IMG/VR virus record: IMGVR_UViG_3300033153_011579
DNA length: 64,000 nucleotides
Direction: 5' to 3' (one strand)
Source: a virus
Lineage: Duplodnaviria; Heunggongvirae; Uroviricota; Caudoviricetes
Shown here: positions 1 to 64,000 of the stretch, one piece after another
Layout of the letters: each line of letters begins with the position of its first letter
Numbering within the stretch: position 1 is the stretch's first letter
Notes under the pieces: generated by a model
The model's input: the letters and a program-made list of their open reading frames with translations, nothing else
Told to the model about the DNA's origin: nothing
Databases searched by the model: none
Position numbers and translations under genes: made by a program

Positions 1-2
1 TC

Positions 3-92
3 GCGGCGAGGGAGATGGAGCTCGAGCGCATCCGAGATCATTTATACAAGAACAGGGTCGAGGATTTCATCAGGGACGCCAATGGCGACTGA
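3..92 (+). CDS. 3' end of an upstream ORF (partial at window edge)
   Basis: Frame 3 reads AAREMELERIRDHLYKNRVEDFIRDANGD* with GC-rich third positions; TGA 90-92 overlaps integrase ATG by 11 nt. Confidence 0.35.
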   Translation, partial: AAREMELERIRDHLYKNRVEDFIRDANGD

Positions 93-969
93 GCAGCTAG
101 CTGCTTTTGAGCGGTTCCTCGAGCGCGGTGCGGCCAGTGGCCGCGCGCTGAGCGCGTCGTCGATCACGACGTACATGAAGGTCGCCAAGCTGATCGTCAA
201 GGCGAAGAAGCCGGAGAAGATTCTGGTCGCCGGGCTGAGCGTTTCTACCAAGACGAAGTACGTGTCTGTGCTGCGGCACTGGGCGGCGTTCACGAAAGAC
301 GCCGAGCTGGCGGAGATGGTGAGCGGCGGACCGCAGCTACAAAAGCTGCTGAAGAACCGTGAGTCGAAACTCCCGCAGAAGATCGAGGCGTTCACCGACG
401 CCGAGGTCGACCGGTTCCTCGAAATCCTGAAGGTGGTCAAGGGTGGCGAGCCGCCGTGGGTGTGGCCGTGTGTGTCGCTCCAGCTTCATCTCGCGCTGCG
501 GGTGAGCGCGGACCTGGCCGGCGTCCGACGGGACGCCGTGGAGAGCGCGCTCGTCACGAAGAAGCTCGCGCTGATGGGAAAGCGAGAGCGGATCGACTTC
601 ATGCCGGCGGGGTTCGTGGCCGAGGAGCTGCAGATGCTTGCCGAGCTCCCAAGCTGGGAGATCGTCGCGGACCTGATGTCGCCGACGACCAGGAAGCTGG
701 GCGAGTACGCCCACCGGCAGAAGGCGTACGAGATGTACGTCAGGGCGATGCAGGTCTTGGGTCCGAAGGCGGGGATCGTCGCGACGAAGACGCATCGGTT
801 TCGCCACTGGGGGATCACGAATTTTATCAAGAAGGTGGCCAAGGGCGACATCAAGCGAGCCCAGAGGTTCGCGCGCCACGCGAGTATCGAGACGACCCTC
901 CTCTACTACAGGACGGTCGACCTCGAGGAGGACGACGCGGCCCTGGCGGAGCTGAAAGGAAGACAATGA
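82..969 (+). CDS. int: Tyrosine recombinase / phage integrase
   Basis: 295 aa; LALRVSADL (Arg box), HRFRHWGITNF (HxxR), RFARHASIETTLLYY (His + catalytic Tyr); SAM-like N-terminal region. Confidence 0.85.
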   Translation: MATEQLAAFERFLERGAASGRALSASSITTYMKVAKLIVKAKKPEKILVAGLSVSTKTKYVSVLRHWAAFTKDAELAEMVSGGPQLQKLLKNRESKLPQKIEAFTDAEVDRFLEILKVVKGGEPPWVWPCVSLQLHLALRVSADLAGVRRDAVESALVTKKLALMGKRERIDFMPAGFVAEELQMLAELPSWEIVADLMSPTTRKLGEYAHRQKAYEMYVRAMQVLGPKAGIVATKTHRFRHWGITNFIKKVAKGDIKRAQRFARHASIETTLLYYRTVDLEEDDAALAELKGRQ

Positions 970-1139
970 GCGACAACCACATCTACGCCCCGGGGCGCTG
1001 CGTGAGCTGTGCACAGCGACGTTGGGACATCGAAGCCAAGAAGGCGGAGTGCGCGCTGGACCGTCCGGAATTCGATGCCGGTGACGACGGGAAGCGACGC
1101 GAGTGCTGGGAGTCGGGCAACGAGGACGAGGACCGGTAA
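966..1139 (+). CDS. Hypothetical small protein (57 aa, CxxC)
   Basis: MSDNHIYAPGRCVSCAQRRW...; ATGA overlap with integrase stop; its TAA is inside T1 copy 1. Confidence 0.5.
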   Translation: MSDNHIYAPGRCVSCAQRRWDIEAKKAECALDRPEFDAGDDGKRRECWESGNEDEDR

Positions 1140-1169
1140 GAGAGTGATGAATTCTCTGACACGGAGGGG
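1137..1169 (+). repeat. T1 element copy 1 (TAA / stem-loop / TGACACG / SD)
   Basis: TAAGAGAGTGATGAATTCTCTGACACGGAGGGG; TAA = stop of upstream ORF; ATG 1173. Confidence 0.9.
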
Positions 1170-1172
1170 ACG

Positions 1173-1730
1173 ATGAAGGTCGATATTCCAGACAACGTGA
1201 TCGAAAATCTCGTCGACGAAAAGGTCAAACAGAAAATGCGGGAGGTCGGATTCGATCTCGTAAAGTCTCTGAAAGGCTGGTTAGACCAGATCGACACTGT
1301 TGGTGAACTGTCTGCCTGGTCTACGGTGACTTACTATTTCATAGATACTTATCATCGGTTTTTCGAATTGCGGTGGGGGGAGTTTGAGCTGGATGGGCAA
1401 GCCGTCCCTCCTAAAACAGAAGTTGTCTTCGATGCTGGTTTAGACTCTGACGGTTTCGGCTTGGTCAAGCTATCGTCCGGTGAGTATGGATATTCTCAAT
1501 GTGAAAAACCGTGGATTCGTGTGAAGCCGACCGTTCACCGTTACGGCCCCGAAGAGAACCAGGTCGTCCTTGAGTATGACGAGCCGTGGTGTGATGGCAA
1601 GTGCCGGGTTCGCGTCGAAGACGGTGAACATATAACCCTCTGGCAGGAAGAAGAATTTAAAAAAGACTCAGAGGAGTTTGATGAGCTACGACAGGCCTGG
1701 GAGTCGATCATGAAACCGCCGGAAAAGTGA
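1173..1730 (+). CDS. Hypothetical protein (185 aa)
   Basis: ORF track; ATG 4 nt after T1 copy 1 SD; visibly lower GC than neighbours. Confidence 0.7.
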   Translation: MKVDIPDNVIENLVDEKVKQKMREVGFDLVKSLKGWLDQIDTVGELSAWSTVTYYFIDTYHRFFELRWGEFELDGQAVPPKTEVVFDAGLDSDGFGLVKLSSGEYGYSQCEKPWIRVKPTVHRYGPEENQVVLEYDEPWCDGKCRVRVEDGEHITLWQEEEFKKDSEEFDELRQAWESIMKPPEK

Positions 1731-1731
1731 C

Positions 1732-1766
1732 TGTAAGGGAATGCGCAATTCTCTGACACGGAGGAG
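1732..1766 (+). repeat. T1 element copy 2
   Basis: TGTAAGGGAATGCGCAATTCTCTGACACGGAGGAG; left arm AGGGAAT pairs with ATTCTCT only via G-U. Confidence 0.9.
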
Positions 1767-1769
1767 CGG

Positions 1770-2021
1770 ATGAGCTACGGAAGAACACCATACTACATCC
1801 TCAACATGATCAATTCGGACTGTGTTCACTTCTGGTGTGAGCTCGGAGAGGTTCTCGTGCCACAGCGCGCTGTCGACCAGTTTTGTGTCGTCCGCGTGCT
1901 GAACCCAGACGAGCTCATCCATGCTTTTCGCTGGTTCGAGGAACAGCGCCCGGACTGGGAGGACCTCCGCGAAGACTTTGTGGCAGCGCTCCGCAAAATA
2001 GCAGACGAGATAGAACGGTAA
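1770..2021 (+). CDS. Hypothetical protein (83 aa)
   Basis: ATG 4 nt after T1 copy 2 SD; TAA is inside T1 copy 3. Confidence 0.65.
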   Translation: MSYGRTPYYILNMINSDCVHFWCELGEVLVPQRAVDQFCVVRVLNPDELIHAFRWFEEQRPDWEDLREDFVAALRKIADEIER

Positions 2022-2050
2022 GGGAATGCGGAATTCTCTGACACGGAGGA
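2019..2050 (+). repeat. T1 element copy 3
   Basis: TAAGGGAATGCGGAATTCTCTGACACGGAGGA; TAA = stop of upstream ORF. Confidence 0.9.
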
Positions 2051-2054
2051 GACG

Positions 2055-2465
2055 ATGAACAAAGCAACCAAGGCACTCAAGACTCTCCGGGCTGTAAGTC
2101 GACCAGGTAGCCCGACGCGCCAGGCTGCCGTTCTAGGGTTGGCTGAAATTGAGAGGCTACGAAAGCAACGTGACGAAGCTCGACGTGACCACGCTGTTCC
2201 GGGGATGTACGCTCTCGGCTACGCGCTGTTCTACTTCCAGTTCAGTAACCGCGATCACGACTATGGAGATCAGGTCGGCCGCGTCCACGCTCTCTGTGAG
2301 CGCTGGGTGGATCTCCGGGCACGAGAGCACGCCGCGATGCTACAGGAGTTCGACCTCAACGAAGATCCAGACGACAAGAAGTGGGAAGCCTTCCTGCAGG
2401 GGTGGGCTCCAGAGTGGGACAAGCTCCTGGAAGACATCGACGACGAGTGCGAGAACCTGTGCTGA
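2055..2465 (+). CDS. Hypothetical protein (136 aa)
   Basis: ATG 5 nt after T1 copy 3; stop TGA 5 nt before T1 copy 4. Confidence 0.65.
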   Translation: MNKATKALKTLRAVSRPGSPTRQAAVLGLAEIERLRKQRDEARRDHAVPGMYALGYALFYFQFSNRDHDYGDQVGRVHALCERWVDLRAREHAAMLQEFDLNEDPDDKKWEAFLQGWAPEWDKLLEDIDDECENLC

Positions 2466-2470
2466 GGGGC

Positions 2471-2505
2471 TGTAAGAGAATGCGGATTTTTCTGACACGG
2501 AGGAG
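2471..2505 (+). repeat. T1 element copy 4
   Basis: TGTAAGAGAATGCGGATTTTTCTGACACGGAGGAG. Confidence 0.85.
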
Positions 2506-2508
2506 TTG

Positions 2509-2712
2509 ATGGAGTATTTCTCGACACTGTTTAACATCATGCTCGGCGCGCTCGGTATCTTGGGACTCCTTGTTGGAGGGGGGATCTTTATTGTGGGCAT
2601 CGCGGCGACTATAGTGGAGGAAAAGGCTAGATTCTTGTTGCTGTGCCCGATTGGATTTTTGGCCGGGTGCAGCGGATTAGCCTGGTTCGTCACGGTGGTG
2701 AAGTATCTGTAA
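2509..2712 (+). CDS. Small membrane protein (67 aa, 2 hydrophobic helices)
   Basis: MEYFSTLFNIMLGALGILGLLVGGGIFIVGIAATIV...; ATG 4 nt after SD; TAA inside T1 copy 5. Confidence 0.6.
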   Translation: MEYFSTLFNIMLGALGILGLLVGGGIFIVGIAATIVEEKARFLLLCPIGFLAGCSGLAWFVTVVKYL

Positions 2713-2739
2713 GAGAATGTAGAGTTCTCTGACGAGGAG
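2708..2739 (+). repeat. T1 element copy 5 (TGAC-GAGGAG variant)
   Basis: TGTAAGAGAATGTAGAGTTCTCTGACGAGGAG; TAA = stop of upstream ORF. Confidence 0.85.
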
Positions 2740-2745
2740 CGGATT

Positions 2746-3075
2746 ATGACTGTCGAAGAAACAAGCGAAGAGCTGGCGCTGGAGGGACGATCGGTGGTCA
2801 TCGAGGTGACCCGCTTTCCCAAGGGCACATCCCGCGGCCGGGTGACATCGCTCGCCGTCGGCATCGACCCCGAGGTGAAGGAGGGGGACGAGGCCGTCGA
2901 TGTGTCTCCCGCCCTCGTGGTCGACGCGCTGATCTACGCCCTGAAGCTGAACTACGACGCTGAGAGCCAGCACGGATCGGACGAGACCGCCGAGGAGTAC
3001 GTCGAGGACGTGGCGCGGATCCTGCTGTCGCAGATCGAGAACGATGAGCCGAGCTCGCTCAGGAGGGTCCACTGA
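2746..3075 (+). CDS. Hypothetical protein, paralogue A of 5953..6282 (109 aa)
   Basis: MTVEETSEELALEGRSVVIEVTRFPKGTSRGRVTSLAVGI...; near-identical second copy 3.2 kb downstream. Confidence 0.75.
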   Translation: MTVEETSEELALEGRSVVIEVTRFPKGTSRGRVTSLAVGIDPEVKEGDEAVDVSPALVVDALIYALKLNYDAESQHGSDETAEEYVEDVARILLSQIENDEPSSLRRVH

Positions 3076-3085
3076 CACGGAGAAG
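3073..3085 (+). repeat. Stemless T1 3' half (TGACACGGAGAAG)
   Basis: TGA of TGACACG is the stop of 2746..3075; GGAGAAG serves ATG 3089. Confidence 0.75.
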
Positions 3086-3088
3086 AAA

Positions 3089-3280
3089 ATGACTATGCTG
3101 ACCGCCTATATCGTTCTGGGGGTGCTCGTGCTGGGAGCTATCGGTACCGGTATCTGGGCCAAGCTCACTGGTGATCCGGTCCCTGTGATTCTTTGCGCCC
3201 TACTGATCGCGGCGGCGGCGGCGCTGTTGAACATCCCGTCGAGCAGGTTCGCCAAGTCCAAGAAGGAGCTCGACCGATGA
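3089..3280 (+). CDS. Small membrane protein (63 aa)
   Basis: MTMLTAYIVLGVLVLGAIGTGIWAKL...LCALLIAAAAALLNI; two hydrophobic helices. Confidence 0.6.
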   Translation: MTMLTAYIVLGVLVLGAIGTGIWAKLTGDPVPVILCALLIAAAAALLNIPSSRFAKSKKELDR

Positions 3281-3519
3281 AAAGATTCAAACTTCACCAG
3301 CGAGTCCGCGTGACCGAGGGCGAGCTCGTCGGCCGATTCGGAGCCGTCTGGCGGTGTCGTCGAGCCGATGATGCGGCATGGATCGCGATGGACGAAGACA
3401 TCCCGGAGTCGCTGCGACAGTTTCCAGCAAACGACGCACACGGCCGCGGTAACCACGTGATCCTCTGGCCGGACCAATGCGAGAGGATCACCAAAGCGCC
3501 GAAGCTGAAGGCTGTGTGA
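3277..3519 (+). CDS. Hypothetical protein (80 aa)
   Basis: MKRFKLHQRVRVTEGELVGRFGAVW...; ATGA overlap with upstream stop; GC-rich third positions. Confidence 0.55.
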   Translation: MKRFKLHQRVRVTEGELVGRFGAVWRCRRADDAAWIAMDEDIPESLRQFPANDAHGRGNHVILWPDQCERITKAPKLKAV

Positions 3520-3851
3520 TGATTCGAAACGGCGACAAACCAGGTGAGCGACGGTTAGCTCTTCCGATCCACTTCCGTGGGCCGACCAGGTGCCTCGGGG
3601 TGGAGGGGACCGTCGATGACGACTACAACGTGGTTCCAGTAGGTCGAGCTCGAGCTTGCGTGCTGAAGGACCTCTGCATCCGCTATCGGGACCGAGAAGA
3701 CTATGGACCGGCGACCCCCTGGTACTCCGAGTGTCCTTACGACTGGCAACGGATGATCTGTACGGAATATCAAACTTCGTGGAGAAATCGAGGGCCGGTG
3801 ATGGACCGTTTGGTAGACATCTACGCCGCGATGCCAGCGAGGGAGAAGTAG
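3519..3851 (+). CDS. Hypothetical Cys/Trp-rich protein (110 aa)
   Basis: TGATG coupling to upstream gene; MIRNGDKPGERRLALPIHF...; preferred over overlapping frame 3656-3853. Confidence 0.45.
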   Translation: MIRNGDKPGERRLALPIHFRGPTRCLGVEGTVDDDYNVVPVGRARACVLKDLCIRYRDREDYGPATPWYSECPYDWQRMICTEYQTSWRNRGPVMDRLVDIYAAMPAREK

Positions 3852-3853
3852 TC

Positions 3854-4339
3854 TTGGTTGAAATCACACACGACCGCCTCGTGAAAGCTGCAGCTATCTG
3901 GCTCGGCCAGAAGCATCGAGTGGTCTCCACCGAGCTCGTCTGCAGTACCGTCTCAGAGAACGCCGATGCTATCGGATGGGACGGTTACGGCAGGTGCATG
4001 GTCATCGAGTGCAAGGTCAGCCGCTCAGATTTTCTCGCCAACAAGCACAAACCACACGAGATCGTCGGTGACTCCATGGGGAACGAGCGCTGGTTCATGA
4101 CACCACCTGGTCTTGTCGAGCCAAAGGAGTTGCCGCGCAGCCACGGGCTCCTCGAGTACACGCCCAGTGGCCACGGGTCCGGCTACTTCATCCGCAAGGT
4201 CAAGAAAGCTCGGCCGCGGAAGAGGACGGTCGACCGGCTTTGGAACGAGAACCGAACACTGGTCGCCATCGCAGGCCGTGCTCTCGAGGCCGCTTCGAGG
4301 CTCAAGCCGCTCTGGCTCGGTGACGGCGAGGACGAGTAA
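3854..4339 (+). CDS. MmcB-like PD-(D/E)XK nuclease-fold protein (about 161 aa)
   Basis: ENADAIGWDGYGRCMVIECKVSRSDFLANKHK...RWFMTPPGLV motif pattern; TTG start 5 nt after GGGAGAAG; TAA in T1 copy 6. Confidence 0.55.
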   Translation: MVEITHDRLVKAAAIWLGQKHRVVSTELVCSTVSENADAIGWDGYGRCMVIECKVSRSDFLANKHKPHEIVGDSMGNERWFMTPPGLVEPKELPRSHGLLEYTPSGHGSGYFIRKVKKARPRKRTVDRLWNENRTLVAIAGRALEAASRLKPLWLGDGEDE

Positions 4340-4369
4340 GAGAATGCCGGATTCTATGACACGGAGGAG
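4337..4369 (+). repeat. T1 element copy 6
   Basis: TAAGAGAATGCCGGATTCTATGACACGGAGGAG; 28 nt upstream (CGGTGACGGCGAGGACGAG) also shared with copy 17. Confidence 0.9.
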
Positions 4370-4374
4370 TGAAG

Positions 4375-4581
4375 ATGGGCGTGCGAACAAAAAAGTTGGC
4401 TGAATGGAAACACGCTGCCATCGAGGCGTTCTACCGACTAGATAGCCTCGTCAATGACAGCGAGTGTGACAACGCAGAGGAACCATACTCCGATTGGCAG
4501 CCGTGCGAGGATGGGTGCAACTACTGTGACGATCGCGAGGCGAGGGACAGGATCGCCCAGCTCATGGCCAAGGACCAATAG
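4375..4581 (+). CDS. Hypothetical Cys-rich protein (68 aa)
   Basis: MGVRTKKLAEWKHAAIEAF...CEDGCNYCDD; ATG 5 nt after SD. Confidence 0.6.
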   Translation: MGVRTKKLAEWKHAAIEAFYRLDSLVNDSECDNAEEPYSDWQPCEDGCNYCDDREARDRIAQLMAKDQ

Positions 4582-4583
4582 GC

Positions 4584-4617
4584 TGTAAGAGAGTGATAGA
4601 TTCTCTGACACGGAGGA
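4584..4617 (+). repeat. T1 element copy 7
   Basis: TGTAAGAGAGTGATAGATTCTCTGACACGGAGGA. Confidence 0.9.
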
Positions 4618-4651
4618 TAAGTGGATCGACGGCAAGTACAAGGAATCCGGC

Positions 4652-4744
4652 ATGGACATCGATGGCAACCTCGACCGCGAAGTTGCGATCTTCCACCTGA
4701 CCGGTAAGGGGCGGGAGGCCGCGAAAAGCGATGAGGAAAAATGA
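4652..4744 (+). CDS. Tiny ORF, 5' end unresolved (30 aa from first ATG)
   Basis: High-GC3 frame KWIDGKYKESGMDIDGNLDREVAIFHLTGKGREAAKSDEEK* is open from 4589 but has no ATG/GTG/TTG before 4652. Confidence 0.3.
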   Translation: MDIDGNLDREVAIFHLTGKGREAAKSDEEK

Positions 4745-4845
4745 AAGAGACAATTGTCGAAATCATGTTTGGGTATCTGTATTTTGCGTTGGGTGGGGGT
4801 GCCGTCGCCTATGTGTGGTGGATGAGTAGCACTTTTGGAGGATGA
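4741..4845 (+). CDS. Small hydrophobic peptide (34 aa)
   Basis: MKETIVEIMFGYLYFALGGGAVAYVWWMSSTFGG*; ATGA overlap with upstream stop. Confidence 0.35.
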   Translation: MKETIVEIMFGYLYFALGGGAVAYVWWMSSTFGG

Positions 4846-4846
4846 G

Positions 4847-5050
4847 ATGGACAACCCCGACCTGTACTGCGTGAAGTGCTCGATCGGACTTGGCTTCGGT
4901 CCGCGCGCAACCATCGACAAGAAGGATTACTGCAACGGCTGCGCTGTCTACTTGCTACGCGCCCGCGTGGCCGAACTAGAATCTCAACCGGCGCAGACGA
5001 TGCCTGTCAAACGCACCGTGCGCGAGGCGGTGAACGATGATGTTGATTAG
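4847..5050 (+). CDS. Zinc-ribbon protein (67 aa)
   Basis: MDNPDLYCVKCS...DYCNGCAVYLLRARVAELE; GGAGGA 4 nt upstream; RARVAELE shared with 6829..7152. Confidence 0.55.
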   Translation: MDNPDLYCVKCSIGLGFGPRATIDKKDYCNGCAVYLLRARVAELESQPAQTMPVKRTVREAVNDDVD

Positions 5051-5339
5051 AGCAATCGGCAGCTCCCTGCTCGCAGTGGCGAGCATGACTATCCGTTGGA
5101 TTGCGGCCGACCTTCTAAGGAGTAAAGGAAAACACATGAGATCAACAACAATAGAAAAGATGTGTCAGGCAGCATCGGTACTCGACCGGGAGAAGTTTGA
5201 TGCTCTCGCCGAAGACCTTTTCGACGAACTGGCGGCTTCTACGACTCGGATGTCAGCAGCTATTCACAATTCGTACTGTCCGAAGTGCCTCGAAAAACAA
5301 CTCATAATCGACGACCTGCGGATCGTCGATCCTGACTGA
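5037..5339 (+). CDS. Hypothetical protein (100 aa; alternative start 5136)
   Basis: ORF track; hydrophobic N-terminus; internal ATG 5136 has AAGGAG/AAAGGAA upstream; AT-richer than neighbours. Confidence 0.4.
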   Translation: MMLIRAIGSSLLAVASMTIRWIAADLLRSKGKHMRSTTIEKMCQAASVLDREKFDALAEDLFDELAASTTRMSAAIHNSYCPKCLEKQLIIDDLRIVDPD

Positions 5340-5342
5340 TGA

Positions 5343-5357
5343 GGAATGACACGTTCC
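5343..5357 (+). repeat. T2 hairpin copy a (GGAA-TGACACG-TTCC)
   Basis: GGAATGACACGTTCC immediately after stop of 5037..5339 and 20 nt before T1 copy 8. Confidence 0.8.
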
Positions 5358-5376
5358 TTACGAAGAAAACGAATTT

Positions 5377-5412
5377 TGTAAGAGAACCCCAAGATTCTCT
5401 GACATGGAGGAG
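5377..5412 (+). repeat. T1 element copy 8 (TGACATG variant)
   Basis: TGTAAGAGAACCCCAAGATTCTCTGACATGGAGGAG. Confidence 0.85.
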
Positions 5413-5418
5413 ATAGTG

Positions 5419-5682
5419 ATGTTCGACGATTGGTCAACTTGGCAACTAGTACTGACCGGTGTCTTCTACTTTTTTCTGTGTATGCTGATCGGATTTCTTG
5501 CCACAGCCGTCCCAGCCTGGGTGCAGCTGTGGAGGGTCAAACAAGAATGTCGGAGTCGGGTAGCTCAAGCCAATCGAAGGTTTGATCTGTCTACTCGTGA
5601 TTTGTGTAAGAGAATGTCGGTTTCTCTGACACGGAGAAGAGAATGGGAACGGAAAAAGATCAAGACAACGTCAGGCACCTGA
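5419..5682 (+). CDS. Membrane protein (87 aa) reading through T1 copy 9
   Basis: MFDDWSTWQLVLTGVFYFFLCMLIGFLATAVPAWV...; TAA of copy 9 is out of frame so the ORF overlaps the next gene by 40 nt. Confidence 0.5.
   Translation: MFDDWSTWQLVLTGVFYFFLCMLIGFLATAVPAWVQLWRVKQECRSRVAQANRRFDLSTRDLCKRMSVSLTRRREWERKKIKTTSGT
5605..5639 (+). repeat. T1 element copy 9
   Basis: TGTAAGAGAATGTCGGTTTCTCTGACACGGAGAAG. Confidence 0.9.
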
Positions 5683-5945
5683 ACCAGGGTGAGCAGGCTT
5701 TTGCCGATCTGATCTCTGTCCTCTCCGACGGGAAGGTCTCCCGCGTCGTGGTGGCCTACTACTGCGAGGAGGACGAGGACGAGGAAGCTGGCTGGTCCTA
5801 CGTCCGGGCCTCGAGACCACCGAGCCCCATCGGTAGCGCCATCGTAGAGGATGTTGGAGCCGCGTCCTTGTTATCCTTGTACGTCAGAGACTGGTACGAC
5901 TCCGCCATGGCGACCGAGACAACCCACGAGGTGCCGCGGAAGTGA
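5643..5945 (+). CDS. Hypothetical acidic protein (100 aa)
   Basis: ATG 4 nt after T1 copy 9; MGTEKDQDNVRHLNQGEQAF...CEEDEDEEAGW. Confidence 0.55.
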   Translation: MGTEKDQDNVRHLNQGEQAFADLISVLSDGKVSRVVVAYYCEEDEDEEAGWSYVRASRPPSPIGSAIVEDVGAASLLSLYVRDWYDSAMATETTHEVPRK

Positions 5946-5952
5946 GGACAAG

Positions 5953-6282
5953 ATGGCTGTTGAGGAAACAACTGAAGAGCTGGCCCTGGAGGGACGCTCG
6001 GTGGTCATCGAGGTGACCCGCTTTCCCAAGGGCACATCCCGCGGCCGGGTGACATCGCTAGCCGTCGGCATCGAGCCCGACGTGAAGAATGGGGGCGACC
6101 CCGTCGATGTGTCTCCGGCCCTCGTGGTCGACGCGCTGATCTACGCCCTGAAGCTGAACTACGACGCCGAGAGCCAGCACGGGTCAAACGAGACGGCCGA
6201 GGACTACGTCGAGGACGTGGCGCGGATCCTGCTGTCGCAGATCGAGAACGACGAGCCGAGCTCGCTCATGCGGGTTCACTGA
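5953..6282 (+). CDS. Hypothetical protein, paralogue B of 2746..3075 (109 aa)
   Basis: MAVEETTEELALEGRSVVIEVTRFPKGTSRGRVTSLAVGI...; stop TGA lies in TGACACG. Confidence 0.75.
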   Translation: MAVEETTEELALEGRSVVIEVTRFPKGTSRGRVTSLAVGIEPDVKNGGDPVDVSPALVVDALIYALKLNYDAESQHGSNETAEDYVEDVARILLSQIENDEPSSLMRVH

Positions 6283-6292
6283 CACGGAGGGG
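6280..6292 (+). repeat. Stemless T1 3' half (TGACACGGAGGGG)
   Basis: TGA of TGACACG is the stop of 5953..6282; SD serves ATG 6296. Confidence 0.75.
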
Positions 6293-6295
6293 AAG

Positions 6296-6493
6296 ATGAG
6301 CCTGTTTTTTACGACGACAATTCGCGAGGATGTTGAGATCGAGGTCGATGTGGAGTGCTCGAGGTGTGGAGCCGCTCTCACGGCAACATCCAGAAGCGAA
6401 CACATCGGCTCCCACGATGAAAACCACCGGCTGGTGATCCACCCGTGCACCACCTGCTACCCGGTTGGCGCGACGGATACCGAGAGCTCGTAA
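6296..6493 (+). CDS. Zinc-ribbon protein (65 aa)
   Basis: ...VECSRCGAAL...HPCTTCYP; TAA inside T1 copy 10. Confidence 0.55.
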   Translation: MSLFFTTTIREDVEIEVDVECSRCGAALTATSRSEHIGSHDENHRLVIHPCTTCYPVGATDTESS

Positions 6494-6523
6494 GAGAATG
6501 TGCGTTTCTCTGACACGGAGGAG
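6491..6523 (+). repeat. T1 element copy 10
   Basis: TAAGAGAATGTGCGTTTCTCTGACACGGAGGAG; TAA = stop of upstream ORF. Confidence 0.9.
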
Positions 6524-6529
6524 TGGCAA

Positions 6530-6802
6530 ATGAATAAAGAGAAGAAACTCAAGAAGCTCGGGATCCCAGACAAGACCGTAACCTGGGAAGAGTTCAAGGA
6601 ACTCCCGCAAACGCGTGGTGAAGGGATCTCCTTTAAAGCGCAAGGTGTTGGGGACTGGAAGGGTGAGTGGTTCTGGTTTGAGTCGCTAGGGGTGGTTGAG
6701 GTCGACCGCGCCTTGGCCGATGGCGAGGTTATCAGAGGAATGAAGGTCAACGCTGGGAACTGGCACAGGCTTGTTGTCGTTCCTCATAATTTTCCTCGCT
6801 GA
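6530..6802 (+). CDS. Hypothetical protein (90 aa)
   Basis: MNKEKKLKKLGIPDKTVTWEEF...; ATG 6 nt after SD (track ORF start 6500 lies in the hairpin loop). Confidence 0.6.
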   Translation: MNKEKKLKKLGIPDKTVTWEEFKELPQTRGEGISFKAQGVGDWKGEWFWFESLGVVEVDRALADGEVIRGMKVNAGNWHRLVVVPHNFPR

Positions 6803-6807
6803 CGACC

Positions 6808-6843
6808 TGTAAGAGAATGGAGCGTTCTATGACAGAGAAAGAG
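6808..6843 (+). repeat. T1 element copy 11 (degenerate 3' half)
   Basis: TGTAAGAGAATGGAGCGTTCTATGACAGAGAAAGAG. Confidence 0.7.
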
Positions 6844-7152
6844 ATCAAGCCGAAGATGGTGGATGGCGAGGCGGTGTGTTCTAAAAACTGTCCGCGTTAT
6901 GGGATTGAGCCATGCATGGGGCTTGTTGATTTATCCTCATGCGCCCCCTACTACCGCGCCCGTGTCGCCGAGCTCGAGGCACAGATTTCAAGAATCAGCG
7001 ATACGATCTACCGGGGTGCTCCGCTGTCGTGGGCAAAGGCTGAATTTCACGAGGTCGTGAGCGCCTGGGAGCTGGATCTCTGTATCGCTCTGAACTTATG
7101 CGGCTTCCGCGACGCCCTTGAGCATATTAAGGCGAAGAAAGATTCAGAGTAA
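6829..7152 (+). CDS. Hypothetical protein (about 107 aa; start uncertain 6817/6829/6856)
   Basis: ...CSKNCPRYG...APYYRARVAELEAQISR; TAA inside T1 copy 12. Confidence 0.5.
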   Translation: MTEKEIKPKMVDGEAVCSKNCPRYGIEPCMGLVDLSSCAPYYRARVAELEAQISRISDTIYRGAPLSWAKAEFHEVVSAWELDLCIALNLCGFRDALEHIKAKKDSE

Positions 7153-7180
7153 GAGAATTTTACGTTCTCTGACACGGAGA
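7150..7180 (+). repeat. T1 element copy 12
   Basis: TAAGAGAATTTTACGTTCTCTGACACGGAGA; TAA = stop of upstream ORF. Confidence 0.9.
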
Positions 7181-7185
7181 AAAAG

Positions 7186-7674
7186 ATGAAGACACAAAAA
7201 GAGATTGCAGACCGAGTGAGCAAGTTAGGCAAATCAGACTTCTTCGGGTTCAGGGCAGAGGTACTGATCGGCTACTTGGGTATGGAACTGCTGGTGCCGT
7301 TCTTGAAGGAGGGTGCCCGCAAGCGGTTTGAAGAAGACAAGGAGAATCCCTGGACTGACCCGGTTTTCACAGAAGATGAGGTCAAGAAGGACATGCTCGA
7401 CTATCTCAAATTCGCTTTTGAGAAGTGTTTAGACCACCGTGGTATCTCCGCGAACCGGAGCATCGAGAAACTCGTTGAGTGGGCGTGGATTCTGGGGAGG
7501 GACGACCTGGTGGAGTTCGCAGGAGAGGCAGGCAACTTCCGAAATTACGGTGCGCCGGTTCTAAAGAAATTCGCTGAGGGGTTCGAGATAGAGCTGCCCG
7601 AGGACGAGCGGTTTCACCGAATGGCTCGTGGAGAGCGCTGCGGAGCGGACTACGCTTGCGGTTGTAACGAGTGA
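7186..7674 (+). CDS. Hypothetical protein (162 aa)
   Basis: ORF track; ATG after T1 copy 12 SD. Confidence 0.7.
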   Translation: MKTQKEIADRVSKLGKSDFFGFRAEVLIGYLGMELLVPFLKEGARKRFEEDKENPWTDPVFTEDEVKKDMLDYLKFAFEKCLDHRGISANRSIEKLVEWAWILGRDDLVEFAGEAGNFRNYGAPVLKKFAEGFEIELPEDERFHRMARGERCGADYACGCNE

Positions 7675-7677
7675 GCT

Positions 7678-7712
7678 TGTAAGAGAATTTTGCATTCTCT
7701 GACACGGAGAAG
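7678..7712 (+). repeat. T1 element copy 13
   Basis: TGTAAGAGAATTTTGCATTCTCTGACACGGAGAAG; preceded by shared TGAGCT. Confidence 0.9.
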
Positions 7713-8054
7713 ATGATGAATCAGGATAGAGTAATCGAAATAGTGAGGGGCTGGCGGTGTCCTCACTGCTTCATGGAGTACGAGAACATTAAGGAAGCCC
7801 AGGAGTGCGATCAGCAGTGCTCCGCCTTCCTCGACGATGCTCCCCCAACTTGTGACTGGTGTGATCAGCCGGGAGAACACGAGAGTCCAGTCGAGGGGCT
7901 ACACTTTCTCATCAACTGTGGGCACTACATGTACGGTATGCATGAGGACGATAGTGGGGACGCTGAGAACGACCGCTACGAGACCGTCCAGCGGTTACGC
8001 GGTGTCGAGGCCCTTCCATGGGAGTACCCAGACGTCGGAGTGAAAGATGAATAA
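7713..8054 (+). CDS. Cys-rich (zinc-binding-like) protein (113 aa)
   Basis: WRCPHCFMEY...ECDQQC...CDWCDQPGEH. Confidence 0.6.
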   Translation: MMNQDRVIEIVRGWRCPHCFMEYENIKEAQECDQQCSAFLDDAPPTCDWCDQPGEHESPVEGLHFLINCGHYMYGMHEDDSGDAENDRYETVQRLRGVEALPWEYPDVGVKDE

Positions 8055-8376
8055 GCCAGAAGAAGACTTTGGTCTCGTGGTCGAACTTCACGGCCCGCGC
8101 GTGATTCATCGGTGCCGAGACTGTGATCACAGGTTCGGGTCTCCGCCCAGGCATTGGCAATGTAAGGCGCACCCGCGTCACCTGGAAAACCCAGAATATG
8201 CTCTTCATTTGGTCGGAAGAGAGTTGGATGAAAGCGAGCTCACAGACGGATATGGGTTTTGTGACCTCATCCGTGTGGCGACACAGCCGACGTGTCCTGA
8301 GTTCGAGCCGCGTAGACCGGCGAGTGCTGGATTTGTGTCTTGGTGGAGAAGGCTGTTGGCGAAGTTCGGTCTGTAA
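8047..8376 (+). CDS. Cys-rich protein (109 aa)
   Basis: HRCRDCDHRFG...; 8-nt overlap with upstream gene, GGAG upstream; TAA in T1 copy 14. Confidence 0.55.
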   Translation: MNKPEEDFGLVVELHGPRVIHRCRDCDHRFGSPPRHWQCKAHPRHLENPEYALHLVGRELDESELTDGYGFCDLIRVATQPTCPEFEPRRPASAGFVSWWRRLLAKFGL

Positions 8377-8400
8377 GAGAATTTATGATTCTCTGACACG
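8372..8400 (+). repeat. T1 element copy 14 (no canonical GGAGG after TGACACG)
   Basis: TGTAAGAGAATTTATGATTCTCTGACACG then AGATGGGTAGATG. Confidence 0.85.
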
Positions 8401-8410
8401 AGATGGGTAG

Positions 8411-8650
8411 ATGAAGAAGCGAGCAAAACGAGTCGAAAGATTCCATGTGAGGTGTCCCTTTTGTGGCGATCTCGTGGACATCATGACGTCGCTCTCTTGG
8501 TGCTCTGGGTGTTTTGTCGAGTGGTACCGTACACGAGCTTGCAATTACATTTTTGATACCGAGAGGAAGACCGAGAGGTTCGTGTGGGCCAAGGCGGTGC
8601 AGAAGTCCGGAGGCATGCGGATCGCCTCAGCCAACGAGGACGATGAGTAA
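8411..8650 (+). CDS. Zinc-ribbon protein (79 aa)
   Basis: VRCPFCGDLVDIMTSLSWCSGCFVEWY; TAA in T1 copy 15. Confidence 0.6.
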   Translation: MKKRAKRVERFHVRCPFCGDLVDIMTSLSWCSGCFVEWYRTRACNYIFDTERKTERFVWAKAVQKSGGMRIASANEDDE

Positions 8651-8679
8651 GAGAATTCAGGATTCTCTGACACGGAGGA
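8648..8679 (+). repeat. T1 element copy 15
   Basis: TAAGAGAATTCAGGATTCTCTGACACGGAGGA; perfect 7-bp stem, 5-nt loop. Confidence 0.95.
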
Positions 8680-8683
8680 TGAG

Positions 8684-9052
8684 ATGTGGAACAGAGTAAT
8701 ATTCGCGGGCTGGATGGTAGTCGCGTTGCTGATCGGGGTCCTATTCGGCGCAGGCCTCTACCAAACCTGGCCGGCTAATCCCGACGTGATCGAGGACACC
8801 GAACCCTCAAGCGGTCGGCCCCTAGAGATCGAGATCTGCTCAGACGCGGCTGACCACTGCAACGATTCGGAGGACTGCGTAGAGGACGTATTCTCGCGGT
8901 GTCTTTACCACCTCGGGACGCCAACAATGTCCGACTGTCACGAAGAGTGCGCAGGGATCATGAAGGAGCTAAGCGACAAGAACGATGCGTGCTGGGATAG
9001 CTTCATGAACTGCCAAGACGTACTCGACGAGGTGTGGCGAGAAGCGCTGTAA
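8684..9052 (+). CDS. N-terminally anchored Cys-rich protein (122 aa), paralogue of 32459..32836
   Basis: TM VIFAGWMVVALLIGVLFGAGLY; TMSDCHEECAGIMKELSDKNDACWDSFMNC aligns with TIETCREECAEIVRDLSRANDDLWERWLAC. Confidence 0.65.
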   Translation: MWNRVIFAGWMVVALLIGVLFGAGLYQTWPANPDVIEDTEPSSGRPLEIEICSDAADHCNDSEDCVEDVFSRCLYHLGTPTMSDCHEECAGIMKELSDKNDACWDSFMNCQDVLDEVWREAL

Positions 9053-9086
9053 GAGAATTGAGAATTCTCTGACACGGAAAAGAGGA
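9048..9086 (+). repeat. T1 element copy 16
   Basis: TGTAAGAGAATTGAGAATTCTCTGACACGGAAAAGAGGA. Confidence 0.9.
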
Positions 9087-9091
9087 ACTCA

Positions 9092-9349
9092 GTGACTGAC
9101 GACATCATCCAGATTCGAACCGCGCCAGGATGCCGCAAGGAAAAGCCGATGCGGTATCTGGTGTTCCGCATCGAGTGCTACTACCCAGCGGGTGGGTGGG
9201 ACGACCTCGAAGCGACGACCAACGACAAGGAAACCGCAATCGAACTGGCCAAGAAAATTGAGGCTGAATTCAGCAGCGGCGAGGTGATTGACCTCGATAC
9301 TGGGACTCGCCTTTACCCGCCGTGGCGCGGTGACGACGAGGACGAGTAA
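9092..9349 (+). CDS. Hypothetical protein (85 aa, GTG start)
   Basis: GTG 5 nt after AAGAGGA; ends ...PWRGDDEDE*; TAA in T1 copy 17. Confidence 0.55.
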   Translation: MTDDIIQIRTAPGCRKEKPMRYLVFRIECYYPAGGWDDLEATTNDKETAIELAKKIEAEFSSGEVIDLDTGTRLYPPWRGDDEDE

Positions 9350-9380
9350 GAGAATTGGCGATTCTCTGACACGGAGAGGA
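9347..9380 (+). repeat. T1 element copy 17
   Basis: TAAGAGAATTGGCGATTCTCTGACACGGAGAGGA; upstream CGGTGACGACGAGGACGAG matches copy 6 flank. Confidence 0.95.
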
Positions 9381-9382
9381 AG

Positions 9383-9634
9383 ATGACCAGGCTCGAACAG
9401 TACCAAAAACTCCACGAGATCTTCCTCGTGAACAGGTTTTCGGACGTGTTGACCGAGGCTGAAGAAGACGACCTGCTCTACGCCCTGGACGCCGTTTGGT
9501 GGCAGATGACGAGTGCGGAGCACGCCGAAGCGGAGAAGGACACCTGGATGTGGAATCGGGTGCTGCGGGGATGGTTCGCGCACATCGATCCCGCTGGCGG
9601 AACGAACAACCCAGTGATGAAGTGGAGCTTGTAA
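9383..9634 (+). CDS. Hypothetical protein (83 aa)
   Basis: ORF track; TAA in T1 copy 18. Confidence 0.6.
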   Translation: MTRLEQYQKLHEIFLVNRFSDVLTEAEEDDLLYALDAVWWQMTSAEHAEAEKDTWMWNRVLRGWFAHIDPAGGTNNPVMKWSL

Positions 9635-9666
9635 GAGAACTGACAATTCCCTTACACGAGGAGGAG
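9630..9666 (+). repeat. T1 element copy 18 (divergent right arm, TTACACG)
   Basis: TGTAAGAGAACTGACAATTCCCTTACACGAGGAGGAG. Confidence 0.8.
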
Positions 9667-9669
9667 AGG

Positions 9670-9945
9670 ATGAGGCGGAATCGCAGAACAATGGTGGCCA
9701 CAAGCACGATAGGTTCGTGGATGAGCCGAGTGTATAGACTGGAAGCTGAGAACGAAAAGCTTCGTACTGATCTTCTCTTCGCCAAAGCAAAGATTAAGGC
9801 GATCCGGGTACGTATTGAGATGGTCGATGATGGGGAGAGCTGTTACCAGTCACACGACGCGGTACCAGACATTCTCAACATTCTGCGTGGGGGGACGCTT
9901 TGGACAGGAAGTCCACAGTACGCCGCCGTCAAAAAACGCCTGTAA
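9670..9945 (+). CDS. Hypothetical coiled-coil protein (91 aa)
   Basis: MRRNRRTMVATSTIGSWMSRVYRLEAENEKLRTDLLFAKAKIK...; TAA in T1 copy 19. Confidence 0.55.
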   Translation: MRRNRRTMVATSTIGSWMSRVYRLEAENEKLRTDLLFAKAKIKAIRVRIEMVDDGESCYQSHDAVPDILNILRGGTLWTGSPQYAAVKKRL

Positions 9946-9975
9946 GAGAACCGACTGACTCTATTACACGAGGAG
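9941..9975 (+). repeat. T1 element copy 19 (divergent)
   Basis: TGTAAGAGAACCGACTGACTCTATTACACGAGGAG. Confidence 0.75.
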
Positions 9976-9982
9976 ATAATAG

Positions 9983-10465
9983 ATGCACGGGCTAGGAAGA
10001 AGAGGAAACCGCCGGAAGAAACGCCTGAAGAAACATCGAGGCCGTACTCCTGCTAGAGTTTCGGCATCCAGCAAGGTCTACAACACTACCTCCAGGACCG
10101 TCGTCAAGACTGCTGCGCCCAGCACCGTCGTCACGTTCGACGACGTAGCTGATCTGGCCGAGGCGACCCTCGACGAGGAGAACGTGACCGCGCTGTTCAT
10201 GCGGTACGACAATAACATCAGGCCAACGCTCTTCTACACTGCCTACGCGGAAACTCCGTCTGGGCGCGTCTTCCTCCAGGCAGTCCATGTACTGTCGAAA
10301 GATGAGATCTACGAGAACCCAAAACACCCGCTGCCCTGTTACAGGGACGGCAAGGACATGAGGTGCCCCTATCCGCAGGAGCACATCATCGACAGGGCCG
10401 TTGAGTACTGGGAGTCCCGAGGGATTGACGTCTACGAGGGCACGGTGGAGATGAAGATTTTGTAA
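9983..10465 (+). CDS. Hypothetical protein with basic N-terminus (160 aa)
   Basis: MHGLGRRGNRRKKRLKKHRGRTPARV...; TAA in T1 copy 20. Confidence 0.6.
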   Translation: MHGLGRRGNRRKKRLKKHRGRTPARVSASSKVYNTTSRTVVKTAAPSTVVTFDDVADLAEATLDEENVTALFMRYDNNIRPTLFYTAYAETPSGRVFLQAVHVLSKDEIYENPKHPLPCYRDGKDMRCPYPQEHIIDRAVEYWESRGIDVYEGTVEMKIL

Positions 10466-10494
10466 GAGAACCTTCTATTCCCTGACATGGAGGA
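10461..10494 (+). repeat. T1 element copy 20
   Basis: TGTAAGAGAACCTTCTATTCCCTGACATGGAGGA. Confidence 0.8.
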
Positions 10495-10499
10495 TTGAG

Positions 10500-10733
10500 A
10501 TGAAAACGGGAGAACGCGAACTGTTCAAGGTAACCGGACGACCTGGTCGCCGTATCTGGCGCAAACAAGCCGGAGCGCGAGGGTACCGACCCATCTGGAC
10601 CTCCGACTACGTTGAGGAGGTTGACGGGAAGTTCTTCTGCACGATTCGGAGTGAGTCCGAGAACGACCTGCCGATGGAGCAGCACGATAACCTTCAAGAC
10701 GCGCTCGAGTGGTTGATGAGGGATCGGACGTAA
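10500..10733 (+). CDS. Hypothetical protein (77 aa)
   Basis: ORF track; TAA in T1 copy 21. Confidence 0.6.
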   Translation: MKTGERELFKVTGRPGRRIWRKQAGARGYRPIWTSDYVEEVDGKFFCTIRSESENDLPMEQHDNLQDALEWLMRDRT

Positions 10734-10762
10734 GAGAATCAACGATTCTCTGACATGGAGGA
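10731..10762 (+). repeat. T1 element copy 21
   Basis: TAAGAGAATCAACGATTCTCTGACATGGAGGA. Confidence 0.9.
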
Positions 10763-10766
10763 CAGG

Positions 10767-10961
10767 ATGAAACGCACGCTGTTGACCGAGATCGACTTTG
10801 ACCGTCAGAGCTGTCGGGTCATCGAGGCGGAGATCATCAAGTGCAACACCTGTAAGGGTAGCGGTTGGAAAGAGGTTTCGACGCACCGCGGAAACTACAG
10901 ACGCCGCTGTGCTCAGTGCCACGGCACAGGCAAGGTGCTGGTGGGACCGAAGGTTCGATGA
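10767..10961 (+). CDS. DnaJ-type zinc-finger-like protein (64 aa)
   Basis: Two CxxCxGxG motifs: CNTCKGSG and CAQCHGTG. Confidence 0.6.
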   Translation: MKRTLLTEIDFDRQSCRVIEAEIIKCNTCKGSGWKEVSTHRGNYRRRCAQCHGTGKVLVGPKVR

Positions 10962-10962
10962 C

Positions 10963-10996
10963 TGTAAGAGAACAGACGATTCTCTGACACGAGGAG
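10963..10996 (+). repeat. T1 element copy 22
   Basis: TGTAAGAGAACAGACGATTCTCTGACACGAGGAG. Confidence 0.9.
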
Positions 10997-11002
10997 AGAA
11001 GG

Positions 11003-11254
11003 ATGAATTTCAGTAACGAGCAAATGACAGAGTGGCTGTCGGAGGTTCCGGAAGCTACCAGCGTACGCTGCGTGGCTATCCCTCCGTACATCAGTAAAGA
11101 GATGAAGGAGCGGCCAGTGATTCCGTGGGATCTGCTTACCCGAGAAGTCAACAACAAGATAGGTGATGGTGACCGCGTACTCGGGATTCGTGCTGCGGGG
11201 GCCAACTCCTACGGCAATTACTGGATCATCATTTGGGTTGGCAACAAAGAGTGA
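11003..11254 (+). CDS. Hypothetical protein (83 aa)
   Basis: ORF track; ATG after T1 copy 22 SD. Confidence 0.6.
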   Translation: MNFSNEQMTEWLSEVPEATSVRCVAIPPYISKEMKERPVIPWDLLTREVNNKIGDGDRVLGIRAAGANSYGNYWIIIWVGNKE

Positions 11255-11257
11255 GCT

Positions 11258-11290
11258 TGTAAGAGAAACTAATATTCTCTGACGGAGGAG
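11258..11290 (+). repeat. T1 element copy 23
   Basis: TGTAAGAGAAACTAATATTCTCTGACGGAGGAG; preceded by shared TGAGCT. Confidence 0.85.
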
Positions 11291-11293
11291 AGC

Positions 11294-11527
11294 ATGGACA
11301 ACGATACCAAAAGACTGTGTGGCAACTGCTTCTGGTTTGATCAAGAGCTCTGTCGACGACTGCCACCGCGCATGATTGACCAGGTAGATCTTTATGAAAA
11401 AGATAGTGAGTTCAACACCTGGAATGCCAGTTACGCAGACGACTACACCTCTTGGCCAGTTGTAGAAGAGAAAGCCTGGTGCGGAGAATGGCGATCGAAG
11501 GAAGACGGCTGGCCCGTCGGTAAGTAA
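11294..11527 (+). CDS. Cys-rich hypothetical protein (77 aa)
   Basis: CGNCFWFDQELCRRLPP...WCGEW; TAA in T1 copy 24. Confidence 0.6.
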   Translation: MDNDTKRLCGNCFWFDQELCRRLPPRMIDQVDLYEKDSEFNTWNASYADDYTSWPVVEEKAWCGEWRSKEDGWPVGK

Positions 11528-11556
11528 GAGAATCAAACATTCTCTGACACGAGGAG
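11525..11556 (+). repeat. T1 element copy 24
   Basis: TAAGAGAATCAAACATTCTCTGACACGAGGAG. Confidence 0.9.
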
Positions 11557-11559
11557 AAG

Positions 11560-11673
11560 ATGATGGAAATTCTAATTTTTTGGCTGTGCTTTTGTGGACT
11601 CGGAGCCGTTGGTATATTGGTAGCGTCCTTGGTGATCCTCAGTGAGGAACGTCAACGAAACGGTCGCCAGTAA
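11560..11673 (+). CDS. Small hydrophobic peptide (37 aa; below ORF-track cutoff)
   Basis: MMEILIFWLCFCGLGAVGILVASLVILSEERQRNGRQ*; exactly bounded by T1 copies 24 and 25. Confidence 0.4.
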   Translation: MMEILIFWLCFCGLGAVGILVASLVILSEERQRNGRQ

Positions 11674-11701
11674 GAGAATCAGCACGTTCCCTGAAAGGAA
11701 G
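11671..11701 (+). repeat. T1/T2 hybrid element (copy 25)
   Basis: TAAGAGAATCAGCACGTTCCCTGAAAGGAAG: T1 left half joined to the ACGTTCCCTGAAAGGA tail seen in T2 copy e. Confidence 0.8.
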
Positions 11702-11714
11702 ATTGGAGAACAAA

Positions 11715-11927
11715 ATGTCGAAGAACACGGTCACGCAGCACGTTTTGGTTGATTCCCATGTTGAGTGCTTCCCTGAGGAATTCCTCGAAGCACTTCTCGC
11801 AGTTTGTCCGGCTCCCTTGGCACCGGACAGTCTTAAACAACTCCGTGACATAGGGAGAGTCCAGTTGAGCCTCTGGCTTTCCCCGGAGGACTTGAAGCGC
11901 TGGACAGGTAAAGCGCCAGGGGAATGA
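11715..11927 (+). CDS. Hypothetical protein (70 aa)
   Basis: MSKNTVTQHVLVDSHVECFPEEF...; stop TGA lies in T2 copy b. Confidence 0.5.
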   Translation: MSKNTVTQHVLVDSHVECFPEEFLEALLAVCPAPLAPDSLKQLRDIGRVQLSLWLSPEDLKRWTGKAPGE

Positions 11928-11938
11928 CACTTTCCCTG
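11919..11938 (+). repeat. T2 hairpin copy b
   Basis: GGGGAATGACACTTTCCCTG; TGA = stop of upstream ORF. Confidence 0.8.
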
Positions 11939-11976
11939 TGCCTACACAACAACCGCCTAGTGGGGCAAGGAGTAGG

Positions 11977-12330
11977 ATGATGACAGAGCATACATTGACC
12001 GTTGGTGGAAGCGAGGTCGTGGTTTCGAGTAACCCTGTTTCAAGGGACCTTGTCGGCTCGGACCGCAGCTTCGGAGATGAACGCGCGCACCCATGTCCGA
12101 ACTGTAGCAAAAATAGTCTGCGCTACCATTTCCTCGACTACAGGCCTGCGCTGTCGTGGGCCTGCGTCGAGTGTGGCTATGCTGAGCACCCGCCGATTGA
12201 AAAGTTGGTTGCCGATGGGTACTCCCCGCAGAAGGTAGAGGAGGATTGGTCGACCTGCATTTACCCAAAGGAGTGGATGCTTTACTCCCCGCTTGAGCGG
12301 TTAGCGTCACCACAAACACGAAAGGATTAG
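11977..12330 (+). CDS. Zinc-ribbon protein (117 aa; track start 11938 is GTG)
   Basis: HPCPNCSKNS...WACVECGYAEHP; AAGGAG 6 nt before ATGATG. Confidence 0.5.
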   Translation: MMTEHTLTVGGSEVVVSSNPVSRDLVGSDRSFGDERAHPCPNCSKNSLRYHFLDYRPALSWACVECGYAEHPPIEKLVADGYSPQKVEEDWSTCIYPKEWMLYSPLERLASPQTRKD

Positions 12331-12334
12331 AACG

Positions 12335-12685
12335 ATGGGTTTGTTTTCACCACCAGGCCAAGCTCCAGATCTCCGAGAGGCGAAAGATGTTAGAGTTATC
12401 GTCACCCTATGCAAGGACGAAGAACCAGGTGATGGATATGTCCGAACACAGATAACCGCTCTCGATGAACTCGAGGAGGGTGAAGAGGGTTTAAATATTA
12501 ACGGAGACAACGTCTTTGAGGCACTGGTTTACGCGCTGTACCACCACTTTGTAAACGAGCACGAGGTTGGGCATTCTTGTTGCCTTACTCATTTTATCGA
12601 AGAGATCACAGACCTACTGGAGCGTGTCAACGAGACTGACGGAAACGAAAAGGTCAGTCGGAGTTCTGAAGAACACACACATTAA
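12335..12685 (+). CDS. Hypothetical protein (116 aa), AT-richer
   Basis: ORF track; visibly lower GC than array average. Confidence 0.55.
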   Translation: MGLFSPPGQAPDLREAKDVRVIVTLCKDEEPGDGYVRTQITALDELEEGEEGLNINGDNVFEALVYALYHHFVNEHEVGHSCCLTHFIEEITDLLERVNETDGNEKVSRSSEEHTH

Positions 12686-12727
12686 TAAGGGTTATTGCAT
12701 CAGCTGCGGACCGTCGACCCTGTATGA

Positions 12728-12746
12728 GGAATGACACGTTCCCTGG
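12728..12746 (+). repeat. T2 hairpin copy c (in non-coding gap)
   Basis: GGAATGACACGTTCCCTGG. Confidence 0.8.
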
Positions 12747-12793
12747 TGGGAGAACGTCGAACTGGAGTGAGAGGAGTTTGAATGTTTAAAGCA

Positions 12794-12944
12794 CGTCGAG
12801 TTCTCCGAGCGCGCGGTGAGTGTGGACGGGGGCCTGCGTTGGGTTTTTGTGACGAATTCTCCTTAGCAGGCCTTCTACGTGGAGTGCTTCAACCATTCCA
12901 TCGACCTACTCGACCCACTCACCGCGCGCTCGGAGAACTCGACG
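12794..12944. repeat. 29-bp perfect inverted repeat flanking a 93-nt spacer
   Basis: 12794-12822 CGTCGAGTTCTCCGAGCGCGCGGTGAGTG is the exact reverse complement of 12916-12944; nested GGCCTGC/GCAGGCC pair in the spacer. Confidence 0.9.
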
Positions 12945-12971
12945 GCACGCAGTCGGGGGAAGGAGAAAAGA

Positions 12972-13181
12972 ATGCGAAAATATCGATTTCAGCACGATGA
13001 GGATGGTGACGTGCTGTGGGTCTACATCGCCGGTAACTCCGCGTACCCAGGGGAGCACCGCTTCGATCCACCAGAAGTTTTGGAGGCCTACATCGGTTAC
13101 CTTCGAGCATGTAAAGGTGATCAACTTGATTCTGATGTAGTTATCGCCTGGAAGGACAGTGCTTGGGGTCCGGATGTCTGA
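12972..13181 (+). CDS. Hypothetical protein (69 aa)
   Basis: MRKYRFQHDEDGDVLWVYIAG...; GGAAGGAGAAAAGA upstream; stop abuts T2 copy d. Confidence 0.5.
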   Translation: MRKYRFQHDEDGDVLWVYIAGNSAYPGEHRFDPPEVLEAYIGYLRACKGDQLDSDVVIAWKDSAWGPDV

Positions 13182-13196
13182 TGACACGTTCCCTGG
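13179..13196 (+). repeat. T2 copy d (left arm missing)
   Basis: TGATGACACGTTCCCTGG. Confidence 0.65.
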
Positions 13197-13232
13197 TACC
13201 CCTATGCCCAAACACTAGGCAGGAGGAATGAG

Positions 13233-13412
13233 ATGTCTGAAAAGAAAGCTGTGGTTCAACGTGTTGTCATCCACGAACTCTTGGATGCAGGTGTGGTGGC
13301 GATCGAAGGACGTGATCTTGTGTTCGAGTCCCCCTGGGACAAGGGCTCAGAGGCGATGATTGCTTTGATGAAGAAAGGCCTCGTCAAAGACGTGGTCCGG
13401 GACAGGGAATGA
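13233..13412 (+). CDS. Hypothetical protein (59 aa; below ORF-track cutoff)
   Basis: MSEKKAVVQRVVIHELLDAGVVAIEGRDLVFESPWDKGSEAMIALMKKGLVKDVVRDRE*; AGGAGGAATGAG upstream; TGA in T2 copy e. Confidence 0.45.
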   Translation: MSEKKAVVQRVVIHELLDAGVVAIEGRDLVFESPWDKGSEAMIALMKKGLVKDVVRDRE

Positions 13413-13423
13413 CACGTCCCCTG
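13405..13423 (+). repeat. T2 hairpin copy e
   Basis: GGGAATGACACGTCCCCTG followed by AAAGGAG SD and ATG 13438. Confidence 0.8.
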
Positions 13424-13437
13424 AAAGGAGAAGCCCG

Positions 13438-13713
13438 ATGGGTCAAACAACATCCGACAATCCAGGTGGAGTGAAGTCGCTCTTCGAAGATAACAACTCA
13501 CAAAAAGCTACTGCCTCCACGCTCGCCGGATACCTCGTCGAAGATGGTGCTTGGATGGTATTGCCAGATGGGGACCGCGAGATCACTATTGTGCGGCACA
13601 GAGACTATGGCACGATCATGTATCTCATTGATGGTCCAGGCGAGGATATAAGAAGCGGCGTAGTAAAAACGGTGCGAGAACTCGCTGACGCCATCGCCGT
13701 TGGTGGGGAATGA
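13438..13713 (+). CDS. Hypothetical protein (91 aa)
   Basis: ORF track; stop TGA in T2 copy f. Confidence 0.55.
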   Translation: MGQTTSDNPGGVKSLFEDNNSQKATASTLAGYLVEDGAWMVLPDGDREITIVRHRDYGTIMYLIDGPGEDIRSGVVKTVRELADAIAVGGE

Positions 13714-13726
13714 CACGTTCCCTAGG
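13705..13726 (+). repeat. T2 hairpin copy f
   Basis: GGGGAATGACACGTTCCCTAGG, 10 nt before T1 copy 26. Confidence 0.85.
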
Positions 13727-13736
13727 AACTTGAGCT

Positions 13737-13770
13737 TGTAAGAGAATCTCGCATTCTCTGACACGGAGGA
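13737..13770 (+). repeat. T1 element copy 26
   Basis: TGTAAGAGAATCTCGCATTCTCTGACACGGAGGA; preceded by shared TGAGCT. Confidence 0.95.
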
Positions 13771-13774
13771 AAAA

Positions 13775-13954
13775 ATGGACGAACACATGAGATATTTAGG
13801 CTGCCTGAAACTACTTGAGGATTGCTCACCTTACGTACCGGAAGAGATTCGTGAGGGTATCGAGATGGCTCACGACGATGCTGTAGAGGCCAGCAACGGG
13901 ACCTTGCGGGCTCGCAGTGTGCTCGATCGACGAGAGATCGAGGTGGTGACGTAA
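13775..13954 (+). CDS. Hypothetical protein (59 aa; below ORF-track cutoff)
   Basis: MDEHMRYLGCLKLLEDCSPYVPEEIREGIEMAHDDAVEASNGTLRARSVLDRREIEVVT*; bounded by T1 copies 26 and 27. Confidence 0.5.
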   Translation: MDEHMRYLGCLKLLEDCSPYVPEEIREGIEMAHDDAVEASNGTLRARSVLDRREIEVVT

Positions 13955-13984
13955 GAGAATCCGCACGTTCTCTTACACGGAGGA
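13952..13984 (+). repeat. T1 element copy 27
   Basis: TAAGAGAATCCGCACGTTCTCTTACACGGAGGA. Confidence 0.85.
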
Positions 13985-13985
13985 A

Positions 13986-14189
13986 ATGATGGGTAAAGAT
14001 GTGAGGACCAAGACATTCGCTATGATGTTTCGGGAGCGCTGCGTGATCATGCGGGATGCTTTCGACCGCCGTGACGTAGAGGGCTTTGCTACTGCTCTCA
14101 AGGACGTTGAGCGCCTGATGCGAGAGCACGCCGAGGGGTGCGGCTGCTCACAATGCCGAGAGACGCTGAAGATCATGAATGAGGTGTAA
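13986..14189 (+). CDS. Hypothetical protein (67 aa)
   Basis: ORF track; ...HAEGCGCSQCRETLK; TAA in T1 copy 28. Confidence 0.55.
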   Translation: MMGKDVRTKTFAMMFRERCVIMRDAFDRRDVEGFATALKDVERLMREHAEGCGCSQCRETLKIMNEV

Positions 14190-14219
14190 GAGAATACACA
14201 CGTCCTTTAACACGGAGGA
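14185..14219 (+). repeat. T1 element copy 28 (degenerate right arm)
   Basis: TGTAAGAGAATACACACGTCCTTTAACACGGAGGA. Confidence 0.75.
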
Positions 14220-14223
14220 AACG

Positions 14224-14460
14224 ATGAGTACTGTTCTGGATAATGACCAAAAATTGATGGTAATTCTGGCGGTTGTGGTGGCACTCTTCCTGTTAATTTT
14301 GGCTGGTGGGAAGCTTATTGGTGATGTTTTGTCACCCCCAACACCCCAAGAGGACTGTATGAACCAGGCCCAGCAGCTGGACAGCGAGGAGTCTGAGAAA
14401 GAAGCCTACTACAAGTGTCTTGAGTCTTTAGGGCTGGAAGATCCTAAAAAGGCTTTGTAA
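14224..14460 (+). CDS. N-terminally anchored small protein (78 aa)
   Basis: MSTVLDNDQKLMVILAVVVALFLLILAGGKLIG...; TAA in T1 copy 29. Confidence 0.55.
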   Translation: MSTVLDNDQKLMVILAVVVALFLLILAGGKLIGDVLSPPTPQEDCMNQAQQLDSEESEKEAYYKCLESLGLEDPKKAL

Positions 14461-14490
14461 GAGAATCTTCCGTTCTCTGACACGGAGAAG
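14456..14490 (+). repeat. T1 element copy 29 (last)
   Basis: TGTAAGAGAATCTTCCGTTCTCTGACACGGAGAAG. Confidence 0.9.
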
Positions 14491-14492
14491 AA

Positions 14493-15164
14493 GTGAAGCT
14501 GAGAAAACCACCAATCCTCTGCTCGATCTGCGGAGACCCAATCGTCACGAAGTGGCGAGACAAGCGAAGGCAGACCTGCGGGTCTCCCGAGTGCCGGGTG
14601 GCGATCCTGCTCGAGCCGCACCTGGGCGACCGGACTCGACCGTACGCCGGCGGAGCTCGCGGGAAGTGGAAAAAAAGCACCAAGCGCGGGTCGGTGGTGC
14701 GCGACCTCGCGAAGTGGGGTATTGGGCTTTCCGAGGAGATCTCCACGAACCTCGCCGACGCGGCCGACCAGGTCTTTAAGAGAACCAAAACCGCGAAGGC
14801 GGTCGGGACGAAGAAGGACGAGCGCGGTGCGGACCACCCGGAGGCCCAGGCTCAGATCTGGGGCTTCCTCGCTCGTAGGAGCGCGCTCATAAAAGTCGTC
14901 AGCAAGGACGACGGCGAGCCCGGGTTGCTCATTCTCAAAACCAAAAGCGAGAGTGTCCCGCACGCCATCCGCCGTCTCCTGAGCATCACCCCGGTCTCCG
15001 AGAACCTGTGCGATGTCTTCATGGCGTGGAGCTGTCCTTGCCCTCAGGACTCTCGAGTGATTTACGAAACGATCGACGACCTGCCCAAGACGGTAGGCTA
15101 TCACGACCCGTGCCCGCGTTGCGGTGCGGCACCACTGGAGGTGAAAAATGTTCCTAAAAAATAG
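14493..15164 (+). CDS. Hypothetical protein with terminal zinc-ribbon motifs (223 aa, GTG start)
   Basis: LCSICGDP...TCGSPECR at N-terminus; CPCPQ...HDPCPRCG at C-terminus. Confidence 0.6.
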   Translation: MKLRKPPILCSICGDPIVTKWRDKRRQTCGSPECRVAILLEPHLGDRTRPYAGGARGKWKKSTKRGSVVRDLAKWGIGLSEEISTNLADAADQVFKRTKTAKAVGTKKDERGADHPEAQAQIWGFLARRSALIKVVSKDDGEPGLLILKTKSESVPHAIRRLLSITPVSENLCDVFMAWSCPCPQDSRVIYETIDDLPKTVGYHDPCPRCGAAPLEVKNVPKK

Positions 15165-15528
15165 CGTGTTCCTTCCCGGGCGAGGCTGGCTACTCGTGAA
15201 GCCACCGGAGTCGGAAGCCGACACAGGAGAGGTCTACACTGTCGACGTGATCGAGCTCGCCGCCGAGGAGAAGTCCGCGTGCCCGCAGTTCCAGGAGGAG
15301 ACAGCGATACGCGGTGCTGGCGGCGCTCCGATGATGACCGTGGACATCGTGCTCCCGAAGCGCTGCTACGTCGGTGACCGGTGGAGCGTACTAAAGGACA
15401 GAGACGCAGTGCGCGAGGTACCCGACCTGGACGGTGCCCTGCTCAAGACCGAGGAGGTGATCGGCTGGGAGTGGGAGGACGACCGTCTCAAGCCGCCTCC
15501 TGGCGTCGTAGAGGACCTGGACTCCTGA
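15148..15528 (+). CDS. Hypothetical protein (126 aa)
   Basis: GGAGGTG upstream of ATG; 17-nt overlap with upstream gene. Confidence 0.55.
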   Translation: MFLKNSVFLPGRGWLLVKPPESEADTGEVYTVDVIELAAEEKSACPQFQEETAIRGAGGAPMMTVDIVLPKRCYVGDRWSVLKDRDAVREVPDLDGALLKTEEVIGWEWEDDRLKPPPGVVEDLDS

Positions 15529-16487
15529 TGCCGACCAGAGCACACATCCAGGCGTTGGCCAACGCGAGAGAGGCTCTCGAGCCGTTCAGCCGGTGGCTCG
15601 TCCGCGGGTGCGGGAAGACCGATGGAGAGGCCGACTTCATCATCAGCTTCGTGTGTCGCGCGCTGTGGACTTCCACCGCCGACGACGACGAGGATCCCGA
15701 CCCGCTCGATTGCCTCTCCGAGCCGATGATCACCCGGCCGACATTCAACAAGCTGAAATCGGCCATCCGGCAGTATTACACCTGGCACCTCGTCCGGCAG
15801 TCGTCGCCACCGAGTGAGAAAGAGCGGGCGAGGCGGCAGCTCAGGCGGCTCGAATCCATCTTGCCGTACGGCGGCGTCGGGAGACGAGCCAAACGGGTCG
15901 CGATCGATGCGCTGTCGCAGGCGGATTTAAAAAAGCTCATGGACGGACTGAAAAAATGGCACGCGGAACAAGGACGGCGATGGCCCTGGAGCTACCCGGT
16001 GATCAGCATGTGCCTGAAGATCTCGCCGGCGATCAGAAACTGTCTGGTCTACCTCTCTCGTGAGGAGCTCGTCCTCGCTCTCGCCGACGGGGTGAACAGC
16101 GGGTCGTTCAACCTGTGGGTCCGCCAGAAGAACGTGCCGGTCATGAGGTCGATCCCCATCGGGCTCGTCTGGAAAGAGGCGGACATGCTCGTCGGCTGGC
16201 CCTGGCAATGGGAGACGCTCCAGGACATTATCTCGTCGTCCAACGCGAGCACCCAGAACTCGGTGAACAAGATCAAAGAGATCTCTTTCAAGTACTATCG
16301 CCACGTCCTGGGAGACATCGGCGACCCGAAGACGTTCTTAGCTCGACTTCGGTATGCCACCTGGGTCTGGCTCTTGAAAAAGACGAAAGGCGACTGGCTC
16401 TCCGTCGCGCAGATCGTCGGGAAGTCGGTAAAGATCCTCAGAAGACGGCCGGAGCTGCTCGAGGTCGTGTCGAGGAGGCTGAACTAG
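15528..16487 (+). CDS. Recombinase-like protein with degenerate catalytic motifs (319 aa)
   Basis: TGATG coupling; ARLRYATWVWLLKKTKGDWLSVAQIVGKSVKIL resembles the HxLRH...GH box II but lacks His/His/Tyr. Confidence 0.4.
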   Translation: MPTRAHIQALANAREALEPFSRWLVRGCGKTDGEADFIISFVCRALWTSTADDDEDPDPLDCLSEPMITRPTFNKLKSAIRQYYTWHLVRQSSPPSEKERARRQLRRLESILPYGGVGRRAKRVAIDALSQADLKKLMDGLKKWHAEQGRRWPWSYPVISMCLKISPAIRNCLVYLSREELVLALADGVNSGSFNLWVRQKNVPVMRSIPIGLVWKEADMLVGWPWQWETLQDIISSSNASTQNSVNKIKEISFKYYRHVLGDIGDPKTFLARLRYATWVWLLKKTKGDWLSVAQIVGKSVKILRRRPELLEVVSRRLN

Positions 16488-17173
16488 TCCGATACGCAGC
16501 GAGTGTACTGAGACTCGGTCTTGAGAGACCCCCACACATAGGCCTCGGAGAACAGGACGCCCCAGGCGTACGCCGGGTTGTTCCCGGGCGAGCTCGACCA
16601 GTGGTACGACCAGCACGGACCGACAAGGTCATCCCCCCAGTAGCACCCGTCCGACCCGGGGCCTTCCAATTCGGCGCACGGATCGCAGTCGGGACCCTCC
16701 GCGCACGGATTCGTCAGGCAGTCGGGGTCGGTCACCCCGCAGTCTACCGACGCGCAGCCGACGATGATTCCCGACAGCTCCTGGATCAGCGGGAGTCGCC
16801 AGTCGTCGCCGAGGGCCTCGCAGTAGTCGACCGCGTCGACCCAGAGCATGAGCTCGGTGCTCGGCGGGTTCTCCCAGCAGAGGTCGCCGTCTAGCCAGCA
16901 GGTGGCCGTGTCGGTATCGGTGTCGGTATCGGTGTCGGTGTCGGTATCGATCACTGTTTCCGTATTGGTTTCGGTATCTTGCGTGTCTGTGTCGATCACG
17001 GTGTCCGTGTCGGTGTCCGTATCGGTCTCGGTGTCGGTGTCACCGTCGGTGTCCGTGTCCGTGTCGGTGTCCGAATCGACGTCCGTGTCGGTGTCGCCGG
17101 CGTCCGGCTCCATGAACGGAGCCTCGGTATCGCCGCAGGCCATCACAATTGCGAATATCCAAATATATCTCAT
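16484..17173 (-). CDS. Lipoprotein with (Thr-Asp)n repeats and DUF1566 (Lcl C-terminal-like) domain
   Basis: MRYIWIFAIVMACGD lipobox; DTDTDTD tracts; DDWRLPLIQELSGI...YHWSSSP...YAWGVLF...YTRCVSD. Confidence 0.7.
   Translation of the reverse strand: MRYIWIFAIVMACGDTEAPFMEPDAGDTDTDVDSDTDTDTDTDGDTDTETDTDTDTDTVIDTDTQDTETNTETVIDTDTDTDTDTDTDTATCWLDGDLCWENPPSTELMLWVDAVDYCEALGDDWRLPLIQELSGIIVGCASVDCGVTDPDCLTNPCAEGPDCDPCAELEGPGSDGCYWGDDLVGPCWSYHWSSSPGNNPAYAWGVLFSEAYVWGSLKTESQYTRCVSD
16908..17096 (-). repeat. Hexanucleotide-type tandem repeat (GTGTCG/GTATCG) encoding TD/TE/VD repeats
   Basis: gtgtcggtatcggtgtcggtatcggtgtcggtgtcggtatcg... inside 16484..17173. Confidence 0.9.
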
Positions 17174-17174
17174 C

Positions 17175-17420
17175 CTACATCTCCTCCCCATGCTGCAGAG
17201 CTCTCAGGGCCTCCCCGAGGTCCATGAACTCCTCGACCAGGCTGACGTCACCGTCCTCGCCGCCGGGTGCCCAAAGGTCGTACGTCCGGCTCGTCTTGTC
17301 GAATATCACGAAGTCGTCCGGCTCGACCGCCTCGAACACGCCGTCCTTGACGACCCCGGTCACCCGGTACTTCCGGCCTCTCTCGTGAGGATCGCTACTG
17401 AACCAAAATCCAATTTTCAT
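17175..17420 (-). CDS. Hypothetical protein (81 aa), co-transcribed with the lipoprotein
   Basis: ORF track; AGGAG upstream; stop 1 nt from the lipoprotein ATG. Confidence 0.6.
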   Translation of the reverse strand: MKIGFWFSSDPHERGRKYRVTGVVKDGVFEAVEPDDFVIFDKTSRTYDLWAPGGEDGDVSLVEEFMDLGEALRALQHGEEM

Positions 17421-17596
17421 CTCAAACTCCTATGCTCACGGGCTCGAGGGAGAGACAGGCCCCCCGGAGAACGACGACCGAGGCGAAGGCAGAAAGCCGC
17501 TGGTCAGACGGCAACCCCGACCGCTTTACAGGCGACCCGTCACTCCATCCAACCCGTGAGGTACTTCGTACATGTGTGATTTTGCGCTTCGGCATC

Positions 17597-18598
17597 CTAA
17601 AAAGGCGTCTTCCGCTCTGCTGCAGCCCTGATCATACCGTCTATCTCGCTCTTCAGCCACTCTCGCTCTCGCTCGGTCGGCTCCCGCCCCTTCACGCGGC
17701 CCGTGAACCACCCCAAATCGGCCTCCCAGTCGTACTCGTCGGCGAACACCCGGACCACCTGCAGCATCCGGTCTTTTACGTGCGCTCGAGTCAACCTCCC
17801 GCGGGAGATCGGCGCAGGCTTCTCCAGCGTCGCCATCAGCCCGCTAGCGGGTATGTATTCCTCGGACTCGTCCGGCTCGTCCTCTGAGGCCTCGTCGGGC
17901 TCGAGAGGCTCAGAATCGCCCTGAGGGGCGCTAGCGCCCTCTTTACATTGTTCACTAACACTGGAATCGGCGTTGACCGCGTTGATCAGGACAACGTGAT
18001 CGTCCAGCTTGTGCCAGAACGCTTGGACGAGTCCAGAGCACATCGCCTCGTCGAGCTTCTCGTCGTCCTCTTGCAGGCCGGACATCATGACCCGCCGAGT
18101 GTCAGGGTAGGTCGCCTCGATCTCACTCAGCAGACCGAGACCAGACATCCCAGGCATCTCGAAGTCGGTGATGACCACGTCGAACGTCCCGAGCTTGTTG
18201 ATGAGCATGATCGCCTGACTCGCCGAGCTCGCCTGGGTCGTCTCCCAGTCTTTGGGGAGAAGCCGGCAGACCGTCCGCCGCATGATGTCCTCGTCGTCGA
18301 CCACGAGGATGCGCAGGCGTCTCTTCGACGTCCTGGCTTCCGGAGGGTTGGTCCAGGCCCGGCACTCGCGAGCGAGGTTGACGTTCCCAACGCGCTCGGA
18401 GGTCGCGTAGACCGTCTCGATCACGGACTGCCAGAGGCCGCTGCAGGACTCGGGAGGTCCCCAGATCTCCTTCGGCCCAGCTCCCTCGATGGAGCTCAGC
18501 AGCCGGCCCTTGATCGTCGGGTCGAACAGCCCCTCTTTGAGAAACTGCATCGCGACCTCGCGAAGCTCGGGGTCCAGTGGTCGTCTAGATTTTGTCAT
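17597..18598 (-). CDS. Response-regulator receiver (REC) domain protein with unknown flanking domains (333 aa)
   Basis: RILVVDDEDIMRR...FDVVITDFEMPGMSGLGLL...RRVMMSG...FWHKL = DD / phospho-Asp / S / K of the CheY fold. Confidence 0.8.
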   Translation of the reverse strand: MTKSRRPLDPELREVAMQFLKEGLFDPTIKGRLLSSIEGAGPKEIWGPPESCSGLWQSVIETVYATSERVGNVNLARECRAWTNPPEARTSKRRLRILVVDDEDIMRRTVCRLLPKDWETTQASSASQAIMLINKLGTFDVVITDFEMPGMSGLGLLSEIEATYPDTRRVMMSGLQEDDEKLDEAMCSGLVQAFWHKLDDHVVLINAVNADSSVSEQCKEGASAPQGDSEPLEPDEASEDEPDESEEYIPASGLMATLEKPAPISRGRLTRAHVKDRMLQVVRVFADEYDWEADLGWFTGRVKGREPTEREREWLKSEIDGMIRAAAERKTPF

Positions 18599-18630
18599 TT
18601 CCGCTCTCTTTCTGCCGGAACCACCCGGCT
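18596..18630 (-). repeat. T3 leader copy a (hairpin + purine-rich SD)
   Basis: Minus strand AGCCGGGTGGTTCCGGCAGAAAGAGAGCGGAAATG ending at the response-regulator ATG. Confidence 0.85.
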
Positions 18631-18633
18631 GAT

Positions 18634-18861
18634 TTAGTCGCGCTCGACCGTGACGTCTTCCGCGTCGTAGGTGTGACCGAGGTCTTCCATCTCCATCCCG
18701 ACCTGCTTCTTGAGCTCCTCGTCGCTATCGCTTTGGGTCTGCGACAGGTTCTCGAACGACTCGAGGGCGAGCTGGCCGTCGTCGAGATCGTAACGGACTA
18801 CCCAGCCGCTGTAGTCGTCGGCTTCACCGTCCCAAAGTACTCTGATGTTGCTTGCGATCAT
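18634..18861 (-). CDS. Hypothetical acidic protein (75 aa)
   Basis: MIASNIRVLWDGEADDYSGWVV...; preceded by T3 copy b. Confidence 0.6.
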   Translation of the reverse strand: MIASNIRVLWDGEADDYSGWVVRYDLDDGQLALESFENLSQTQSDSDEELKKQVGMEMEDLGHTYDAEDVTVERD

Positions 18862-18894
18862 CTTCCGCTCTCTCTCTGCCGGCGACCAGCCGGC
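18859..18894 (-). repeat. T3 leader copy b (stem changed, structure kept)
   Basis: Minus strand GCCGGCTGGTCGCCGGCAGAGAGAGAGCGGAAGATG. Confidence 0.8.
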
Positions 18895-18903
18895 GGTTAT
18901 TCG

Positions 18904-19215
18904 TCAGCTTAAAACCGGCCAGAGCTGGACGTCGAAGATCTCCTCTTGCGTCCTCTGGATGTCTGTGAGGATCTGGTCCTGCTTCGCGAGCGCGGCGTAT
19001 GACTCCTCGTCGCCCTCGGCCTTGTCGGCATCTTCGAACCACGCGCGCCAGTTCTGGTTCGGGGCATCGCCCCACTCGCAGTCGATCGTGATGTCAGGAT
19101 ACAGTCGCGCGATCTCTTCGCCGACTGCCTTGCAGAACCTGTGCATCGACTTCTGGACGTCCATCCCGTCCATGTCGCCCATCGCGTGCTCGTCGATTCT
19201 GATGTGTGCGATCAT
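18904..19215 (-). CDS. Hypothetical protein (103 aa)
   Basis: MIAHIRIDEHAMGDMDGMD...; the track ORF extension to 19242 is the translated T3 leader. Confidence 0.6.
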   Translation of the reverse strand: MIAHIRIDEHAMGDMDGMDVQKSMHRFCKAVGEEIARLYPDITIDCEWGDAPNQNWRAWFEDADKAEGDEESYAALAKQDQILTDIQRTQEEIFDVQLWPVLS

Positions 19216-19248
19216 TTTCCGCTCTCTTTCTGCCGGAACCACCCGGCT
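19213..19248 (-). repeat. T3 leader copy c
   Basis: Minus strand AGCCGGGTGGTTCCGGCAGAAAGAGAGCGGAAAATG; upstream stop TAG overlaps the hairpin base. Confidence 0.85.
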
Positions 19249-19420
19249 AGTTGTCTTTAGATGCCTTGTTTATATGCGGGTACCACTTCTGCTGCCGAGT
19301 CCACATCTCTAAAACCTCGTCGGATGGTTCCCCGTATATGTCCAAGGAACAATCATTGCACTCGCCTTGCGGACCATATGGCTCTGTCAAACACCCACAC
19401 TCTGGACAACAGTTTTTCAT
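19247..19420 (-). CDS. Small Cys-rich protein (57 aa; below ORF-track cutoff)
   Basis: MKNCCPECGCLTEPYGPQGECNDCSLDIYGEPSDEVLEMWTRQQKWYPHINKASKDN*; preceded by T3 copy d. Confidence 0.45.
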   Translation of the reverse strand: MKNCCPECGCLTEPYGPQGECNDCSLDIYGEPSDEVLEMWTRQQKWYPHINKASKDN

Positions 19421-19455
19421 TTTTCCGCTCTCTTTCTGGCCGGAACCACCCGGCT
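19418..19455 (-). repeat. T3 leader copy d
   Basis: Minus strand AGCCGGGTGGTTCCGGCCAGAAAGAGAGCGGAAAAATG. Confidence 0.85.
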
Positions 19456-19524
19456 CACCAATTTAGACCCTGCACCCTGCTACATATTCACCACATTCGT
19501 AAGTGGTTGATTTTTCTCACCTTA

Positions 19525-19854
19525 TTAGCTCTTGGCCCGAGGATTCCGGACCTTGGGTTTCCGACCCTGCCGGACGGCTGTCATCCAGGCCTCGAGCTCG
19601 GCGACGAGGGCCTTGCTCTCGCGCAAGGTGTCTCGCTTCATCGGGTTCCCGCGGCTATCCTCTTCCGGGATCCACCGGCCGTACTTGTCCCTGCTGAACA
19701 CGAACCAGAGAGGCCCCCAGTTGAGCGACCTGGACTTCTTCTCGTCGGTCGCCGGCACGTACCCCGATTTTTCGATCTTCCAGTCTGCCGACGGGCAGCC
19801 GATGGACGTGTACTGACCGGCCGCCTTCCTCTTCCATTTGCATGAGTTTTCCAT
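19525..19854 (-). CDS. Hypothetical basic protein (109 aa)
   Basis: ORF track. Confidence 0.55.
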   Translation of the reverse strand: MENSCKWKRKAAGQYTSIGCPSADWKIEKSGYVPATDEKKSRSLNWGPLWFVFSRDKYGRWIPEEDSRGNPMKRDTLRESKALVAELEAWMTAVRQGRKPKVRNPRAKS

Positions 19855-19860
19855 GTCTCT

Positions 19861-20076
19861 TTATACCCTCACTGTGGGGTTGGGTTCCAGTCCAATCATC
19901 GACCGGACGTTCGCCGAAGACCCGAGACGGTCGGCCCAGATCTCCGCAGCGTGGTAGTCGCCGCTCGCGTAGGCAATCTGAAACTGTTTGACCGCTTCCT
20001 CGACCAGGGTGTTGGCCAGCTCGACCGCTTCCTCGTCGTTCTTGGGCTCTATCATCATCGCTTCTTCAAAGGTCAT
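19861..20076 (-). CDS. Hypothetical protein (71 aa)
   Basis: ORF track; AGGAGAA upstream. Confidence 0.5.
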   Translation of the reverse strand: MTFEEAMMIEPKNDEEAVELANTLVEEAVKQFQIAYASGDYHAAEIWADRLGSSANVRSMIGLEPNPTVRV

Positions 20077-20124
20077 CGTTTTCTCCTGGTTGCCGTGCCT
20101 ACCCTGCTGATGCTCTCGACCGCC

Positions 20125-20526
20125 CTAATGTGACAGCCACTCCAACATTTCATCGAATTTTTTTGCCTCGCCGACCCTTGCGACGCCGTCCATATCGTCG
20201 GTGAACAGCCCGTATTTTCCGGTCTTCGGCGACCACATCGCATACCTGTATCCCCCACCGCGGCTGTCGTAGGTCTCGGTCACCACGGACCAGTGGAACC
20301 GTCGGATGCTGTACTCGATCCGACCGTCATCGAAGTGCTTGGCCAAGATGGCTCTGCCGTGCGGGAGATCGACATCTGGTTTCGACTCTCGAGCCTGAAG
20401 GCGGGTCCTGGACGACCCGTCCTTCTTCTTCTTCCACGAGCTGATGCATCCGGCCATCCTCTCTCTATGGGTCTTTCTGGTCTTCCTGCGCTTCATGCCC
20501 CAGAGGCAATGCAAGCCCGGTGCCAA
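20125..20526 (-). CDS. Hypothetical protein (up to 133 aa; likely start MKRRK at 20496)
   Basis: ORF track. Confidence 0.5.
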   Translation of the reverse strand: MAPGLHCLWGMKRRKTRKTHRERMAGCISSWKKKKDGSSRTRLQARESKPDVDLPHGRAILAKHFDDGRIEYSIRRFHWSVVTETYDSRGGGYRYAMWSPKTGKYGLFTDDMDGVARVGEAKKFDEMLEWLSH

Positions 20527-20608
20527 CCAGAAAACTCAATGAAATTACGGGGCGGTCGGCCGGAGAGAGGGGCTGAGGTAAGATCTGTTACCGGGGAGGT
20601 GCGATCGG

Positions 20609-21295
20609 TTACATTCCGGCGATAAAAGCTGGCGGGCCAGCCCGCGCCACCAGGATCGGGCCGATCTTCGATCTCTCCCGCTTCACCTTCCGGGTCCTGA
20701 CCTTGGGGCCGAAGGCCGACGTCTTGCAATTCCCGGCCTGGTAGCAGGAGAGGGTCCCGACCAGGCTCCCGTCGCACTCTTCCTCCTGGCACCTCTTGAG
20801 CTCGTCGGTACCGGCCGAGAGCTGGCCCTCGGACGTCTTCATGTCGTAGCCCTTGGACAGAGCCTTTTTCAGAACCTGCCCGTGGACTTGCATCAGGCCT
20901 TGCTCTCCGTCTTTCCCATCTCGGATCTTTTCGTAAAAGCTCGATTCGTGGTCGACGACGACGGCCACCACGAGCGGGTCGACCCCGCGCTCGTCGGCAA
21001 TCCTGTCGATCATCGCCGCGAGCTTCGGAGCTCGCCGAGCTCTCTTCTGGTTGAGGGTGACCTCGATGCAGGCGTCTCGCCCTGGGCCTTCCTTCCGCTT
21101 CTTGCACGACGCGCTCAGAAAGCGCTTGATATAGTCCTCGACGTGGTCGGCTGTGACGAGTTTTTGGCCTCCCCAGACCGACGGCTCGTCACCAAGACCC
21201 TTCGACTCGGTCGGCCACGGGATCATCCAGATGACGATCACCACGAGGATGGCGATCAGTAAAAATAAAAAGAATCTGCCTCGCTTGTTCAGCAT
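20609..21295 (-). CDS. Lytic transglycosylase (SLT domain) with N-terminal signal-anchor
   Basis: FFLFLLIAILVVIVIWMIPW TM; VVDHESSFYEK...GEQGLMQVH = SLT ES...GLMQ motif. Confidence 0.8.
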   Translation of the reverse strand: MLNKRGRFFLFLLIAILVVIVIWMIPWPTESKGLGDEPSVWGGQKLVTADHVEDYIKRFLSASCKKRKEGPGRDACIEVTLNQKRARRAPKLAAMIDRIADERGVDPLVVAVVVDHESSFYEKIRDGKDGEQGLMQVHGQVLKKALSKGYDMKTSEGQLSAGTDELKRCQEEECDGSLVGTLSCYQAGNCKTSAFGPKVRTRKVKRERSKIGPILVARAGPPAFIAGM

Positions 21296-21319
21296 CCGGT
21301 CCTCCTGGGTTTGGGTTTA

Positions 21320-21333
21320 GGCCCCGCGGGGCC
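21320..21333 (-). other. GC palindrome / hairpin between two lysis-region genes
   Basis: GGCCCCGCGGGGCC is a perfect 14-bp palindrome; no U-tract. Confidence 0.3.
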
Positions 21334-21366
21334 CCGCTACAGATTGGATATTGGTAAGCTCGAGCA

Positions 21367-22041
21367 TCACTTTTTCTTCGGCTTGATCATGTTGGAATAA
21401 ACCCACTCGCCGACCTTGTATAGCACGTAGCCGAGGCTCAGGCCGAGAAGCAGATCGACCGGAGTGAGATCTCCGTCGAGGTCGACGTCCTTCAGACTCG
21501 GGTCGATGTCGACGACCACCTTCTTGTTAGTCCACCTGATCCCAGAATCCTGTTTGTCGGTCAGGAAGTAGTGCGTCTTGAAAAAATAGCCGGACTCCCT
21601 CGCGGTCTTGTTGGTGGCGAAGTTGACAAACTGCTGGCCGAGCTCCTGCTTGAGGCCGCCCTCGGCGAACATCGTCGCGTACATCCTCGCCGACATCGGT
21701 ATCTGGTCCCAGGTCCAGCCCTGGATCTCCTTGCGTCTCGCGATCCGGGCGGGGGTGCAGTGGTCCGGGTTGGCCTTGCACTTCGCTCCGTTCGGATTGA
21801 GCCAGGCCGGGTTCGTCGGCTGTGAGAATTTCCTGATCAGGCTCTTGAACGACCGCCACTTGTTGCCCCACCGGAAGAACCGCAGGAACATCGTCCACGC
21901 GAGCGCAGAGGCCTCAGCACGACCGAGGTGCTTGCCGTACCCGCCCTCGCCGGCCAGCGCCTTCGCAAGCCACAGGACGTCGTCGTCGGTCAGCGTGTAC
22001 GACTTCGAATTATCCTCGTACCGGTAGACTGCTCGAGCCAT
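21367..22041 (-). CDS. Possible cell-wall hydrolase-like protein with C-terminal TM (224 aa)
   Basis: DDDVLWLAKALAGEGGYGK...EASALAWTMFLRF loosely resembles the SleB/CwlJ (Hydrolase_2) N-terminal motif; C-terminal LLLGLSLGYVLYKVGEWVY. Confidence 0.4.
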   Translation of the reverse strand: MARAVYRYEDNSKSYTLTDDDVLWLAKALAGEGGYGKHLGRAEASALAWTMFLRFFRWGNKWRSFKSLIRKFSQPTNPAWLNPNGAKCKANPDHCTPARIARRKEIQGWTWDQIPMSARMYATMFAEGGLKQELGQQFVNFATNKTARESGYFFKTHYFLTDKQDSGIRWTNKKVVVDIDPSLKDVDLDGDLTPVDLLLGLSLGYVLYKVGEWVYSNMIKPKKK

Positions 22042-22192
22042 TTGCTACCTCAAATAGCGGACTGGTCCGCCCACCATGGTCTGAACCCTGGACATTCCAG
22101 GGACGGGTGCTCGTCTCGATGGAGCGCGCAGTTGCCACAAAGGTCTTTCACGATGAAGCTGAGGATCCGCGTGAGGTGGTGGTCGTCCACGA

Positions 22193-22555
22193 CTACTTCC
22201 CCCCGAGGATCCGCTCGATGAACTTCGAGTACGTGGCGGTCTCCTCGCCACCGACCTTCTTGCCGACCATCTTGCCGCCTTTGAAGGCCGCGACGAACGG
22301 AATCGACGTGACCTTGAGCTCGTCCGCCAGGGCGGAGTCCTGCTCGACGTCGACCTCGAGGAACTCCGCGTCATCACGATGCGGACACGCCGCCTTCTGC
22401 AGCTTCGGCCCGGCCTCGATGCAGCTCCCGCAGTTCGGACTGTGGAACTTCACGACCACGGGCTTCTTCGAAGATCGGATCTGCTCCCTTGCCGAGGCCG
22501 AGTTCGACCTCTTCAGAGGCATACAAAATCCCTGGAACTCTTGGTTTAGAGCCAT
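22193..22555 (-). CDS. Thioredoxin-fold protein
   Basis: VVVKFHSPNCGSCIEAGPKL (CxxC) and SIPFVAAFKGGK (cis-Pro loop region). Confidence 0.8.
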   Translation of the reverse strand: MALNQEFQGFCMPLKRSNSASAREQIRSSKKPVVVKFHSPNCGSCIEAGPKLQKAACPHRDDAEFLEVDVEQDSALADELKVTSIPFVAAFKGGKMVGKKVGGEETATYSKFIERILGGK

Positions 22556-22577
22556 GTATACTCCGCGTGCGACAAGG

Positions 22578-22826
22578 CTATCCTATTGATCTGAACTTGT
22601 CGAGGGCTTCGGTGAGGAGCTCGTCGTACCGATTCATCGCCTTGGCTCGCGCGTTGAACTCGAGCGACGTGAGCTCTGATAGGTCGACGTCTTGCTGCAG
22701 ACCGAGCTCGACCAGGATTCTGACCGCGCCACCGAAGCTCTCGCCGTTTGCCCCGGCGAACTCCATCACCTTGTTGTAGAGATCGCGCGATAGTCGGATG
22801 CCTGTTGGTGCCGTGTCGCTAGCCAT
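22578..22826 (-). CDS. Ribbon-helix-helix-like small protein (82 aa)
   Basis: MASDTAPTGIRLSRDLYNKVMEFAGANGESFGGAVRILVELGL. Confidence 0.45.
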   Translation of the reverse strand: MASDTAPTGIRLSRDLYNKVMEFAGANGESFGGAVRILVELGLQQDVDLSELTSLEFNARAKAMNRYDELLTEALDKFRSIG

Positions 22827-23472
22827 CTTCGTCCACCTTCGTGAAGGTTGTTGCCCAGACCCACGGGTTGACGGCCCAACCGAGCCCGCGGGAGAAGTTG
22901 ATCTGGTCCCACAGTATCGCAAACCAGGCGCGCGGGCTATCGTAACTCTTCTCCCAGTCTGGTGGACAGCCCTCGGCGAGGGCGTCCTCGTCGGTGATGA
23001 CGTCGACCCGCTCGAGCCGGATCTTCTTTATGTCGAGGTCGAGTCTCGAATAGATCCGCTTCATGAACAGCGAGGTGGTCCATGGCCCATCGAATTCCGG
23101 GTCGGTCGCGCGCCAGTAGACGCCAGCTCCACCACCGATACTCCAGTGATAAAAGCATTCTTTGACCCAGTAGTGGTCGCCCGAATCCATCCTCGAATAG
23201 ATCCGGTGGCTGGTCCCTTCGAGACCCCACTCATCGTCGGGGCCGATATACGGGAGGTGCAGGTACGGGCCGCCGTTCCCGGCTGGCGAAGGTCCGCCGT
23301 CGGCGTGTGCGTTGTCCCAATCCCAGAGCTCTCGAGGCTTGAGGTGTTTGTACCACGGGCCGCCATCGAAGTAGGAGTTGATGTTCGTGACGACTCGGCG
23401 CGTCTGCGTCTTCCTGCCGGCGATGATCTGCCTGACCATCTCGTCCTTGAAGAGTATCGGTCGCTCGATCAT
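22819..23472 (-). CDS. ASCH-like domain protein (217 aa)
   Basis: MIERPILFKDEMVRQIIAGRKTQTRRVV is an N-terminal motif common in phage ASCH-type proteins; ATGA overlap with upstream gene. Confidence 0.5.
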   Translation of the reverse strand: MIERPILFKDEMVRQIIAGRKTQTRRVVTNINSYFDGGPWYKHLKPRELWDWDNAHADGGPSPAGNGGPYLHLPYIGPDDEWGLEGTSHRIYSRMDSGDHYWVKECFYHWSIGGGAGVYWRATDPEFDGPWTTSLFMKRIYSRLDLDIKKIRLERVDVITDEDALAEGCPPDWEKSYDSPRAWFAILWDQINFSRGLGWAVNPWVWATTFTKVDEDG

Positions 23473-24215
23473 TTTGGAAAATCCTGAGGCCACGGATACT
23501 GCGGGGCCTGCTTGATGAGATTGTCCTTGACAAACACCGGAATATGATGGTCGAGGCACCAGAGACGGATATTCCAGGCCGTCTCTGCCGGGCATTCGAA
23601 CGCGTGCGGCCCAGTCATAGCACCGATTACTACCCAGCCGAGTCCGTCGAGGATCTTCGGGTTGAAGTTCTTCTCGACGAGCGGCTCGAGGCTGATCCAG
23701 TGGATGCCGGCCCTGGTCTCGGCGAGGTCATAGAGGCGATCGTCGGCCTCCCTGTCGTTCGTGGCGCTGACTCCCAGGTGGAGGTTATCGGGCCAGTCGC
23801 CGACGGCGAAGTTCAGCGGCCGCTTCGTCAGCATCAAAAACGTGTGCTGCGGCAGGGCGGTGATGGATTCGAGTATCTTTCGCTGGAGACCGGTCGTGTT
23901 GATCGCCACTTCCTTGGGATCGCCGGTCACTACCCAGCTCTGTGGAGACTCGACGCAGCAGAGGTCGGACATCGACCCGAGGAAGACGCGCTTCGTTTTT
24001 TTAGAACGCGAGAGTTTTGCGAATTCCCTCTCCCAGACGTCCAGGTGGACGGCGGGTGTGAAGGGGGCTAACCCCCTTTGTTTTAATCTCCAGTAAGCTG
24101 TTCCCTTCTTTCCTCCCAGTCTCGCCGCGAAGCGTCGCGCGTAGCAGTATTTACAACCGTTCGTGCAGCCGGTGAACGGGTTTATCGAAATATCGCACCA
24201 TTCGATCTTCGACAT
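23469..24215 (-). CDS. Phage Gp37/Gp68 family (DUF5131) protein
   Basis: MSKIEWCDISINPFTGCTNGCKYCYARRFA...; the track ORF N-terminal extension (Arg/Pro-rich) is rejected. Confidence 0.75.
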   Translation of the reverse strand: MSKIEWCDISINPFTGCTNGCKYCYARRFAARLGGKKGTAYWRLKQRGLAPFTPAVHLDVWEREFAKLSRSKKTKRVFLGSMSDLCCVESPQSWVVTGDPKEVAINTTGLQRKILESITALPQHTFLMLTKRPLNFAVGDWPDNLHLGVSATNDREADDRLYDLAETRAGIHWISLEPLVEKNFNPKILDGLGWVVIGAMTGPHAFECPAETAWNIRLWCLDHHIPVFVKDNLIKQAPQYPWPQDFPK

Positions 24216-24217
24216 CG

Positions 24218-24652
24218 CTACAGCCTTTCCACGACGGCCGCCATGAGGTCGATGACGGTGTCTCCGAGGTCGTCGATCTGAGTTTTGATCTTTTTGAATT
24301 TCTTTTTGAACGTGTTCGCCGAATCTTCGATGTAGCCGACCCGCGACTTGAGCCGATCGATTTTCTTCTCGATATTGCGGTCTCGCCTCTTGGAAGTCTC
24401 GTCGGCCCGCATGACCTGCTCTCGAAAATTCTGGTAGGCCGGACAGTCCGCCCAGCACTCCGGGCTCATTTTTTGCGATTGGGCCCGAGCTCTCGCTATG
24501 TCTTCGCCCGTCTTCTGTAGCGCCAGCTCGAGAGCGTGGTACCTCCCGAGCAGTACCGACTGCCACTGGAAGAGGAAGAACGACCGGTTCAGAGGCGGCA
24601 TTTTCTTCCACTCGTCGAGTTGGATCTCGGTCAGGTTGAGTTTGAAATCCAT
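24218..24652 (-). CDS. Hypothetical coiled-coil protein (144 aa)
   Basis: ORF track. Confidence 0.6.
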   Translation of the reverse strand: MDFKLNLTEIQLDEWKKMPPLNRSFFLFQWQSVLLGRYHALELALQKTGEDIARARAQSQKMSPECWADCPAYQNFREQVMRADETSKRRDRNIEKKIDRLKSRVGYIEDSANTFKKKFKKIKTQIDDLGDTVIDLMAAVVERL

Positions 24653-25119
24653 TACAACAACCTCCCTTGACCGTTCCGCTCTTCGTACTTCGCTATGGCC
24701 GCGGTCAGCCGCTGGTTCTCCTCCTCGAGCAGCTCGTTCCGCTCCTCGAGCTCGGCGACGTACGCGAGTAGTTTCTTGCGAGCCATCCTCGCCGGTTTTT
24801 CTGGAACCCTGATCGGTGGCCCGACGACCCAGACGACGGCCGTCCGCTTGGTGGTCGTTTTTCTGGTATTTCCGCTGTCCTTGATCTTCCCAAGGAGTTG
24901 GAGCTCGCGCCGGCGGGGGACCTCGGTGCTCACCGTGATGTCGAGCGCCAGCTGGATCTGCTCGTCGGTGGCCCCGACGTCGCCCATGTAGAGCAGGTGG
25001 CGAAATACCCGGTCGCGGATCGTCGGGGCCTTTTCCGACATCGACTCCGCGGCGTCCAGAGACGTCTCGCTATGAGCCTGGTGCGGGGGCGTCCCGCCGT
25101 ACGGCTGCTCGTGGGTCAT
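24652..25119 (-). CDS. Winged-helix DNA-binding protein (155 aa)
   Basis: MTHEQPYGG...IRDRVFRHLLYMGDVGATDEQIQLALDITVSTEVPRRRELQLLGKIKDSG...RTAVVWVV. Confidence 0.55.
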   Translation of the reverse strand: MTHEQPYGGTPPHQAHSETSLDAAESMSEKAPTIRDRVFRHLLYMGDVGATDEQIQLALDITVSTEVPRRRELQLLGKIKDSGNTRKTTTKRTAVVWVVGPPIRVPEKPARMARKKLLAYVAELEERNELLEEENQRLTAAIAKYEERNGQGRLL

Positions 25120-25433
25120 GAGGGCTCGCCCTCCTTTTTCTTGAGCACGTCGATCGCCTGGGAGACGTGGCGGAGCCCCTGGTTGCCGCCCTGGGTCAGC
25201 ATGTCGTAGTCGATGTCGCCGTAGTCTTCGAGGCACTTGTAGGCCTGCTCGAGCTCGGCCTTCACCGCGTCGAGCTGCTTGCGGAGAGCTGCTTGTTTGT
25301 CGAGCAACTCTTCGTGGTCATCGATCAGCTTGACGACTCTCTGTTTTGCGATCGGGTGCAGTAGCGCCGTACCGAAGTTGATACCCTTGAACGTGCTCCT
25401 GAGCATGGCGGCGGTGGCTTTGAAGTCAGACAT
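25116..25433 (-). CDS. Hypothetical protein (105 aa)
   Basis: ORF track; ATGA coupling downstream. Confidence 0.6.
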   Translation of the reverse strand: MSDFKATAAMLRSTFKGINFGTALLHPIAKQRVVKLIDDHEELLDKQAALRKQLDAVKAELEQAYKCLEDYGDIDYDMLTQGGNQGLRHVSQAIDVLKKKEGEPS

Positions 25434-26061
25434 CGCGCTTCCCCCACCTCTTCGGCCAGGTCTCGGGATCGTCGGTGCACTTCGGGCAGAGCGCGTAGCC
25501 GTTGTCGTGCAACTCGTCGACTTTGATCACCATGCTGTTGCACCGCGGGCAGACCATGCAGACGACCGTCTGCCCGCTCAACTCGGACGCTGCCTTGCCG
25601 ATGTAGTCGACATGAATAGGGCTCGCTACTTTCTCGGAGAGTTGGCCGAGACCGATGAGTACTTTCTCGTAGGCGTGGTTGTCCCTCTGGTGCTGGCTGG
25701 ACATCACCTGGAGCGTCTGAGCCCGATGCTTCCAGAGGGCGAGCTCGGCCTTGAGCTCTCTGGCTTCCTTTATTTTCACCTGGGACAGCCGGATCATCTC
25801 CTCGAGATCTGTCGCGTGGCTTTTTTCCTCATTGAGGATTCTGACGAGCTTCTTGATCGCTTCGGCCCGAGTCGACCCGGGCGGCCAGAGGGATTCGTCG
25901 GCACCGTTCCCGAGTGCGTCGTCGATCTCGGCGATGGCGGTCTTCTGGGTCTTGTGCTCATCGAAGATGCTCATCAGGTCGGCCTGTAGTTCCTCAAGAG
26001 TCTCCTTCCTGAGATTCTCGTCCTGTAGCCGCTTGATGATGTCTTCCTTGGCCATTACCAT
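25426..26061 (-). CDS. Coiled-coil protein with C-terminal zinc ribbon (211 aa)
   Basis: ...CMVCPRCNSMV...YALCPKCTDD. Confidence 0.6.
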   Translation of the reverse strand: MVMAKEDIIKRLQDENLRKETLEELQADLMSIFDEHKTQKTAIAEIDDALGNGADESLWPPGSTRAEAIKKLVRILNEEKSHATDLEEMIRLSQVKIKEARELKAELALWKHRAQTLQVMSSQHQRDNHAYEKVLIGLGQLSEKVASPIHVDYIGKAASELSGQTVVCMVCPRCNSMVIKVDELHDNGYALCPKCTDDPETWPKRWGKRDV

Positions 26062-26062
26062 C

Positions 26063-26266
26063 TCAATCCTCCCTCGTATATTTGTCTAAGAGCGCCTGCT
26101 GCTCCTTGGTGAGTTCTTCTCCGATCTGGGTCAGCATGACGACGTGCCAGAACTCGCACATCTCCCGCTGGGCGTCGTCGCACATTATTTGGAACTCGTC
26201 GGTGATCGTCTCGCCTTCTTCGAGCGGCGGCGCTTTGATCTCGACGGTCCAGGTGATCTCAGTCAC
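26063..26266 (-). CDS. Hypothetical protein (67 aa)
   Basis: ORF track. Confidence 0.5.
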   Translation of the reverse strand: MTEITWTVEIKAPPLEEGETITDEFQIMCDDAQREMCEFWHVVMLTQIGEELTKEQQALLDKYTRED

Positions 26267-27368
26267 GGATCACCTCGACGATCCCTTTGGCAGTTGGTGA
26301 CAAGCTCGCGAGGACCGCATCGGCTCCGGTGACCTCCCTGATGTGCGCCAGGAACTTTGCGTCGTCGTCCATCTTCAAGATCTCGCCGCCGTCGAAGAAC
26401 CGAAAGTCGTCGTTGATGAGGTCGAGGCACGTGACGGCCAGCTCCGGGGTTTTCGTCATGATGTAGTCGTCTTTGTAGATGGCGTAGCTGAGCAGGTCGA
26501 GATCCAGGAGGGTCTTCCTAAATGTTCCCTGGGGGCCGTCGTCCGGGTTCTGCTCGTGTGGATTGTCCTTGATGTTGCAGGGGACGATGTCGCTCATCGG
26601 ACCTTTCCCATGCCGCGTCTGGTAAGCGCGGGTGACGAGCACGATCTCCGGCTCGTATCCCATCTCGCAAATATTTTTCGACCCGGTGTTCGTCGGAGTG
26701 ACGTATGGAAAAAAACCAAAATTCTGGTCGAGCAGCAGGCCTTGCGACCCTTCCCAGATAACCGTTTCGAACGAATCGATGACCTGCTCGTTCGACATCC
26801 CGATGGCCGCGTTGTGTGTCACCTCGTCGCACGCGACGAAGAAATTTTGGATGATGTAGTCGTCCGGTCTGAAGCCGTAGTATTGATAAAACTGCTCCAT
26901 CTTCATCCGCATTATTCTCGGGTGGAACAGGTCTTCGAACAGCAGGTGATGACCCTCCCGCTCTCTTTTGACGGTCGCGAAGATTCCGACCTCACAGCTG
27001 CCGCCGAAATCGGAATTCCGCTTATTCCACTCGATTTCAAACGGCGTGGTGACCGGGCACCTGTGGTCGACGAGGAGTCGTGGGAAGACTTTTTTCACCA
27101 GCAAGACGTCGAGCTCGTTCATGAGGGCGACGGGGTTGACCGAGCAGTATTTCGACCAGAAGGTCGGGACGCCTCGGAACGACCCGCTACCGAAATGAGA
27201 AAATACGTGAGACCTACCGTCCTCGAGCACCACCTGATGCGCGGCCTGGTGGCCGCCCGAGAACCGCACCACGAGCTCGGCCTTGTTGACGTCACAGAGG
27301 TAGTCGACCAGATGTCCTTTCCCCTCGTCCCCAAAGCCGAGCCCGATGACAGCGATGTGCTTGGTCAC
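26259..27368 (-). CDS. Short adenylosuccinate-synthetase homologue (PurA family; PurZ candidate)
   Basis: IAVIGLGFGDEGKGHLVDYL, GGHQAAHQ, WEGSQGLLLD...PYVTPTNT, TRHGKGP, TCLDLI parallel the PurA motifs; 369 aa. Confidence 0.85.
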   Translation of the reverse strand: MTKHIAVIGLGFGDEGKGHLVDYLCDVNKAELVVRFSGGHQAAHQVVLEDGRSHVFSHFGSGSFRGVPTFWSKYCSVNPVALMNELDVLLVKKVFPRLLVDHRCPVTTPFEIEWNKRNSDFGGSCEVGIFATVKREREGHHLLFEDLFHPRIMRMKMEQFYQYYGFRPDDYIIQNFFVACDEVTHNAAIGMSNEQVIDSFETVIWEGSQGLLLDQNFGFFPYVTPTNTGSKNICEMGYEPEIVLVTRAYQTRHGKGPMSDIVPCNIKDNPHEQNPDDGPQGTFRKTLLDLDLLSYAIYKDDYIMTKTPELAVTCLDLINDDFRFFDGGEILKMDDDAKFLAHIREVTGADAVLASLSPTAKGIVEVIRD

Positions 27369-28234
27369 AGGATCTCCTCGCCGTCGGAGGGATCCGTCGC
27401 GCTGGACCGCCGCGTCGTTTTTCCGTAGTTGGCCAAGATCGTCGAGGCGATCGTCCCGGCGACATCCGTGTGGCGCTGGGCCGGCAGGAGGTCGTCACCG
27501 ATGAGCGCCTTCCACGAGTCGACCGTCTCGGGCTGGCTACCGCGGGCGGTCTCCGAGATGTTGATGTGAAAGACGTGGTACTTCTCACGCGCCGACTCGA
27601 GCAGCTCTCGGGACGTGACGTCCTGGTACTGGCCGGGGCCCATGATCTCCTGCAGGTCGCGGCTTGCTAAGCCGTTGAGGACCGGCTCGTCGCCGATGGT
27701 GAACAGGAAGCCGGGCTTGTTCCTATTTTTAAGGCAGTCGATCGCCGTGTGTCTCGCGGCGAAATACCAGGCGAGCATGTAGCTCTCGCCCTCGTTCCCC
27801 CCGCCGTGGCCTTCGAGGTAGACGTCGGTCAGCCAGCGGTCGAGCAGGTCGTCGCTCGATTCGAACTGCCCGACCTGGAGCGGGGCCTCGTCGCACGTGT
27901 GGTCGCCGATGGCCAGGAACAGGACTTGCGGGTCCTCGACGCCCTTGGCGATTATGGTCTCCATGATCTGCGGCAGCCCCTTCTTCACGAGCTCGTGCGG
28001 GACCGACCCCATCGACCCGGTGACGTCGAGCGCGATGATGATCGCGAGCGAGTTCGGGTGCTCTTCGGAATCGCACGACTCGCGTAGCGTGATCCCGTGG
28101 GGGCTCATGGCGTTGTGGATCGTCCGCTGCTTGAAGATCTGCTCGCGAGGGGCGTGTACGTAATTTAGCGACTCCGACCTCACAGCGCGGGCTGTGCTGT
28201 TGTATGTTCCGCCGCCCATCTCACTCACCTCCAA
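27365..28234 (-). CDS. von Willebrand factor A (vWA) domain protein
   Basis: LAIIIALDVTGSMGSVP MIDAS-type motif; stop overlaps the PurA-like ATG by 4 nt. Confidence 0.75.
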   Translation of the reverse strand: MEVSEMGGGTYNSTARAVRSESLNYVHAPREQIFKQRTIHNAMSPHGITLRESCDSEEHPNSLAIIIALDVTGSMGSVPHELVKKGLPQIMETIIAKGVEDPQVLFLAIGDHTCDEAPLQVGQFESSDDLLDRWLTDVYLEGHGGGNEGESYMLAWYFAARHTAIDCLKNRNKPGFLFTIGDEPVLNGLASRDLQEIMGPGQYQDVTSRELLESAREKYHVFHINISETARGSQPETVDSWKALIGDDLLPAQRHTDVAGTIASTILANYGKTTRRSSATDPSDGEEIL

Positions 28235-28562
28235 ACAGGTAGTCGTATCGCTTCTGGGCGATGTCCAGCTTGATCTCGGTGTTCCGGATCTTCACGCCGA
28301 GCTCGACGTCCTTGGCGACGTACTCGTCCGAGTTGAAGTCGCTGGCGAGCACCAGGCTGTCGGCCGAGGTGGGGGACAGGTCGAGCATGTTCTCCTGCTC
28401 CCTCGCCATCTTCCTTATCTGTAATTGCAGGTCTTCGATCCGCCGCTTGTAGATCAGCTCCGTGTCCTCGCCGATAGCCTCGGCTCGGTCGTTGCGGATC
28501 TTCTTGTTGTTGCGCTTCAGTGAAGACAGAAACGCGCCTTCTGTTTTCTCTTCTTCAGTCAT
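28221..28562 (-). CDS. Hypothetical coiled-coil protein (113 aa)
   Basis: ORF track. Confidence 0.55.
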   Translation of the reverse strand: MTEEEKTEGAFLSSLKRNNKKIRNDRAEAIGEDTELIYKRRIEDLQLQIRKMAREQENMLDLSPTSADSLVLASDFNSDEYVAKDVELGVKIRNTEIKLDIAQKRYDYLFGGE

Positions 28563-28620
28563 CTTTTCTCTCCCTTACTCGTGTGCCGTTGGCACCTTGG
28601 GGTTTGTTGACTTCTATCGC

Positions 28621-28977
28621 TCATAGCTCGAGCCCTCTCCACCAGTCCGACCTGGTCAGAGCAGGGATGCCTATTTCTTTCATCTTCTTGGTGAGCTGCT
28701 TGTTCATCTGGCCGTTGTTGAGGGGTCTGGAGGTCGAATATCGCTCGGCCGAATCGGCGTGGAAACCGAGAGACGACCGGCCTCTGCCGAGCCGCTCGAT
28801 CATCTTGACGGCGTCCATGTCCCAGCTCTTGTTGTGAACATCCTGGCACTCGAGCACCGCGCGCTGGGCGAGCTCGACGATGCATTTCTTACAAAAATCT
28901 CCCTCGTCGCGCCAGGGGATCATGTGCGAGGGGCGGATGTCGACACCGCAACGCGGGCAGTTTGCCTGCTCAGCCAT
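28621..28977 (-). CDS. Zinc-ribbon protein (118 aa)
   Basis: MAEQANCPRCGVDIRPSHMIPWRDEGDFCKKCIVELA. Confidence 0.5.
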   Translation of the reverse strand: MAEQANCPRCGVDIRPSHMIPWRDEGDFCKKCIVELAQRAVLECQDVHNKSWDMDAVKMIERLGRGRSSLGFHADSAERYSTSRPLNNGQMNKQLTKKMKEIGIPALTRSDWWRGLEL

Positions 28978-29164
28978 TTTTTTGTAACTCCTCGTGAGCA
29001 ATCTTCACTCCGCAGCAGACTTCGTAGTATCCGTCGTCGGTAGCGATCTCGGTCAGGCGGTATCCTAACTCTTCCTCTTCCTCGTGGCACGACCCGCAGC
29101 ATCTGGTCTCGAGACCGAATTTTTGTGCCGCTGCCGCACAGCCGCCGAGGTACTTATCAGCCAT
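28970..29164 (-). CDS. Small Cys-rich protein (64 aa)
   Basis: MADKYLGGCAAAAQKFGLETRCCGSCHEEEEELGYRL...YYEVCCGVK; 8-nt overlaps on both sides. Confidence 0.5.
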   Translation of the reverse strand: MADKYLGGCAAAAQKFGLETRCCGSCHEEEEELGYRLTEIATDDGYYEVCCGVKIAHEELQKNG

Positions 29165-29477
29165 CGGACTTCTCGGCGTCCGGCTCTGGGAAGTCGTGCT
29201 GAGTACCAACCATGGTGATGGCCACGAACTCGGCGGCTGGACGGTTGTGGAGGGCGCGTGAGGCTTGCACGAACTCCGGCACGATGCGGCCTTTGAAGTT
29301 GTTCAAAACGGTGGTGCAGAGCCCGTTGCCTTTTTCCTCTTGGTTTTCGAAGTTGAACGACGCGACCATGGGGAGCTGGTGCTCATTGCAGATCGCAATG
29401 ATCTTCGTCATCAGCGGGCTGATCTGCTCGTCGTGCACGGCTTCGAGGTCGAAGTGTTCTTGCTCTTCTTTACTCAT
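29157..29477 (-). CDS. Hypothetical protein (106 aa)
   Basis: ORF track. Confidence 0.55.
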   Translation of the reverse strand: MSKEEQEHFDLEAVHDEQISPLMTKIIAICNEHQLPMVASFNFENQEEKGNGLCTTVLNNFKGRIVPEFVQASRALHNRPAAEFVAITMVGTQHDFPEPDAEKSDG

Positions 29478-29478
29478 C

Positions 29479-30102
29479 TCAAAAGCTCTTCCTACCGGTC
29501 AGCTTCGTGACCAGTTTTCCAATTTCGTCTGGCGTGGGCGCGTCGGGATCCGCCTCGGTCGACCCGGGCAAGAGGTGGGCGTCCTGCGCCGGCCGCAGAC
29601 TCGGGCACAGCACCTGTGCTGCTCCTGCCGTGAGCCGCCCCTTGTCGACCGCGGCCTTGATGGTTGACTCGCGCGAGCTGACGTCGTGCCCCAGGCTGAC
29701 CAGCCACGCGGGCTTCTCGCTCGAGTCTCGCCGGCTCGCGATCTTCTTCCTGTAGATTTCCAAAAACGCAACGCGGGCCGCCACGCGGTCGGTCATCTGG
29801 CGCACCGCCTCGAACGCCTCGGCGATCTCCTGCGTCCAGACGGTCGTGTCGTGCTCGGAGTGCGGGCAGAGGGCCCAGGCCTCTTGTGGGTCCGGCCAGC
29901 CGGTGTCCACCCGCTCGAGGATCGCAGCGAGGGTGAGACGACGGCTCAACTCCCGCCGGCACCGACGAAGCGCGTGCAGCACGACGTCGTCCGGATACAA
30001 GGACAATTCCTCGACCATCTCGGCTGTCGCCGCCTCGGAGAGCTCGGTCGCGCAGATCTCGGCGGTGACCGCCAAGGCGATCACGAGATTACTCTTCTTC
30101 AT
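29479..30102 (-). CDS. Hypothetical replication-module protein (possible helicase-loader-like; 207 aa)
   Basis: MKKSNLVIALAVTAEICATELSEAATAEMVEELSLYPDDVVLHALRRC...; sits directly downstream of the initiator. Confidence 0.35.
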   Translation of the reverse strand: MKKSNLVIALAVTAEICATELSEAATAEMVEELSLYPDDVVLHALRRCRRELSRRLTLAAILERVDTGWPDPQEAWALCPHSEHDTTVWTQEIAEAFEAVRQMTDRVAARVAFLEIYRKKIASRRDSSEKPAWLVSLGHDVSSRESTIKAAVDKGRLTAGAAQVLCPSLRPAQDAHLLPGSTEADPDAPTPDEIGKLVTKLTGRKSF

Positions 30103-31111
30103 CTTCTTCAGCTTTGTATTTGTCGCGGAGTTTTCTCGCGACGTCCCCCGTGGTCGCCCGGCGGTCCGACGCACGCGCCGCGCCGTCGGTTATCTGTGAC
30201 CCGGTGGCCCACTCGGTCCTCACGGTCTCGGCGTCGACGAGCAGGGTGGGGAGGGCGTGGCCCTTCTTCACGTACCAGCCCTTGTTCATCGAGACGTAGT
30301 GCGCAACGACCTGCTCGGCGTCGGCGGCACCCAGGCGCTCGATGATGCGCCTTATGGCCGTGTTGGCCAGCGCGTTGCGCACAGGCGGAGTGCCGTACCG
30401 GAGCTTATAGGCGGCCGAATAGGCCTCCCAAACTCTCCCTGCTATCACCAGCCTCTCCTCCTTCGGCTTCGCCTTCGGTTTTTTCCTAGCTTCAGGTTTT
30501 TTCTCAACCGGGGTCACGGGCGCTTGCGCGCGTGAAGGATCCGGATCTCTCCCGTCGGGTTCCCCTCCGGGATCCCTTTCTGGATCTGGATCTGCCTCTG
30601 ATCTCTGCCTCTGCTTCTGCCTCTGCCTCTGCATGGCGTTACTATCGTTACTGGGCGTTACAGGGGGGTTACTAGGTGTTACATCAGCGTTACCAAGCGT
30701 TACATCAGCGTTACCATTACCTTTTTCATCCTCTTTTTTCCTCTCCCTGTACCTCCTTACCCTCTCAGCGGTTTTTTCTCGCCTATCGTCCGCCGAGCAC
30801 AGCTGCCGGTACTTCTCGCTGTTCAGCACCTTCCAGCCGCCGTCCACCGGGGCGATCCGCCGGCCCTCGTAATCCGGGGTCCTCGAGTGCTCGTCTGGAC
30901 TCATCAGCCGCTCGAGAGCTTCTTTGCAAAGGTCGAGGTCCACCCGCGCCTCGTGGGAGAGGCCGGGGACGCTCGCGCTCACGATCCCGTCTCTGTCCAT
31001 CAGCGCGAGCATCGTGATCCACACCAACCGGACGTGGTCCTCTTCGCAAACCCAGATCGACGACTGGAGAATCGAACTGTGCAACTTCGTAAAACCTCTG
31101 GTCATGGACAC
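30089..31111 (-). CDS. Phage replication initiator / replisome-organizer-like protein
   Basis: TKLHSSILQSSIWVCEEDHVRLVWITMLALMDRDGIV N-terminal motif; iteron array embedded mid-gene. Confidence 0.65.
   Translation of the reverse strand: MSMTRGFTKLHSSILQSSIWVCEEDHVRLVWITMLALMDRDGIVSASVPGLSHEARVDLDLCKEALERLMSPDEHSRTPDYEGRRIAPVDGGWKVLNSEKYRQLCSADDRREKTAERVRRYRERKKEDEKGNGNADVTLGNADVTPSNPPVTPSNDSNAMQRQRQKQRQRSEADPDPERDPGGEPDGRDPDPSRAQAPVTPVEKKPEARKKPKAKPKEERLVIAGRVWEAYSAAYKLRYGTPPVRNALANTAIRRIIERLGAADAEQVVAHYVSMNKGWYVKKGHALPTLLVDAETVRTEWATGSQITDGAARASDRRATTGDVARKLRDKYKAEEDEEE
30538..30603. repeat. Cluster of six GATC sites
   Basis: GATC at 30538, 30544, 30571, 30583, 30589 and 30600, within 66 bp next to the iterons. 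Confidence 0.8.
30636..30714. repeat. Eight phased GYGTTAC iterons (putative replication origin)
   Basis: GTTAC at 30638, 30647, 30657, 30668, 30678, 30689, 30699 and 30710 (spacing 9-11 bp); flanked by a CTGCCTCTG repeat tract and a pyrimidine-rich tract. Confidence 0.7.
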
Positions 31112-31130
31112 CAGTGTCCTTTCTTGAACT

Positions 31131-31382
31131 TCAGCTTTCAGATCCGTAGGTGTCTTTCATGTATTGACGAAGCAACGTCTCGAGCTTCCCGAGCTCCCGC
31201 TTCGACGTCGTTACCGCCGCCGGCCAGTTTGACCAGAACTCCTTTAGCTCCTCGAAGAGCAGCACACTCGCCGGCGACCCCCGGTTCACGATGCGCAGCA
31301 GCACGGTCAAAATTCGCAGGTTTGTTTTCGTCAGCATGGCCTTGAACGCCATCGCCGTATCGATCTTGTCCATGAACCCCAT
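31131..31382 (-). CDS. Hypothetical protein (83 aa)
   Basis: ORF track. Confidence 0.5.
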   Translation of the reverse strand: MGFMDKIDTAMAFKAMLTKTNLRILTVLLRIVNRGSPASVLLFEELKEFWSNWPAAVTTSKRELGKLETLLRQYMKDTYGSES

Positions 31383-31390
31383 GCGTCACC

Positions 31391-31651
31391 TCACCCTACC
31401 GGCCGCTTGGATCCGGTATCTCCGTAAATACTGATCGACGGCATGATGATCACCGACCAGTTCTGCCGGTAGTCGATCCCACCATCGCGCCACTTGTACT
31501 GAAAACCCCACGCCACATTCGGGCTGTTGAGCATCTCGGCCTGCATCGACTCGTTGTCGATCAGCGCGGCCATCGTCTGATGCGGCCCGAACCTCCCGAC
31601 CAGCTCGTCGACCAGCGGCTGGAGCTCAGCGTCCTTCGTTGCCAACCCCAT
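31391..31651 (-). CDS. Hypothetical protein (86 aa)
   Basis: ORF track. Confidence 0.5.
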   Translation of the reverse strand: MGLATKDAELQPLVDELVGRFGPHQTMAALIDNESMQAEMLNSPNVAWGFQYKWRDGGIDYRQNWSVIIMPSISIYGDTGSKRPVG

Positions 31652-31833
31652 CAGGAGACCTCCCCACCGAGGGTTTTGACCTTGCCCTCGATCAGGATGA
31701 TCCTCTTCGCCTGCTTCTCGTTGACCTTCTTGTACTCGCGGATCGCGGTGTCCCGCTGGTCGACCTGCTCCTTGAGGTTGGCGATCTTCTCGCGCTGGTT
31801 TTTTGCAAGCTTCTCTCTCGTGTTCATCGACAT
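31651..31833 (-). CDS. Hypothetical coiled-coil protein (60 aa)
   Basis: ORF track; start sits in the 19-nt junction also found at 32168-32186. Confidence 0.5.
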   Translation of the reverse strand: MSMNTREKLAKNQREKIANLKEQVDQRDTAIREYKKVNEKQAKRIILIEGKVKTLGGEVS

Positions 31834-31834
31834 C

Positions 31835-32173
31835 TCAGTCCTCCTCTGCGATCCGCTTGGCCACGCACAACTCCTCGGCCTGGCGCAGGGCCTTGGTCAT
31901 CGCCACGGAGTGGTCCAACTTGCCCATCTCCTTTAACGCCTGGATTAGTCCGTACTTCGATTGGGACACGCACACCGCCGCGTGCTTGCACGCCGACAAC
32001 TGGACGTCGAGGTCGTGCATCCCGGCTACCAGGGCCGCCACGTCGTCCTCGAGCGCGTCCACGTCGGCCTTGGCATTTTTTAAAACGTTCATGGTGACAC
32101 CAGCGTAGGTGGCCGAGGCAACCGCCAGCAAGACCATCACCGACAGCGCAACCTGTAAACTCGATCTCGACAT
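31835..32173 (-). CDS. Secreted coiled-coil protein (112 aa)
   Basis: MSRSSLQVALSVMVLLAVASATYA signal-like N-terminus. Confidence 0.5.
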   Translation of the reverse strand: MSRSSLQVALSVMVLLAVASATYAGVTMNVLKNAKADVDALEDDVAALVAGMHDLDVQLSACKHAAVCVSQSKYGLIQALKEMGKLDHSVAMTKALRQAEELCVAKRIAEED

Positions 32174-32174
32174 C

Positions 32175-32462
32175 TCAGTCCTCCTCGTTTCCTTTGCTGA
32201 CCGACGGACACCCAATCATGATGAGCTCCGCCCTGATCTCGGCCTTCAACTTGATCTTTCGGAGTAGCTCGCTGAGAGGATCACAGGCTAACCCAATCAA
32301 AAAGCTTTTTTCCGGGTGGTCGACGAGAATTATGGCGAGACCAGAGATCGACTTCAGCGCATGGTCGGCCAGCGGGCCCACCATCGGGTCGTCGGCGATC
32401 ATCGCTAACGCCTCCTCGGTCAACTCCGGTAGGTCCCGTCCCTTGATGTCGTCCAGACTCAT
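32175..32462 (-). CDS. Hypothetical protein (95 aa)
   Basis: ORF track. Confidence 0.5.
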   Translation of the reverse strand: MSLDDIKGRDLPELTEEALAMIADDPMVGPLADHALKSISGLAIILVDHPEKSFLIGLACDPLSELLRKIKLKAEIRAELIMIGCPSVSKGNEED

Positions 32463-32836
32463 AGTGAGGCCTCCTCACTTTCTGCGCAGGCCAGCCAGCG
32501 CTCCCACAGGTCGTCGTTCGCTCTCGACAGGTCGCGCACTATCTCCGCGCACTCCTCCCGACACGTCTCGATGGTCGGGGCGGCTGCCGCCTCGATGCAC
32601 AGCCGGAACTCTCGCGAGCGACACTCTTCGGACTGAGTCCTCGAGTAGTCGTGGGCCGAGCCGGGGCAGATCTCGTCGACCACCTCACCACACGTCTTCT
32701 CGATCGGCTCCGGGCAGTCGGTCTCGCACCGAGGAACGAAGAACGTTGCGATGACACAGCCGACCGCGATGCCGATGATCATGAACACGATGGCCAGCGC
32801 GATCATGCCGCCCTCTGTCAGTTTTCCGTCAGCCAT
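32459..32836 (-). CDS. N-terminally anchored Cys-rich protein, paralogue of 8684..9052
   Basis: TM MIALAIVFMIIGIAVGCVIATFFV; TIETCREECAEIVRDLSRANDDLWERWLAC. Confidence 0.6.
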   Translation of the reverse strand: MADGKLTEGGMIALAIVFMIIGIAVGCVIATFFVPRCETDCPEPIEKTCGEVVDEICPGSAHDYSRTQSEECRSREFRLCIEAAAAPTIETCREECAEIVRDLSRANDDLWERWLACAESEEASL

Positions 32837-32839
32837 GAC

Positions 32840-33718
32840 CTACCTCTTGGCCGGCGACACTACAGGAATCGAGCTCCCCTCGCCCGTGGCGATGACCTTG
32901 TCGCCGGGCCCGACGCGTTTATAAAGCGTCTTCTTGGCTTCGATCTCTCGCAGCGCAAGGTACTTGTCGGTGAGCGCGCCCCCCATGATCTTCACGTAGA
33001 CCGCCTCGGACTCCGCCTCGGCCGTCCTGACCGCCTTCATCTTCTCGGCGACCTTCAGCCGGTTGTCGGCCTGGAGCAGCTCCATCGCCTGCTTCGCCTT
33101 CTCCTCGTCGATCTCGATCTCTCGCCGGCGCTTCTTTTCGACGGCCTTGGTGATGACCTCCGGGTAGTCGAAGTTCGAGGTGACGACGCTCACGAGCTGC
33201 ATCGGCGTCCCCTTCAGCGAGGCGTGCAGCTGCTTGTGAATCTCTTTCTGGATCGCGTCCCGGTTTTCTCTGATCTGCGTCGTCGAGTATTTGCTCACGA
33301 TGCCACGCGCGATCGACCGAGCCTCGGGCTTCACGTACACGTTGTACAAGCTCTCGAACCCGAGTGCCGCCGCGTCGTACTCATCCCATCGCTCCATCTT
33401 CGACCCCTGGCGATTCAGGAGCTCCTTGATCGCAGATCCGTCTGCCGAGACCAGCCGCGTCCTCGTCACCAAATTGAACCTGAAGTTCAGGTCGTCCGAG
33501 CACAGGACGCTCATCTTCTCCTCGATGGCGTCCTCCTTCGTGTCGACCAGCTGCATCGAGTCGCGACCCCAGCACCCGTGGTGACCGGGTTGTAACACCT
33601 CGCCCGTCAGCCCTCCCGGGGTCTGTACCATCCCCACCCAGCCCGCAGGAACTACCTCGTTGCAACCGATGACCAAAAACGCCGCCAGGAACATTCCCAA
33701 AACACATGCTGATTTCAT
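32840..33718 (-). CDS. SPFH (band-7/prohibitin-like) domain lipoprotein
   Basis: MKSACVLGMFLAAFLVIGC lipobox; SPFH core followed by a coiled coil (EKKRRREIEIDEEKAKQAMELLQADNRLKVAEKMKAVRTAEAESEA). Confidence 0.75.
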   Translation of the reverse strand: MKSACVLGMFLAAFLVIGCNEVVPAGWVGMVQTPGGLTGEVLQPGHHGCWGRDSMQLVDTKEDAIEEKMSVLCSDDLNFRFNLVTRTRLVSADGSAIKELLNRQGSKMERWDEYDAAALGFESLYNVYVKPEARSIARGIVSKYSTTQIRENRDAIQKEIHKQLHASLKGTPMQLVSVVTSNFDYPEVITKAVEKKRRREIEIDEEKAKQAMELLQADNRLKVAEKMKAVRTAEAESEAVYVKIMGGALTDKYLALREIEAKKTLYKRVGPGDKVIATGEGSSIPVVSPAKR

Positions 33719-34077
33719 TGCCGAGCCTCTCTTTCTTCGGTGGTGAAGTCCACCTTGGAGCCACCGCGAACGCACGCGATGACTTGTTTGAGTTCTGCGA
33801 TCACAAACCGACCGAGACCGATCCTGTCGAGGTCGATGATGAGGGGCGGTGTCGTGTAGCCACGATCGTTGATCCTCACACGGAAGTTAACCCAGTCGCC
33901 GACCTTCACCCTGGTAAACCACCCGCGCACGGCGACCACCTCCCCGCGGAGGGTGTTTGTTTTCTCCGAGAATTTATCTCCGCAGTCGTCGGCGTGGATC
34001 CGCACGATCATCGACTTTCTCGGCATCGACGTGACGATGCCCTTGATGTCCTCCCTCTGAATTTCTCTATCGGCCAT
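33715..34077 (-). CDS. Hypothetical protein (120 aa), translationally coupled to the SPFH gene
   Basis: ATGA overlap with the SPFH start; GEVVAVRGWFTRVKVGDWVNFRV strand-rich segment. Confidence 0.5.
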   Translation of the reverse strand: MADREIQREDIKGIVTSMPRKSMIVRIHADDCGDKFSEKTNTLRGEVVAVRGWFTRVKVGDWVNFRVRINDRGYTTPPLIIDLDRIGLGRFVIAELKQVIACVRGGSKVDFTTEEREARQ

Positions 34078-34510
34078 CGTCCCGCTCCTTCGCCCGCTCG
34101 AGCGCGGCTTCGATGTACTCGTTCGCCTGCTGGCGCGCCTCGTCCGGTGGCTCGTCCTGCTGACGAAGATGCTCCGGTTTCTTCGCCTCGCGGTCGGCGG
34201 CGAGCTCCTCGGCCGTTGGCTCGTCTGGTTTTTCGAGGTTGAGCTCGGTGCGCCCCTCCTCGGAGGGAGGCGTGATGTCTGGCGCTATCCCCGCTCCGTG
34301 ACCGAACAGAAGGCCGTGCACGAACAAGCCCTCGATGGTCAGCAACAACGATGCTACGAACAACCACCGGAGCGTCTTCGCGTTCAACACCGGGTAGCCA
34401 GCCTTGATGCGACCCCTGATCCCGAGCGCCAGGAAGAAAGCCGTGATTCCAAACAGGATCGCCACGATGACGATCACCAGCACCTGCATCAGATAGTTCA
34501 GCGAAAGCAT
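34067..34510 (-). CDS. Multi-pass membrane protein (147 aa)
   Basis: LMQVLVIVIVAILFGITAFFLALGI, LRWLFVASLLLTIEGLFVHGLLFG. Confidence 0.55.
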   Translation of the reverse strand: MLSLNYLMQVLVIVIVAILFGITAFFLALGIRGRIKAGYPVLNAKTLRWLFVASLLLTIEGLFVHGLLFGHGAGIAPDITPPSEEGRTELNLEKPDEPTAEELAADREAKKPEHLRQQDEPPDEARQQANEYIEAALERAKERDDGR

Positions 34511-34520
34511 CAGTTACCTC

Positions 34521-34922
34521 CTATGCCTTGATGATTTTCGAGGTCGGTGCCGAGCCGGCCATCATCACCTGCTCGGCTGCAACCCGGAAGCCGATCTGGA
34601 ACATCTTGGCCGCCTCCACCGGGAAGACGTTGTCGTACGTCGCACCGGTGGCCAGGACGTGCCTCGCAAACTGGTCTCCGCAGATCCGACCGACCAGACC
34701 GATCATGACGTTCTGCTCGAGGCCGCCGCGACACTGGATCCGCATGGTGTCGAAGATCGCATCCTCGATCGCCGGCAGGACGTCTTTCTTGGTGCGGTCG
34801 ATCAGGTTGGGAGTGTCCTTGCCGAGGTAGGAGTTTCCCAGATGCAGGAGGAACACACCCCAGATTTTGGTGAACTCCGTCACCTGCTTTTTGAGGTCTG
34901 CCGGAAAGGTATTAAAAGTCAT
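34521..34922 (-). CDS. Hypothetical protein (133 aa)
   Basis: MTFNTFPADLKKQVTEFTKIWG...; the track N-terminal extension is rejected. Confidence 0.5.
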   Translation of the reverse strand: MTFNTFPADLKKQVTEFTKIWGVFLLHLGNSYLGKDTPNLIDRTKKDVLPAIEDAIFDTMRIQCRGGLEQNVMIGLVGRICGDQFARHVLATGATYDNVFPVEAAKMFQIGFRVAAEQVMMAGSAPTSKIIKA

Positions 34923-35146
34923 CGGGCGTCTCCTTGCCGTCGCGACCTGTCGCGACCCAGCTCCTGGCTGAAGGCGATCGTCCCAGGAATCCACTCCATA
35001 TTTTTGGCGTTCGTTTTTACGATGTTGAAGCAGTCCTGCACGATGCGCGACAGCGACACCTCGTACTTGTCGGCCTGCGCTCGCATCTCATCGAGCAACC
35101 CCTCTGGCAGATAGATCGACTGTTTTCTTTTGTCTAATACGGCCAT
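34919..35146 (-). CDS. Ribbon-helix-helix (CopG/Arc-like) DNA-binding protein (75 aa)
   Basis: MAVLDKRKQSIYLPEGLLDEMRAQADKYEVSLSRIVQDCF. Confidence 0.6.
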   Translation of the reverse strand: MAVLDKRKQSIYLPEGLLDEMRAQADKYEVSLSRIVQDCFNIVKTNAKNMEWIPGTIAFSQELGRDRSRRQGDAR

Positions 35147-35147
35147 G

Positions 35148-35513
35148 TCAGTCACCTCCAAGCTTGAAGAGTGCGTCCATGAACCGCACGCCGGTCGAGA
35201 CGCACTTGAGCACGACCTTCGCTCCGTCCGACGGCAGCGTGTCGACCAGCTCGTCGAGAGCCTTGTAGTTGACACGGCCGGTCGCTGGGTCGAACGCAAT
35301 CTTTACCAGGCGCTCCTGATCCGGGGTCATCCCGGTATGGGTGTTCTTCTCGATGAGCTCGTCGTCTCTGATCGAAAACTCTCGACGAATCTCGGCGAGC
35401 TTCTGGGCCATGCTCGCCACCTCGTTCTCGGCACCCGGAGTCTGACTGTCGACGTGAGCCTTCAGCTTCTGGCAGAGGGCGACCGCCTGCTCTCTATTCA
35501 TCTTCGTCGGCAT
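35148..35513 (-). CDS. Hypothetical protein (121 aa)
   Basis: ORF track. Confidence 0.55.
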   Translation of the reverse strand: MPTKMNREQAVALCQKLKAHVDSQTPGAENEVASMAQKLAEIRREFSIRDDELIEKNTHTGMTPDQERLVKIAFDPATGRVNYKALDELVDTLPSDGAKVVLKCVSTGVRFMDALFKLGGD

Positions 35514-35751
35514 CGGCCTCTTCTTCCTCGTCCTCCTCGTCCTTCTCGTCGTCGTCGGCCGGAGCGGAGTCCGAGCTCTCCTCGACGAGGAAGATCAGAG
35601 TCAGCGTGTCCGCCTCGGCGTCCATATGCGGACGCACCGAGCAGTTCTCAGGGATGTCCGAAAATTCTTTCTTCGCCGCGACGATCAGGATGTTGACCAT
35701 CTCTTCGGTGCTGAACTCGACCTCGTTTTGAGATGTTTTTCTACGAATCAT
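35494..35751 (-). CDS. Hypothetical protein with poly-acidic C-terminus (85 aa)
   Basis: ...ADDDEKDEEDEEEEADADEDE*. Confidence 0.5.
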   Translation of the reverse strand: MIRRKTSQNEVEFSTEEMVNILIVAAKKEFSDIPENCSVRPHMDAEADTLTLIFLVEESSDSAPADDDEKDEEDEEEEADADEDE

Positions 35752-35956
35752 TTTCTGTCTCCTCGGTGATGTCCTCACAGTTTTTCTCGGCCATCTGGCA
35801 GAGAGCACATCTTCTCGCCAACCCGTTTTCCTCGTTCAAGTGAAGCTCGAATAAAAAGCACGACCAGAAGGGAGCGTCGCCACCGCGCCACGGACATTTG
35901 GGGTCGCAGTGCTGCGCTGTCAAGGGGACGATCGGTAGAAGGATCCGCCCCATCAT
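35741..35956 (-). CDS. Cys-rich small protein (71 aa)
   Basis: MMGRILLPIVPLTAQHCDPKCPWRGG...RRCALCQMAEKNCED. Confidence 0.45.
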   Translation of the reverse strand: MMGRILLPIVPLTAQHCDPKCPWRGGDAPFWSCFLFELHLNEENGLARRCALCQMAEKNCEDITEETENDS

Positions 35957-36153
35957 CAATTGCCCTTGTCCCAGGCGTCCCAGATTTTCTGTGTTTTCTG
36001 AATCACCTCGCCGAGCTCGTCGATGGATTCGATCTCGTCGGGCTCGAGCTGGGACGGCCCGCTGATGAGTTGGAGTTGTGCCAAATGTGCAGCCATCAGG
36101 TTCACGCAGCCGTCGCGAATGAATTTGTTGATCATCGACCGCTTGCTGATCAT
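35956..36153 (-). CDS. First gene of the leftward operon, hypothetical (65 aa)
   Basis: MISKRSMINKFIRDGCVNLMAAHLAQLQ...; GAGAGGAAA SD upstream. Confidence 0.5.
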   Translation of the reverse strand: MISKRSMINKFIRDGCVNLMAAHLAQLQLISGPSQLEPDEIESIDELGEVIQKTQKIWDAWDKGN

Positions 36154-36230
36154 GGTGTTTCCTCTCGCCGCGGAGCCATCTAGCCACACCGTTACCTACA
36201 TGTCAACACAGTGGCAAAAAAACTTAGCAC

Positions 36231-36258
36231 TTGACAGGGTGGGAGAGATGGATACAGT
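36231..36258 (+). promoter_or_regulatory. Sigma-70-like promoter candidate for the rightward late block
   Basis: TTGACA (36231-36236) - 16 nt - TACAGT (36253-36258) in the AT-richer divergent gap. Confidence 0.4.
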
Positions 36259-36313
36259 GTGTGCAATGTATTCAGAGGTATCACACTGCACTCGCCACCA
36301 CCACGCAGTTGCT

Positions 36314-36343
36314 AATAGGTGCTCATATAAAGGATCACCTATT
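36314..36343. promoter_or_regulatory. Operator-like inverted repeat
   Basis: AATAGGTG - 14 nt - CACCTATT; second pair TGTAGCA (36346-52) / TGCTACA (36373-79). Confidence 0.4.
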
Positions 36344-36465
36344 GTTGTAGCACAGGTGTGTGTAGTACGGCATGCTACATGTCCCTACCCACCCCCCCCT
36401 AAAAAACGAAAAAAAACGAGTAGTTTAAAAAAAACGATCACCTCCGGTCACGTTCAAAGGATTTT

Positions 36466-37026
36466 ATGAAAATGCATGAGCACAATTTCACAGTCCAGTT
36501 GCGCGATAAAGAAGGCGGGGTCCTCGCCGAGGTCATCACCACAGCGACCGCCATGCGCGCTGGTGAGAAAAAACGCCTGCTCGAAGGCGTTCCCGAGCTC
36601 GAGATGAAGCCCCCCGGCAGCCTTTTCGTCGGCGACACCCTCCTGCGAGATCAGGAAGTAGTCGACCACGAGGAAAAATTCGACATCTGGCTCGATGTGA
36701 AAGAGGTGTTCGACAAGGTCGAGGACGACCCCGACCGGCTACCCGGGAAAGTCTGCCACAACTGCTACATCTGGGACCACGCCGAGGGCAAGCGTATTTT
36801 CACGATGCCGACCCACCGGTACGACAACGGGTCCTTTGCGATGTACGAGGAGATCACCAAGGCCGTTTCTGCGAAAAACCACGCGCGGACCTTGACCCCC
36901 GACAACGTCGGCTACTGCTCGAGCCACCTGAAGCTCTGCGCCGAGTCGGGGGTCGCCTGCAAGAACTACGACCCGAAGCCGTGGATCGCTCGATTTCGTA
37001 ACTGGTGGATCAGGGCGTTCAGATAA
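36466..37026 (+). CDS. Hypothetical protein (186 aa)
   Basis: ORF track; first gene of the rightward block. Confidence 0.65.
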   Translation: MKMHEHNFTVQLRDKEGGVLAEVITTATAMRAGEKKRLLEGVPELEMKPPGSLFVGDTLLRDQEVVDHEEKFDIWLDVKEVFDKVEDDPDRLPGKVCHNCYIWDHAEGKRIFTMPTHRYDNGSFAMYEEITKAVSAKNHARTLTPDNVGYCSSHLKLCAESGVACKNYDPKPWIARFRNWWIRAFR

Positions 37027-37586
37027 TGACGGACTTCAAAACACGCCGGGGCGACATCCCCGTACGCACCGAGCAGGAGCTGCTCGATGAACACTGGGTC
37101 TGCGCCTTCTGCCACGAAAAAACCCACGGGCCCGACTGCACCCACTGCGGGTCGCCTCGTCAGGACGCCCTGATCGTCGTGCCCGACGGCGAGGTCGGCG
37201 AGGAGCTGATCGAACGTCTTCGCACCAACCGCCGCTGTGGACACTGCGTCTATTTTTCGCACCGCAAAGGCCAGGAAGAGATGAACTCCCCCAGGGAGCA
37301 ACTCTTCCTCAAGCTCATCAAAGAGATGGAGATGCGGGAGGTCGCCGCCAACATGGACTGGAAGCTCGCCGGACTCTGCGAGCAGTGGTCCGGTGGTCAG
37401 GAAGACCTCTTCATCACCTGCGCCAACTCCCCGGCGCGCTGTGCCAAGAAACACCTCGGCGATGTGCCGTACGCCGAGAAAGATCAGAACGTCGAGTGCC
37501 CCGCGTACAAACCCCGCGGTGGCGACGGCAAGGAGATCCGGTCGTATCGCATGGTCAAGAACTCCAGAACGGTGGGGACCGACTGA
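37026..37586 (+). CDS. Zinc-ribbon-containing hypothetical protein (186 aa)
   Basis: MTDFKTRRG...WVCAFCHEKTHGPDCTHCGSPR; TAATG coupling. Confidence 0.6.
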   Translation: MTDFKTRRGDIPVRTEQELLDEHWVCAFCHEKTHGPDCTHCGSPRQDALIVVPDGEVGEELIERLRTNRRCGHCVYFSHRKGQEEMNSPREQLFLKLIKEMEMREVAANMDWKLAGLCEQWSGGQEDLFITCANSPARCAKKHLGDVPYAEKDQNVECPAYKPRGGDGKEIRSYRMVKNSRTVGTD

Positions 37587-37780
37587 TGCCACCCAAATCA
37601 AAGGTCGTGACGTATCCCTGGACGCCGCAAGACGAAGAGCGAATCTCGCGGATCACCCAGGGCCTCGAGAACCACCAGATGAACTTCTTCCCACCTGGAA
37701 AGCTCCCGAGGACGAAGCTCATCTACCTGCTGATCCATCGCGGTATGGAGGCGATCGAAAAGGAGCTCGGTCTTGATTAA
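37586..37780 (+). CDS. Hypothetical small protein (64 aa)
   Basis: MPPKSKVVTYPWTPQDEERISRITQGL...; TGATG coupling. Confidence 0.5.
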   Translation: MPPKSKVVTYPWTPQDEERISRITQGLENHQMNFFPPGKLPRTKLIYLLIHRGMEAIEKELGLD

Positions 37781-38246
37781 TTTGGCATCGCCGCGTCAGG
37801 GTGCTCTGGCCGATCTTCTCTCCACTGGAGAGTTACTCCCGATGGTCCTGGTCGCCCTCGGCCTGGCGATCGTCATCACGTGCACCAGGGCCGGCTACCC
37901 GCTCCGCTTCCTGTGGTGCATGCTCTTCAACTTCCGCTTCACCAGGTGGCTCTGGAACCTCGTGCTCTGCCCTCACTGCTGCTCGTTCTGGACCGGCTTC
38001 GCCGTTGGGTATGCGGTCACGGGTGACTGGATAAAAACCATACAGATCGCCGTCACGGCGTGCGGCGTCATGTACGTGCTCCAGAAGACTTTCTCACGAG
38101 ACCGCATTGTCGCCGCCGACCGTGTCCACGGCGACAGGTGGGTCTTGGATGTTCGCGGCGTAGCGTTTGAACCCCCTGAGGATTTCGAAGAGATCCTCGG
38201 TATAAAAAACGGTTTGAAGGAGACTCCAGATGACGAAGATGGGTAA
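37773..38246 (+). CDS. Membrane protein, DUF1360-like (157 aa, TTG start)
   Basis: Hydrophobic helices; LCPHCCSFWTGFAVGY resembles the DUF1360 CxxC-W motif. Confidence 0.5.
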   Translation: MINLASPRQGALADLLSTGELLPMVLVALGLAIVITCTRAGYPLRFLWCMLFNFRFTRWLWNLVLCPHCCSFWTGFAVGYAVTGDWIKTIQIAVTACGVMYVLQKTFSRDRIVAADRVHGDRWVLDVRGVAFEPPEDFEEILGIKNGLKETPDDEDG

Positions 38247-40275
38247 ACAACTCGGGGAAGCACTCGAAAAGAGCTTCGACAGAACCATCAGGGATTTCAG
38301 AACCGAGAGCCGGTCCACCGGCACCACGGGCCTCGATGCGCTCGAGCAGCTCGGGAGGGAGTTCGAAACCGTCAGCGTCAACATACATAGGAAAAACGAG
38401 CACGGTAAGTACACCCTGTTCTCTCCACTCGAGGGCGTGGCCGTCGCCGACCTCCTGCAGCAGGGGTACGACGTCTTTTGCAAGAACGAGGGCGGCGAGG
38501 GCGACTACAAGGTGGAGGTTGTCATCCCGGCGAAGGAGCCGGGGAAGCCACCCGTCCGTCGCTGGGAGGGGCCGTTCATCGTGAGCGGCACGCCGCGGCT
38601 CGAGGTCTCCAAGACCGAGATGTCCAAGCAACAGAACAGTTTCGGATTTCCGTTCAACATGATGAGCGGCCTCCCCGCGAACACCGCCGCCGCCGGCAAC
38701 CAGGGAGGAGCTCCCTACGTCCGCGACCTGCTCCAGCAGATGAACAAGTCCTCCGAGAGCCAGAACAACATGGTGCAGCAGATGATGGGCCTCATGATGA
38801 TGAAGGACATGATGCCCGGCGCGGACCAGAAGAAGAACGGCGAGACCGACGCCAATAACCCGGCCGTGCTCGCGCTCCAGACCCAGGTCAGCGAGGTGAC
38901 CCGACGGCTCGACGACGAGCGCCGACGGTCGGAGGACGACCGCCGATCTCGAGATCAGGAAAAGCGTATCGAGGCCGCCGAGCGACGCGCCGAGGAGAAC
39001 CACCGAGAGGTACTCCGCCTGCTCGACAACAACAAGACCACCGAGACCATCGAGCTCATGAAGCTCCAGCGCGACGGCCAGGGCTCCAAGGACGACTCGT
39101 TCCTCAAGCTGATGGCCATGAACCGTGAGGATTCCAACCAGTCCCAGGCGCGGTTCGACGGGCTCATGATGAAGCTGTTCGACAAGCCAGACGGCGTCGA
39201 CCAGAGCTCGAAGGTCATGGGCATGATGATGGAGTCGTCCGTCGCCCAGCTCAACATGATGACCCAGATCGCCGCGAGCGGTCTCGCCGGAGGTTCCGAA
39301 AACCCGTGGATCGACCTCGTCCGCGAAGGGGTCGGCACGGTCAAGGAAGGTTTCAAGGGCGTCCTCGCCATGAAGTACGGCATCGACATGGACGGCGACG
39401 ACGAGGACGGCGAAGATGGCGAAGAGGCCCCGGCCCCCCTCACCCAGCACGTCCCGCCGGCGAAGATCGAAGCGCGGACCGACCCGGAGACCGGAGAGGC
39501 GGTACCGGAAGAAGCACAGACCACCGTCGACCAGCCGGCTCCAGAAGAAGACACCGAGGACGAAATCCCGCAGAGCGCGCTCGACGACGCCGACGAGCTC
39601 AAAAAATACATCCTCACCGACGACGAGCTCACGGGGCTCGCGCAAAACCGGCAGACGCAAAAAATCCTCAAGGCCGTCGAGGAGAAGGACTATCCGCAGG
39701 CCACCGCCCGGATCTTCGAGCGCGTCCGTGGCAAGTCGCCCGTCCACAAGCGCTGGCTCAAAGCCCCCGGCCCGCTCACCGCGCAGATCCTCACGCACTT
39801 CGGGCTCACGCACCACATGTTCGCGATGACCCAGAACCTGATCGACTTCATCGGCCATATGAACGGCGGTGGAAATCCGAACGACTGGTCCGAGAACTAC
39901 AAGCCGGTCAAGGAAAAGAAGGAGAGCAAGATGAAACCCGACAACCCCGCAGCCACCGAGCTGGGCGTGACCATGGGCGAGCGCAAGGAAGGCGAGGACT
40001 ACGACGCGTCGAAGGTTCCCGACGATCCCAAGCTGGCCGAGCTGGCCGAGCAGCAGCGAGCTCTGCGCGAAGAGAAGAACGTGCTCGACCAGATGGAGCA
40101 GATCGAAGAGAACATCGGGTTGCTCAAGGAAGGGAAGATCGACCCGCAGCGCGCGGCGTTCCTGCGCACGGAGAAGAAGCTCCCGGCGTCCGGAGAAGAG
40201 GACGAGGCGCTCAAGGAGATCGCAAAGCTGCGGCACGACATAAAGAAGCAGCAGGCCGAGGAGGGGAGGGCTTAA
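38230..40275 (+). CDS. Large Met-rich / coiled-coil / acidic protein (681 aa), possible scaffold-like virion assembly protein
   Basis: MVQQMMGLMMMKDMMPG, RRLDDERRRSEDDRRSRDQEKRIEAAERRAEE, DMDGDDEDGEDGEE; function unassigned. Confidence 0.6.
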   Translation: MTKMGKQLGEALEKSFDRTIRDFRTESRSTGTTGLDALEQLGREFETVSVNIHRKNEHGKYTLFSPLEGVAVADLLQQGYDVFCKNEGGEGDYKVEVVIPAKEPGKPPVRRWEGPFIVSGTPRLEVSKTEMSKQQNSFGFPFNMMSGLPANTAAAGNQGGAPYVRDLLQQMNKSSESQNNMVQQMMGLMMMKDMMPGADQKKNGETDANNPAVLALQTQVSEVTRRLDDERRRSEDDRRSRDQEKRIEAAERRAEENHREVLRLLDNNKTTETIELMKLQRDGQGSKDDSFLKLMAMNREDSNQSQARFDGLMMKLFDKPDGVDQSSKVMGMMMESSVAQLNMMTQIAASGLAGGSENPWIDLVREGVGTVKEGFKGVLAMKYGIDMDGDDEDGEDGEEAPAPLTQHVPPAKIEARTDPETGEAVPEEAQTTVDQPAPEEDTEDEIPQSALDDADELKKYILTDDELTGLAQNRQTQKILKAVEEKDYPQATARIFERVRGKSPVHKRWLKAPGPLTAQILTHFGLTHHMFAMTQNLIDFIGHMNGGGNPNDWSENYKPVKEKKESKMKPDNPAATELGVTMGERKEGEDYDASKVPDDPKLAELAEQQRALREEKNVLDQMEQIEENIGLLKEGKIDPQRAAFLRTEKKLPASGEEDEALKEIAKLRHDIKKQQAEEGRA

Positions 40276-40511
40276 TGGTCAACCACCAGGACCTGATGAA
40301 GCAGGCCGAGGCCATCTTCATCTTCTTCGAGCGAGAGGTGGAAAAATACGAGCGCGACCAGGGCGCACAGATGCTGACCGACAAGCCCACCAGAGAGGTG
40401 TGTCGGAAGACGCTGGTCGCCGCCGGGAACTACATCGCGAGAGCTATCGACGACCTCACCAAGATCGACGAGCACGAAGAGCTGCAGAAGAAGCAGCATC
40501 AGGAAGGGTAA
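40275..40511 (+). CDS. Hypothetical protein (78 aa)
   Basis: MVNHQDLMKQAEAIFIFFEREVEKYE...; TAATG coupling. Confidence 0.5.
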   Translation: MVNHQDLMKQAEAIFIFFEREVEKYERDQGAQMLTDKPTREVCRKTLVAAGNYIARAIDDLTKIDEHEELQKKQHQEG

Positions 40512-40512
40512 A

Positions 40513-40872
40513 ATGAAAGTCATCATCCACCCGCTTGGCGAGCGCGTACTCGTCGAGCCGTTCGACCTCGAAGGGGCGACCGCCGCCGGCGTCATCATCC
40601 CGCTCTCCAAGGGCTCCCACAAGCTCGGGAAGATAGTCGCCGTCGGCGACGACCTCGAGCCGTTGTGTGAAGAGACCGAAGCGGAGAGCGAGCTCGACGA
40701 CGACGAGGAGCTCGACCCCGTGAGCTCTTGGGGCCCCCCCCCTGTCGCGGTCGGCGACAGCATCATCTACAACCGCTTCCTCCCGCTCATCCTCCCCACC
40801 GATGATTCGAAAATCGAGAAGCACATGGTTGCGCTCGAGGACATCCAGGGCCGGGTCGAGATCGAAAAGTGA
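40513..40872 (+). CDS. GroES/Hsp10-like co-chaperonin with acidic insertion
   Basis: MKVIIHPLGERVLVEPFDLEGATAAGVIIPLS...GKIVAVGDD...VAVGDSIIY. Confidence 0.65.
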   Translation: MKVIIHPLGERVLVEPFDLEGATAAGVIIPLSKGSHKLGKIVAVGDDLEPLCEETEAESELDDDEELDPVSSWGPPPVAVGDSIIYNRFLPLILPTDDSKIEKHMVALEDIQGRVEIEK

Positions 40873-41207
40873 ACATGTTCGAAAAACCGGTGGTCGTCGG
40901 GCCGCTGAGAGAGGAAGAGAAAATGTCAGCAGATAGAACCATCGACGCGGGGAAGGCGCGAGAGGCTGCCAAGGAGATCGGGGGACTCTTCTACGAGACC
41001 AAGGTGCAGACCAAGAAGCAGGCACGTGAGGTCGCACTCAGGATGGCCGATATGCCGATCGACTGGCACGGTATCATCGAGATCGTCGAGGACGGCCTCT
41101 TCGTGCACCACGGCTCACTCGAGACGGTAAAGTTGCTCCAGATTGCCGAGGGTGCCTGGACCGACCAGACGCTGGCCCTCACGTTTGTCGGCAAGCTGTT
41201 CGACTGA
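40869..41207 (+). CDS. Hypothetical protein (112 aa; ATG alternative at 40875)
   Basis: ORF track. Confidence 0.5.
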   Translation: MNMFEKPVVVGPLREEEKMSADRTIDAGKAREAAKEIGGLFYETKVQTKKQAREVALRMADMPIDWHGIIEIVEDGLFVHHGSLETVKLLQIAEGAWTDQTLALTFVGKLFD

Positions 41208-41311
41208 TCCTCAGCGAAAAACACCAATTCACGAAAAAAAAGAAGTCGTCCCAACACCCTGATAATCATGGGCAAACTCCTTAACAAGCCCATGTGTGCA
41301 AAAAAACACAC

Positions 41312-41339
41312 TTGACTACAATGTGAGATATAGATTACA
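41312..41339 (+). promoter_or_regulatory. Weak promoter candidate (possibly near-leaderless transcript)
   Basis: CACTTGACT - 16 nt - ATTACA, 9 nt before ATG 41349, which has no SD; the CACTTGAC context is shared with 36228. Confidence 0.25.
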
Positions 41340-41348
41340 CCAACACAC

Positions 41349-41951
41349 ATGAACCCAGAGGTGCATCGTGGGGTCACGAGCATCAAGCAACGACTCGACC
41401 TGATAGCACAAAGGATCGATGTCAGCGTTCGTAGACCCCAGAAATCCTTAGACGGACGGCAGTTCATGCTCAAGGATTTCACTCACTTCATCGTTCGCGG
41501 TACCCCACAACACGGCCCAGCATCAGAAGAAGAGCCCATCAACGCGGTGTTCAGCTACGTGAAAAACAACATCGAGTACCGCCAGGATCCGACGGGCTAC
41601 GACTACTACATGGGTGCCGGGCGCATCATCAACTCCAAGGCCGGCGACTGCGACGACCTCACCATCATCATCTGCGCGATGCTCGACAGCATCGGCTACC
41701 GCACTGGAGCTCGGGTGATCTCTCCCGACGGGCACCAGTGGCACATCTACTCGCTCGCCGGGGTCGACCCTGCGTTCAACGGGGAGCCCTCGAGAGTCGT
41801 ACCGCTCGACGCTGCCTACGGTGACGAGCCCGGCTGGGAGCCGTCGAACAGATTTCGAAAGTACGAGCAGCAATGCACCTTCTTTAAGGGCAAGGTCGTT
41901 GGCTACAAGGTCGTCCGGGACGGCGGGTCCTGGTTCAATTTTTTCAGGTAG
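41349..41951 (+). CDS. Transglutaminase-like cysteine peptidase domain protein
   Basis: SKAGDCDDLTIIICAMLDSIGYRTGARVISPDGHQWHIYS...VPLDA (Cys-His-Asp arrangement). Confidence 0.7.
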   Translation: MNPEVHRGVTSIKQRLDLIAQRIDVSVRRPQKSLDGRQFMLKDFTHFIVRGTPQHGPASEEEPINAVFSYVKNNIEYRQDPTGYDYYMGAGRIINSKAGDCDDLTIIICAMLDSIGYRTGARVISPDGHQWHIYSLAGVDPAFNGEPSRVVPLDAAYGDEPGWEPSNRFRKYEQQCTFFKGKVVGYKVVRDGGSWFNFFR

Positions 41952-41961
41952 GAGGGTACCA

Positions 41962-42927
41962 ATGGCCGTCAGGAATCCCAGTCTCGCCGCGCAGAACATG
42001 CCGCCCGAGTTTCGTTTCAAACCGACCAAAATCTATTACGACAAGCCGCCACGGAACACCGTCTACGAGGACGCCCTGGGGTCCGGTGGGAAAGCCCCGA
42101 TCGACCCGCGCCTCCAGCGGCTGCTCGACCCGATCACCTGGAAGTCCGACCGCTCGCCGGTCGCCAACATGCAGCAGAGCGCGCACGGCGTGATCTCGAA
42201 ACTCATCCACGAACACAAGCACTCGCAGACCCCCCGCACCATCATCCGCAAGAACGTCCCGAAGATAACGATCAACACGAGGCACGAAGAGCAGCCCGGA
42301 GCTCGCCAGCCGCTCATGCGCGGCAACCGCACCCCGCAGCAGGTGGCGCGCGGTGTGAAGACCACGCACAGGCCCGTCAGGCCGGGTCCGGACATCAACA
42401 AGATCAACGCCATCCTCGACCCACGGCGTGGCTTCAAGCCCGGGTCGGCCGAGGCGTACCGCAACCTCCTGATGCAGGCCACCCCGGAGTCGGTCGAGCA
42501 GATCGCCGCGAAGGCGGAGCGCGCTGCAGAAAAGCGCGAGGAGCCCACGACGTCCATCGGCAGTCACCAGTTCACCGACGCGGAGCTCCAGGCGGCCCCC
42601 CCCGGTCTGATCAAGGTGATGGTCGACCGCGAACTTCAACGACGCACCAAGAAGAACAAGCCGCGCGTGATGTTCGACCCGAGAGAATCTCGCGGTCTGT
42701 CGACACACGGGCAGTACACCACCATCCCGCGACCTGGTCTCGTCGAGTTCGAGCCCGGGAAGTTCATGCGGCCCGAGCAGCTCGGCATGACGGCAAACGA
42801 AGCGGTGGTCGCGATGGATTCCAACGGTCAGCCGAAGCCGAAGGTCGGCGGCGGGTCGATCCTCCTCGGCCTCGGTGCCGCGGCTCTCGCGATCCTCGGC
42901 CTCTCGATGGTAGTGGGTGGGAGATAG
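41962..42927 (+). CDS. Hypothetical virion-block protein with C-terminal TM (321 aa)
   Basis: GGAGGG SD; ends GGGSILLGLGAAALAILGLSMVVGGR*. Confidence 0.6.
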   Translation: MAVRNPSLAAQNMPPEFRFKPTKIYYDKPPRNTVYEDALGSGGKAPIDPRLQRLLDPITWKSDRSPVANMQQSAHGVISKLIHEHKHSQTPRTIIRKNVPKITINTRHEEQPGARQPLMRGNRTPQQVARGVKTTHRPVRPGPDINKINAILDPRRGFKPGSAEAYRNLLMQATPESVEQIAAKAERAAEKREEPTTSIGSHQFTDAELQAAPPGLIKVMVDRELQRRTKKNKPRVMFDPRESRGLSTHGQYTTIPRPGLVEFEPGKFMRPEQLGMTANEAVVAMDSNGQPKPKVGGGSILLGLGAAALAILGLSMVVGGR

Positions 42928-43279
42928 CGTGGGCGACGTCATCACACTGGACGGCCTCGACTCCACGACACTCTCCGGCACGAAGTGCGGGAAGCTCGTG
43001 TCGATCAACGCTCCGATGCTCGGGCAGAGCGTCCAGGTGTGCGAAACTGACGTCAGCCGCATGGCAGGCCTCGCGGGCGTCAAGCGCCGTCCTGGCCGCC
43101 CCAAGAACACCACCGTCAAGAACGGAGCGCGCAAGCCCCGGTTCAAGGGCTGCGGCTCTACCAAGGTAGTGAAGACCAAAAAAGGGAAGAAGATCTGTAA
43201 GTGTGCAGATCGTGGAAACGGGCAGATCCTGCCCCATAAATCCTGTGGGTTGGGAAAGCCCACGAAAAGGAGTCGATGA
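42917..43279 (+). CDS. Lys-rich basic protein (120 aa, GTG start)
   Basis: ...RPGRPKNTTVKNGARKPRFKGCGSTKVVKTKKGKKICKCADRGNG. Confidence 0.5.
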   Translation: MGDSVGDVITLDGLDSTTLSGTKCGKLVSINAPMLGQSVQVCETDVSRMAGLAGVKRRPGRPKNTTVKNGARKPRFKGCGSTKVVKTKKGKKICKCADRGNGQILPHKSCGLGKPTKRSR

Positions 43280-43398
43280 TGGCCAGACGGAAGAAGAAGA
43301 AGGGTATCCGCACTGCTTCGGGTCGCTGCCGGTTCGGCAAGGTCAAGAAGGGCCGCCGGAAGGGCGCTTGCCTCAAGTCCAAGCGCGCCCGCAAGTAG
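43276..43398 (+). CDS. Very basic mini-protein (40 aa; below ORF-track cutoff)
   Basis: MMARRKKKKGIRTASGRCRFGKVKKGRRKGACLKSKRARK*; ATGA coupling. Confidence 0.45.
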   Translation: MMARRKKKKGIRTASGRCRFGKVKKGRRKGACLKSKRARK

Positions 43399-43471
43399 CC
43401 TTCGCCTGCTCTTTTAGCGGGCGGAACACACCGCAGCAGGCGAGTGATCCGCCCTGCGGAAGGAGGAGAAC

Positions 43472-43582
43472 ATGAAGAAGGGTACGTGCAAGCAGAACAA
43501 GAACAAACGCGGAGCCAAATGGGTCTGCCGGTCGAAGAAAACCGGCAGGGTCAAATTCTCCAAAACAAAGCTCTACAAGTGA
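43472..43582 (+). CDS. Very basic mini-protein (36 aa; below ORF-track cutoff)
   Basis: MKKGTCKQNKNKRGAKWVCRSKKTGRVKFSKTKLYK*; GGAGGAG 4 nt upstream. Confidence 0.45.
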   Translation: MKKGTCKQNKNKRGAKWVCRSKKTGRVKFSKTKLYK

Positions 43583-43590
43583 GCTCAACG

Positions 43591-44154
43591 ATGACGGGGT
43601 TTCCCGTCGAGGAGGACCAGAAGATGCGAAAGCGCAGCGATGACGCGGTCTCCGGCAGGGGACCACAGGACGACCAGTTCGTGGAAAAAAACGACGACAC
43701 CGACGTTGGTGCCTACACCATCGAGCCTCTGGCGGGAGTAATGGGCCTCGGGGCCAAAGACTTCCTTCCGCCCGCGGCCGGTGGCCTCGGCTACTTCGTC
43801 GCAACGTGGCTGGTGAACCGCTTCGGCGGGAACATCTCCGGCTACCTGACCCGGTTCGCTCCTCTCGTGGGCGGAGTGCTCGGGGCCTTGCTCAACGGCG
43901 TGGCCTTGCCCTTCGTCGCCAAGGGAAACGGGAAGAAGATGGTGGCGCAAGCCGCCGCCACTTCGCTGACCATGGGGATCATGTCCCAGATCCTCCGCGA
44001 GACCTCTGGCCTCGGAGCAGTCGTCATCGACCGGATCGCAGGAGCCGGTCCGATGGGTGCGCTCCCCGGCCCGACAGTCCACGGCGCAGGGACGATGCCC
44101 AGGCAGATCCGACAGACACTCGACAAGAGCGTCTATGGAAACTCGTGGGGCTAG
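43591..44154 (+). CDS. Gly-rich multi-pass membrane protein (187 aa)
   Basis: AAGGLGYFVATWLVNRFGG, FAPLVGGVLGALLNGVALPFVA, AAATSLTMGIMSQIL. Confidence 0.55.
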   Translation: MTGFPVEEDQKMRKRSDDAVSGRGPQDDQFVEKNDDTDVGAYTIEPLAGVMGLGAKDFLPPAAGGLGYFVATWLVNRFGGNISGYLTRFAPLVGGVLGALLNGVALPFVAKGNGKKMVAQAAATSLTMGIMSQILRETSGLGAVVIDRIAGAGPMGALPGPTVHGAGTMPRQIRQTLDKSVYGNSWG

Positions 44155-44218
44155 GCCCCGCAAAACCCGTTAGGTCGATCGCTGAAAAGCACGCCTGACA
44201 CAGAGGAGAAAACAAGCC

Positions 44219-44929
44219 ATGGCCGTCAACACAATCGAATTGCCTTCGGGCGAGATCTTCACCATCGCCGATTGGGGCGATTTCCCGCTGTACTCGCGCG
44301 CCCAGATCGCTCCCGGCAACGCGCAGGACGTGATTGTTTTCAATTACGTCGAAGCCCAGCCGATCCCGGGCGGCGGTGTCGCCGCGGCGCTGTCAACGCT
44401 GATTGACAGCAATCTCGAGCAGGACTCCGCACTGCCCATCGACGAGCAGATGATCGTCTTCTCCGTCCAGATCCGTTTCGACGAAGCGGACTCGGATGCA
44501 GCCGGCCTGGTGACGCAGGCGGACAGCGGTGCAGAGGGCATGATCAAGTGGCTCAACATCACGCACAACACGTATTTCGAGCTGACGGTGACGAGCCAGA
44601 AGCCTCGGGTACAGGGCGTGATCACCGAGTTCCCGATCGGTGGTGGGTTGTACTGGCAGCAGTCCCGTGACACCGGCGCGACCGTGGCCGGCTACACGCC
44701 GACGCCGATGCCGTACGACAACAACGTGGCCTACGAGGTCATCAACGGGTTCCCGACCGCCGAAGCGGCTCGCCGCCTCGCGCTGCCGGTCCACATCCCG
44801 ACGATGCAGACCTTCAAGGGCCGCTTCCGGTGGCCGCGTGGTGCGCTGCCCGCCGGCGGTATCAGCCCGGTGACGGACTTCGGTCTGACCGTGTTCCTCT
44901 ACGGACCGCGTCAGCGCCAGGTCGACTAG
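44219..44929 (+). CDS. Putative major structural (capsid-candidate) protein (236 aa)
   Basis: Strong SD-like CTGACACAGAGGAGAAAAC upstream; followed by a very stable hairpin; beta-strand-rich sequence. Confidence 0.5.
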   Translation: MAVNTIELPSGEIFTIADWGDFPLYSRAQIAPGNAQDVIVFNYVEAQPIPGGGVAAALSTLIDSNLEQDSALPIDEQMIVFSVQIRFDEADSDAAGLVTQADSGAEGMIKWLNITHNTYFELTVTSQKPRVQGVITEFPIGGGLYWQQSRDTGATVAGYTPTPMPYDNNVAYEVINGFPTAEAARRLALPVHIPTMQTFKGRFRWPRGALPAGGISPVTDFGLTVFLYGPRQRQVD

Positions 44930-44935
44930 CCGAGC

Positions 44936-44997
44936 GATCCTACCTATTCACCACTCCCCGAGCCGACCGGCTCGGGGAGTTCCGAGGTGGTAGGATC
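44936..44997 (+). terminator. Strong nested stem-loop after the capsid-candidate gene (attenuator/terminator-like)
   Basis: Inner CTCCCCGAGCCG-AC-CGGCTCGGGGAG (44954-44979); outer GATCCTACC / GGTAGGATC; only TT follows. Confidence 0.45.
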
Positions 44998-45008
44998 AGG
45001 AGGCTGGT

Positions 45009-45911
45009 ATGACGGAAAAATTCTTCTCCCCGCGCTGGTTGCACCAGTCCGTAGAGATCGGTGCCACCAGCCACCGGCCAGTTCCCTCGGCGTTCTTCGC
45101 GAACAACGAGGTTTGGAATTGGCATCTGGTGTATCTCGCGATCGTCGGCACTGCCGCGCTCGACGAGGCGGGGAACTACTCGCACGCGCTGGGCGGCGTG
45201 GCCAGGCGCTTGCGCCTGAATATCGGCATGTCGCAGATGGGCGACATCAACGTCGTGCCGTCCAACGGTCACGCGATGTTCGGTCCTAACGAGTCGTACC
45301 TCGTGCACTCGAACGACTTGAACATCGGCGCGGCCCTGCGGTTCGACCCGAAGTATCCTTACCAGCTTCCTCCCGACACGGGCATCGCCGCGCGCGTCAG
45401 GAACGACAACCTGACCTACAACATCGACAACCTCGGCTGTTTGTTCATGGGGTTCGACGAGCCGGCAGGGTTCGGCGAAGGCCCGCGCAACCCGGTCCAC
45501 ATCGGAGCTCGCGCGATCGAGGAGCTGCAGCCCGGCGGCGACTTCACGTTCGACGACGCCGATTTGTTCAACGACGGAGAGCACCCGGCGACCTTGACCG
45601 ACATGGTTTTACAAGGGTTCGCTCTCAATGAGCAGAATGTTTCGAACAACACATGGGACCAGGTCTCCTGGCTCCTGAACCCGAGCACCGGGCCCGAGTG
45701 GATGCCGAACGACCAGCCGATCCCGGTCGGCTGCCTCTGCCCGTTCAACCGCGGCATCCTCGACGCTAACGACGTCGGACCTCGAGCGTACGTCTTCCCG
45801 GAAGAGACGATCATGAAGCCGCGCCAGCGGATCTCGATCGAAGCGTTCAACTACTCGGCGTCGGAGCAGATCTTCGAAGTCTGCCTGTTCGGATATTTGG
45901 AGGTGGCATGA
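45009..45911 (+). CDS. Structural-block protein, beta-sandwich-like (300 aa)
   Basis: AGGAGG SD; C-terminal ETIMKPRQRISIEAFNYSASEQIFEVCLFGYLEV motif shared with neighbours. Confidence 0.6.
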   Translation: MTEKFFSPRWLHQSVEIGATSHRPVPSAFFANNEVWNWHLVYLAIVGTAALDEAGNYSHALGGVARRLRLNIGMSQMGDINVVPSNGHAMFGPNESYLVHSNDLNIGAALRFDPKYPYQLPPDTGIAARVRNDNLTYNIDNLGCLFMGFDEPAGFGEGPRNPVHIGARAIEELQPGGDFTFDDADLFNDGEHPATLTDMVLQGFALNEQNVSNNTWDQVSWLLNPSTGPEWMPNDQPIPVGCLCPFNRGILDANDVGPRAYVFPEETIMKPRQRISIEAFNYSASEQIFEVCLFGYLEVA

Positions 45912-46738
45912 TGAAGAACTACCTCCCGTTCGCAGTGCGCGAAATCCGGACGTCCGCAGGGGTCAACTGGGCCGGCGGCATCCCGCCGACGCAGAGCGCG
46001 GTCCAGGTCGTCTCGCTCGACGTGGGTTTTGGCGAGAAGGTGATCTTGCAAGACCTGAACGTCTACGCCTACACCGGCGGCGAGGCCGAGCCGTCGACCC
46101 AGCTGCTGATGCGCGTCGGCTACCTCGGCAAGGGATACCTCACCGAGCGCCGGCTGCCCGCCGGACTGTTCATCAACAAGTCCCGCCCGGCGGTACCGGT
46201 CTGGGAGTTCATCAGGCCGTACATCCTCTACCCGAACCAGCAGCTGCGAGCTCGGGTGGCGACGGCCCGGAACGTCTTCGGGAGCCAGGGCCTGATGTTC
46301 AGCGGCGTGAGGCTCAAGGACAACCGTCCTTGCATGCTGTACGACACGACGGAGAACGTGATCGCCGCCGGCGGTGGCGCGGGGTTCGTCGATACCAGCT
46401 TGCGCTGCCCGGGAGACTCCCCGGTCGCGTTGCACTCGGTGTCGATCGCCGACTGGGACTTCACGAAGACCGCCAACACCTCGGTGGTGCAGATCTGGAG
46501 CCCGCACGGTAGGGAGTGGTTCCAGGTGTCGCCGTTCGCCGGGCCGCCCCCGGCAGCCGACCAGAAGTGGATCGACCCCCCCGTCGACATGCTGTCGCTC
46601 GAGGAGTTCCGCGGCTGGAGCATCGGATCAGGCCAGACGTTCCTGGTCGAGTTCGAAAACACCGGACCCGACAACTTCAACGTCATGGTGACCTTACGGG
46701 GCTCCGTGGAGGTCGATGAGGAGGACCGTCATGGTTGA
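45908..46738 (+). CDS. Structural-block protein with internally duplicated strand motif (276 aa)
   Basis: ATGA coupling; YILYPNQQLRARVA...GLMFSGVRL and GSGQTFLVEFEN...VMVTLRGSVEV. Confidence 0.6.
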   Translation: MMKNYLPFAVREIRTSAGVNWAGGIPPTQSAVQVVSLDVGFGEKVILQDLNVYAYTGGEAEPSTQLLMRVGYLGKGYLTERRLPAGLFINKSRPAVPVWEFIRPYILYPNQQLRARVATARNVFGSQGLMFSGVRLKDNRPCMLYDTTENVIAAGGGAGFVDTSLRCPGDSPVALHSVSIADWDFTKTANTSVVQIWSPHGREWFQVSPFAGPPPAADQKWIDPPVDMLSLEEFRGWSIGSGQTFLVEFENTGPDNFNVMVTLRGSVEVDEEDRHG

Positions 46739-47660
46739 TCTCGCACAGAGTGAGATGTACAAGACCATCCCCCTCGGCGACGACGTCGCGCGGGAGTTCC
46801 CCTGGTGGCGCGAGGGTCAGACCACCTTCGCGACCGGCGTCGCGTACCGCGAGCAGCGGTTTGTGTTCGGGCCGAACAGCGCGCCCTTGCGCTCCGACCG
46901 CGAGATCCCGATCGACATCACCGAGATCCGGATGATCCTCGATACGACCACCGAGCGCGAGCAGGCGGGAGAGCAGAACACGACGGTTCAGATTTTTCAC
47001 TCGAAGTACGACATCATCAACAGATGGCAGCCGGTGCTGAGCGTCAACACCCTGTGTAACCGGGGGTTCGGTGGCGATACCGCGTCCGCCATGTTCAAGC
47101 TGCCCGCTCCGTACTTCCTGCAGCGCGGCCAGGCGTTCAAGATGGAGCTCGTCCCGCTGACGGCGACCATGGCGAACAGGACGATCGACGTCTGCCTACG
47201 AGGCTGGGACCCGTTCAACAAGTTCCCATGCGTCATGTCCAAGCAGATCGCCCTGGGCGCGGCCAACGCCAAGGTCGACCTCGTGTTCGACGAGAACCGT
47301 GACGCCGCCATGCGCAGCATGTGGATCCGGGACATCACGTTCGGGTTCAGCGAGGTGAACGCCGCGGCAGCGCCGAGGTCGATCACCGACCATATCCGCG
47401 TGCGGTTCCATCCGGGGATGGGCCCGAAGTGGACCGACGATATGACGATTGGCACGAGGTTGTCAGGCCTCGTGCACGACGACAGCTACGTCTCGGCGGT
47501 CGGAGCATATCGGCCGACCACGAGGTTCGTTCCCAAAGCTCCAATCGTCCTGCGGCCCCGAGAGGTGTTGACGATCAAGGTGAGGAACGAGGTGGCCATC
47601 GCCTCCGGGCCTCACACCTGGTACTGCTGGGTGATCGGTACGCAGAAGGGAAGGTACTAG
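46731..47660 (+). CDS. Structural-block protein with internally duplicated strand motif (309 aa)
   Basis: GGAGGA 5 nt before ATG 46731; YFLQRGQAFKMELVP...IDVCLRGW and IVLRPREVLTIKVRN... Confidence 0.6.
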   Translation: MVDLAQSEMYKTIPLGDDVAREFPWWREGQTTFATGVAYREQRFVFGPNSAPLRSDREIPIDITEIRMILDTTTEREQAGEQNTTVQIFHSKYDIINRWQPVLSVNTLCNRGFGGDTASAMFKLPAPYFLQRGQAFKMELVPLTATMANRTIDVCLRGWDPFNKFPCVMSKQIALGAANAKVDLVFDENRDAAMRSMWIRDITFGFSEVNAAAAPRSITDHIRVRFHPGMGPKWTDDMTIGTRLSGLVHDDSYVSAVGAYRPTTRFVPKAPIVLRPREVLTIKVRNEVAIASGPHTWYCWVIGTQKGRY

Positions 47661-47945
47661 ATGCTGAAGGGCATTCCGCTGCGCGCCATCGCCACCGTCA
47701 TCGCCGGGCCGTTCCCCTCCGCGACCACAGTCGAGGTGGTGTCGACCACGATGTACGACGACCACCGGGAGGGGTCGATGTGCTGGGTCAGCGACGAGGG
47801 GGCAGCCAACTGCCGTGTTGGGCACGGCTTCCCGCTCGAGCCGGGCACCAAGGTCGAGGTCGAGCTCGCCTCCGGCCAGGAGTTGTACGCGATCACGCAG
47901 TCGATCGCTCGGCTCGGAGTTTCGGTAAAGGGAACGCGATGGTGA
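47661..47945 (+). CDS. Small structural-block protein (94 aa)
   Basis: ORF track; TAGATG junction. Confidence 0.55.
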   Translation: MLKGIPLRAIATVIAGPFPSATTVEVVSTTMYDDHREGSMCWVSDEGAANCRVGHGFPLEPGTKVEVELASGQELYAITQSIARLGVSVKGTRW

Positions 47946-48112
47946 GAAAAAAGAAACTGTCGGCCGCGCAGAAGATGAAGCTCGCCATGCTCAACAAGGT
48001 GTTCGACATGGCGGACGCGTTCGTCAAGGGCGCGGGAGCTCCGCGCAAGAAGGCCACTAGTGGCCACCTCGCCGGCGGCGTGGCCCCAGCCCCGTGCGGG
48101 AAGTGCGACTGA
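47939..48112 (+). CDS. Small basic protein (57 aa)
   Basis: MVRKKKLSAAQKMKLAMLNKVFDMADAFVKGAGAPRKKATSGHLAGGVAPAPCGKCD*. Confidence 0.45.
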   Translation: MVRKKKLSAAQKMKLAMLNKVFDMADAFVKGAGAPRKKATSGHLAGGVAPAPCGKCD

Positions 48113-49047
48113 TGGAAGAAACGCCACAATTCCTCGACTGGAACAAGCCGATCCCGGTGGGGGTCTGGCGCGTGGCGATGTTCGTGTTCAACGACCGGGT
48201 GATGCAGGGCTATGGCGACGAGTATGTCGCCAACTACATCACGTACTGGGGGGCGAGGGTCGGTCTCGACGTCTCGAAAAACCATATCGTCAAGGGCGCG
48301 TACAAGGTTCAACTCGGCGCGGACCCAGCAACCCCGTGGTTCGTGTACGTGAGGAACACCGTGAAGGGCCTCACGTCGGTGGAAGTCTTCAAGACGACGA
48401 AGATGCTGGTGTGGTTCTTCGAGCAAGCCACCGAGGGCTGGATGGCCAACTACCTCGAGACGGCCCAGGGGCATCTCGGTGCGGGCATCAGGCAAGCCAA
48501 CCCACCGCAGTGGGCGACCTCCGATTCGTTTCTGCTCGCCGAGCGCTGGTACGGCGTGGCCACCATCTGGAAAGACGTCGCGCCCAACCCGAACTTGATA
48601 GAGGACAAGCTCCAAAAAATGGGGCTCGACATCTGGAGCGGTCCGGGGGGCGTCGTCTACAAGGACGACAATCCACGGGTCATGATCCTGTCGCTCTACA
48701 CGGGCGATAAGCCCCGGCGGGTGGGGGACATCCAAAAGGCGATTGGTGCCAAGGCTCTCGTCGTCGACCTCAACCATTTTGAAAAGAACTACACGAAGGA
48801 CAAGTCGGACAAGATCTACGAGGCGTCCGGGGCGATGCTCGAGACGATTGGCGATATGGCGGTTGGGATCTCCGAAGGTCTCGAGAACGCCACCGACCTC
48901 GTACCCACGGTGTTCGACATCCTCGGCTGGATCGCGAAGTGGGGACCGTTCATCGCGGTCGGCGCGGTCGCGCTCTACTTCGGCCCTCGGGTGCTGACGG
49001 CAGCCAAGAAGAGCCGAGGCGAGTGGAAGAAGGCGAGGGCGGCATGA
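48112..49047 (+). CDS. Hypothetical protein with C-terminal TM + basic tail (311 aa)
   Basis: TGATG coupling; ends WGPFIAVGAVALYFGPRVLTAAKKSRGEWKKARAA*. Confidence 0.6.
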   Translation: MEETPQFLDWNKPIPVGVWRVAMFVFNDRVMQGYGDEYVANYITYWGARVGLDVSKNHIVKGAYKVQLGADPATPWFVYVRNTVKGLTSVEVFKTTKMLVWFFEQATEGWMANYLETAQGHLGAGIRQANPPQWATSDSFLLAERWYGVATIWKDVAPNPNLIEDKLQKMGLDIWSGPGGVVYKDDNPRVMILSLYTGDKPRRVGDIQKAIGAKALVVDLNHFEKNYTKDKSDKIYEASGAMLETIGDMAVGISEGLENATDLVPTVFDILGWIAKWGPFIAVGAVALYFGPRVLTAAKKSRGEWKKARAA

Positions 49048-49364
49048 CGAGCAAGCAAAAGATCATCGCGGGAGTCGCCGCGGGAGCCGCCGCCGCCCTG
49101 ATCACCGGTCTCGTCATCTGGCGCTCCCGGAAGAGGCTCGCGCTCGCCGCTCTTAAATACGAAGTCGATCCTTTATATAAGGCCCCCGCCGGCCTCAAGA
49201 CGCTGAAGCTCAGGAGCGTGCCGAAAGCCGCGGTGGTGGCCGTTAGAAAAATACACGGCAAGTTCAAGCTGCACCAGGCGTTCAGGGACACCGACGCCAT
49301 GTACTTGGTAGAAATCCACGAGGGGTTCGACCCGCTCGTGTTTCGAGTGAGGAGAAAGACATGA
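49044..49364 (+). CDS. N-terminally anchored small protein (106 aa)
   Basis: MTSKQKIIAGVAAGAAAALITGLVIWRSRKR. Confidence 0.55.
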   Translation: MTSKQKIIAGVAAGAAAALITGLVIWRSRKRLALAALKYEVDPLYKAPAGLKTLKLRSVPKAAVVAVRKIHGKFKLHQAFRDTDAMYLVEIHEGFDPLVFRVRRKT

Positions 49365-50419
49365 GAGGCAATCCCTACGATTGGATCAACCAGACTCGCG
49401 AGCACAAGGTGTTCGGAACTCGGCACTACCCGCTGATCGCCGGGCTCGCTGGGAAGTCCAACGGCTACCCGGCGTTCGCCATGCAGGTCCAGAGCCTGCC
49501 TGGTCTGCAGCGCAACCAGTACATCCGCGAGTGGCGGCAGTGGTTCGGGCGGCACGGCAAGAGCTGGGAGAAGATGGGCTGCCTCAAGGAAAACCGTCTC
49601 GGCCAGTACACCGACCGCTACAGGTGGACCGAGTGGAAGCCGGGCCTCGGTGCCTTCGGGTCGTTCGATACGAGCGTCGGGATGGGCTGGACCGCGATGG
49701 GGAACCCCGGCGCGAACTTCATCCCCAAGACGAACGTCATCCCGATCCCGGGGTACCCCGGCTGGGTACGCCAGATCGGCATGCTGAAGTACGACAAGGT
49801 CGGCGACGCGTGGCCCTGGTGTCTCGTGTACGCCAAGACCGACGGCTCGCAGTACGTCTGGTACTACAAGTACTCGGCGTCTCAGCCTCCGTTCCCCGGA
49901 GTCCCGCAGCCGACCGGCGGTGGCGACGACATCGGCACCGCGATCCCGAGCTCGACGAAGGCCGCGGTCACCGCGCTCCAGAAGGCGCTCAACCTCGCCG
50001 ACGCCAGGGACTCGCACAACAGGAAGCTGAACGAGGACGGCAACATCGGGCCCGACACGTGCTACGCGGCGTACCAGTTCAAGTCGGAGATGGGGCTCGG
50101 TACCGGAGCTGGGCTGCCCGCGGAGTTCTGGCTCTACCTCGGCCTGCCCGAGTCGTACGTCAAGTACAAGAACATCTGCTCGGCCTACTCGAGTGGAACG
50201 GAACCGAAAAAAACGACCAAACAACCGGGGCCGCTACCGGAGGAAGAGACTCCCGACCCGACGGTCAAGGCGGGCGACGCACCGCTCTCGATCTCGAAGG
50301 CGGGCCTCGGTGGCAAGAAGATGCTCCTGCTCGGCGGGGCCCTCCTGTTCGGGGGGCTCGTCGTGCTCGGTCGTAAGAAGAAGAAGCGCGGAAAACGCTC
50401 CAAGAAGAGGAGAAAATAA
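49361..50419 (+). CDS. Peptidoglycan-binding-domain protein with C-terminal TM and poly-basic tail (352 aa)
   Basis: TKAAVTALQKALNL...LNEDGNIGPDTCYAAYQFKSEMGL (PG_binding_1-like); ends LLLGGALLFGGLVVLGRKKKKRGKRSKKRRK*. Confidence 0.6.
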   Translation: MRGNPYDWINQTREHKVFGTRHYPLIAGLAGKSNGYPAFAMQVQSLPGLQRNQYIREWRQWFGRHGKSWEKMGCLKENRLGQYTDRYRWTEWKPGLGAFGSFDTSVGMGWTAMGNPGANFIPKTNVIPIPGYPGWVRQIGMLKYDKVGDAWPWCLVYAKTDGSQYVWYYKYSASQPPFPGVPQPTGGGDDIGTAIPSSTKAAVTALQKALNLADARDSHNRKLNEDGNIGPDTCYAAYQFKSEMGLGTGAGLPAEFWLYLGLPESYVKYKNICSAYSSGTEPKKTTKQPGPLPEEETPDPTVKAGDAPLSISKAGLGGKKMLLLGGALLFGGLVVLGRKKKKRGKRSKKRRK

Positions 50420-50988
50420 TGCCGTCCAAGAAGAGCAAGAAGAAGCGCGGGAAGAAAAAAGGGAGTCCGCTCCCACTCGTGATCGCCGCGGCGGCCATCG
50501 GTCTCGCCCTCTTCTTCGTGAGCAAGAAGGGGTCCGCCGGAGTGCCCAAGGACATCCCCAAGGGGAAGGGTCCCGGGAAGGCACCTCCCGCAGGAGCGCC
50601 GGCCAGCGCGCGCCCAGCTCCCGAGCTCACCGCGGCTCCGGACCCCGTGCCGACGGGAGAAGCGATCGACGACGCGCCGGCACCGACCAGTTCCGGCGAC
50701 ACCGGGCCGAGCGACCCGCTGAAGGCGGCCGGCTGGAAATGGGGCTTCATGGGATCTGTCGACCCCGACGAGGCATGGTCCGTCGGCGAGGTCATCAGCC
50801 CTTCACAGCTGCCGTTTGGTGCGGACAACCTGATCCAGGTGAGCCCGCTCGACACGGTCGAGGTGGCCTACTACCTCGCGTCGCAGGAGATGCTGACGCC
50901 TGGCTACTACGTGGTCGGGCAGATCAACTCGGAGGGCTTCTCCTTCGAGCCGCCCTTCTGGGGCATCATCCACGTCTGGCAGGAGTAG
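50419..50988 (+). CDS. N-terminally anchored protein with poly-basic head (189 aa)
   Basis: MPSKKSKKKRGKKKGSPLPLVIAAAAIGLALFFVSKKG. Confidence 0.6.
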   Translation: MPSKKSKKKRGKKKGSPLPLVIAAAAIGLALFFVSKKGSAGVPKDIPKGKGPGKAPPAGAPASARPAPELTAAPDPVPTGEAIDDAPAPTSSGDTGPSDPLKAAGWKWGFMGSVDPDEAWSVGEVISPSQLPFGADNLIQVSPLDTVEVAYYLASQEMLTPGYYVVGQINSEGFSFEPPFWGIIHVWQE

Positions 50989-50994
50989 GGAAAG

Positions 50995-51648
50995 ATGCCG
51001 TCGCCGCACAGCTATTACAGCTACCTGAAGATCTACAACGGGTCTGTGGGAGAATCGCCGCGCAAGGGGGCTTTTTACATCCCCAAGCATGGCGAGGCAC
51101 TCACGAGGATCGCCAAGCAGGCGTACGGGTTCGTGACCAGTACGCTCGCCGGCGTCCAGATGATCAACAGATCAGCATGGAATCGCAATGCGGCGAAGCA
51201 GGGTGCGTTCAAGTATCGCGTGACGTCGACTTCTTGCAAGTCGAAGATGGCCAACCCGGACAACGCGCTCACTACCCAGGGCTACAACAAGGGGGCCTGG
51301 CTCGCGCTGTGCCCGCCTTACCCGCTGTTCTGGATCCCGGCGAAGGCGGGCCAGATGCCGGAAGACCTCGCGCCTCCGGACGCCCCCCCCGGTCCCCCCG
51401 GAGCGACCTTCAAGGCACCGCCGAAGTCGCGTGGTGGAAGAGTGACGACGAAGAAGAGAGCCGGGGTCAAGACCACCAGGCAATCGCCCGGTCCGGGGAC
51501 GCAGTCGCCCTACTACCAGGGCCAGGGGACGTCGGGCTCGAGGAAGACGGCTCTCGCCGGCGTCGGGTCGCCGTGGATGCTGCTCGCCCTCGCGTTGCTC
51601 GCAGCCGGAGGATACGTATGGTACAGGCGGCGGAACAAGAAGAAGTAG
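50995..51648 (+). CDS. LysM-like protein with C-terminal TM + basic tail (217 aa)
   Basis: FYIPKHGEALTRIAKQAYG (weak LysM-like); ends PWMLLALALLAAGGYVWYRRRNKKK*. Confidence 0.5.
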   Translation: MPSPHSYYSYLKIYNGSVGESPRKGAFYIPKHGEALTRIAKQAYGFVTSTLAGVQMINRSAWNRNAAKQGAFKYRVTSTSCKSKMANPDNALTTQGYNKGAWLALCPPYPLFWIPAKAGQMPEDLAPPDAPPGPPGATFKAPPKSRGGRVTTKKRAGVKTTRQSPGPGTQSPYYQGQGTSGSRKTALAGVGSPWMLLALALLAAGGYVWYRRRNKKK

Positions 51649-51753
51649 AGACCAAGCGGTGCTCGATCTTCAAACCCTTCTCTGACCCTGTTTTTTCAAA
51701 GACAGTAACAGTCGTCCTTTGCCCTCGATGCGGGGCGACACCAGAGGTGATGC

Positions 51754-53571
51754 ATGGGTAACGAAAAGGGGCAGGAGCCCAAAACCCCTTCGAAGAGGAA
51801 GATGAACGACCGGAGGGTGACGCAGGCCCAGGTCGGCGTCGAGCAGCCGACCGACCGCGACGAGGGTTGGGACGTCTCGAAATTCCGGCAGATCATCTTT
51901 TCGATGCACCCGGTCGACCCGGACATCGACGACGTGGGTGCCGTCGGCTGGATCGCGTACGTCAAGGTCTGGCGCTTCAAGCTCGCCAACCGCTGGGGTA
52001 CCGGCAGCTCGGGAGGACAGTGGTACGCCGAGGACGAGCTCATCATCTCGATGGACGGCGATGTCGCGAACGGCGGCCCGATGGAGTACCAGCTGCCGAC
52101 GTGGAACGCCGAGAAGATGTTCTTCCAAGTGGTGCTCTCCGAGGGCGGTCCCGATACGTGGCAAGCCGCGCAGACCATCTCCGGGCTCGTCCCGCAGTCG
52201 TGCGAGTGCGAAGCGGACGTCGGCAGTATCGGTGGCGGCGGTGGGTCCGGTGGAATCGTCGTCTCGAACCTGTTCGATCTGATGGCCCACAACGACTACA
52301 CGTACAGCTCGCTTCGTGGCGATTTCGTCGCCACCAGGATTGCCGCGAACTCCATCCTGGTCAGCGGGCTCGACTTCGCGGTCGAAGAGCGGCAGATCCT
52401 GGCGATCGGCCTCAAGCGCTCGGGGACAACGTCCAGAACGCGCATGTGGTATCGCGACGACACCCTGCGTGTCGACTACACGCCAGGAACCTCGCTCATC
52501 GTGCACGCTGGCTTCACCAGCGACGCCCTGGACGAGGTGATCGTCTTCCTCGAGGGACCGTCCAAGGTGGACGACCCCACGAACCGAGCTCGACGCAACA
52601 AGACCGTCAACCCCGACCCGAAGCATGTCGCGACCGACGGGATTTTTCTCGACATCACGAAAGCCGAGCAGGCCGACGACGATTATTTCCCGTTCATGAT
52701 GAACCAGGACGGCTACCACTGGCTGTCGACGATGATCACCCTGACCGAGGACACCGTCGTGACGCTCGAGGCGACAAACGACCTCGCAGCGGACGGTGCC
52801 GAGGAATGGTACGACGTCACCGAGGAGGTGCTCGGCGTCGCCTCGGTCACCACGGCGAACGACGACCAGGCCTTCCCACCGCAGTGCTGGGTCGGCTGGC
52901 GACGGATGCGCTGGGTGGTCGGTGAGACCGGCTCTGGCGGTACCTGCAAGCTCTACATGCTGAGATCGGCCTATGGCAACCACTGGGTGCCCGTCGCCCG
53001 TGAGGGCCTCCCAGCGCTCCATGGCGGCCTCCCGGTGATGGGCGAAGCTCGAGCTGTCCAGGCCCCGGCCATCGCCGCGCTGTCCGCTGGGAAGTTCGTC
53101 ACGAACCTCTTCAAGGAGCTCGTCGGAGCAGCCTTCGACTGGGCCGTCGGAGCAGACCGCGGAGAAGAGGTCGACCCCGTCGACACGCGGGACTACACGA
53201 ACGTCATGGCCGAAGTCACCGGCCAAGGGGATGGTGATTTTTACTACTACCTCGACATGGCCCACTTCACAAAAGTGGGCATCCAGATCGAGAACGTCGA
53301 TGGAATAGCCGGCGACAACACCTACACGATCCATGGCTCGGAGCAGGACGACGGTACTGCACCGAACGCCGTTATCTACCAGGACATCACGCAGTTCGGG
53401 TGTGACAACATGAGAGCAGCCAACGCCGCGAACTACACGGCGGACGTCCTGTTGCAACTGAACGCCGCCGGGCTCTCGTACAAGTGGATCATGGTTCATG
53501 TCGAGCGCGCCAATGATGGCGCAAACACCGACGGCGAGTGGACCATCCTCGCCCGTCCGCTCTACCACTAG
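51754..53571 (+). CDS. Large multi-module beta-rich structural protein (605 aa; fibre/spike candidate)
   Basis: GGGGGSGG linker; repeated beta-sandwich-like modules ending ...EWTILARPLYH. Confidence 0.6.
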   Translation: MGNEKGQEPKTPSKRKMNDRRVTQAQVGVEQPTDRDEGWDVSKFRQIIFSMHPVDPDIDDVGAVGWIAYVKVWRFKLANRWGTGSSGGQWYAEDELIISMDGDVANGGPMEYQLPTWNAEKMFFQVVLSEGGPDTWQAAQTISGLVPQSCECEADVGSIGGGGGSGGIVVSNLFDLMAHNDYTYSSLRGDFVATRIAANSILVSGLDFAVEERQILAIGLKRSGTTSRTRMWYRDDTLRVDYTPGTSLIVHAGFTSDALDEVIVFLEGPSKVDDPTNRARRNKTVNPDPKHVATDGIFLDITKAEQADDDYFPFMMNQDGYHWLSTMITLTEDTVVTLEATNDLAADGAEEWYDVTEEVLGVASVTTANDDQAFPPQCWVGWRRMRWVVGETGSGGTCKLYMLRSAYGNHWVPVAREGLPALHGGLPVMGEARAVQAPAIAALSAGKFVTNLFKELVGAAFDWAVGADRGEEVDPVDTRDYTNVMAEVTGQGDGDFYYYLDMAHFTKVGIQIENVDGIAGDNTYTIHGSEQDDGTAPNAVIYQDITQFGCDNMRAANAANYTADVLLQLNAAGLSYKWIMVHVERANDGANTDGEWTILARPLYH

Positions 53572-53582
53572 GAGATTTTCAC

Positions 53583-53858
53583 GTGGGAATAGACATCAAA
53601 GCAGAACTCAGCAAGCTGGCGCTCGCCAACCTGGTCGATATTCCGCAATCTTCCGGAAAACCCCCAGGGGTGCCGGACATCACCAAAGCCAAGGCGCTCG
53701 CCGTTCTCAACAAGCTCCGCGAGATCGCCAAGCACAACGGCTACCGTGGGATCGCCAAGGCCGAAAAAATCCCCGAAAAATGGGTCAGGAAGCTCGACCT
53801 GCTGCGCAAGGAAGTCATCGCCGAGAAGCAACCCAAAGAGATCGAGGATCTCGAATAG
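53583..53858 (+). CDS. Hypothetical protein (91 aa, GTG start)
   Basis: GGAG 8 nt upstream; VGIDIKAELSKLALANLVDIP... Confidence 0.45.
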   Translation: MGIDIKAELSKLALANLVDIPQSSGKPPGVPDITKAKALAVLNKLREIAKHNGYRGIAKAEKIPEKWVRKLDLLRKEVIAEKQPKEIEDLE

Positions 53859-54467
53859 ATGCCCGCGTACTTCCACATCATCGACCCTAACGGCCACATC
53901 GTACGGATCGATGCGTCGACCCACGCCCAAACCACGATCGAGTACGAGCACCACGAAATCCATGGCTCCAGCTCGTTCACCTGCTGGTACGAGCAAGAGG
54001 TCTCGGACGATGGCGACCAATCGATCATCGCCTTCAAGACTCCCGCTGGAGCCAAGTGGGGCCACCTCACGTTTGCCGCCTCAGCCTCGCAGCCGGCGGA
54101 GGCCTGGATCCTCGAAGCCCCCGACGTCGTCGACAACACAGGAGCGCCGCTCGCAATCTGGAACAGAAACCGGGCCATCATCCTACCCAGCATAATGATC
54201 GACACCTCCCAGAACCCGGACGTCGTCGACCAGGCCACCTTCTTCACCGAGGTGACGATGGGTAACGTCACGGCTGGCGACGAGATCGACCACCAGCACC
54301 TCGAAGCGGGTCGGGGACCCCGTGCGATCGGCGGAGTATCCCGAGGCTCTCAGGAGTGGATACTCAAGCCCGAGGTCCACTATGCATTCATCGTCGAGTC
54401 CCTGAACGACGACACCAACGTCCACAACCTCCAGGTCAACTGGTACGAGCATACGGATAGAAACTGA
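53859..54467 (+). CDS. Beta-sandwich-like structural protein (202 aa)
   Basis: TIEYEHHEIHGSSSFTCWY...NLQVNWYEHTDRN; TAGATG junction. Confidence 0.55.
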   Translation: MPAYFHIIDPNGHIVRIDASTHAQTTIEYEHHEIHGSSSFTCWYEQEVSDDGDQSIIAFKTPAGAKWGHLTFAASASQPAEAWILEAPDVVDNTGAPLAIWNRNRAIILPSIMIDTSQNPDVVDQATFFTEVTMGNVTAGDEIDHQHLEAGRGPRAIGGVSRGSQEWILKPEVHYAFIVESLNDDTNVHNLQVNWYEHTDRN

Positions 54468-55105
54468 TGAGCCGCCTTCTCCCACACGACGTTACCGCCG
54501 AAGACAGAATGCGCCGCTGTTTTTTTGGTACGCGGTTCCGTCGGCCGGGAGATGAAGTCGAGAAACAGGGTGTGATCAGCGGTGCGCCTGTTATCAATCG
54601 AGGTGCGACGTTCGATGGCGTGAACGACTACATCACCTACGGGTTGTGGGGGCAGTTCACCGATAAGGACCCCGTCTCGTTTCACTGCTTGTTCTACCCC
54701 AATATAGTCCCATCCGGCGCAATGACTGAGTTTCCGTTTTTTGATACGCCCGATGCTTCGTTGAACTACGCTTGCAGGTTGACAACGACTGGCACATTCC
54801 AGTTTCGTGTCGGCAACGTATCACTCATCAACATAGCTGTCGGGGTGTACTCCGCGCTGTGGAATAATGGCGGCCGAAACTTGGTGACACTGTCCTCAAC
54901 TAGCGGGGCGAGTGACATCATGTTCAACGGAACCGTGCTCGCTGCGGCTGTTGATACAGCTTGGACCCCGACGGTTGTCACTTCATTGGCCATTGGTCGG
55001 AGATCGGGTGCGCGATTCAACGGACGTATGGAGTCTCTCCACCTCTTCAACAGTCTCCTCAGCGAAGAAGACCACCAGGCGATCTGGGCTGGGGGAGGTG
55101 CCTGA
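54467..55105 (+). CDS. LamG / concanavalin-A-like lectin domain protein 1
   Basis: GATFDGVNDYITYG...; ATGA coupling. Confidence 0.6.
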   Translation: MSRLLPHDVTAEDRMRRCFFGTRFRRPGDEVEKQGVISGAPVINRGATFDGVNDYITYGLWGQFTDKDPVSFHCLFYPNIVPSGAMTEFPFFDTPDASLNYACRLTTTGTFQFRVGNVSLINIAVGVYSALWNNGGRNLVTLSSTSGASDIMFNGTVLAAAVDTAWTPTVVTSLAIGRRSGARFNGRMESLHLFNSLLSEEDHQAIWAGGGA

Positions 55106-55794
55106 TGGGCCTCTATAACTGGCGCAACAAGCTCCTCCTGGACCTGCCGATGTTGATGCGGGACCACGACCCCGGCAACACCCTGTCGGTCAACAGAGGG
55201 CGTGCGGGAGCGGCCCTCGATGCAACATGGACCGCTGGAGTCACTGCACCGACGAAGCTCGGATACCGGAGGGGGTACTCGTTCGATGGTGCCGACATTA
55301 TGTTGGTTGCGGATGATGCGTCAATCCGATTCGGTACTGGTGATTTCACTGTATTATCAACTTTTGGCACTACGCAGAGTGCGAATCCTGCCAGGACTAT
55401 CGTAGCGAAAGGCACTGTCGGCGTTGATGAGTGGTTGTTTTATCGCTTTGCCGCTGGAGGTATTCAAAGTATTAGATTTTACGGTGACGGTGGTGCACTC
55501 AACGTAACAGCTGTTTGGACTGGGCGGCATCAGGGCGTCAACACAGGCGTGTTTGTGCGTAGCGGTGATGACGGGTTTCTCTACATCGGAGGGCAGCAAG
55601 TAGCGACACAAGCAGGCATCGCAGCGGTTGATCTGAGCACGACAAAAGATGCTTCAATTGGATCTGCTAATGAGGGTGGTGAACGTTACTGGGTCGACGA
55701 CATCTACCACGTCGGCATGGCCAACTTCGCGCTGAGCCCCCATCAGGTCGCCCAGTACCACAGCACGATGATGCGGAGGCTCCATGCGCTTTGA
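55105..55794 (+). CDS. LamG / ConA-like domain protein 2
   Basis: MGLYNWRNK...YSFDGADIMLVADDASIRFGTGDFTVLSTF; TGATG coupling. Confidence 0.6.
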   Translation: MGLYNWRNKLLLDLPMLMRDHDPGNTLSVNRGRAGAALDATWTAGVTAPTKLGYRRGYSFDGADIMLVADDASIRFGTGDFTVLSTFGTTQSANPARTIVAKGTVGVDEWLFYRFAAGGIQSIRFYGDGGALNVTAVWTGRHQGVNTGVFVRSGDDGFLYIGGQQVATQAGIAAVDLSTTKDASIGSANEGGERYWVDDIYHVGMANFALSPHQVAQYHSTMMRRLHAL

Positions 55795-55831
55795 CTTGCA
55801 AAGTAGTAGCGACATGAGGAGCTACCGGTCA

Positions 55832-55846
55832 GTCCCCGCAGGGGAC
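55832..55846 (+). other. Short GC hairpin between LamG genes
   Basis: GTCCCC-GCA-GGGGAC. Confidence 0.25.
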
Positions 55847-55875
55847 AAGACTATCGGAACACCCGAGGTGTTACG

Positions 55876-56532
55876 ATGAGCTTCCTCCAGCAGTCGATCC
55901 GGGACCAGTCACTCGTCGAGTGGGTCGACCTGCGTCGTTGGAACGCCAACTTCAACGACCTCTCCGGTCAAGGGGCCGTCGGGACGCCCTCCGACGTCTG
56001 GTACGGTGGTGGTGGAGTGCAGTTCGCCAACGACGACGGCTACATCAGCGTGCCTGACGTCGCCGCACACCGAAACGACGCCCTGTCGATCGTAGTCGTC
56101 GGTGAGTTCGACAGGCTCGAGCGTCCCGCCGCCAACCCAGGATTCCTGCTCACCAGGATGGACGGCGGTGGAAACATCGAGTGGCAGTTCGGGATCGACG
56201 ACACTCCGCAACTGTTCTTCGTCGATACCAACGCGTCGGCGACAGTCACAAGAGCAGTCGACTACCGCGGCATGCGCTCGCTTGGGCTGACCACCACGAA
56301 TGGCGGTACGCCGATTGGTTACGGTCAAGGGCTCTCGCTCGGTAATTTCTCCGGTGCGGCAGACGTCGATGCAAACGTCGATATGCTGCTGTACCTCGGG
56401 AACAACGACGACTTCGACCGGTCGATGCTCAACCCCATGCACGCCGCCCTGCTCTTCAATCGACCTCTCGACGAAGAAGAGATGGCCGTCCTCCACGGCG
56501 AGCTCATGGCGCTCCCCGGAGGTGAGCACTGA
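55876..56532 (+). CDS. LamG / ConA-like domain protein 3
   Basis: GGGVQFANDDGYISVPDVAAHRNDALSIVVVGEFDR. Confidence 0.6.
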   Translation: MSFLQQSIRDQSLVEWVDLRRWNANFNDLSGQGAVGTPSDVWYGGGGVQFANDDGYISVPDVAAHRNDALSIVVVGEFDRLERPAANPGFLLTRMDGGGNIEWQFGIDDTPQLFFVDTNASATVTRAVDYRGMRSLGLTTTNGGTPIGYGQGLSLGNFSGAADVDANVDMLLYLGNNDDFDRSMLNPMHAALLFNRPLDEEEMAVLHGELMALPGGEH

Positions 56533-57872
56533 TGCCGCGTGCATACGCCACACGACGAGTTCTCCTCGTGCCCGACCTCGCCGACCCCGCCCTCTACGGA
56601 GCGTGGACCATGGTGCCACGAGGTGGCCTCCTTGTTGACCACACTCCCCAAGGGAACGACGGCGTCCCAGGCGCGTCTTCCGGAGTCGAGCACACAATCC
56701 TCGGCCCGATGCGGAGGTATTGGCCGAATAGCGGAGCTGGCGGGTCCGTGATCGGTGCTCCTGGAGACTTCGCTCTGGGCGATCTGACATGCTGCTTTTG
56801 GACGCGGATGGATATTGGAGCTGCGCCTGATGCCTATGGGTTTGGCTACCGATTGAACAACAACGATCAGTGGTGGCTTCGCGTTCGTGCTGGGTTGGTC
56901 TCTATTTTCGACGACATCGATAATGCTGGAGCAAATCTGTACCAGACACTGGTTCAGGCGGGCAGGCTGGTTCACGTTGTTGGTGTGATGGATAATCTTG
57001 AAAATCTTCTGTACCTTGACAACGTCTTGGTGGGCTCGGGCACCTTTGCCTCTGACAACTGGGCGAGTTTTGCTGGGCAGTTGTATCACGGTGCGAGGAC
57101 CACTGGCGCTGATCCAGTTCAAGGCATCGTCTCACCCGCTCTCGTCCACAACGCAGCCAAGGACCAGGCCTGGGTCACCAAGGACTACATGAAGGGCGCT
57201 TCGGCCGTCCAGTTCAAAACCGACTGGGGCGTCAAACAGAGCGTCGGGAACGAAGTCGCCAACGCTCGCGTCGGCCACAATAGCTCGCCCTTCGAGATCG
57301 TCAGCGGTACCTGGCAGATGACCATGGACACCATCGACGGTGTCGACGTCAAGGTGATGGAGTGTATCGCTGCTGGAGTGGTCGGGATGCCGACCTCGCT
57401 GTTCGAGGCGACCCCAACCGAGGCGGCATTTGGGACGTGGGAGTGGTGGTTGACCAAGGTCGACGGCAGTTCACCTTATGTGATGTTCGCTGGATCTGAC
57501 CTTGCTGCTATAGCCGGTGGGACACAGAGCGGATACGACATTATTATCAACTCTGCCGAGCGTGTCTTTTTTCAAGAGTGTGCTGCTGGTGCTCCGGTAA
57601 GCTCTTGGTGGACTGACATCGATTATGTGACACCCGGATCATGGAACAAGTTCAGAGTCACTAGGAGATATGACGGCCAGTTCACCGTATACATGGATGA
57701 CGTTTTAATCAACGCGACTGGCGGTGTGGAGTCTAACCCCTTCACCGATCTGACCACCACGACAGCCAACTACGTCGTGCTCGAATTCGACGCCGGAGAT
57801 AAATTTGGGTATGCCGACCGTCGCGGCTCACACAGTTTCGTAAAATACCTCGGGGTCATCCCCCCAGGGTAG
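56532..57872 (+). CDS. Tandem LamG/ConA-like (second half DUF1080-like) protein 4 (446 aa)
   Basis: GDFALGDLTCCFWTRMD...; FEIVSGTWQMTMDTIDG...WNKFRVTRRYDGQFTVYMDDVLI. Confidence 0.6.
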   Translation: MPRAYATRRVLLVPDLADPALYGAWTMVPRGGLLVDHTPQGNDGVPGASSGVEHTILGPMRRYWPNSGAGGSVIGAPGDFALGDLTCCFWTRMDIGAAPDAYGFGYRLNNNDQWWLRVRAGLVSIFDDIDNAGANLYQTLVQAGRLVHVVGVMDNLENLLYLDNVLVGSGTFASDNWASFAGQLYHGARTTGADPVQGIVSPALVHNAAKDQAWVTKDYMKGASAVQFKTDWGVKQSVGNEVANARVGHNSSPFEIVSGTWQMTMDTIDGVDVKVMECIAAGVVGMPTSLFEATPTEAAFGTWEWWLTKVDGSSPYVMFAGSDLAAIAGGTQSGYDIIINSAERVFFQECAAGAPVSSWWTDIDYVTPGSWNKFRVTRRYDGQFTVYMDDVLINATGGVESNPFTDLTTTTANYVVLEFDAGDKFGYADRRGSHSFVKYLGVIPPG

Positions 57873-57884
57873 GAGGATAGAAGG

Positions 57885-58640
57885 ATGGGCAACCAGTATT
57901 ACGGACGATCGTGGAACGAGCTGATGGAGCTCTGCACGGCCGAGTATCGGTTCTACCGAAACTCGCAGCGGAACTTCCGCCCGGCGAACATCGGTGCGGG
58001 AACCGGTGTCGCCGACATGGGCGAGTACCTGATCGACGCCGACAACGTGCCCAAGCAGTCGGTGTGTCTCGGGATGCCGGCCTTCTGTGTCGACTACCCC
58101 ACGGCCCACTTCAACTTCCCCCAGAACTTCGACGATACGATGGGGGCCGAGGACGCCTTTACCCTGGAGTACCTCGGTGTCGTCCAGGACCGCCTGATAC
58201 CAGATAGGTACATGGCCCTGGTCGGCGAAGATGGCGCGGCGACTCCCTACGTCGGGATCCGCGATGACAACCTGGTCGAGATGGATTTCGGCACGCAGCA
58301 GGTCTCGAACGGTCTCTGCGAGTGGTGGAAAGACGGTCTGATCCACTTCGTCGTCTCTCGGGCGGCTGGTGCAGCGCCCGAAACGGAAATTTACATCAAC
58401 GGAGTGCGGATCGACTTCGTCAGTCGTCTGGCTGGCGCGGGGGCCTTCACCGACGCCGCCGGCCAGATCTTCAACCACGCCGACAACAACGGAGACCAGC
58501 ACCCGTGGTGGGGTCACCACTTCATGCTCCGGCAATATTCGGCGGCGTTGAGGAAGTCCGAGGTCATCGAGATGTTCCAGGACGCGCAGCGCCTGATCCC
58601 GCATCACCTGATGCACATCCCGGTCGACTCGGCGGAGTAA
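57885..58640 (+). CDS. LamG/ConA-like domain protein 5 (251 aa)
   Basis: ...WWKDGLIHFVVSRAAGAAPETEIYINGVRIDF...; AGGAGGA SD. Confidence 0.5.
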   Translation: MGNQYYGRSWNELMELCTAEYRFYRNSQRNFRPANIGAGTGVADMGEYLIDADNVPKQSVCLGMPAFCVDYPTAHFNFPQNFDDTMGAEDAFTLEYLGVVQDRLIPDRYMALVGEDGAATPYVGIRDDNLVEMDFGTQQVSNGLCEWWKDGLIHFVVSRAAGAAPETEIYINGVRIDFVSRLAGAGAFTDAAGQIFNHADNNGDQHPWWGHHFMLRQYSAALRKSEVIEMFQDAQRLIPHHLMHIPVDSAE

Positions 58641-58663
58641 GAACGAAGCGGTAGGAGGATAAC

Positions 58664-59158
58664 GTGGGAGACAGCGACACACTGATCGAGATCGCCAAGA
58701 GCCTGGGAGAGGTCAATGGCTCGATGGCCGGCGTCCATCGCGAGATGAAAGGTGTTCGTGGAGAGGTTCGAGAGCTGCGGGACGAGGTCAAGGAGATGCC
58801 CGACCAGTGGAGGGCGGAAGCTGCGGACATCGTCGAAAACTGCAGAGAGCGACGGGACGAGCTCGCCGAGGCGAAAGAGCGTGGGGAGTCCACCGCGGTC
58901 ACAAACCTCGCCAAGGAACAGGCAAGATCTCGGAGGCCGTCCACGCCTCCCCGGAAGCGCGACAGTTGGATCGACAGCGTCGTCAAGACGGCGATGAAGC
59001 CGGTCATCACTACGCTGGTGGTGGTCTGCATGGCCGCCGGCGCGGGGTTCGCCGTGTCCCACTGTAGCAACGGCAAAACGGTCGAGCCGGCTGATCTGAA
59101 GGCGCTCGAGGATAATTTGCTCGAGCGGTTCAAGAAGGTGAACGGAGGCGAGCGATGA
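58664..59158 (+). CDS. Coiled-coil membrane protein (164 aa, GTG start)
   Basis: AGGAGG SD; TM KPVITTLVVVCMAAGAGFAV. Confidence 0.55.
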   Translation: MGDSDTLIEIAKSLGEVNGSMAGVHREMKGVRGEVRELRDEVKEMPDQWRAEAADIVENCRERRDELAEAKERGESTAVTNLAKEQARSRRPSTPPRKRDSWIDSVVKTAMKPVITTLVVVCMAAGAGFAVSHCSNGKTVEPADLKALEDNLLERFKKVNGGER

Positions 59159-59682
59159 GTAACCTCGACCCAGCTCTGTGCAAGTGGGAGCTGGTCAAGA
59201 AGTGGGACTATCAAGACGTCACCATGGAGCGGGCCTTTGCAGAAGGCGGCGGCCTGGTGGTCGGTGGCAAGCTCCGGGGCCACGCTGCTTCGGGATTCGT
59301 CCTGAGCGACCTCGGCGTCCCCTCTGAGCTGATCGACGAGATGGCCGATAAGTTCGGGAAGACGTGGGAGGTCCTCCTGTTCGTGACGTCTCCCCATCCG
59401 GTGGGTGCCGGGAACTTCACGCTTGCCGAAGAGGTGTATGCCCTGTGGGCCTACAAGGCGACCTGGCCGCCGCCGATGCACTCGTCGCTGGACTACGTCC
59501 CCGACGCGGTGCTGAGGAACGCGCGGCTGTTCAAGCTGCAGTGCCCGACGGAGGCCGCGCCCTGGCTCCAGAAGAAGAAAGAGCATTCGATGAAGCCCCG
59601 GAGCTCTATCTGGGTTCCCGTAATTGGCGGTTTTTGCCTGGTGGGAACCTGGTTGCTCGCGCGAAAAAGGAAGAAGCGGTGA
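59155..59682 (+). CDS. Protein with C-terminal TM + basic tail (175 aa)
   Basis: ends IWVPVIGGFCLVGTWLLARKRKKR*. Confidence 0.55.
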   Translation: MSNLDPALCKWELVKKWDYQDVTMERAFAEGGGLVVGGKLRGHAASGFVLSDLGVPSELIDEMADKFGKTWEVLLFVTSPHPVGAGNFTLAEEVYALWAYKATWPPPMHSSLDYVPDAVLRNARLFKLQCPTEAAPWLQKKKEHSMKPRSSIWVPVIGGFCLVGTWLLARKRKKR

Positions 59683-59704
59683 GCCACCGCTGGCAATATA
59701 GGAG

Positions 59705-59718
59705 GCCCACTGGTGGGT
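59705..59718. repeat. Imperfect copy of the GCCCACTAGTGGGC palindrome
   Basis: GCCCACTGGTGGGT, contains GTG start 59713 and follows GGAG. Confidence 0.6.
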
Positions 59719-61014
59719 GACTGGGACAAAAAGTGCCGCGATCCTAAAACTGCAAAACTGGCTAGCCAGTGTGCGCGGCGTGGGTACCTGTCCGATAACA
59801 TAGGCGGCCTAGGCCGCTTCGGGACGGTGAAGACGTACGCCGCGCCAGAGCGAGGGCCTCTGGAGCGCGTGAAGTCCGCTGAGAACATGGGGCCGACCCG
59901 GTCTCAGCTGTTCACATGGACGACGAAGGTCCACGCGCCGAGCTGGAGCTTGCCCGCGGTTGGCACCTGTCCGGGGGCGTGTGGAGTCGACAAGAAGTCC
60001 ATCAGAGACACGAAGAAAATACCGAAAAAATGCCTCGGGTGCTACGCGTACAACGCGGGGAAGTACGGGACCGAAGAGGTGAAGAACGCTCAGCACCGGC
60101 GGTGGGCGTGGTTCGATTCTCAGCCCAAGAAGGAAGTCGTCAAGGGGTTGGTCGAGGCGATCAAGGTCTCCGGGCGAGACGATTGCACGACCAGCCGCGC
60201 GAAGAAGTCCGACCCGTGGACGTGCAAGAAGGACGAGGGCGGCCGGAAGGTATGCGCTCGCGAGGATCCGGTGACGTGCAAGACGACGGTGAGCGGGCTG
60301 CCGACACACTTCCGACTATTCGACTCGGGAGATTTCCACGACGCGAGAGCGGTATGGATCTGGCGGAGCGTCGCGAGAAAACTCCCGGACATCAAGTTCT
60401 GGGCTCCGACGACCGCGTGGATCGACCACAAGTACGAGCATCCCGAGGACAAGCAGAAGGAGGTCGACCTCCACCTCGAGCTCGGCCGGCTCGCGAAGAT
60501 GAAGAACGTTACTCTGCGGCCGAGCGCGTTGAGTCTCGACCGCGCAGCTCCCGACGTCGAGATCGGCGGCCGGAAGGTCGCGGGGAGCGGGATCGTCTCG
60601 TGGGAGGCGATGAAGACGACGGCCAAATGTCCGTGGGAGGACAAGCCGACGAAAAACAAGTGCAAGCGCACGTACCGGCACCTGCCGCAGGCGAAGACGC
60701 TGTCGGGCAAACCGGTCATTTACGACCCGGACGACGATTCGACCAGGCCGGAGAAGGTAAAGGTCAACGGGAAGGTCCACCGGCTCTGTCCGGGTGACTG
60801 TGCGAAGTGCATGGCGTGCTGGAACAAGCGAGAGCGGGTGGTGTACGTGCAGCACGGTCCTGACGCGAAGGCGAAGGAAAGGATGCTCGAGCGGGGCGAG
60901 GACATGCTCGAGTACATGGAATTGCTGTTCCCGCAATACGCGGACCTCGGGCCGGACAGTGCGGACCACCCGGCGCAACGGTTTTTGGCGGCACAGCGAA
61001 AGAAGGCCCACTAG
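59713..61014 (+). CDS. Cys-rich protein (433 aa) with CxxxC...CxxCYA N-terminal cluster
   Basis: SLPAVGTCPGACGVDKK...KKCLGCYAYNAGKYG, reminiscent of the Gp37/Gp68-type TGCxxGCxYCYA cluster at 23469..24215. Confidence 0.5.
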   Translation: MGDWDKKCRDPKTAKLASQCARRGYLSDNIGGLGRFGTVKTYAAPERGPLERVKSAENMGPTRSQLFTWTTKVHAPSWSLPAVGTCPGACGVDKKSIRDTKKIPKKCLGCYAYNAGKYGTEEVKNAQHRRWAWFDSQPKKEVVKGLVEAIKVSGRDDCTTSRAKKSDPWTCKKDEGGRKVCAREDPVTCKTTVSGLPTHFRLFDSGDFHDARAVWIWRSVARKLPDIKFWAPTTAWIDHKYEHPEDKQKEVDLHLELGRLAKMKNVTLRPSALSLDRAAPDVEIGGRKVAGSGIVSWEAMKTTAKCPWEDKPTKNKCKRTYRHLPQAKTLSGKPVIYDPDDDSTRPEKVKVNGKVHRLCPGDCAKCMACWNKRERVVYVQHGPDAKAKERMLERGEDMLEYMELLFPQYADLGPDSADHPAQRFLAAQRKKAH

Positions 61015-61027
61015 TGGGCTATTTTAA
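61006..61027 (+). terminator. Perfect 14-bp palindrome GCCCACTAGTGGGC + TATTTTAA (terminator-like)
   Basis: Contains the TAG stop of 59713..61014 at 61012-61014; T-rich tail follows. Confidence 0.35.
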
Positions 61028-61031
61028 AGGA

Positions 61032-61045
61032 GGGCACTAGTGGCC
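61032..61045. repeat. Imperfect palindrome copy GGGCACTAGTGGCC
   Basis: Contains GTG start 61040 and follows AAGGAG. Confidence 0.55.
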
Positions 61046-61303
61046 AAACGAAGACCATGCAAAGGAGTAAGCGTCCGGCACGAGTTCAGCGGGCCGGTCG
61101 TCAGCAAAGGATATTCCACGGCGGAGGTAAGGTTCAAGAATGTAGGAAGGGACTTCCGAAACGAATTCGAGATCAAGTGCAAATATACCGACCCCAAGTC
61201 AAAAGTGAAAAAGTTAGTTGAGCGCATCAAGGTAGATGCGCAGCAAGAGGCAACCGACCGCGCCTGTGCACTGGTCAAGAGTCGTTGTAAGCGGAAGAAA
61301 TAA
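61040..61303 (+). CDS. Small basic protein (87 aa, GTG start)
   Basis: ORF track; VAKRRPCKGVSVRHEF... Confidence 0.5.
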   Translation: MAKRRPCKGVSVRHEFSGPVVSKGYSTAEVRFKNVGRDFRNEFEIKCKYTDPKSKVKKLVERIKVDAQQEATDRACALVKSRCKRKK

Positions 61304-61304
61304 G

Positions 61305-61946
61305 ATGCCCAAGAGTCCAGGACCAGCGACGTTGTTCATGCTGCTGACGGGTGGAGCTTTGCTCCTGGCCGGCGCGGTCCGCGCATTCTCCGGTGAGCAA
61401 AAAAGCCCACTAGTGGGCCCGAGGTATGTGGTGGCGGTGGGCGACTCTCTGACGGCGAACGGGTCGTATTGTCGGACGCTCGAGCGGATGCTTCCTGTCG
61501 GGTCGAGGGTGGACTGCGTCGGGTACGTTGGCGAGGGGGCGCAGGCGATCTCCACGAAGGTAGGGAAGGCGATCCTCGCCGGAGCAGACGACGTGATCGT
61601 GTTGGCCGGCGTGAACGACCTGGCGTCGGGTCGCGGGGTGCAGGGGACGGTCTCCGGGCTCGACAAGATTTACCAGAAGGGGAGGGCATCGGGCGCGCGG
61701 GTGATCGCAGTCCACCTGACTCCGTGGGCGGGGCATTCGAAAGGGTCGCAGCTACAGACCGAGACGTGGAAGGTGAACGCGTGGATGGCGAAATACCCAT
61801 CGGTCGAGATGGTGGTCGAGACGCAGGAGCTCGGTGATGCCGGCGTCCTCTACCCGGAGTACGGAGCTGGCGACGGGTTACATCTGAGCGAGGCGGGCCA
61901 GGACAAGCTGGCGGAGATCATCTTTAGCCAGGTGTACGGAGGATAG
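61305..61946 (+). CDS. SGNH/GDSL hydrolase with N-terminal signal-anchor
   Basis: VVAVGDSLTANG (block I), VIVLAGVNDL (block III), GDGLHLSEAG (DxxH block V). Confidence 0.75.
   Translation: MPKSPGPATLFMLLTGGALLLAGAVRAFSGEQKSPLVGPRYVVAVGDSLTANGSYCRTLERMLPVGSRVDCVGYVGEGAQAISTKVGKAILAGADDVIVLAGVNDLASGRGVQGTVSGLDKIYQKGRASGARVIAVHLTPWAGHSKGSQLQTETWKVNAWMAKYPSVEMVVETQELGDAGVLYPEYGAGDGLHLSEAGQDKLAEIIFSQVYGG
61404..61417. repeat. Second perfect copy of the palindrome GCCCACTAGTGGGC (inside the SGNH gene)
   Basis: Identical 14-mer 398 bp after the first copy. Confidence 0.8.
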
Positions 61947-61948
61947 GG

Positions 61949-62260
61949 ATGAAGAAGGGCACGAAGAAGGTTCTCATCGGCGGCGCGATCCTCGGCGGCC
62001 TCGTGCTGGCGGCGTTGTTCATCCGAGATCGGTTGCTCACGGCCGGGCCGGGGAAGTCATTTAAGGAAGAGCTCAAGCTGGCCTGGATCAAGGGATACAA
62101 CAAGGGTTGGAAGGAATACGGCAAGGGGGTGGAAAGCTACCCTCCTTACGATTACGGCGAGGATGATTTGCACACCGCGTGGTCGCTTGGTTACAGTCTC
62201 GGTCGTATGGACAAGGGAACAGATAAGGATCACAGTTATAAGAAAAACCCGTATGCGTGA
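61949..62260 (+). CDS. N-terminally anchored protein, MKKGTKK family (103 aa)
   Basis: MKKGTKKVLIGGAILGGLVLAALFIRDR. Confidence 0.55.
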   Translation: MKKGTKKVLIGGAILGGLVLAALFIRDRLLTAGPGKSFKEELKLAWIKGYNKGWKEYGKGVESYPPYDYGEDDLHTAWSLGYSLGRMDKGTDKDHSYKKNPYA

Positions 62261-62330
62261 CAGAAAAAGCTCTTAAATTACAGGGGCAGCACTTTGCTGC
62301 TCTTGACAAGACAAAGGATCGTCTAATAAG

Positions 62331-62347
62331 CTCGCCCTCAGGGCGAG
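62331..62347 (+). other. Hairpin in the 62261-62380 gap
   Basis: CTCGCCC-TCA-GGGCGAG followed by TTCTAG; TTGACA at 62303 lies upstream. Confidence 0.3.
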
Positions 62348-62380
62348 TTCTAGAGTGGGATAGCTCACAAGGAGGAGACG

Positions 62381-62725
62381 GTGTTCAACCCAGGTGTTTA
62401 CGGAAGTTCTTCGGTACCCGGTCTCGGCGTTCTCGGGATGTCTGGGTTCGACTACGAAAAGTTGATCGGCGAGGGCAAGAAGGCGCTCGACAACATCAAC
62501 AAGGGGAACGTGAAGATTCCGACCGAGAAAGAGCTCCAGGAGATGGTGTCGAAGCCGACGAAAGACCTCGCCGAGGAGATCGGCGGCCAGCTGGCGAAGG
62601 AGCATGGCACGGCGACGGGAAAAGCCGCCGCCGGCGAGCTCTGGACCAAGGCGAAACCGTTTGCGATCGGGGCACTTGTTCTCGTCGGCGGCATCCTGGT
62701 CGTGATGGCCGCGAGGAAAAAGTAG
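62381..62725 (+). CDS. Protein with C-terminal TM + basic tail (114 aa, GTG start)
   Basis: GGAGGAG SD; ends KPFAIGALVLVGGILVVMAARKK*. Confidence 0.55.
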   Translation: MFNPGVYGSSSVPGLGVLGMSGFDYEKLIGEGKKALDNINKGNVKIPTEKELQEMVSKPTKDLAEEIGGQLAKEHGTATGKAAAGELWTKAKPFAIGALVLVGGILVVMAARKK

Positions 62726-62726
62726 C

Positions 62727-62999
62727 ATGGCCCGCAAGCCCAAATACGGTCTACGGAAATCGCTCGAGTCGAAGCGCAGCACGTACGACCACGAGTTTCG
62801 AGCTCGGCAGTCGTGCGAGAATCCATGCCGCACGTATTTCAACAAGCTCGAGGCGGCGGTCGACCGCGGGAACACCAAAGTGGCCGAGTTTCACGCGAGC
62901 CGGTACTGGAGCTGCGTGTGGAGTTGCATGGATACGAGAGTCCCCAAGAAACTGAAGCGAACGCGTATCGCCGCGAAGATCAAGAAGCGGAGGAGATAG
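62727..62999 (+). CDS. Basic Cys-containing protein (90 aa)
   Basis: ORF track; ends KKLKRTRIAAKIKKRRR*. Confidence 0.5.
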   Translation: MARKPKYGLRKSLESKRSTYDHEFRARQSCENPCRTYFNKLEAAVDRGNTKVAEFHASRYWSCVWSCMDTRVPKKLKRTRIAAKIKKRRR

Positions 63000-63446
63000 A
63001 TGGGCTACACGCACTACTGGGAGATCAAACAAAATCTCACAGCCTCGGAGTGGATGAAGATCCAGCAGAAGGCGCGCGCGTTGATCAAAAAAGCGCGAGC
63101 CAAGGGGATCTGTGTGGCCGGTGGCGCGGGGGAAGGTTCTCCTGAGGTGAGCTCCAAGGAGATCTGGCTCAACGGCTGCGCGAAGAAGAAGTGGAAGCAC
63201 AAGTACGCGTACCCGGGAGCTGACCAGGCCCACGAGACGTTCAGCTTCAAGCCGAAAAAGCGGGAGTTCGATTTCTGCAAGACGGCGGAAAAACCCTACG
63301 ATGCGCTCGTGGTGTCCATCCTGAACGAGGCGAGGAAGATCGCCCCAAAGAAGATCCGAGTCAGCTCCGACGGTGGCGACGAGGCTATCAAAACCGTGCT
63401 CAAGGGACTCGGACTTCTACCGGCCAAGAAGCGGAGGAGAAGGTAA
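63000..63446 (+). CDS. Hypothetical basic protein (148 aa)
   Basis: ORF track; ends LLPAKKRRRR*. Confidence 0.55.
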   Translation: MGYTHYWEIKQNLTASEWMKIQQKARALIKKARAKGICVAGGAGEGSPEVSSKEIWLNGCAKKKWKHKYAYPGADQAHETFSFKPKKREFDFCKTAEKPYDALVVSILNEARKIAPKKIRVSSDGGDEAIKTVLKGLGLLPAKKRRRR

Positions 63447-63802
63447 TGAAGAAGGGTACCAAGAAGACACTCGGAGCCGGCCTCCTGCTCACCTCGGTCA
63501 TCCTGGGCGTCGTCCTCTACAAGAGGTCGAAGCAGCCGAGCACGTCTGGTCTCGCGGCGCTCTCGCCGAACCAGGCGAAGCAAGCGCGGCTCGTCCGCCA
63601 GTTCGCAAAGCGGATGGGACGCGACCTGACGCCGAAGCCGGTGGTCGTCGAGAAAGTTCTGCCAAACGGCATGACGCAGTCGTTCGCCAGAAAATACGTC
63701 GGCTGGTTGAACGACCGGAGCGCGCAACGCGGGACGAAGTATACCCACAAACACATCAGCCCGAGCAGCCTGGCGCTGCCCGTCGACCAGGCAGTGAGGT
63801 AA
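63446..63802 (+). CDS. N-terminally anchored protein, MKKGTKK family (118 aa)
   Basis: MKKGTKKTLGAGLLLTSVILGVVLYKRSKQ; TAATG coupling. Confidence 0.55.
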   Translation: MKKGTKKTLGAGLLLTSVILGVVLYKRSKQPSTSGLAALSPNQAKQARLVRQFAKRMGRDLTPKPVVVEKVLPNGMTQSFARKYVGWLNDRSAQRGTKYTHKHISPSSLALPVDQAVR

Positions 63803-63806
63803 ACAG

Positions 63807-64000
63807 ATGCTCAACTTTTCACTCGGCGCAGGGTTCTCTCCTCGAGGTGCGGTAGCGGTGATCGACAAGTGGATCCAGGGAGTCGGAGTTCAGGCGAACG
63901 CGCGGATCGACGGGACGCCGGTACCGCACATCCTCATCCGGAGGCTGTCGCATCGGTTCGGTGCCGGCGCGTTCCGGATCCACCAGGGCCACCTCTGGGT
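63807..64000 (+). CDS. 5' part of an ORF running off the window
   Basis: MLNFSLGAGFSPRGAVAVIDKWIQGVGVQANARIDGTPVPH...; open to the window end. Confidence 0.4.
   Translation, partial: MLNFSLGAGFSPRGAVAVIDKWIQGVGVQANARIDGTPVPHILIRRLSHRFGAGAFRIHQGHLW

Follow-up and report, generated by a model that had tools for sequence, protein, structure and literature searches.

A start-associated hairpin element duplicated in front of four small genes of a tailed phage

The window analysed here is a 64,000-nt stretch of an uncultured tailed phage (Caudoviricetes) whose genome is roughly 82 kb. At the far end of a long leftward operon it carries four small genes, a to d, each preceded by a ~35-nt cassette, named T3, in which a small GC hairpin is followed by a purine-rich tract for ribosome binding and then by the ATG (n = 4, minus strand). 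As shown in Table 1, this composition is seen in all four copies, as the earlier note had described it. Most of the neighbouring genes are joined by overlap coupling. A sigma-70-family protein is encoded just left of the window (3433-4107 of the flanking contig L015; Pfam Sigma70_r2 and r4).

All four T3 genes are ORFans. Genes a and c have no homologues besides themselves; as database relatives gene c has only its own protein and, on L006, a variant that differs by 1 residue. L006 is an independent contig of 2.4 kb that comes from a different sample. Pfam, NCBIfam and PDB recognised the receiver domain alone in the gene a protein and no domain in its N- and C-terminal regions; an output domain that binds RNA or DNA was considered and rejected on these searches, and the single-sequence AlphaFold model (pLDDT 37.6) was unusable. 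A DNA-binding domain was not detectable in any of the four proteins. Genes b and c are not paralogues, since only their first ~8 codons are common (BLASTP E = 4.9). The GC3 of gene d is 0.57, compared with about 0.8 in its neighbours, and the JGI annotation of L006 leaves this ORF uncalled. The placement of the T3 copies has two consequences for the annotation. From copy a, the start of gene a is probably 18598 rather than the JGI call at 18550, which lies 48 nt further in. From copy d, the 57-aa zinc-ribbon-like ORF, though uncalled, is likely to be a real gene.

Table 1. Positions of the T3 copies, their parts and the genes behind them (window coordinates; sequences read on the coding strand).
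Feature	Coordinates	Strand	Description
T3 copy a	18596-18630	minus	AGCCGGGTGGTTCCGGCAGAAAGAGAGCGGAA-ATG, ahead of receiver-domain gene 17597-18598
Copy a hairpin	18614-18629	minus	GCCGGG-UGGU-UCCGGC; 5 G-C pairs and a G·U pair, tetraloop
Copy a purine tract and ATG	18596-18613	minus	AGAAAGAGAGCGGAA (15 nt); ATG of the receiver-domain gene
T3 copy b	18859-18895	minus	CGCCGGCTGGTCGCCGGCAGAGAGAGAGCGGAAG-ATG, ahead of gene 18634-18861
Copy b hairpin	18878-18894	minus	GCCGGC-UGGUC-GCCGGC; 6 Watson-Crick pairs, pentaloop
Copy b purine tract and ATG	18859-18877	minus	AGAGAGAGAGCGGAAG (16 nt); the repeat common with copy c runs on into the CDS (ATGATCGCA..ACATCAGA)
T3 copy c	19213-19248	minus	copy a sequence plus one A, ahead of gene 18904-19215
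Copy c hairpin	19232-19247	minus	identical to copy a; its first G also ends the TAG stop of gene d
Copy c purine tract and ATG	19213-19231	minus	AGAAAGAGAGCGGAAA (16 nt)
T3 copy d	19418-19455	minus	copy a sequence plus one C after the hairpin and two A, ahead of the 57-aa Cys-rich ORF 19247-19420
Copy d hairpin	19439-19454	minus	identical to copy a; 70 nt past the stop of the preceding gene 19525-19854
Copy d purine tract and ATG	19418-19438	minus	CAGAAAGAGAGCGGAAAA (18 nt)
Gene a	17597-18598	minus	333-aa protein, CheY-like receiver domain at residues ~92-205
Gene b	18634-18861	minus	75-aa ORFan, very acidic (pI 4.1), begins MIA
Gene c	18904-19215	minus	103-aa acidic ORFan, begins MIA
Gene d	19247-19420	minus	57-aa ORF with CPxC...CxxC (zinc-ribbon-like)

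The homology among the copies begins 1 nt before the hairpin, with unrelated flanks further upstream, and on the coding strand the conserved block stops 0-2 nt short of the ATG in 4/4 copies. Between the hairpin's 3' end and the ATG lie 15 nt in copy a, 16 nt in b and c and 18 nt in d, and the gap between the upstream stop codon and the hairpin runs from an overlap of 1 nt (-1, copy c) through 4 nt (a) and 9 nt (b) to 70 nt (d). The long gap before copy d, behind gene 19525-19854, is 48% G+C. Because the ATG distance is fixed and the stop distance is variable, T3 belongs to the start. The earlier note had the stop codon abutting or overlapping the hairpin base, which is right for copy c, roughly right for a and b, and wrong for d; its label of a 'stop-hairpin-SD adaptor' does not suit an element that is tied to the start within 0-2 nt and separated from the stop by -1 to 70 nt.

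The family is not a chance product. An exact 32-mer is present twice, against 0 in 100 shuffles, and the core AGAGAGCGGAA has exactly four occurrences, all within the T3 region. With a profile HMM made from the four copies, only those four were returned (E ≤ 6e-9), the next match having E = 1.9. The leader in front of four consecutive minus-strand genes is genuine, as first noticed. MAFFT opened a gap in copy b that clashes with the helix, and the covariance model was dropped in favour of the profile HMM and regular expressions. A search for further copies, which the earlier note had proposed, gave none in the 5.4 kb left (L015) and 9.8 kb right (L014) of the window, and T3 is absent elsewhere in ~79 kb of the genome. 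A degenerate fifth copy suspected in the 3' end of gene a (GCAGAGCGGAAGA, 17606-17618) is at noise level (E = 40). Rfam covariance models gave no match at the gathering threshold over the whole window, and at E ≤ 10 the sole match in 17300-19700 was unrelated snoRNA noise.

L006 carries the same four copies, identical in sequence, which excludes an assembly artefact. It comes from the same phage and is collinear with the window, with 2 SNPs, none inside T3, and is thus uninformative for covariation. The T3 20-mer had no match in the viral_contigs or genome_contigs collections, and its five single matches in metagenome_contigs, without hairpin or ATG, are at chance level. Patterns for T1, a second repeat family of this phage, gave nothing or single chance matches in viral_contigs and genome_contigs. 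Protein-seeded locus searches recovered no relatives, no DNA match to cultured phages was found, and a 681-aa late protein had just four distant relatives, all on short contigs. In the collections searched, no relatives suited to testing T3 conservation were found.

Within 16000-22500 we found 0 sigma-70-like promoter sites, and a sigma-70 promoter at T3 was rejected for lack of a consensus near the cluster. The only good promoters lie at 36.2 kb, about 17 kb upstream. Nor does the hairpin serve as an intrinsic terminator on either strand: on the coding strand it is followed by the purine tract AGAAAGAGAG and no U-tract, and the terminator scan flagged the opposite strand at only 2/4 copies, with poor T-containing tails. 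Since the copies have neither promoter nor U-tract terminator and the nearest good promoters are ~17 kb off, the T3 genes are probably read from a long polycistronic RNA.

The purine tract can pair with the long 16S tail ...CCUCCUUUCU. Against CACCUCCUUUCU, taken as a putative host tail, the pairing is -9.2 to -9.9 kcal/mol, compared with a window median of -9.5, so that the T3 Shine-Dalgarno sequence is of average strength; against an E. coli-type tail it is among the weakest 6-9% in the window. Six AGAAAG:CUUUCU pairs start right at the hairpin base. The predicted openness from -18 to +6 at the T3 genes exceeds that of 74-93% of the other genes.

The hairpin is the minimum-free-energy element in 4/4 folded contexts, with predicted energies of -9.3 kcal/mol in copies a, c and d and -11.5 in b. 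For the sense RNA of the former, with the sixth G·U pair and the tetraloop, the value is -9.3 kcal/mol; the antisense strand forms 5 bp (-8.5). The earlier note had given copy b a different stem sequence. In fact, its five G-C pairs are those of a and c, its apical sixth pair is C-G instead of G·U, and its loop is longer by one base. Six positions set copy b apart from a and c, and all of them lie outside the ten bases that form the five G-C pairs; by our own arithmetic the probability that all six changes spare them is (25/35)^6, about 0.13. The apical change is a single compensatory event and the sole such event that supports pairing. To speak of structure conservation was an overstatement, as this is one double change in one copy, and the 29 copies of T1 show zero compensatory pairs. 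The four copies are not independent either; a, c and d are nearly identical, so their conservation may reflect recency. Hairpins of -5 kcal/mol or better occur in about half of all gene upstream regions of this 60% G+C genome. In genes outside the families the hairpin distances are scattered, with 5/32 at 15-18 nt against about 2.7 expected, which is not significant, and a general rule of a hairpin at -15 for all genes was rejected.

Taken together, T3 is a real, duplicated, start-associated element of a kind already known from other phages, with a putative function. Our tentative preference is for a translation-initiation cassette that acts at the mRNA level and has been locally duplicated or recombined before four unrelated small accessory genes. 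The tract AGAAAGAGAG, followed after 5-8 nt by the ATG, would be the ribosome landing site, an extended Shine-Dalgarno sequence that pairs mainly with the CUUUCU-3' end of the 16S tail, and each ORF would thereby gain its own initiation, unlike its overlap-coupled neighbours. The 6-bp hairpin, if it forms in the RNA, would abut the tract, with its end 15-18 nt from the ATG; this would put it just beyond the 30S mRNA channel, beside the 16S 3' end. It would mark the cistron boundary, and could be a decay barrier or protect the 5' or 3' ends of the flanking cistrons; possibly it is a stacking platform or a docking site that sets the usage of the tract. In its simple form, a role of the hairpin as an insulator of the ribosome-binding site was rejected, as disruption of the 5' arm in silico leaves the predicted accessibility of the site undiminished.

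T1 is unrelated to T3 in sequence and much larger (29 copies), and shares a common geometry with it: the mode of its hairpin-to-ATG distance is 15 nt (12/25 copies), next to 15-18 nt in T3. The 7-bp arms of T1 are invariant, and its 6-bp spacer is variable in sequence and constant in length. A covariance check like the one suggested for T1 offers little for the RNA, for in T1 itself compensatory pairs number zero and there is no G·U bias (13 G·U against 10 A·C), and hence no covariation evidence for action of the palindromes as RNA. The sequence pattern of T1 is what one would expect of a dyad DNA site and not of an RNA helix under selection. T2, which the earlier note counted among these leaders, is not start-linked and differs in architecture, being located at stop codons with a variable distance to the next start. 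The 'at least three' families of adaptors are really two.

The T1 pattern bears on a DNA-level explanation of T3, which we consider somewhat unlikely. The near-palindrome GCCGG-N6/7-CCGGC would be a dyad operator for a dimeric DNA-binding protein of phage or host at each start; a bound protein would turn the four genes on or off, for instance as a roadblock to elongation, and the Shine-Dalgarno sequence and ATG would simply be carried along in the duplicated unit. The T3 arms are indeed conserved as sequence, with no covariation that demands RNA, and T1 has the classic features of an operator, in that its arms are invariant, its spacer varies, and neither compensatory changes nor a G·U bias are seen. 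Hatfull and co-workers came to a DNA-level conclusion for the ESAS inverted repeats (PMC3203893) and for the cluster O dyad repeats (PMC4351075), and among the products of the cluster are a receiver-domain protein and a zinc-ribbon-like peptide. However, the half-site spacing shifts by 1 bp in copy b, where the sixth position flips and pairing is kept, and in a, c and d that position is G·U in the sense RNA and non-palindromic in DNA. Four sites within 860 bp with no promoter nearby would be unusual, and none of the four proteins has a detectable domain for the binding.

The module-specific regulation suggested in the earlier note is a hypothesis, and much of the conservation of T3 is explained by recent local duplication, with four near-identical copies in 860 bp. 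Over 33 nt the identity of copies a and c is 100%, and d has a single C inserted. Copies b and c have 22/24 nt after the ATG in common, the repeat reaching about 25 nt (~8 codons) into the CDS, and this identity shows that the cassette spread by DNA duplication or recombination. Copy c is a mosaic of an a/d-type hairpin and a b-type downstream part, which suggests exchange within the leader. These features, in proteins otherwise unrelated, are also what would be left by a passive scar, in which an ancestral junction with a GC hairpin and a serviceable ribosome-binding site was reused as a recombination joint, as more small genes were inserted or duplicated, in the manner of the PeSLs of T4-type phages (PMC2839356) and the hairpin has no function beyond about 33 nt of identity for recombination. 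The four genes are ORFans, gene d deviates in GC3, and hairpins this strong are not rare upstream of genes in this genome. We regard such an origin without function as unlikely, because copy b with its six differences left the five G-C pairs untouched and restored the apical pair, and because the equal hairpin-to-ATG distance in the unrelated T1 suggests constraint and not accident. The scar reading would also lead one to look for variant genomes with gene gain or loss at the T3 joints, and none were found, L006 being collinear.

A wider role for both families is very unlikely. A post-transcriptional system specific to the phage would dock at T3 and T1, short sequence-specific hairpins right at the 5' edge of the 30S footprint and adjoining the 16S 3' end, which would be read by module-specific trans-acting RNA-binding factors or would stack coaxially on the SD:anti-SD helix. 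If so, the early T1 genes and the T3 accessory cluster would be switched by translation or mRNA decay, independent of the long operons.

A phage-specific promoter is the most improbable reading: a holoenzyme directed by the phage, which does encode a sigma factor and has no sigma-70 consensus near the cluster, would fire at or near the ATG to give nearly leaderless units from the GG-N10-GC of T3 (CGGCAG-N5-GAGCG), reminiscent of a -24/-12 element, but the conserved block reaches the ATG and such a sigma-54-like reading, which we rejected, puts the transcription start 4-5 nt past it, gene b has no alternative start (next Met at codon ~56), the block is unlike -35/-10 or ECF motifs, the purine tract is at the correct Shine-Dalgarno distance and complementary to a 16S tail, and gene a has no AAA+ sigma-54 activator domain.

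With the initiation cassette as the preferred reading, T3 can be set beside known phage elements, of which the closest analogues appear to be the SAS/ESAS elements of cluster K mycobacteriophages and the PeSLs of T4-type phages. The SAS is a 13-bp consensus, GGGATAGGAGCCC, with a canonical AGGAG core (PMC3203893, PMC12699233), and occurs in 11-19 copies over half a genome, conserved across many phages (PMC3203893); experimentally its function was still open as of 2025 (PMC12699233). Like it, T3 is a short repeat in one orientation a few nucleotides from starts, mostly ATG, of non-structural genes. Both take the position of the ribosome-binding site and are conserved beyond the needs of 16S pairing, some copies of both overlap the upstream stop, and the genes served belong to unrelated families. 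An inverted repeat lies immediately upstream in about half of the SAS copies. In sequence, T3 (AGAAAGAGAGCGGAAA) bears no resemblance to GGGATAGGAGCCC when ≤ 2 mismatches are allowed, and its four copies lie in 860 bp of one phage. The ESAS arms are 17 bp, imperfect and 4-13 bp apart, and were judged by the authors not to be RNA hairpins (PMC3203893), whereas the T3 inverted repeat is perfect, with a 5-6-bp GC stem and a 4-6-nt spacer.

PeSLs contain a strong sigma-70-like early promoter and a functional terminator (Arbiol et al. 2010, PMC2839356; Comeau et al. 2014, PMC4122927). Both they and T3 are small repeated stem-loop cassettes flanking small ORFans; in PeSLs this is a plastic region, where repeat-mediated recombination shuffles genes. 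T3 has no promoter consensus and no U-tract, and is fused to a ribosome-binding site and ATG. As for gene gain and loss at the cassettes, the T3 genes are ORFans and the only related sequence, L006, is collinear with 2 SNPs. The cluster A stoperators are asymmetric 13-mers bound by repressor, and in the 17-bp dyad repeats of cluster O a short variable spacer separates 7-bp inverted repeats; these sites show no link to starts, and a third of them fall within genes (PMC4351075). Both are numerous short conserved sites placed where the gaps between genes are short, and they often touch a stop or start codon; the cluster O repeats have the same form as T1 and T3; T3 differs in being strictly start-linked and in including the Shine-Dalgarno sequence and ATG.

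Other hairpins of phage RNAs are more distant. In early mRNAs of T7 and SP82, hairpins between the cistrons are processed by RNase III, and an SD-like 5' stabiliser lies downstream of them; T3 is likewise conserved between the cistrons of what is probably a long polycistronic RNA, with a purine-rich stretch for ribosome binding behind it. A substrate of RNase III has to span about two helical turns, and a T7-type site was rejected since the T3 stem is 6 bp, against a stem of roughly 20 bp, and does not extend in the folds. Lambda-type nut sites have boxA and a boxB hairpin with a GNRA-like loop, one per operon. With its 5-6-bp GC stem and small loop, T3 superficially resembles boxA-boxB on the opposite strand, where CGCTCTCTTTC precedes the hairpin; this reading was rejected on orientation, which is antisense to the genes, and on copy number, four in 860 bp, and the loop is not GNRA-like. 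ANTAR-regulated dual hairpins were also rejected, as gene a has no ANTAR domain and T3 has one hairpin with a tetra- or pentaloop, not two tandem hexaloops.

Start-tied repeats such as SAS/ESAS, PeSLs and the dyad repeats recur in phage genomes, and their mechanism has mostly never been established. T3 alone, small and confined to one ORFan cluster of one phage lineage, is an example and not an answer. Together, two unrelated families, T1 (about 29 copies) and T3 (4), each with a palindrome of 6-7 bp whose end lies about 15 nt upstream of the ATG, would make a compact system in which action as RNA could be told from action as DNA.

The minus strand of 17000-20000, read together with the ORF listing, has four consecutive genes (a to d) with one T3 element, a hairpin followed by a purine tract and ATG, directly before each, and the repeat counts agreed with the earlier note's description of a repeated leader. 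The T3 core AGAGAGCGGAA occurred exactly four times, in this region only, a 32-mer was found twice (0 in shuffles), and the repeat finder placed all four copies in one family (D12). The copies are homologous from 1 nt ahead of the hairpin as far as the ATG, and their flanks upstream of this are unrelated. A profile HMM built on these copies had no matches in the window apart from the four themselves (E <= 6e-9; the best other match has E = 1.9). Same-phage contigs recovered from other samples extend the window leftward by 5.4 kb (L015) and rightward by 9.8 kb (L014), and neither extension contained a further copy; the total thus stays at four over the ~79 kb covered, out of 82,351 bp in the source contig. 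T3 is a real element, since an independent 2.4-kb contig (L006, JGI sample 3300033149) carries the same four copies. L006 differs from the window by just two SNPs, neither in the leaders, and contributes no T3 variation.

Coordinates and composition of T3, the genes behind it and other features of the phage
Feature	Position	Strand	Description
Gene a	17597-18598	minus	333 aa, CheY-like receiver domain (Pfam PF00072)
Gene b	18634-18861	minus	75 aa
Gene c	18904-19215	minus	103 aa
Gene d	19247-19420	minus	57 aa, CPxC...CxxC motif
T3 copy a			A-GCCGGGTGGTTCCGGC-AGAAAGAGAGCGGAA-ATG
T3 copy b			C-GCCGGCTGGTCGCCGGC-AGAGAGAGAGCGGAAG-ATG
T3 copy c			Copy a plus one more A
T3 copy d			Copy a with a C added behind the hairpin and two additional A
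T3 hairpin a, c, d			GCCGGG-UGGU-UCCGGC; five G-C pairs and one G·U, tetraloop; -9.3 kcal/mol
T3 hairpin b			GCCGGC-UGGUC-GCCGGC; six Watson-Crick pairs; -11.5 kcal/mol
T1	1136-14491	plus	GTAAGAGAAT-N6-ATTCTCTGACACGGAGG-ATG; ~29 copies, including those at L015 6544-9993
T2 hairpin	5343, 11921, 12728, 13406, 13707	plus	GGAATGACACGTTCCC; 5 copies
Unique leader	40888-40925	plus	GC hairpin CGGUGGUCGUCGGGCCGCUG, AGAGAGGAAGAGAAA (15 nt), ATG of gene 40923-41207
Shared operon leader	36154-36206	minus	(T)CCGCGGCGAGAGGARACACC(C)ATGA
Shared operon leader	L015 ~4235-4299	plus	(T)CCGCGGCGAGAGGARACACC(C)ATGA
Motif cluster	L015 ~4115-4195	both	Five or six TTTCCCGTG / CACGGGAAA motifs
Sigma-70-family protein gene	L015 3433-4107		Pfam Sigma70_r2 and r4; about 2-1.3 kb left of window start
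Direct repeat	2746-3045, 5953-6252	plus	300 nt, 92% identity; similar end junction (...CACTGACACGGAG)
Asp-Thr repeat protein gene	16484-17191	minus	Long DTDT... repeats, C-terminal Lcl_C domain (PF07603)
Adenylosuccinate-synthetase-like gene	26259-27368	minus	Matches PHROG annotated as PurZ-type enzyme, E = 1e-51; ~35% identity to PurA/PurZ-like genes of Rhizobium and Mycobacterium phages
Late-region genes	L014 8172-11409		Two sulfotransferase-like genes and one methyltransferase-like gene; beyond window right end

The T3 hairpin was present in the minimum-free-energy fold of every context. The stem of copy b, which had been called different in sequence, retains all five G-C pairs; only the apical pair is altered, with both of its bases changed (G·U to C-G), and the loop is one base longer. 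The 3' end of the hairpin lies 15, 16, 16 and 18 nt from the ATG, while the distance from the upstream stop is -1 nt in copy c (whose first stem base is the G of the TAG stop), 4 nt in a, 9 nt in b and 70 nt in d, where the spacer has 48% G+C. T3 is therefore tied to the start codon and not, as had been proposed, to the stop. After the ATG, copies b and c have 22 of 24 nt in common (ATGATCGCA..ACATCAGA), so both proteins begin MIA; past this shared start they are unrelated. This sharing beyond the ATG shows that duplication or recombination of DNA was how the leader spread. The copies also form a mosaic, copy c combining an a/d-type hairpin with a b-type downstream part.

The 3' half of T3 is well supported as a ribosome-binding site (RBS). 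With an E. coli-type 16S tail (CACCUCCUUA), from which the host tail may differ, the tracts pair at -4.5 to -5.5 kcal/mol, among the weakest 6-9% of ~90 gene starts in the window (median -9.0). A longer 16S tail (CACCUCCUUUCU) is common outside enterobacteria. With this tail, from which that of the host may likewise differ, the values are -9.2 to -9.9, about the median, because AGAAAG is complementary to CUUUCU-3'; AGAAAGAGAG is a degenerate version of the ideal AGAAAGGAGG and is correctly spaced from the ATG. In a host with the longer tail, the tract would act as a Shine-Dalgarno sequence whose helix with the anti-SD would start right at the hairpin base. The best NCBIfam matches of the gene a receiver domain, the Myxococcus EspA/EspC receivers, give no more than a weak hint of the host.

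JGI starts gene a at 18550 (317 aa, behind GAGG), and the T3-linked in-frame ATG is at 18598. Gene d, a zinc-ribbon-like ORF, was not called in L006; its GC3 is 0.57 compared with ~0.8 in its neighbours. The products of genes b and c are very acidic (pI 4.1 and 4.3), and no homologues of either were found. That their composition recalls DNA-mimic or anti-defence proteins is speculation only.

The gene content of the window is that of a phage (SLT transglycosylase, PurZ/PurA-like enzyme, DUF5131, GP88), with no DNA match to cultured phages. Judging from the adenylosuccinate-synthetase-like gene, the phage may use 2-aminoadenine (Z-genome). Genes run rightward over 1-16487, leftward from 36153 to 16484 and rightward again from 36466. 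The 1-16487 block consists of small early genes, and T1 stands before nearly all of them; the early region also contains a direct repeat, a duplicated gene segment. The Asp-Thr repeat protein, probably secreted or surface-exposed, is encoded by a gene converging on the end of this block. The late-region genes in L014 may act in virion or host surface modification. The only good sigma-70-like promoters were in two places, the divergent region at about 36.2 kb and, in L015, the sequence upstream of the early operon. None was near T3, so the T3 genes probably belong to a polycistronic RNA, ~17 kb from its start. Most of their neighbours overlap or come close to abutting; the T3 genes lie 31-42 nt apart, each with its own leader. 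The phage encodes a sigma-70-family protein, and late or internal promoters may therefore escape a sigma-70 consensus scan. The first genes of the leftward and early rightward operons share a fourth leader type of the phage, which follows sigma-70-like promoters TTGACA-N17-CTAGAT and TTGACC-N17-TATGAT. The motif cluster just upstream of the early promoter resembles an operator array.

T1 is unrelated to T3 in sequence and has the same geometry, with 15 nt from hairpin end to start codon in 12 of 25 copies. Its arms are kept as sequence and its 6-nt spacer varies freely at constant length. In the covariation test, a check suggested in the earlier note, 93% of cells pair, no pair is changed on both sides and the score is not higher than in shuffles; structure-compatible G·U deviations (13) are no commoner than structure-breaking A·C (10). 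Judged by these patterns, T1 resembles a dyad DNA site more than an RNA helix under selection. T2 overlaps or comes after stop codons, its distance to the following start varies, and in some cases a T1 copy comes after it. T2 is linked to stops and is not a leader, which leaves two of the three families once grouped as the same adaptor. No general 'hairpin at -15' rule holds for other genes. The unique leader at 40888-40925 has a T3-like design and T3 geometry and is not homologous to T3 in sequence. That T1 and T3 have the identical geometry within a single genome is a more useful observation than T3 alone, which amounts to four copies in one lineage.

Tentatively, we suggest that the hairpin acts at the mRNA level, T3 being a portable, duplicated initiation cassette in which the hairpin would be placed where the 30S footprint ends and might mark a cistron boundary, act as a barrier to decay or provide a docking/stacking element. 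An RNA role is favoured by the G·U pair, present in sense RNA alone, by the half-site spacing, shifted by 1 bp in copy b, and by the apical pair of copy b, restored after a double change. None of the six differences of copy b affects the ten bases that form the five G-C pairs (chance ~0.13, our own arithmetic). Of the structure conservation claimed for copy b, the restored pair stands; as support for RNA pairing the pattern is weak, and the copies lack independence from one another. Against these features stands T1, whose conserved arms, free spacer and lack of double changes speak for the T3 palindrome being a stoperator-like DNA site; the same pattern led others to read ESAS and cluster O dyad repeats as sites of dimeric DNA-binding proteins (PMC3203893, PMC4351075). 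We consider such a site somewhat doubtful for T3, and it is unlikely that the palindrome is a passive recombination scar. A phage-specific promoter is very improbable, for although the phage encodes a sigma factor, the conserved block continues as far as the ATG, and there is no other start for gene b.

Destruction of the 5' arm in silico caused no drop in predicted RBS accessibility, already high because the tract lacks pyrimidines, and the idea that the hairpin simply keeps the RBS open is thus not supported. A terminator, an RNase III site, a nut site and an ANTAR target were each rejected against their defining features, and T3 has no match in Rfam.

Among known systems, the PeSLs of T4-type phages are also repeat cassettes flanking ORFans, but they are promoter-terminator units (PMC2839356), whereas T3 has neither promoter nor terminator. 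The closest system is SAS/ESAS (start-associated sequences) of cluster K mycobacteriophages, the function of which was still unverified in 2025 (PMC3203893, PMC12699233). SAS/ESAS match T3 in position, in having a single orientation and in preceding non-structural genes that are unrelated to each other; some of them overlap an upstream stop, and they often have an inverted repeat upstream. T3 nevertheless falls outside SAS/ESAS, because the two differ in sequence, in arm length and in how their copies are distributed.

Follow-up and report, generated by a model that had tools for sequence, protein, structure and literature searches.

Within the 64,000-nucleotide stretch of DNA that we analyzed (hereafter the window), the open reading frame (ORF) at positions 17597..18598 on the minus strand comprises 333 codons and a TAG stop codon at 17597-17599, and encodes a response regulator (RR), confirming what a sequence-only reading of this locus had reported. 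This is the top-scoring frame in the interval on a codon-usage gene map, and its GC3 of 0.80 is like that of the adjoining genes; we found no coding signature in the 57-aa ORF at 17422-17595 (GC3 0.64). In the public gene call, the RR is 317 aa long and begins at Met17 (P0001). Using a repeat search and folding, we identified in the 5' leader of the gene (18599..18630, minus strand) a 6-bp GC hairpin (GCCGGG-UGGU-UCCGGC) followed by AGAAAGAGAGCGGAA, a purine-rich, Shine-Dalgarno-like stretch that abuts the ATG. An exact 24-mer of this leader element is present twice, as compared to 0 expected occurrences, and the hairpin element has only four copies, all located within 18.6-19.45 kb, which precede the RR gene and the three genes upstream of it. 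Because the 33-nt leader element abuts Met1 of the RR, as it does the starts of the three genes immediately upstream, we consider Met1 to be preferable to Met17 as the predicted start codon.

The central part of the predicted RR is a receiver (REC) domain (residues 96-209; 17972..18313, minus strand) with the doubly wound (βα)5 fold of this superfamily. When the full protein was compared to Pfam at E<=1, the Response_reg family (PF00072) was the only match (residues 97-191; 56.6 bits, with the gathering cutoff at 30.2; E=3.5e-15), and a phmmer search of PDB sequences returned 134 receiver chains, the best of which were 3kcn and CheY homologues (E~1e-9) and all of which cover only residues ~92-205. 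The closest REC sequences belong to hybrid histidine kinases and NtrC-family regulators, and the PHROG matches to this domain were phrog_731 (E=1.9e-13) and PHROG 5982.

Each residue that defines a receiver, namely an acidic pair, an aspartate, a serine or threonine, and a lysine after β1, β3, β4 and β5, respectively, is found in this domain. The acidic metal-binding pair, D101 and D102 (codons at 18293..18298, minus strand; CheY D12/D13 equivalents), is placed after β1 and is invariant in the 30/31-sequence alignments and in 5/5 members of the protein family described below. The predicted phosphoacceptor, D145 (codon at 18164..18166, minus strand; CheY D57 equivalent), is also invariant and is located at the end of the modelled β3 (residues 141-145). 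At the end of β4 (residues 168-173), S173 (codon at 18080..18082, minus strand; CheY T87 equivalent) is aligned by HMMER to a threonine of 3kcn, and this position is S or T in 5/5 family members. K197 (codon at 18008..18010, minus strand; CheY K109 equivalent) follows β5 (residues 193-196), aligns with the lysine of the K-P pair in 3kcn, and is invariant across the family as part of an [FTA]-W-x-K motif. The sole departure from the receiver canon is the residue after K197, where leucine takes the place of the usual cis-proline; across the family this pair is K-L, K-A, K-G or K-N. The complete receiver that the sequence-only reading had proposed from its motifs is thus borne out at the level of structural position.

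Pseudo-receivers are defined by the loss of at least one residue needed for phosphotransfer, and are both common and difficult to recognize (PMC12632262). The earlier reading had named homology to a pseudo-receiver scaffold as grounds for setting it aside; we found the five phosphotransfer residues in 5/5 family members. Retention of the D-D, D, S/T and K positions among five proteins that share 27-40% identity indicates that phosphotransfer chemistry is under selection, and speaks against a pseudo-receiver in the sense of that definition (PMC12632262). From these alignments and the structural model, we conclude that the receiver is canonical, with an intact phosphoacceptor site, and is predicted to be competent for phosphorylation.

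The C-terminal region of the RR, ~125 aa in full, had been read as a single acidic tail of ~110 aa, a description that does not hold, as two parts of opposite charge can be distinguished. The first (residues 210-262; 17813..17971, minus strand) consists of an α5 extension and a disordered, acidic Pro/Glu-rich linker with a net charge of about -14, for which AF2 gave a pLDDT of 43-65 and no secondary structure beyond residue 220. The second (residues 263-333; 17600..17812, minus strand) is a slightly basic module of ~65 aa, in which an extended R-L-x-R-x-H segment is followed by a predicted three-helix bundle (residues 271-288, 291-302 and 309-328; pLDDT 80-94). The model used here came from a second prediction that included an alignment; AF2 run on the single sequence gave a pLDDT of 37.6.

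We were unable to place this module in any described family. The C-terminal 79 aa searched alone had no Pfam match at E<=10, a profile search of the PDB gave chance matches only (E>=0.4), and the NCBIfam models that matched the RR did so through REC only, far under their cutoffs, with none matching the module. Comparison to the Fis-type helix-turn-helix of the NtrC family gave an hhalign probability of 0.5%, and PF23198, another candidate, proved to be the second REC domain of REC-REC proteins. None of the described output classes (OmpR/PhoB, NarL/LuxR, NtrC/Fis, LytTR, GGDEF/EAL/HD-GYP, CheB, ANTAR and others) is represented in the protein, nor is this a single-domain CheY-like protein, being 333 aa long with a 95-aa N-terminal and a ~125-aa C-terminal region in addition to REC.

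A phmmer search with the last 79 aa of the RR against 1.84e9 representative sequences identified four real relatives (P0048, P0049, P0050 and P0051; E=2.7e-9 to 8e-5). These proteins are 216-250 aa in length and all have an N-terminal REC domain, an acidic or Pro-rich linker of variable length and the module at the C-terminus (4/4). In full-length pairwise BLAST comparisons, the RR matched each of them over ~230-250 aa (E=1e-28 to 1e-39), and the five proteins are mutually just 27-40% identical. Two other candidates, P0047 and P0052, were discarded as tandem-repeat proteins with inflated scores. Alignment of the module across the five proteins revealed 13 invariant columns, including seven basic residues and two tryptophans, with no indels between motifs and with the fixed-spacing consensus R-L-x-R-x-H...W...L...K-x-R-x-P-[TS]-[DE]-R-E-R-x-W. 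By this measure the conservation of the module equals that of the REC domain, and with seven basic residues and two tryptophans that never vary, it may bind nucleic acid or an acidic protein surface. As the module is common to four other phage REC proteins, an output domain, undescribed so far, does exist in this RR, contrary to the earlier view that none could be recognized. The family consists of five members, all metagenomic, so the conservation statistics are thin.

Additional searches outlined the distribution of this family. Each member is an unnamed singleton cluster among ~15 billion proteins, and a word-indexed search with the full protein returned the RR itself plus REC-only matches. 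We also derived a degenerate DNA pattern with fixed spacing for the module (~44 bits), which was validated on the window and on the four homologue loci (L005-L008), matching in 4/4 of the latter. This pattern had 0 matches in 185,579 bacterial and archaeal species genomes and none in IMG/VR or the JGI metagenome collection; scans of the latter, from which the source contig is absent, returned generic REC matches only. No relatives were present in IMG/VR or the GenBank phage collection. A homologue search with the module profile also found nothing, and carries little weight as it missed known members too.

In the loci that encode the four homologues, the neighboring genes include those for a tape-measure protein, a sliding clamp of phage type and an endonuclease V like that of T4. 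The gene order in L008 matches that of the window (a g34-like gene, an SLT-like gene whose product is 51% identical, small genes, and REC), and L005 has in common with the window an 81-aa gene downstream of REC (g26/L005_79) and, weakly, g31/L005_67. We looked for a conserved, translationally coupled partner gene beside REC and found none across the five loci, these two pairs being the only genes shared. From gene content and order, the homologue loci belong to related phages. Together, these results place the RR in the receiver superfamily, outside every described output class, and define what appears to be a new, small and previously undescribed family that is encoded only by phages, within a divergent lineage of uncultured tailed phages.

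The absence of a histidine kinase from the window, which had been noted earlier, was borne out over a larger region that also lacks a recognizable Hpt. Using eight hybrid histidine kinases as phmmer seeds against six-frame, stop-to-stop ORFs of at least 30 aa, we found that the sole match at E<=10 was the REC domain of the RR itself. A Pfam scan of 112 predicted proteins detected no HisKA, HATPase_c, Hpt, CheA or CheW domain and no second receiver. Contigs from sibling metagenomes, which match the ends of the window at 99.97-100% identity, allowed us to extend it by 5.4 kb on the left (L001) and 9.4 kb on the right (L004), and neither flank contains a kinase or a receiver. The wider search for kinase and Hpt genes that the earlier reading had advised thus extended to ~79 kb of the 82,351-bp source contig, and in none of this was there the nearby HisKA and HATPase_c pair of a classical two-component system (TCS). 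We conclude that, as judged by these searches, no kinase or Hpt is encoded by the phage within the ~79 kb examined.

The N-terminal extension of the RR (residues 1-95; 18314..18598, minus strand) is coding by its GC3 of 0.81 and is predicted to contain four helices (residues 10-21, 27-39, 53-70 and 73-83). In the AF2 check that had been suggested for both terminal regions, the module was predicted with confidence, and these helices had a pLDDT of 65-77, with this one sequence alone covering the region. The four homologues begin directly at β1, so that the 95 residues are missing in 4/4. Searched alone, residues 1-95 had no Pfam match at E<=10 and no similarity to any ORF of the homologue loci. 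A homologue search with this region also returned nothing, and is given little weight since the same type of search missed known family members.

Several identities for this extension were considered and rejected. Residues 1-95 contain zero histidines, which rules out an Hpt or DHp domain, and there was no Pfam match to Hpt or HisKA. Full-protein BLAST against P0002 had reached into the F/G2-box region of that kinase, and an EspA model alignment began at residue 26, but the N-terminus alone scored no better than shuffled sequences when compared to the HATPase_c domains of eight kinases (z=-0.3 to 2.2); therefore, the apparent kinase-like match reflects over-extension of the alignment and not a decayed hybrid kinase. 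A PhyR-like sigma mimic was also unsupported, given that the N- and C-terminal regions, when aligned to the phage sigma factor, scored below the mean of shuffled sequences (z=-0.75 and -0.93); Pfam detected no Sigma70_r2 or Sigma70_r4 domain in the RR. Fusion of the RR with the small gene found upstream of REC in the homologue loci was rejected for lack of similarity at E<=50. The earlier statement that the regions flanking REC are unassignable thus stands for the N-terminus, which looks to be an orphan extension specific to the lineage of this phage's copy, and gives way at the C-terminus to a linker and a conserved module.

The context of the gene is phage-like, as had been proposed. The RR gene lies within 20 kb of small, closely spaced genes that are all on one strand, and long same-strand blocks of small, abutting genes are a feature of the window. 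Matches to phage families include a PurA/PurZ-type adenylosuccinate synthetase (phrog_1211, E=1e-51), phrog_2971 (E=1e-42) and phrog_200 (E=4e-36); the window also encodes DUF5131, SLT, GP88, a GroES-like protein and two Laminin_G_3 proteins. An integrase located ~17 kb from the RR was matched in PHROG (E=2.4e-11), with a Pfam match below the cutoff (E=3.6e-4), and a phage sigma-70-family protein is encoded just upstream of the window (L001:3433-4107). No capsid, portal or terminase was recognized in the window, and two large proteins (681 aa and 605 aa) had no match in PHROGs, Pfam, PDB or GenBank phages. With its virion genes unrecognized, assignment of the window to a phage draws on its auxiliary genes and on the gene order that it shares with relatives whose phage nature is better supported, and this indirect evidence is consistent with the contig being phage DNA.

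Chemical signals that phages are known to sense include arbitrium peptides and host autoinducers, and VqmA-Phi of vibriophage VP882 and the arbitrium protein AimR are phage receptors that read host or community signals. By conceptual analogy, the phage studied here may hold the receiver half of a system whose input is host-generated information; VqmA-Phi and AimR belong to other protein families and act by ligand binding, as opposed to phosphotransfer. Annotated receivers in phage genomes have been treated as uncharacterized auxiliary genes, and we know of essentially no mechanistic example of a phage that joins bacterial His-Asp phosphotransfer directly. In the literature, we found no paper that describes the mechanism of a phage-encoded canonical receiver.

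The RR can be compared to other receivers, cellular and viral. Canonical TCS regulators provide the closest REC sequences, but the RR differs from them in having no cognate kinase in the element, an undescribed output module, W-x-K-[LAGN] in place of K-P, an extra 95-aa N-terminus and a distribution limited to phages. In Alteromonas phages, a 149-aa CheY-like protein is regarded as an auxiliary gene of unclear mechanism (PMC10579305). Such phage CheY-like proteins (V22 gp30 and A5 gp11; PHROG 731) are likewise receivers of tailed phages in which no phage-encoded kinase accompanies them. Structural matches to the RR in BFVD include the V22 protein (E=1.6e-5); of the 27 viral proteins found there at E<=0.001, most are kinases of giant viruses and a few are regulators of phages. 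In contrast to the RR, V22 gp30, A5 gp11 and the other BFVD phage regulators are single-domain (~149 aa) or have ordinary bacterial DNA-binding outputs; the C-terminal module is not shared with the phage CheY-like proteins, and the alignments cover the generic REC domain only.

Two other uses of RR parts by phages are known. The cREC domains of jumbo phages are divergent, are linked to NAD+/ADP-ribose processing enzymes and are never paired with histidine kinases (PMC7824862). They resemble the present case as a REC fold in phages without a histidine kinase, whereas the domain described here is conventional and lacks NAD+/ADP-ribose neighbors; the match between the RR and the cREC of Aeromonas phage 65 was at E=0.22 (BFVD). 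Gut phages encode truncated Spo0A homologues that have kept the effector domain, lost the receiver and become signal-independent (PMC10294663). These too are borrowed RR parts, but the situation here is the opposite, in that the receiver is intact, which implies signal dependence. Viral receivers are therefore not new, and what appears from our comparisons to be new is the phage-only C-terminal module, which is absent from the phage receivers named above.

Considering these data together, the reading that we favor, at somewhat better than even odds, is that this protein is an orphan REC-linker-module regulator that is phosphorylated by the host, after which the module would engage its target and so couple the phage to the state of its host. 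We infer a host donor because the phage supplies no phosphodonor: in the infected cell, D145 would receive its phosphoryl group from a histidine kinase or Hpt of the host, or from acetyl phosphate. The C-terminal module would then differ in its availability or its oligomeric state. While the protein is unphosphorylated, this module might be masked by the acidic linker, from which phosphorylation could release it. Through its invariant basic residues and tryptophans, the module would bind nucleic acid or a protein of either host or phage, and in this way host takeover or the expression of phage genes could be tied to the signaling or metabolic state of the host. In this sense, the phage probably reads the signaling state of its host. 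A more specific proposal, which we regard as tentative, is that the family is a phage-own class of RR that eavesdrops on a host phosphorelay or the acetyl-phosphate pool and sets the timing or outcome of infection, perhaps by acting at the hairpin leaders. A role as a decision input, which the sequence-only reading had suggested, is possible; a link to the choice between lysis and lysogeny is weak, the evidence for it being the weak integrase match ~17 kb away.

The earlier reading had also suggested that the protein serves as a phosphate sink. Stand-alone receivers are established as sinks in bacterial chemotaxis and phosphorelays, and this RR could drain phosphoryl groups from host kinases or Hpt proteins, or titrate a kinase, with no need for an output of its own; the host pathway silenced in this way might be, for example, an envelope stress, motility, development or defense regulator. 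The intact phosphoacceptor pocket, the lack of a phage-encoded kinase and the existence of single-domain CheY-like proteins in other phages, such as Alteromonas V22 gp30 (PMC10579305), are all in keeping with a sink or decoy. However, a sink has no need of the module, yet the module is conserved to the same degree as REC, with 13 invariant positions and no indels at 27-40% identity, and the REC-linker-module layout is kept in 5/5 members. This extra conservation disfavors a pure phosphate sink, which we consider unlikely. More generally, catalytic residues that are kept in divergent members, combined with an output domain that is absent from cellular genomes, favor a signal-dependent regulator over a passive decoy. 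It is a little less probable still that phosphorylation plays no part and that REC is an interaction or dimerization platform, as it is in pseudo-receivers or atypical regulators, whose acidic pocket has been kept for binding of a metal or ligand. The missing cis-proline (K-L, K-A, K-G or K-N), the deviation of the β5 motif [FTA]-W-x-K from the canonical form, the absence of a kinase in cis, and the frequency with which pseudo-receivers occur and escape notice (PMC12632262) would fit such a scaffold; the conserved phosphotransfer residues discussed above argue against a pseudo-receiver.

An adaptor resembling RssB or CpdR, in which REC controls whether a host or phage protein, bound by the C- or N-terminal region, is handed to a protease of the host, or whether a sigma factor is sequestered, would be consistent with the phage sigma factor in the left flank and with terminal regions that are modelled as small, helical and non-enzymatic. 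RssB and CpdR models were among the NCBIfam matches, though through generic REC only and far under their cutoffs. We found no RssB- or CpdR-specific similarity outside REC, the terminal regions are unlike the phage sigma factor, and no conserved partner gene adjoins the REC gene in the five loci, all of which make an adaptor improbable. The least likely explanation, to which we attach very little probability, is that the gene is not from a phage but from a host chromosome or another mobile element, in a misassembled or non-viral contig, with its kinase elsewhere in the host. The unrecognized capsid, portal and terminase, the weak Pfam match of the integrase and the lack of relatives in IMG/VR or the GenBank phage collection could be cited for this explanation. 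Against it, the gene sits in the 20-kb same-strand block with matches to phrog_1211, phrog_2971, phrog_200, DUF5131 and SLT, and its homologues adjoin a tape-measure gene, a phage clamp and a T4-type endonuclease V. In addition, independent assemblies of three sibling samples yielded this sequence at 99.97-100% identity, and both the module and the neighboring SLT-like gene are absent from 185,579 bacterial and archaeal genomes.

Returning to the favored reading of a host-phosphorylated regulator, this locus presents a defined, conserved architecture that is open to testing, in which an intact receiver is joined to an output module that is encoded only by phages. If the proposed mechanism is true, host kinases would become one more input that phages exploit, and the repertoire of RRs would gain a new effector domain. 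The family would then represent a counterpart, based on phosphotransfer, of the phage quorum-sensing and arbitrium receptors.

Four consecutive start codons on the minus strand, those of the REC gene (17597-18598, minus strand) and of the 75-aa, ~103-aa and 57-aa genes upstream of it, are each immediately preceded by a copy of a 33-nt leader element (18598-18630, 18862-18894, 19216-19248 and 19422-19454, all on the minus strand). The element is made up of a 6-bp hairpin (GCCGGG-UGGU-UCCGGC) and, downstream of it, a purine-rich SD sequence (AGAAAGAGAGCGGAA) that lies exposed. Two of the four copies are 100% identical, and the most divergent copy retains the stem through a paired change in which G.U is replaced by C-G. 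As DNA, the leader forms a 16-bp palindrome, which could equally be an operator. No further copy turned up in the rest of the window or at the related loci.

The position of these repeats also bears on the annotation of the gene at 18904-19242 (minus strand). Its longest open reading frame begins with a GTG at 19242. This start is probably wrong: going by the repeated leader, translation begins instead at an ATG at 19215 and yields a product of 103 aa. The 57-aa open reading frame preceded by the leader copy at 19422-19454 (19247-19420, minus strand) encodes a zinc-ribbon-like CPEC...CNDC spacing and has an atypically low GC content at third codon positions (GC3, 0.57). Downstream of the REC gene lies a 176-nt gap (17421-17596), in whose minus strand we detected no terminator-like site. 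A separate 57-aa open reading frame (17422-17595) exactly fills this gap and lacks a coding signature (GC1/2/3 = 0.60/0.57/0.64).

We also looked for a sigma-70 consensus promoter around the REC gene and found none, a result that fits the use of phage-specific promoters. A 224-aa sigma-70-family protein (Sigma70_r2 + r4) is phage-encoded on the sibling metagenome contig L001 (L001:3433-4107), just beyond the window and about 2-1.3 kb upstream of its position 1.

The left 14 kb of the window (1-14000) has a GC content of 0.53-0.58 and weaker codon-usage scores in comparison to positions 14000-64000 (GC ~0.60-0.64), and the gene caller predicted almost no genes between 10961 and 14493. This region, which is next to the integrase gene (82-969), may be a distinct module that was recently acquired or is differently expressed. 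It contains an internal 347-bp duplication (2746-3092 and 5953-6299, ~92% identity), detected as a secondary BLAST match of L001 and L002 to the window, which gives rise to two paralogous 109-aa genes (2746-3075 and 5953-6282).

Capsid, portal and terminase genes all went unrecognised across the whole window, from which we infer that the virion module is very divergent in this lineage. The two largest proteins of the window (681 aa, 38230-40275; 605 aa, 51754-53571; both plus strand) have a strong coding signal and were unmatched in PHROGs, Pfam, PDB sequences and GenBank phages.

An adenylosuccinate-synthetase-like gene (26259-27368, minus strand; PF00709, E=1e-39) matches phrog_1211 (E=1e-51), the PHROG used for PurZ, and shares ~33-35% identity with PurA-like genes from phages of Rhizobium and Mycobacterium. 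Judged from these matches, it might be a sign of a 2-aminoadenine (Z) genome or might simply be a phage PurA.

Convergent with the 3' end of a plus-strand gene (15528-16487) is the gene for a predicted lipoprotein (16484-17146, minus strand) with a C-terminal Lcl_C/DUF1566 domain (E=6e-12) and a long Thr-Asp dipeptide repeat (DTDTDT...) that corresponds to a 12/18-nt periodic DNA repeat. This may be a 'moron' gene related to the host surface, and may offer a clue to the host clade.
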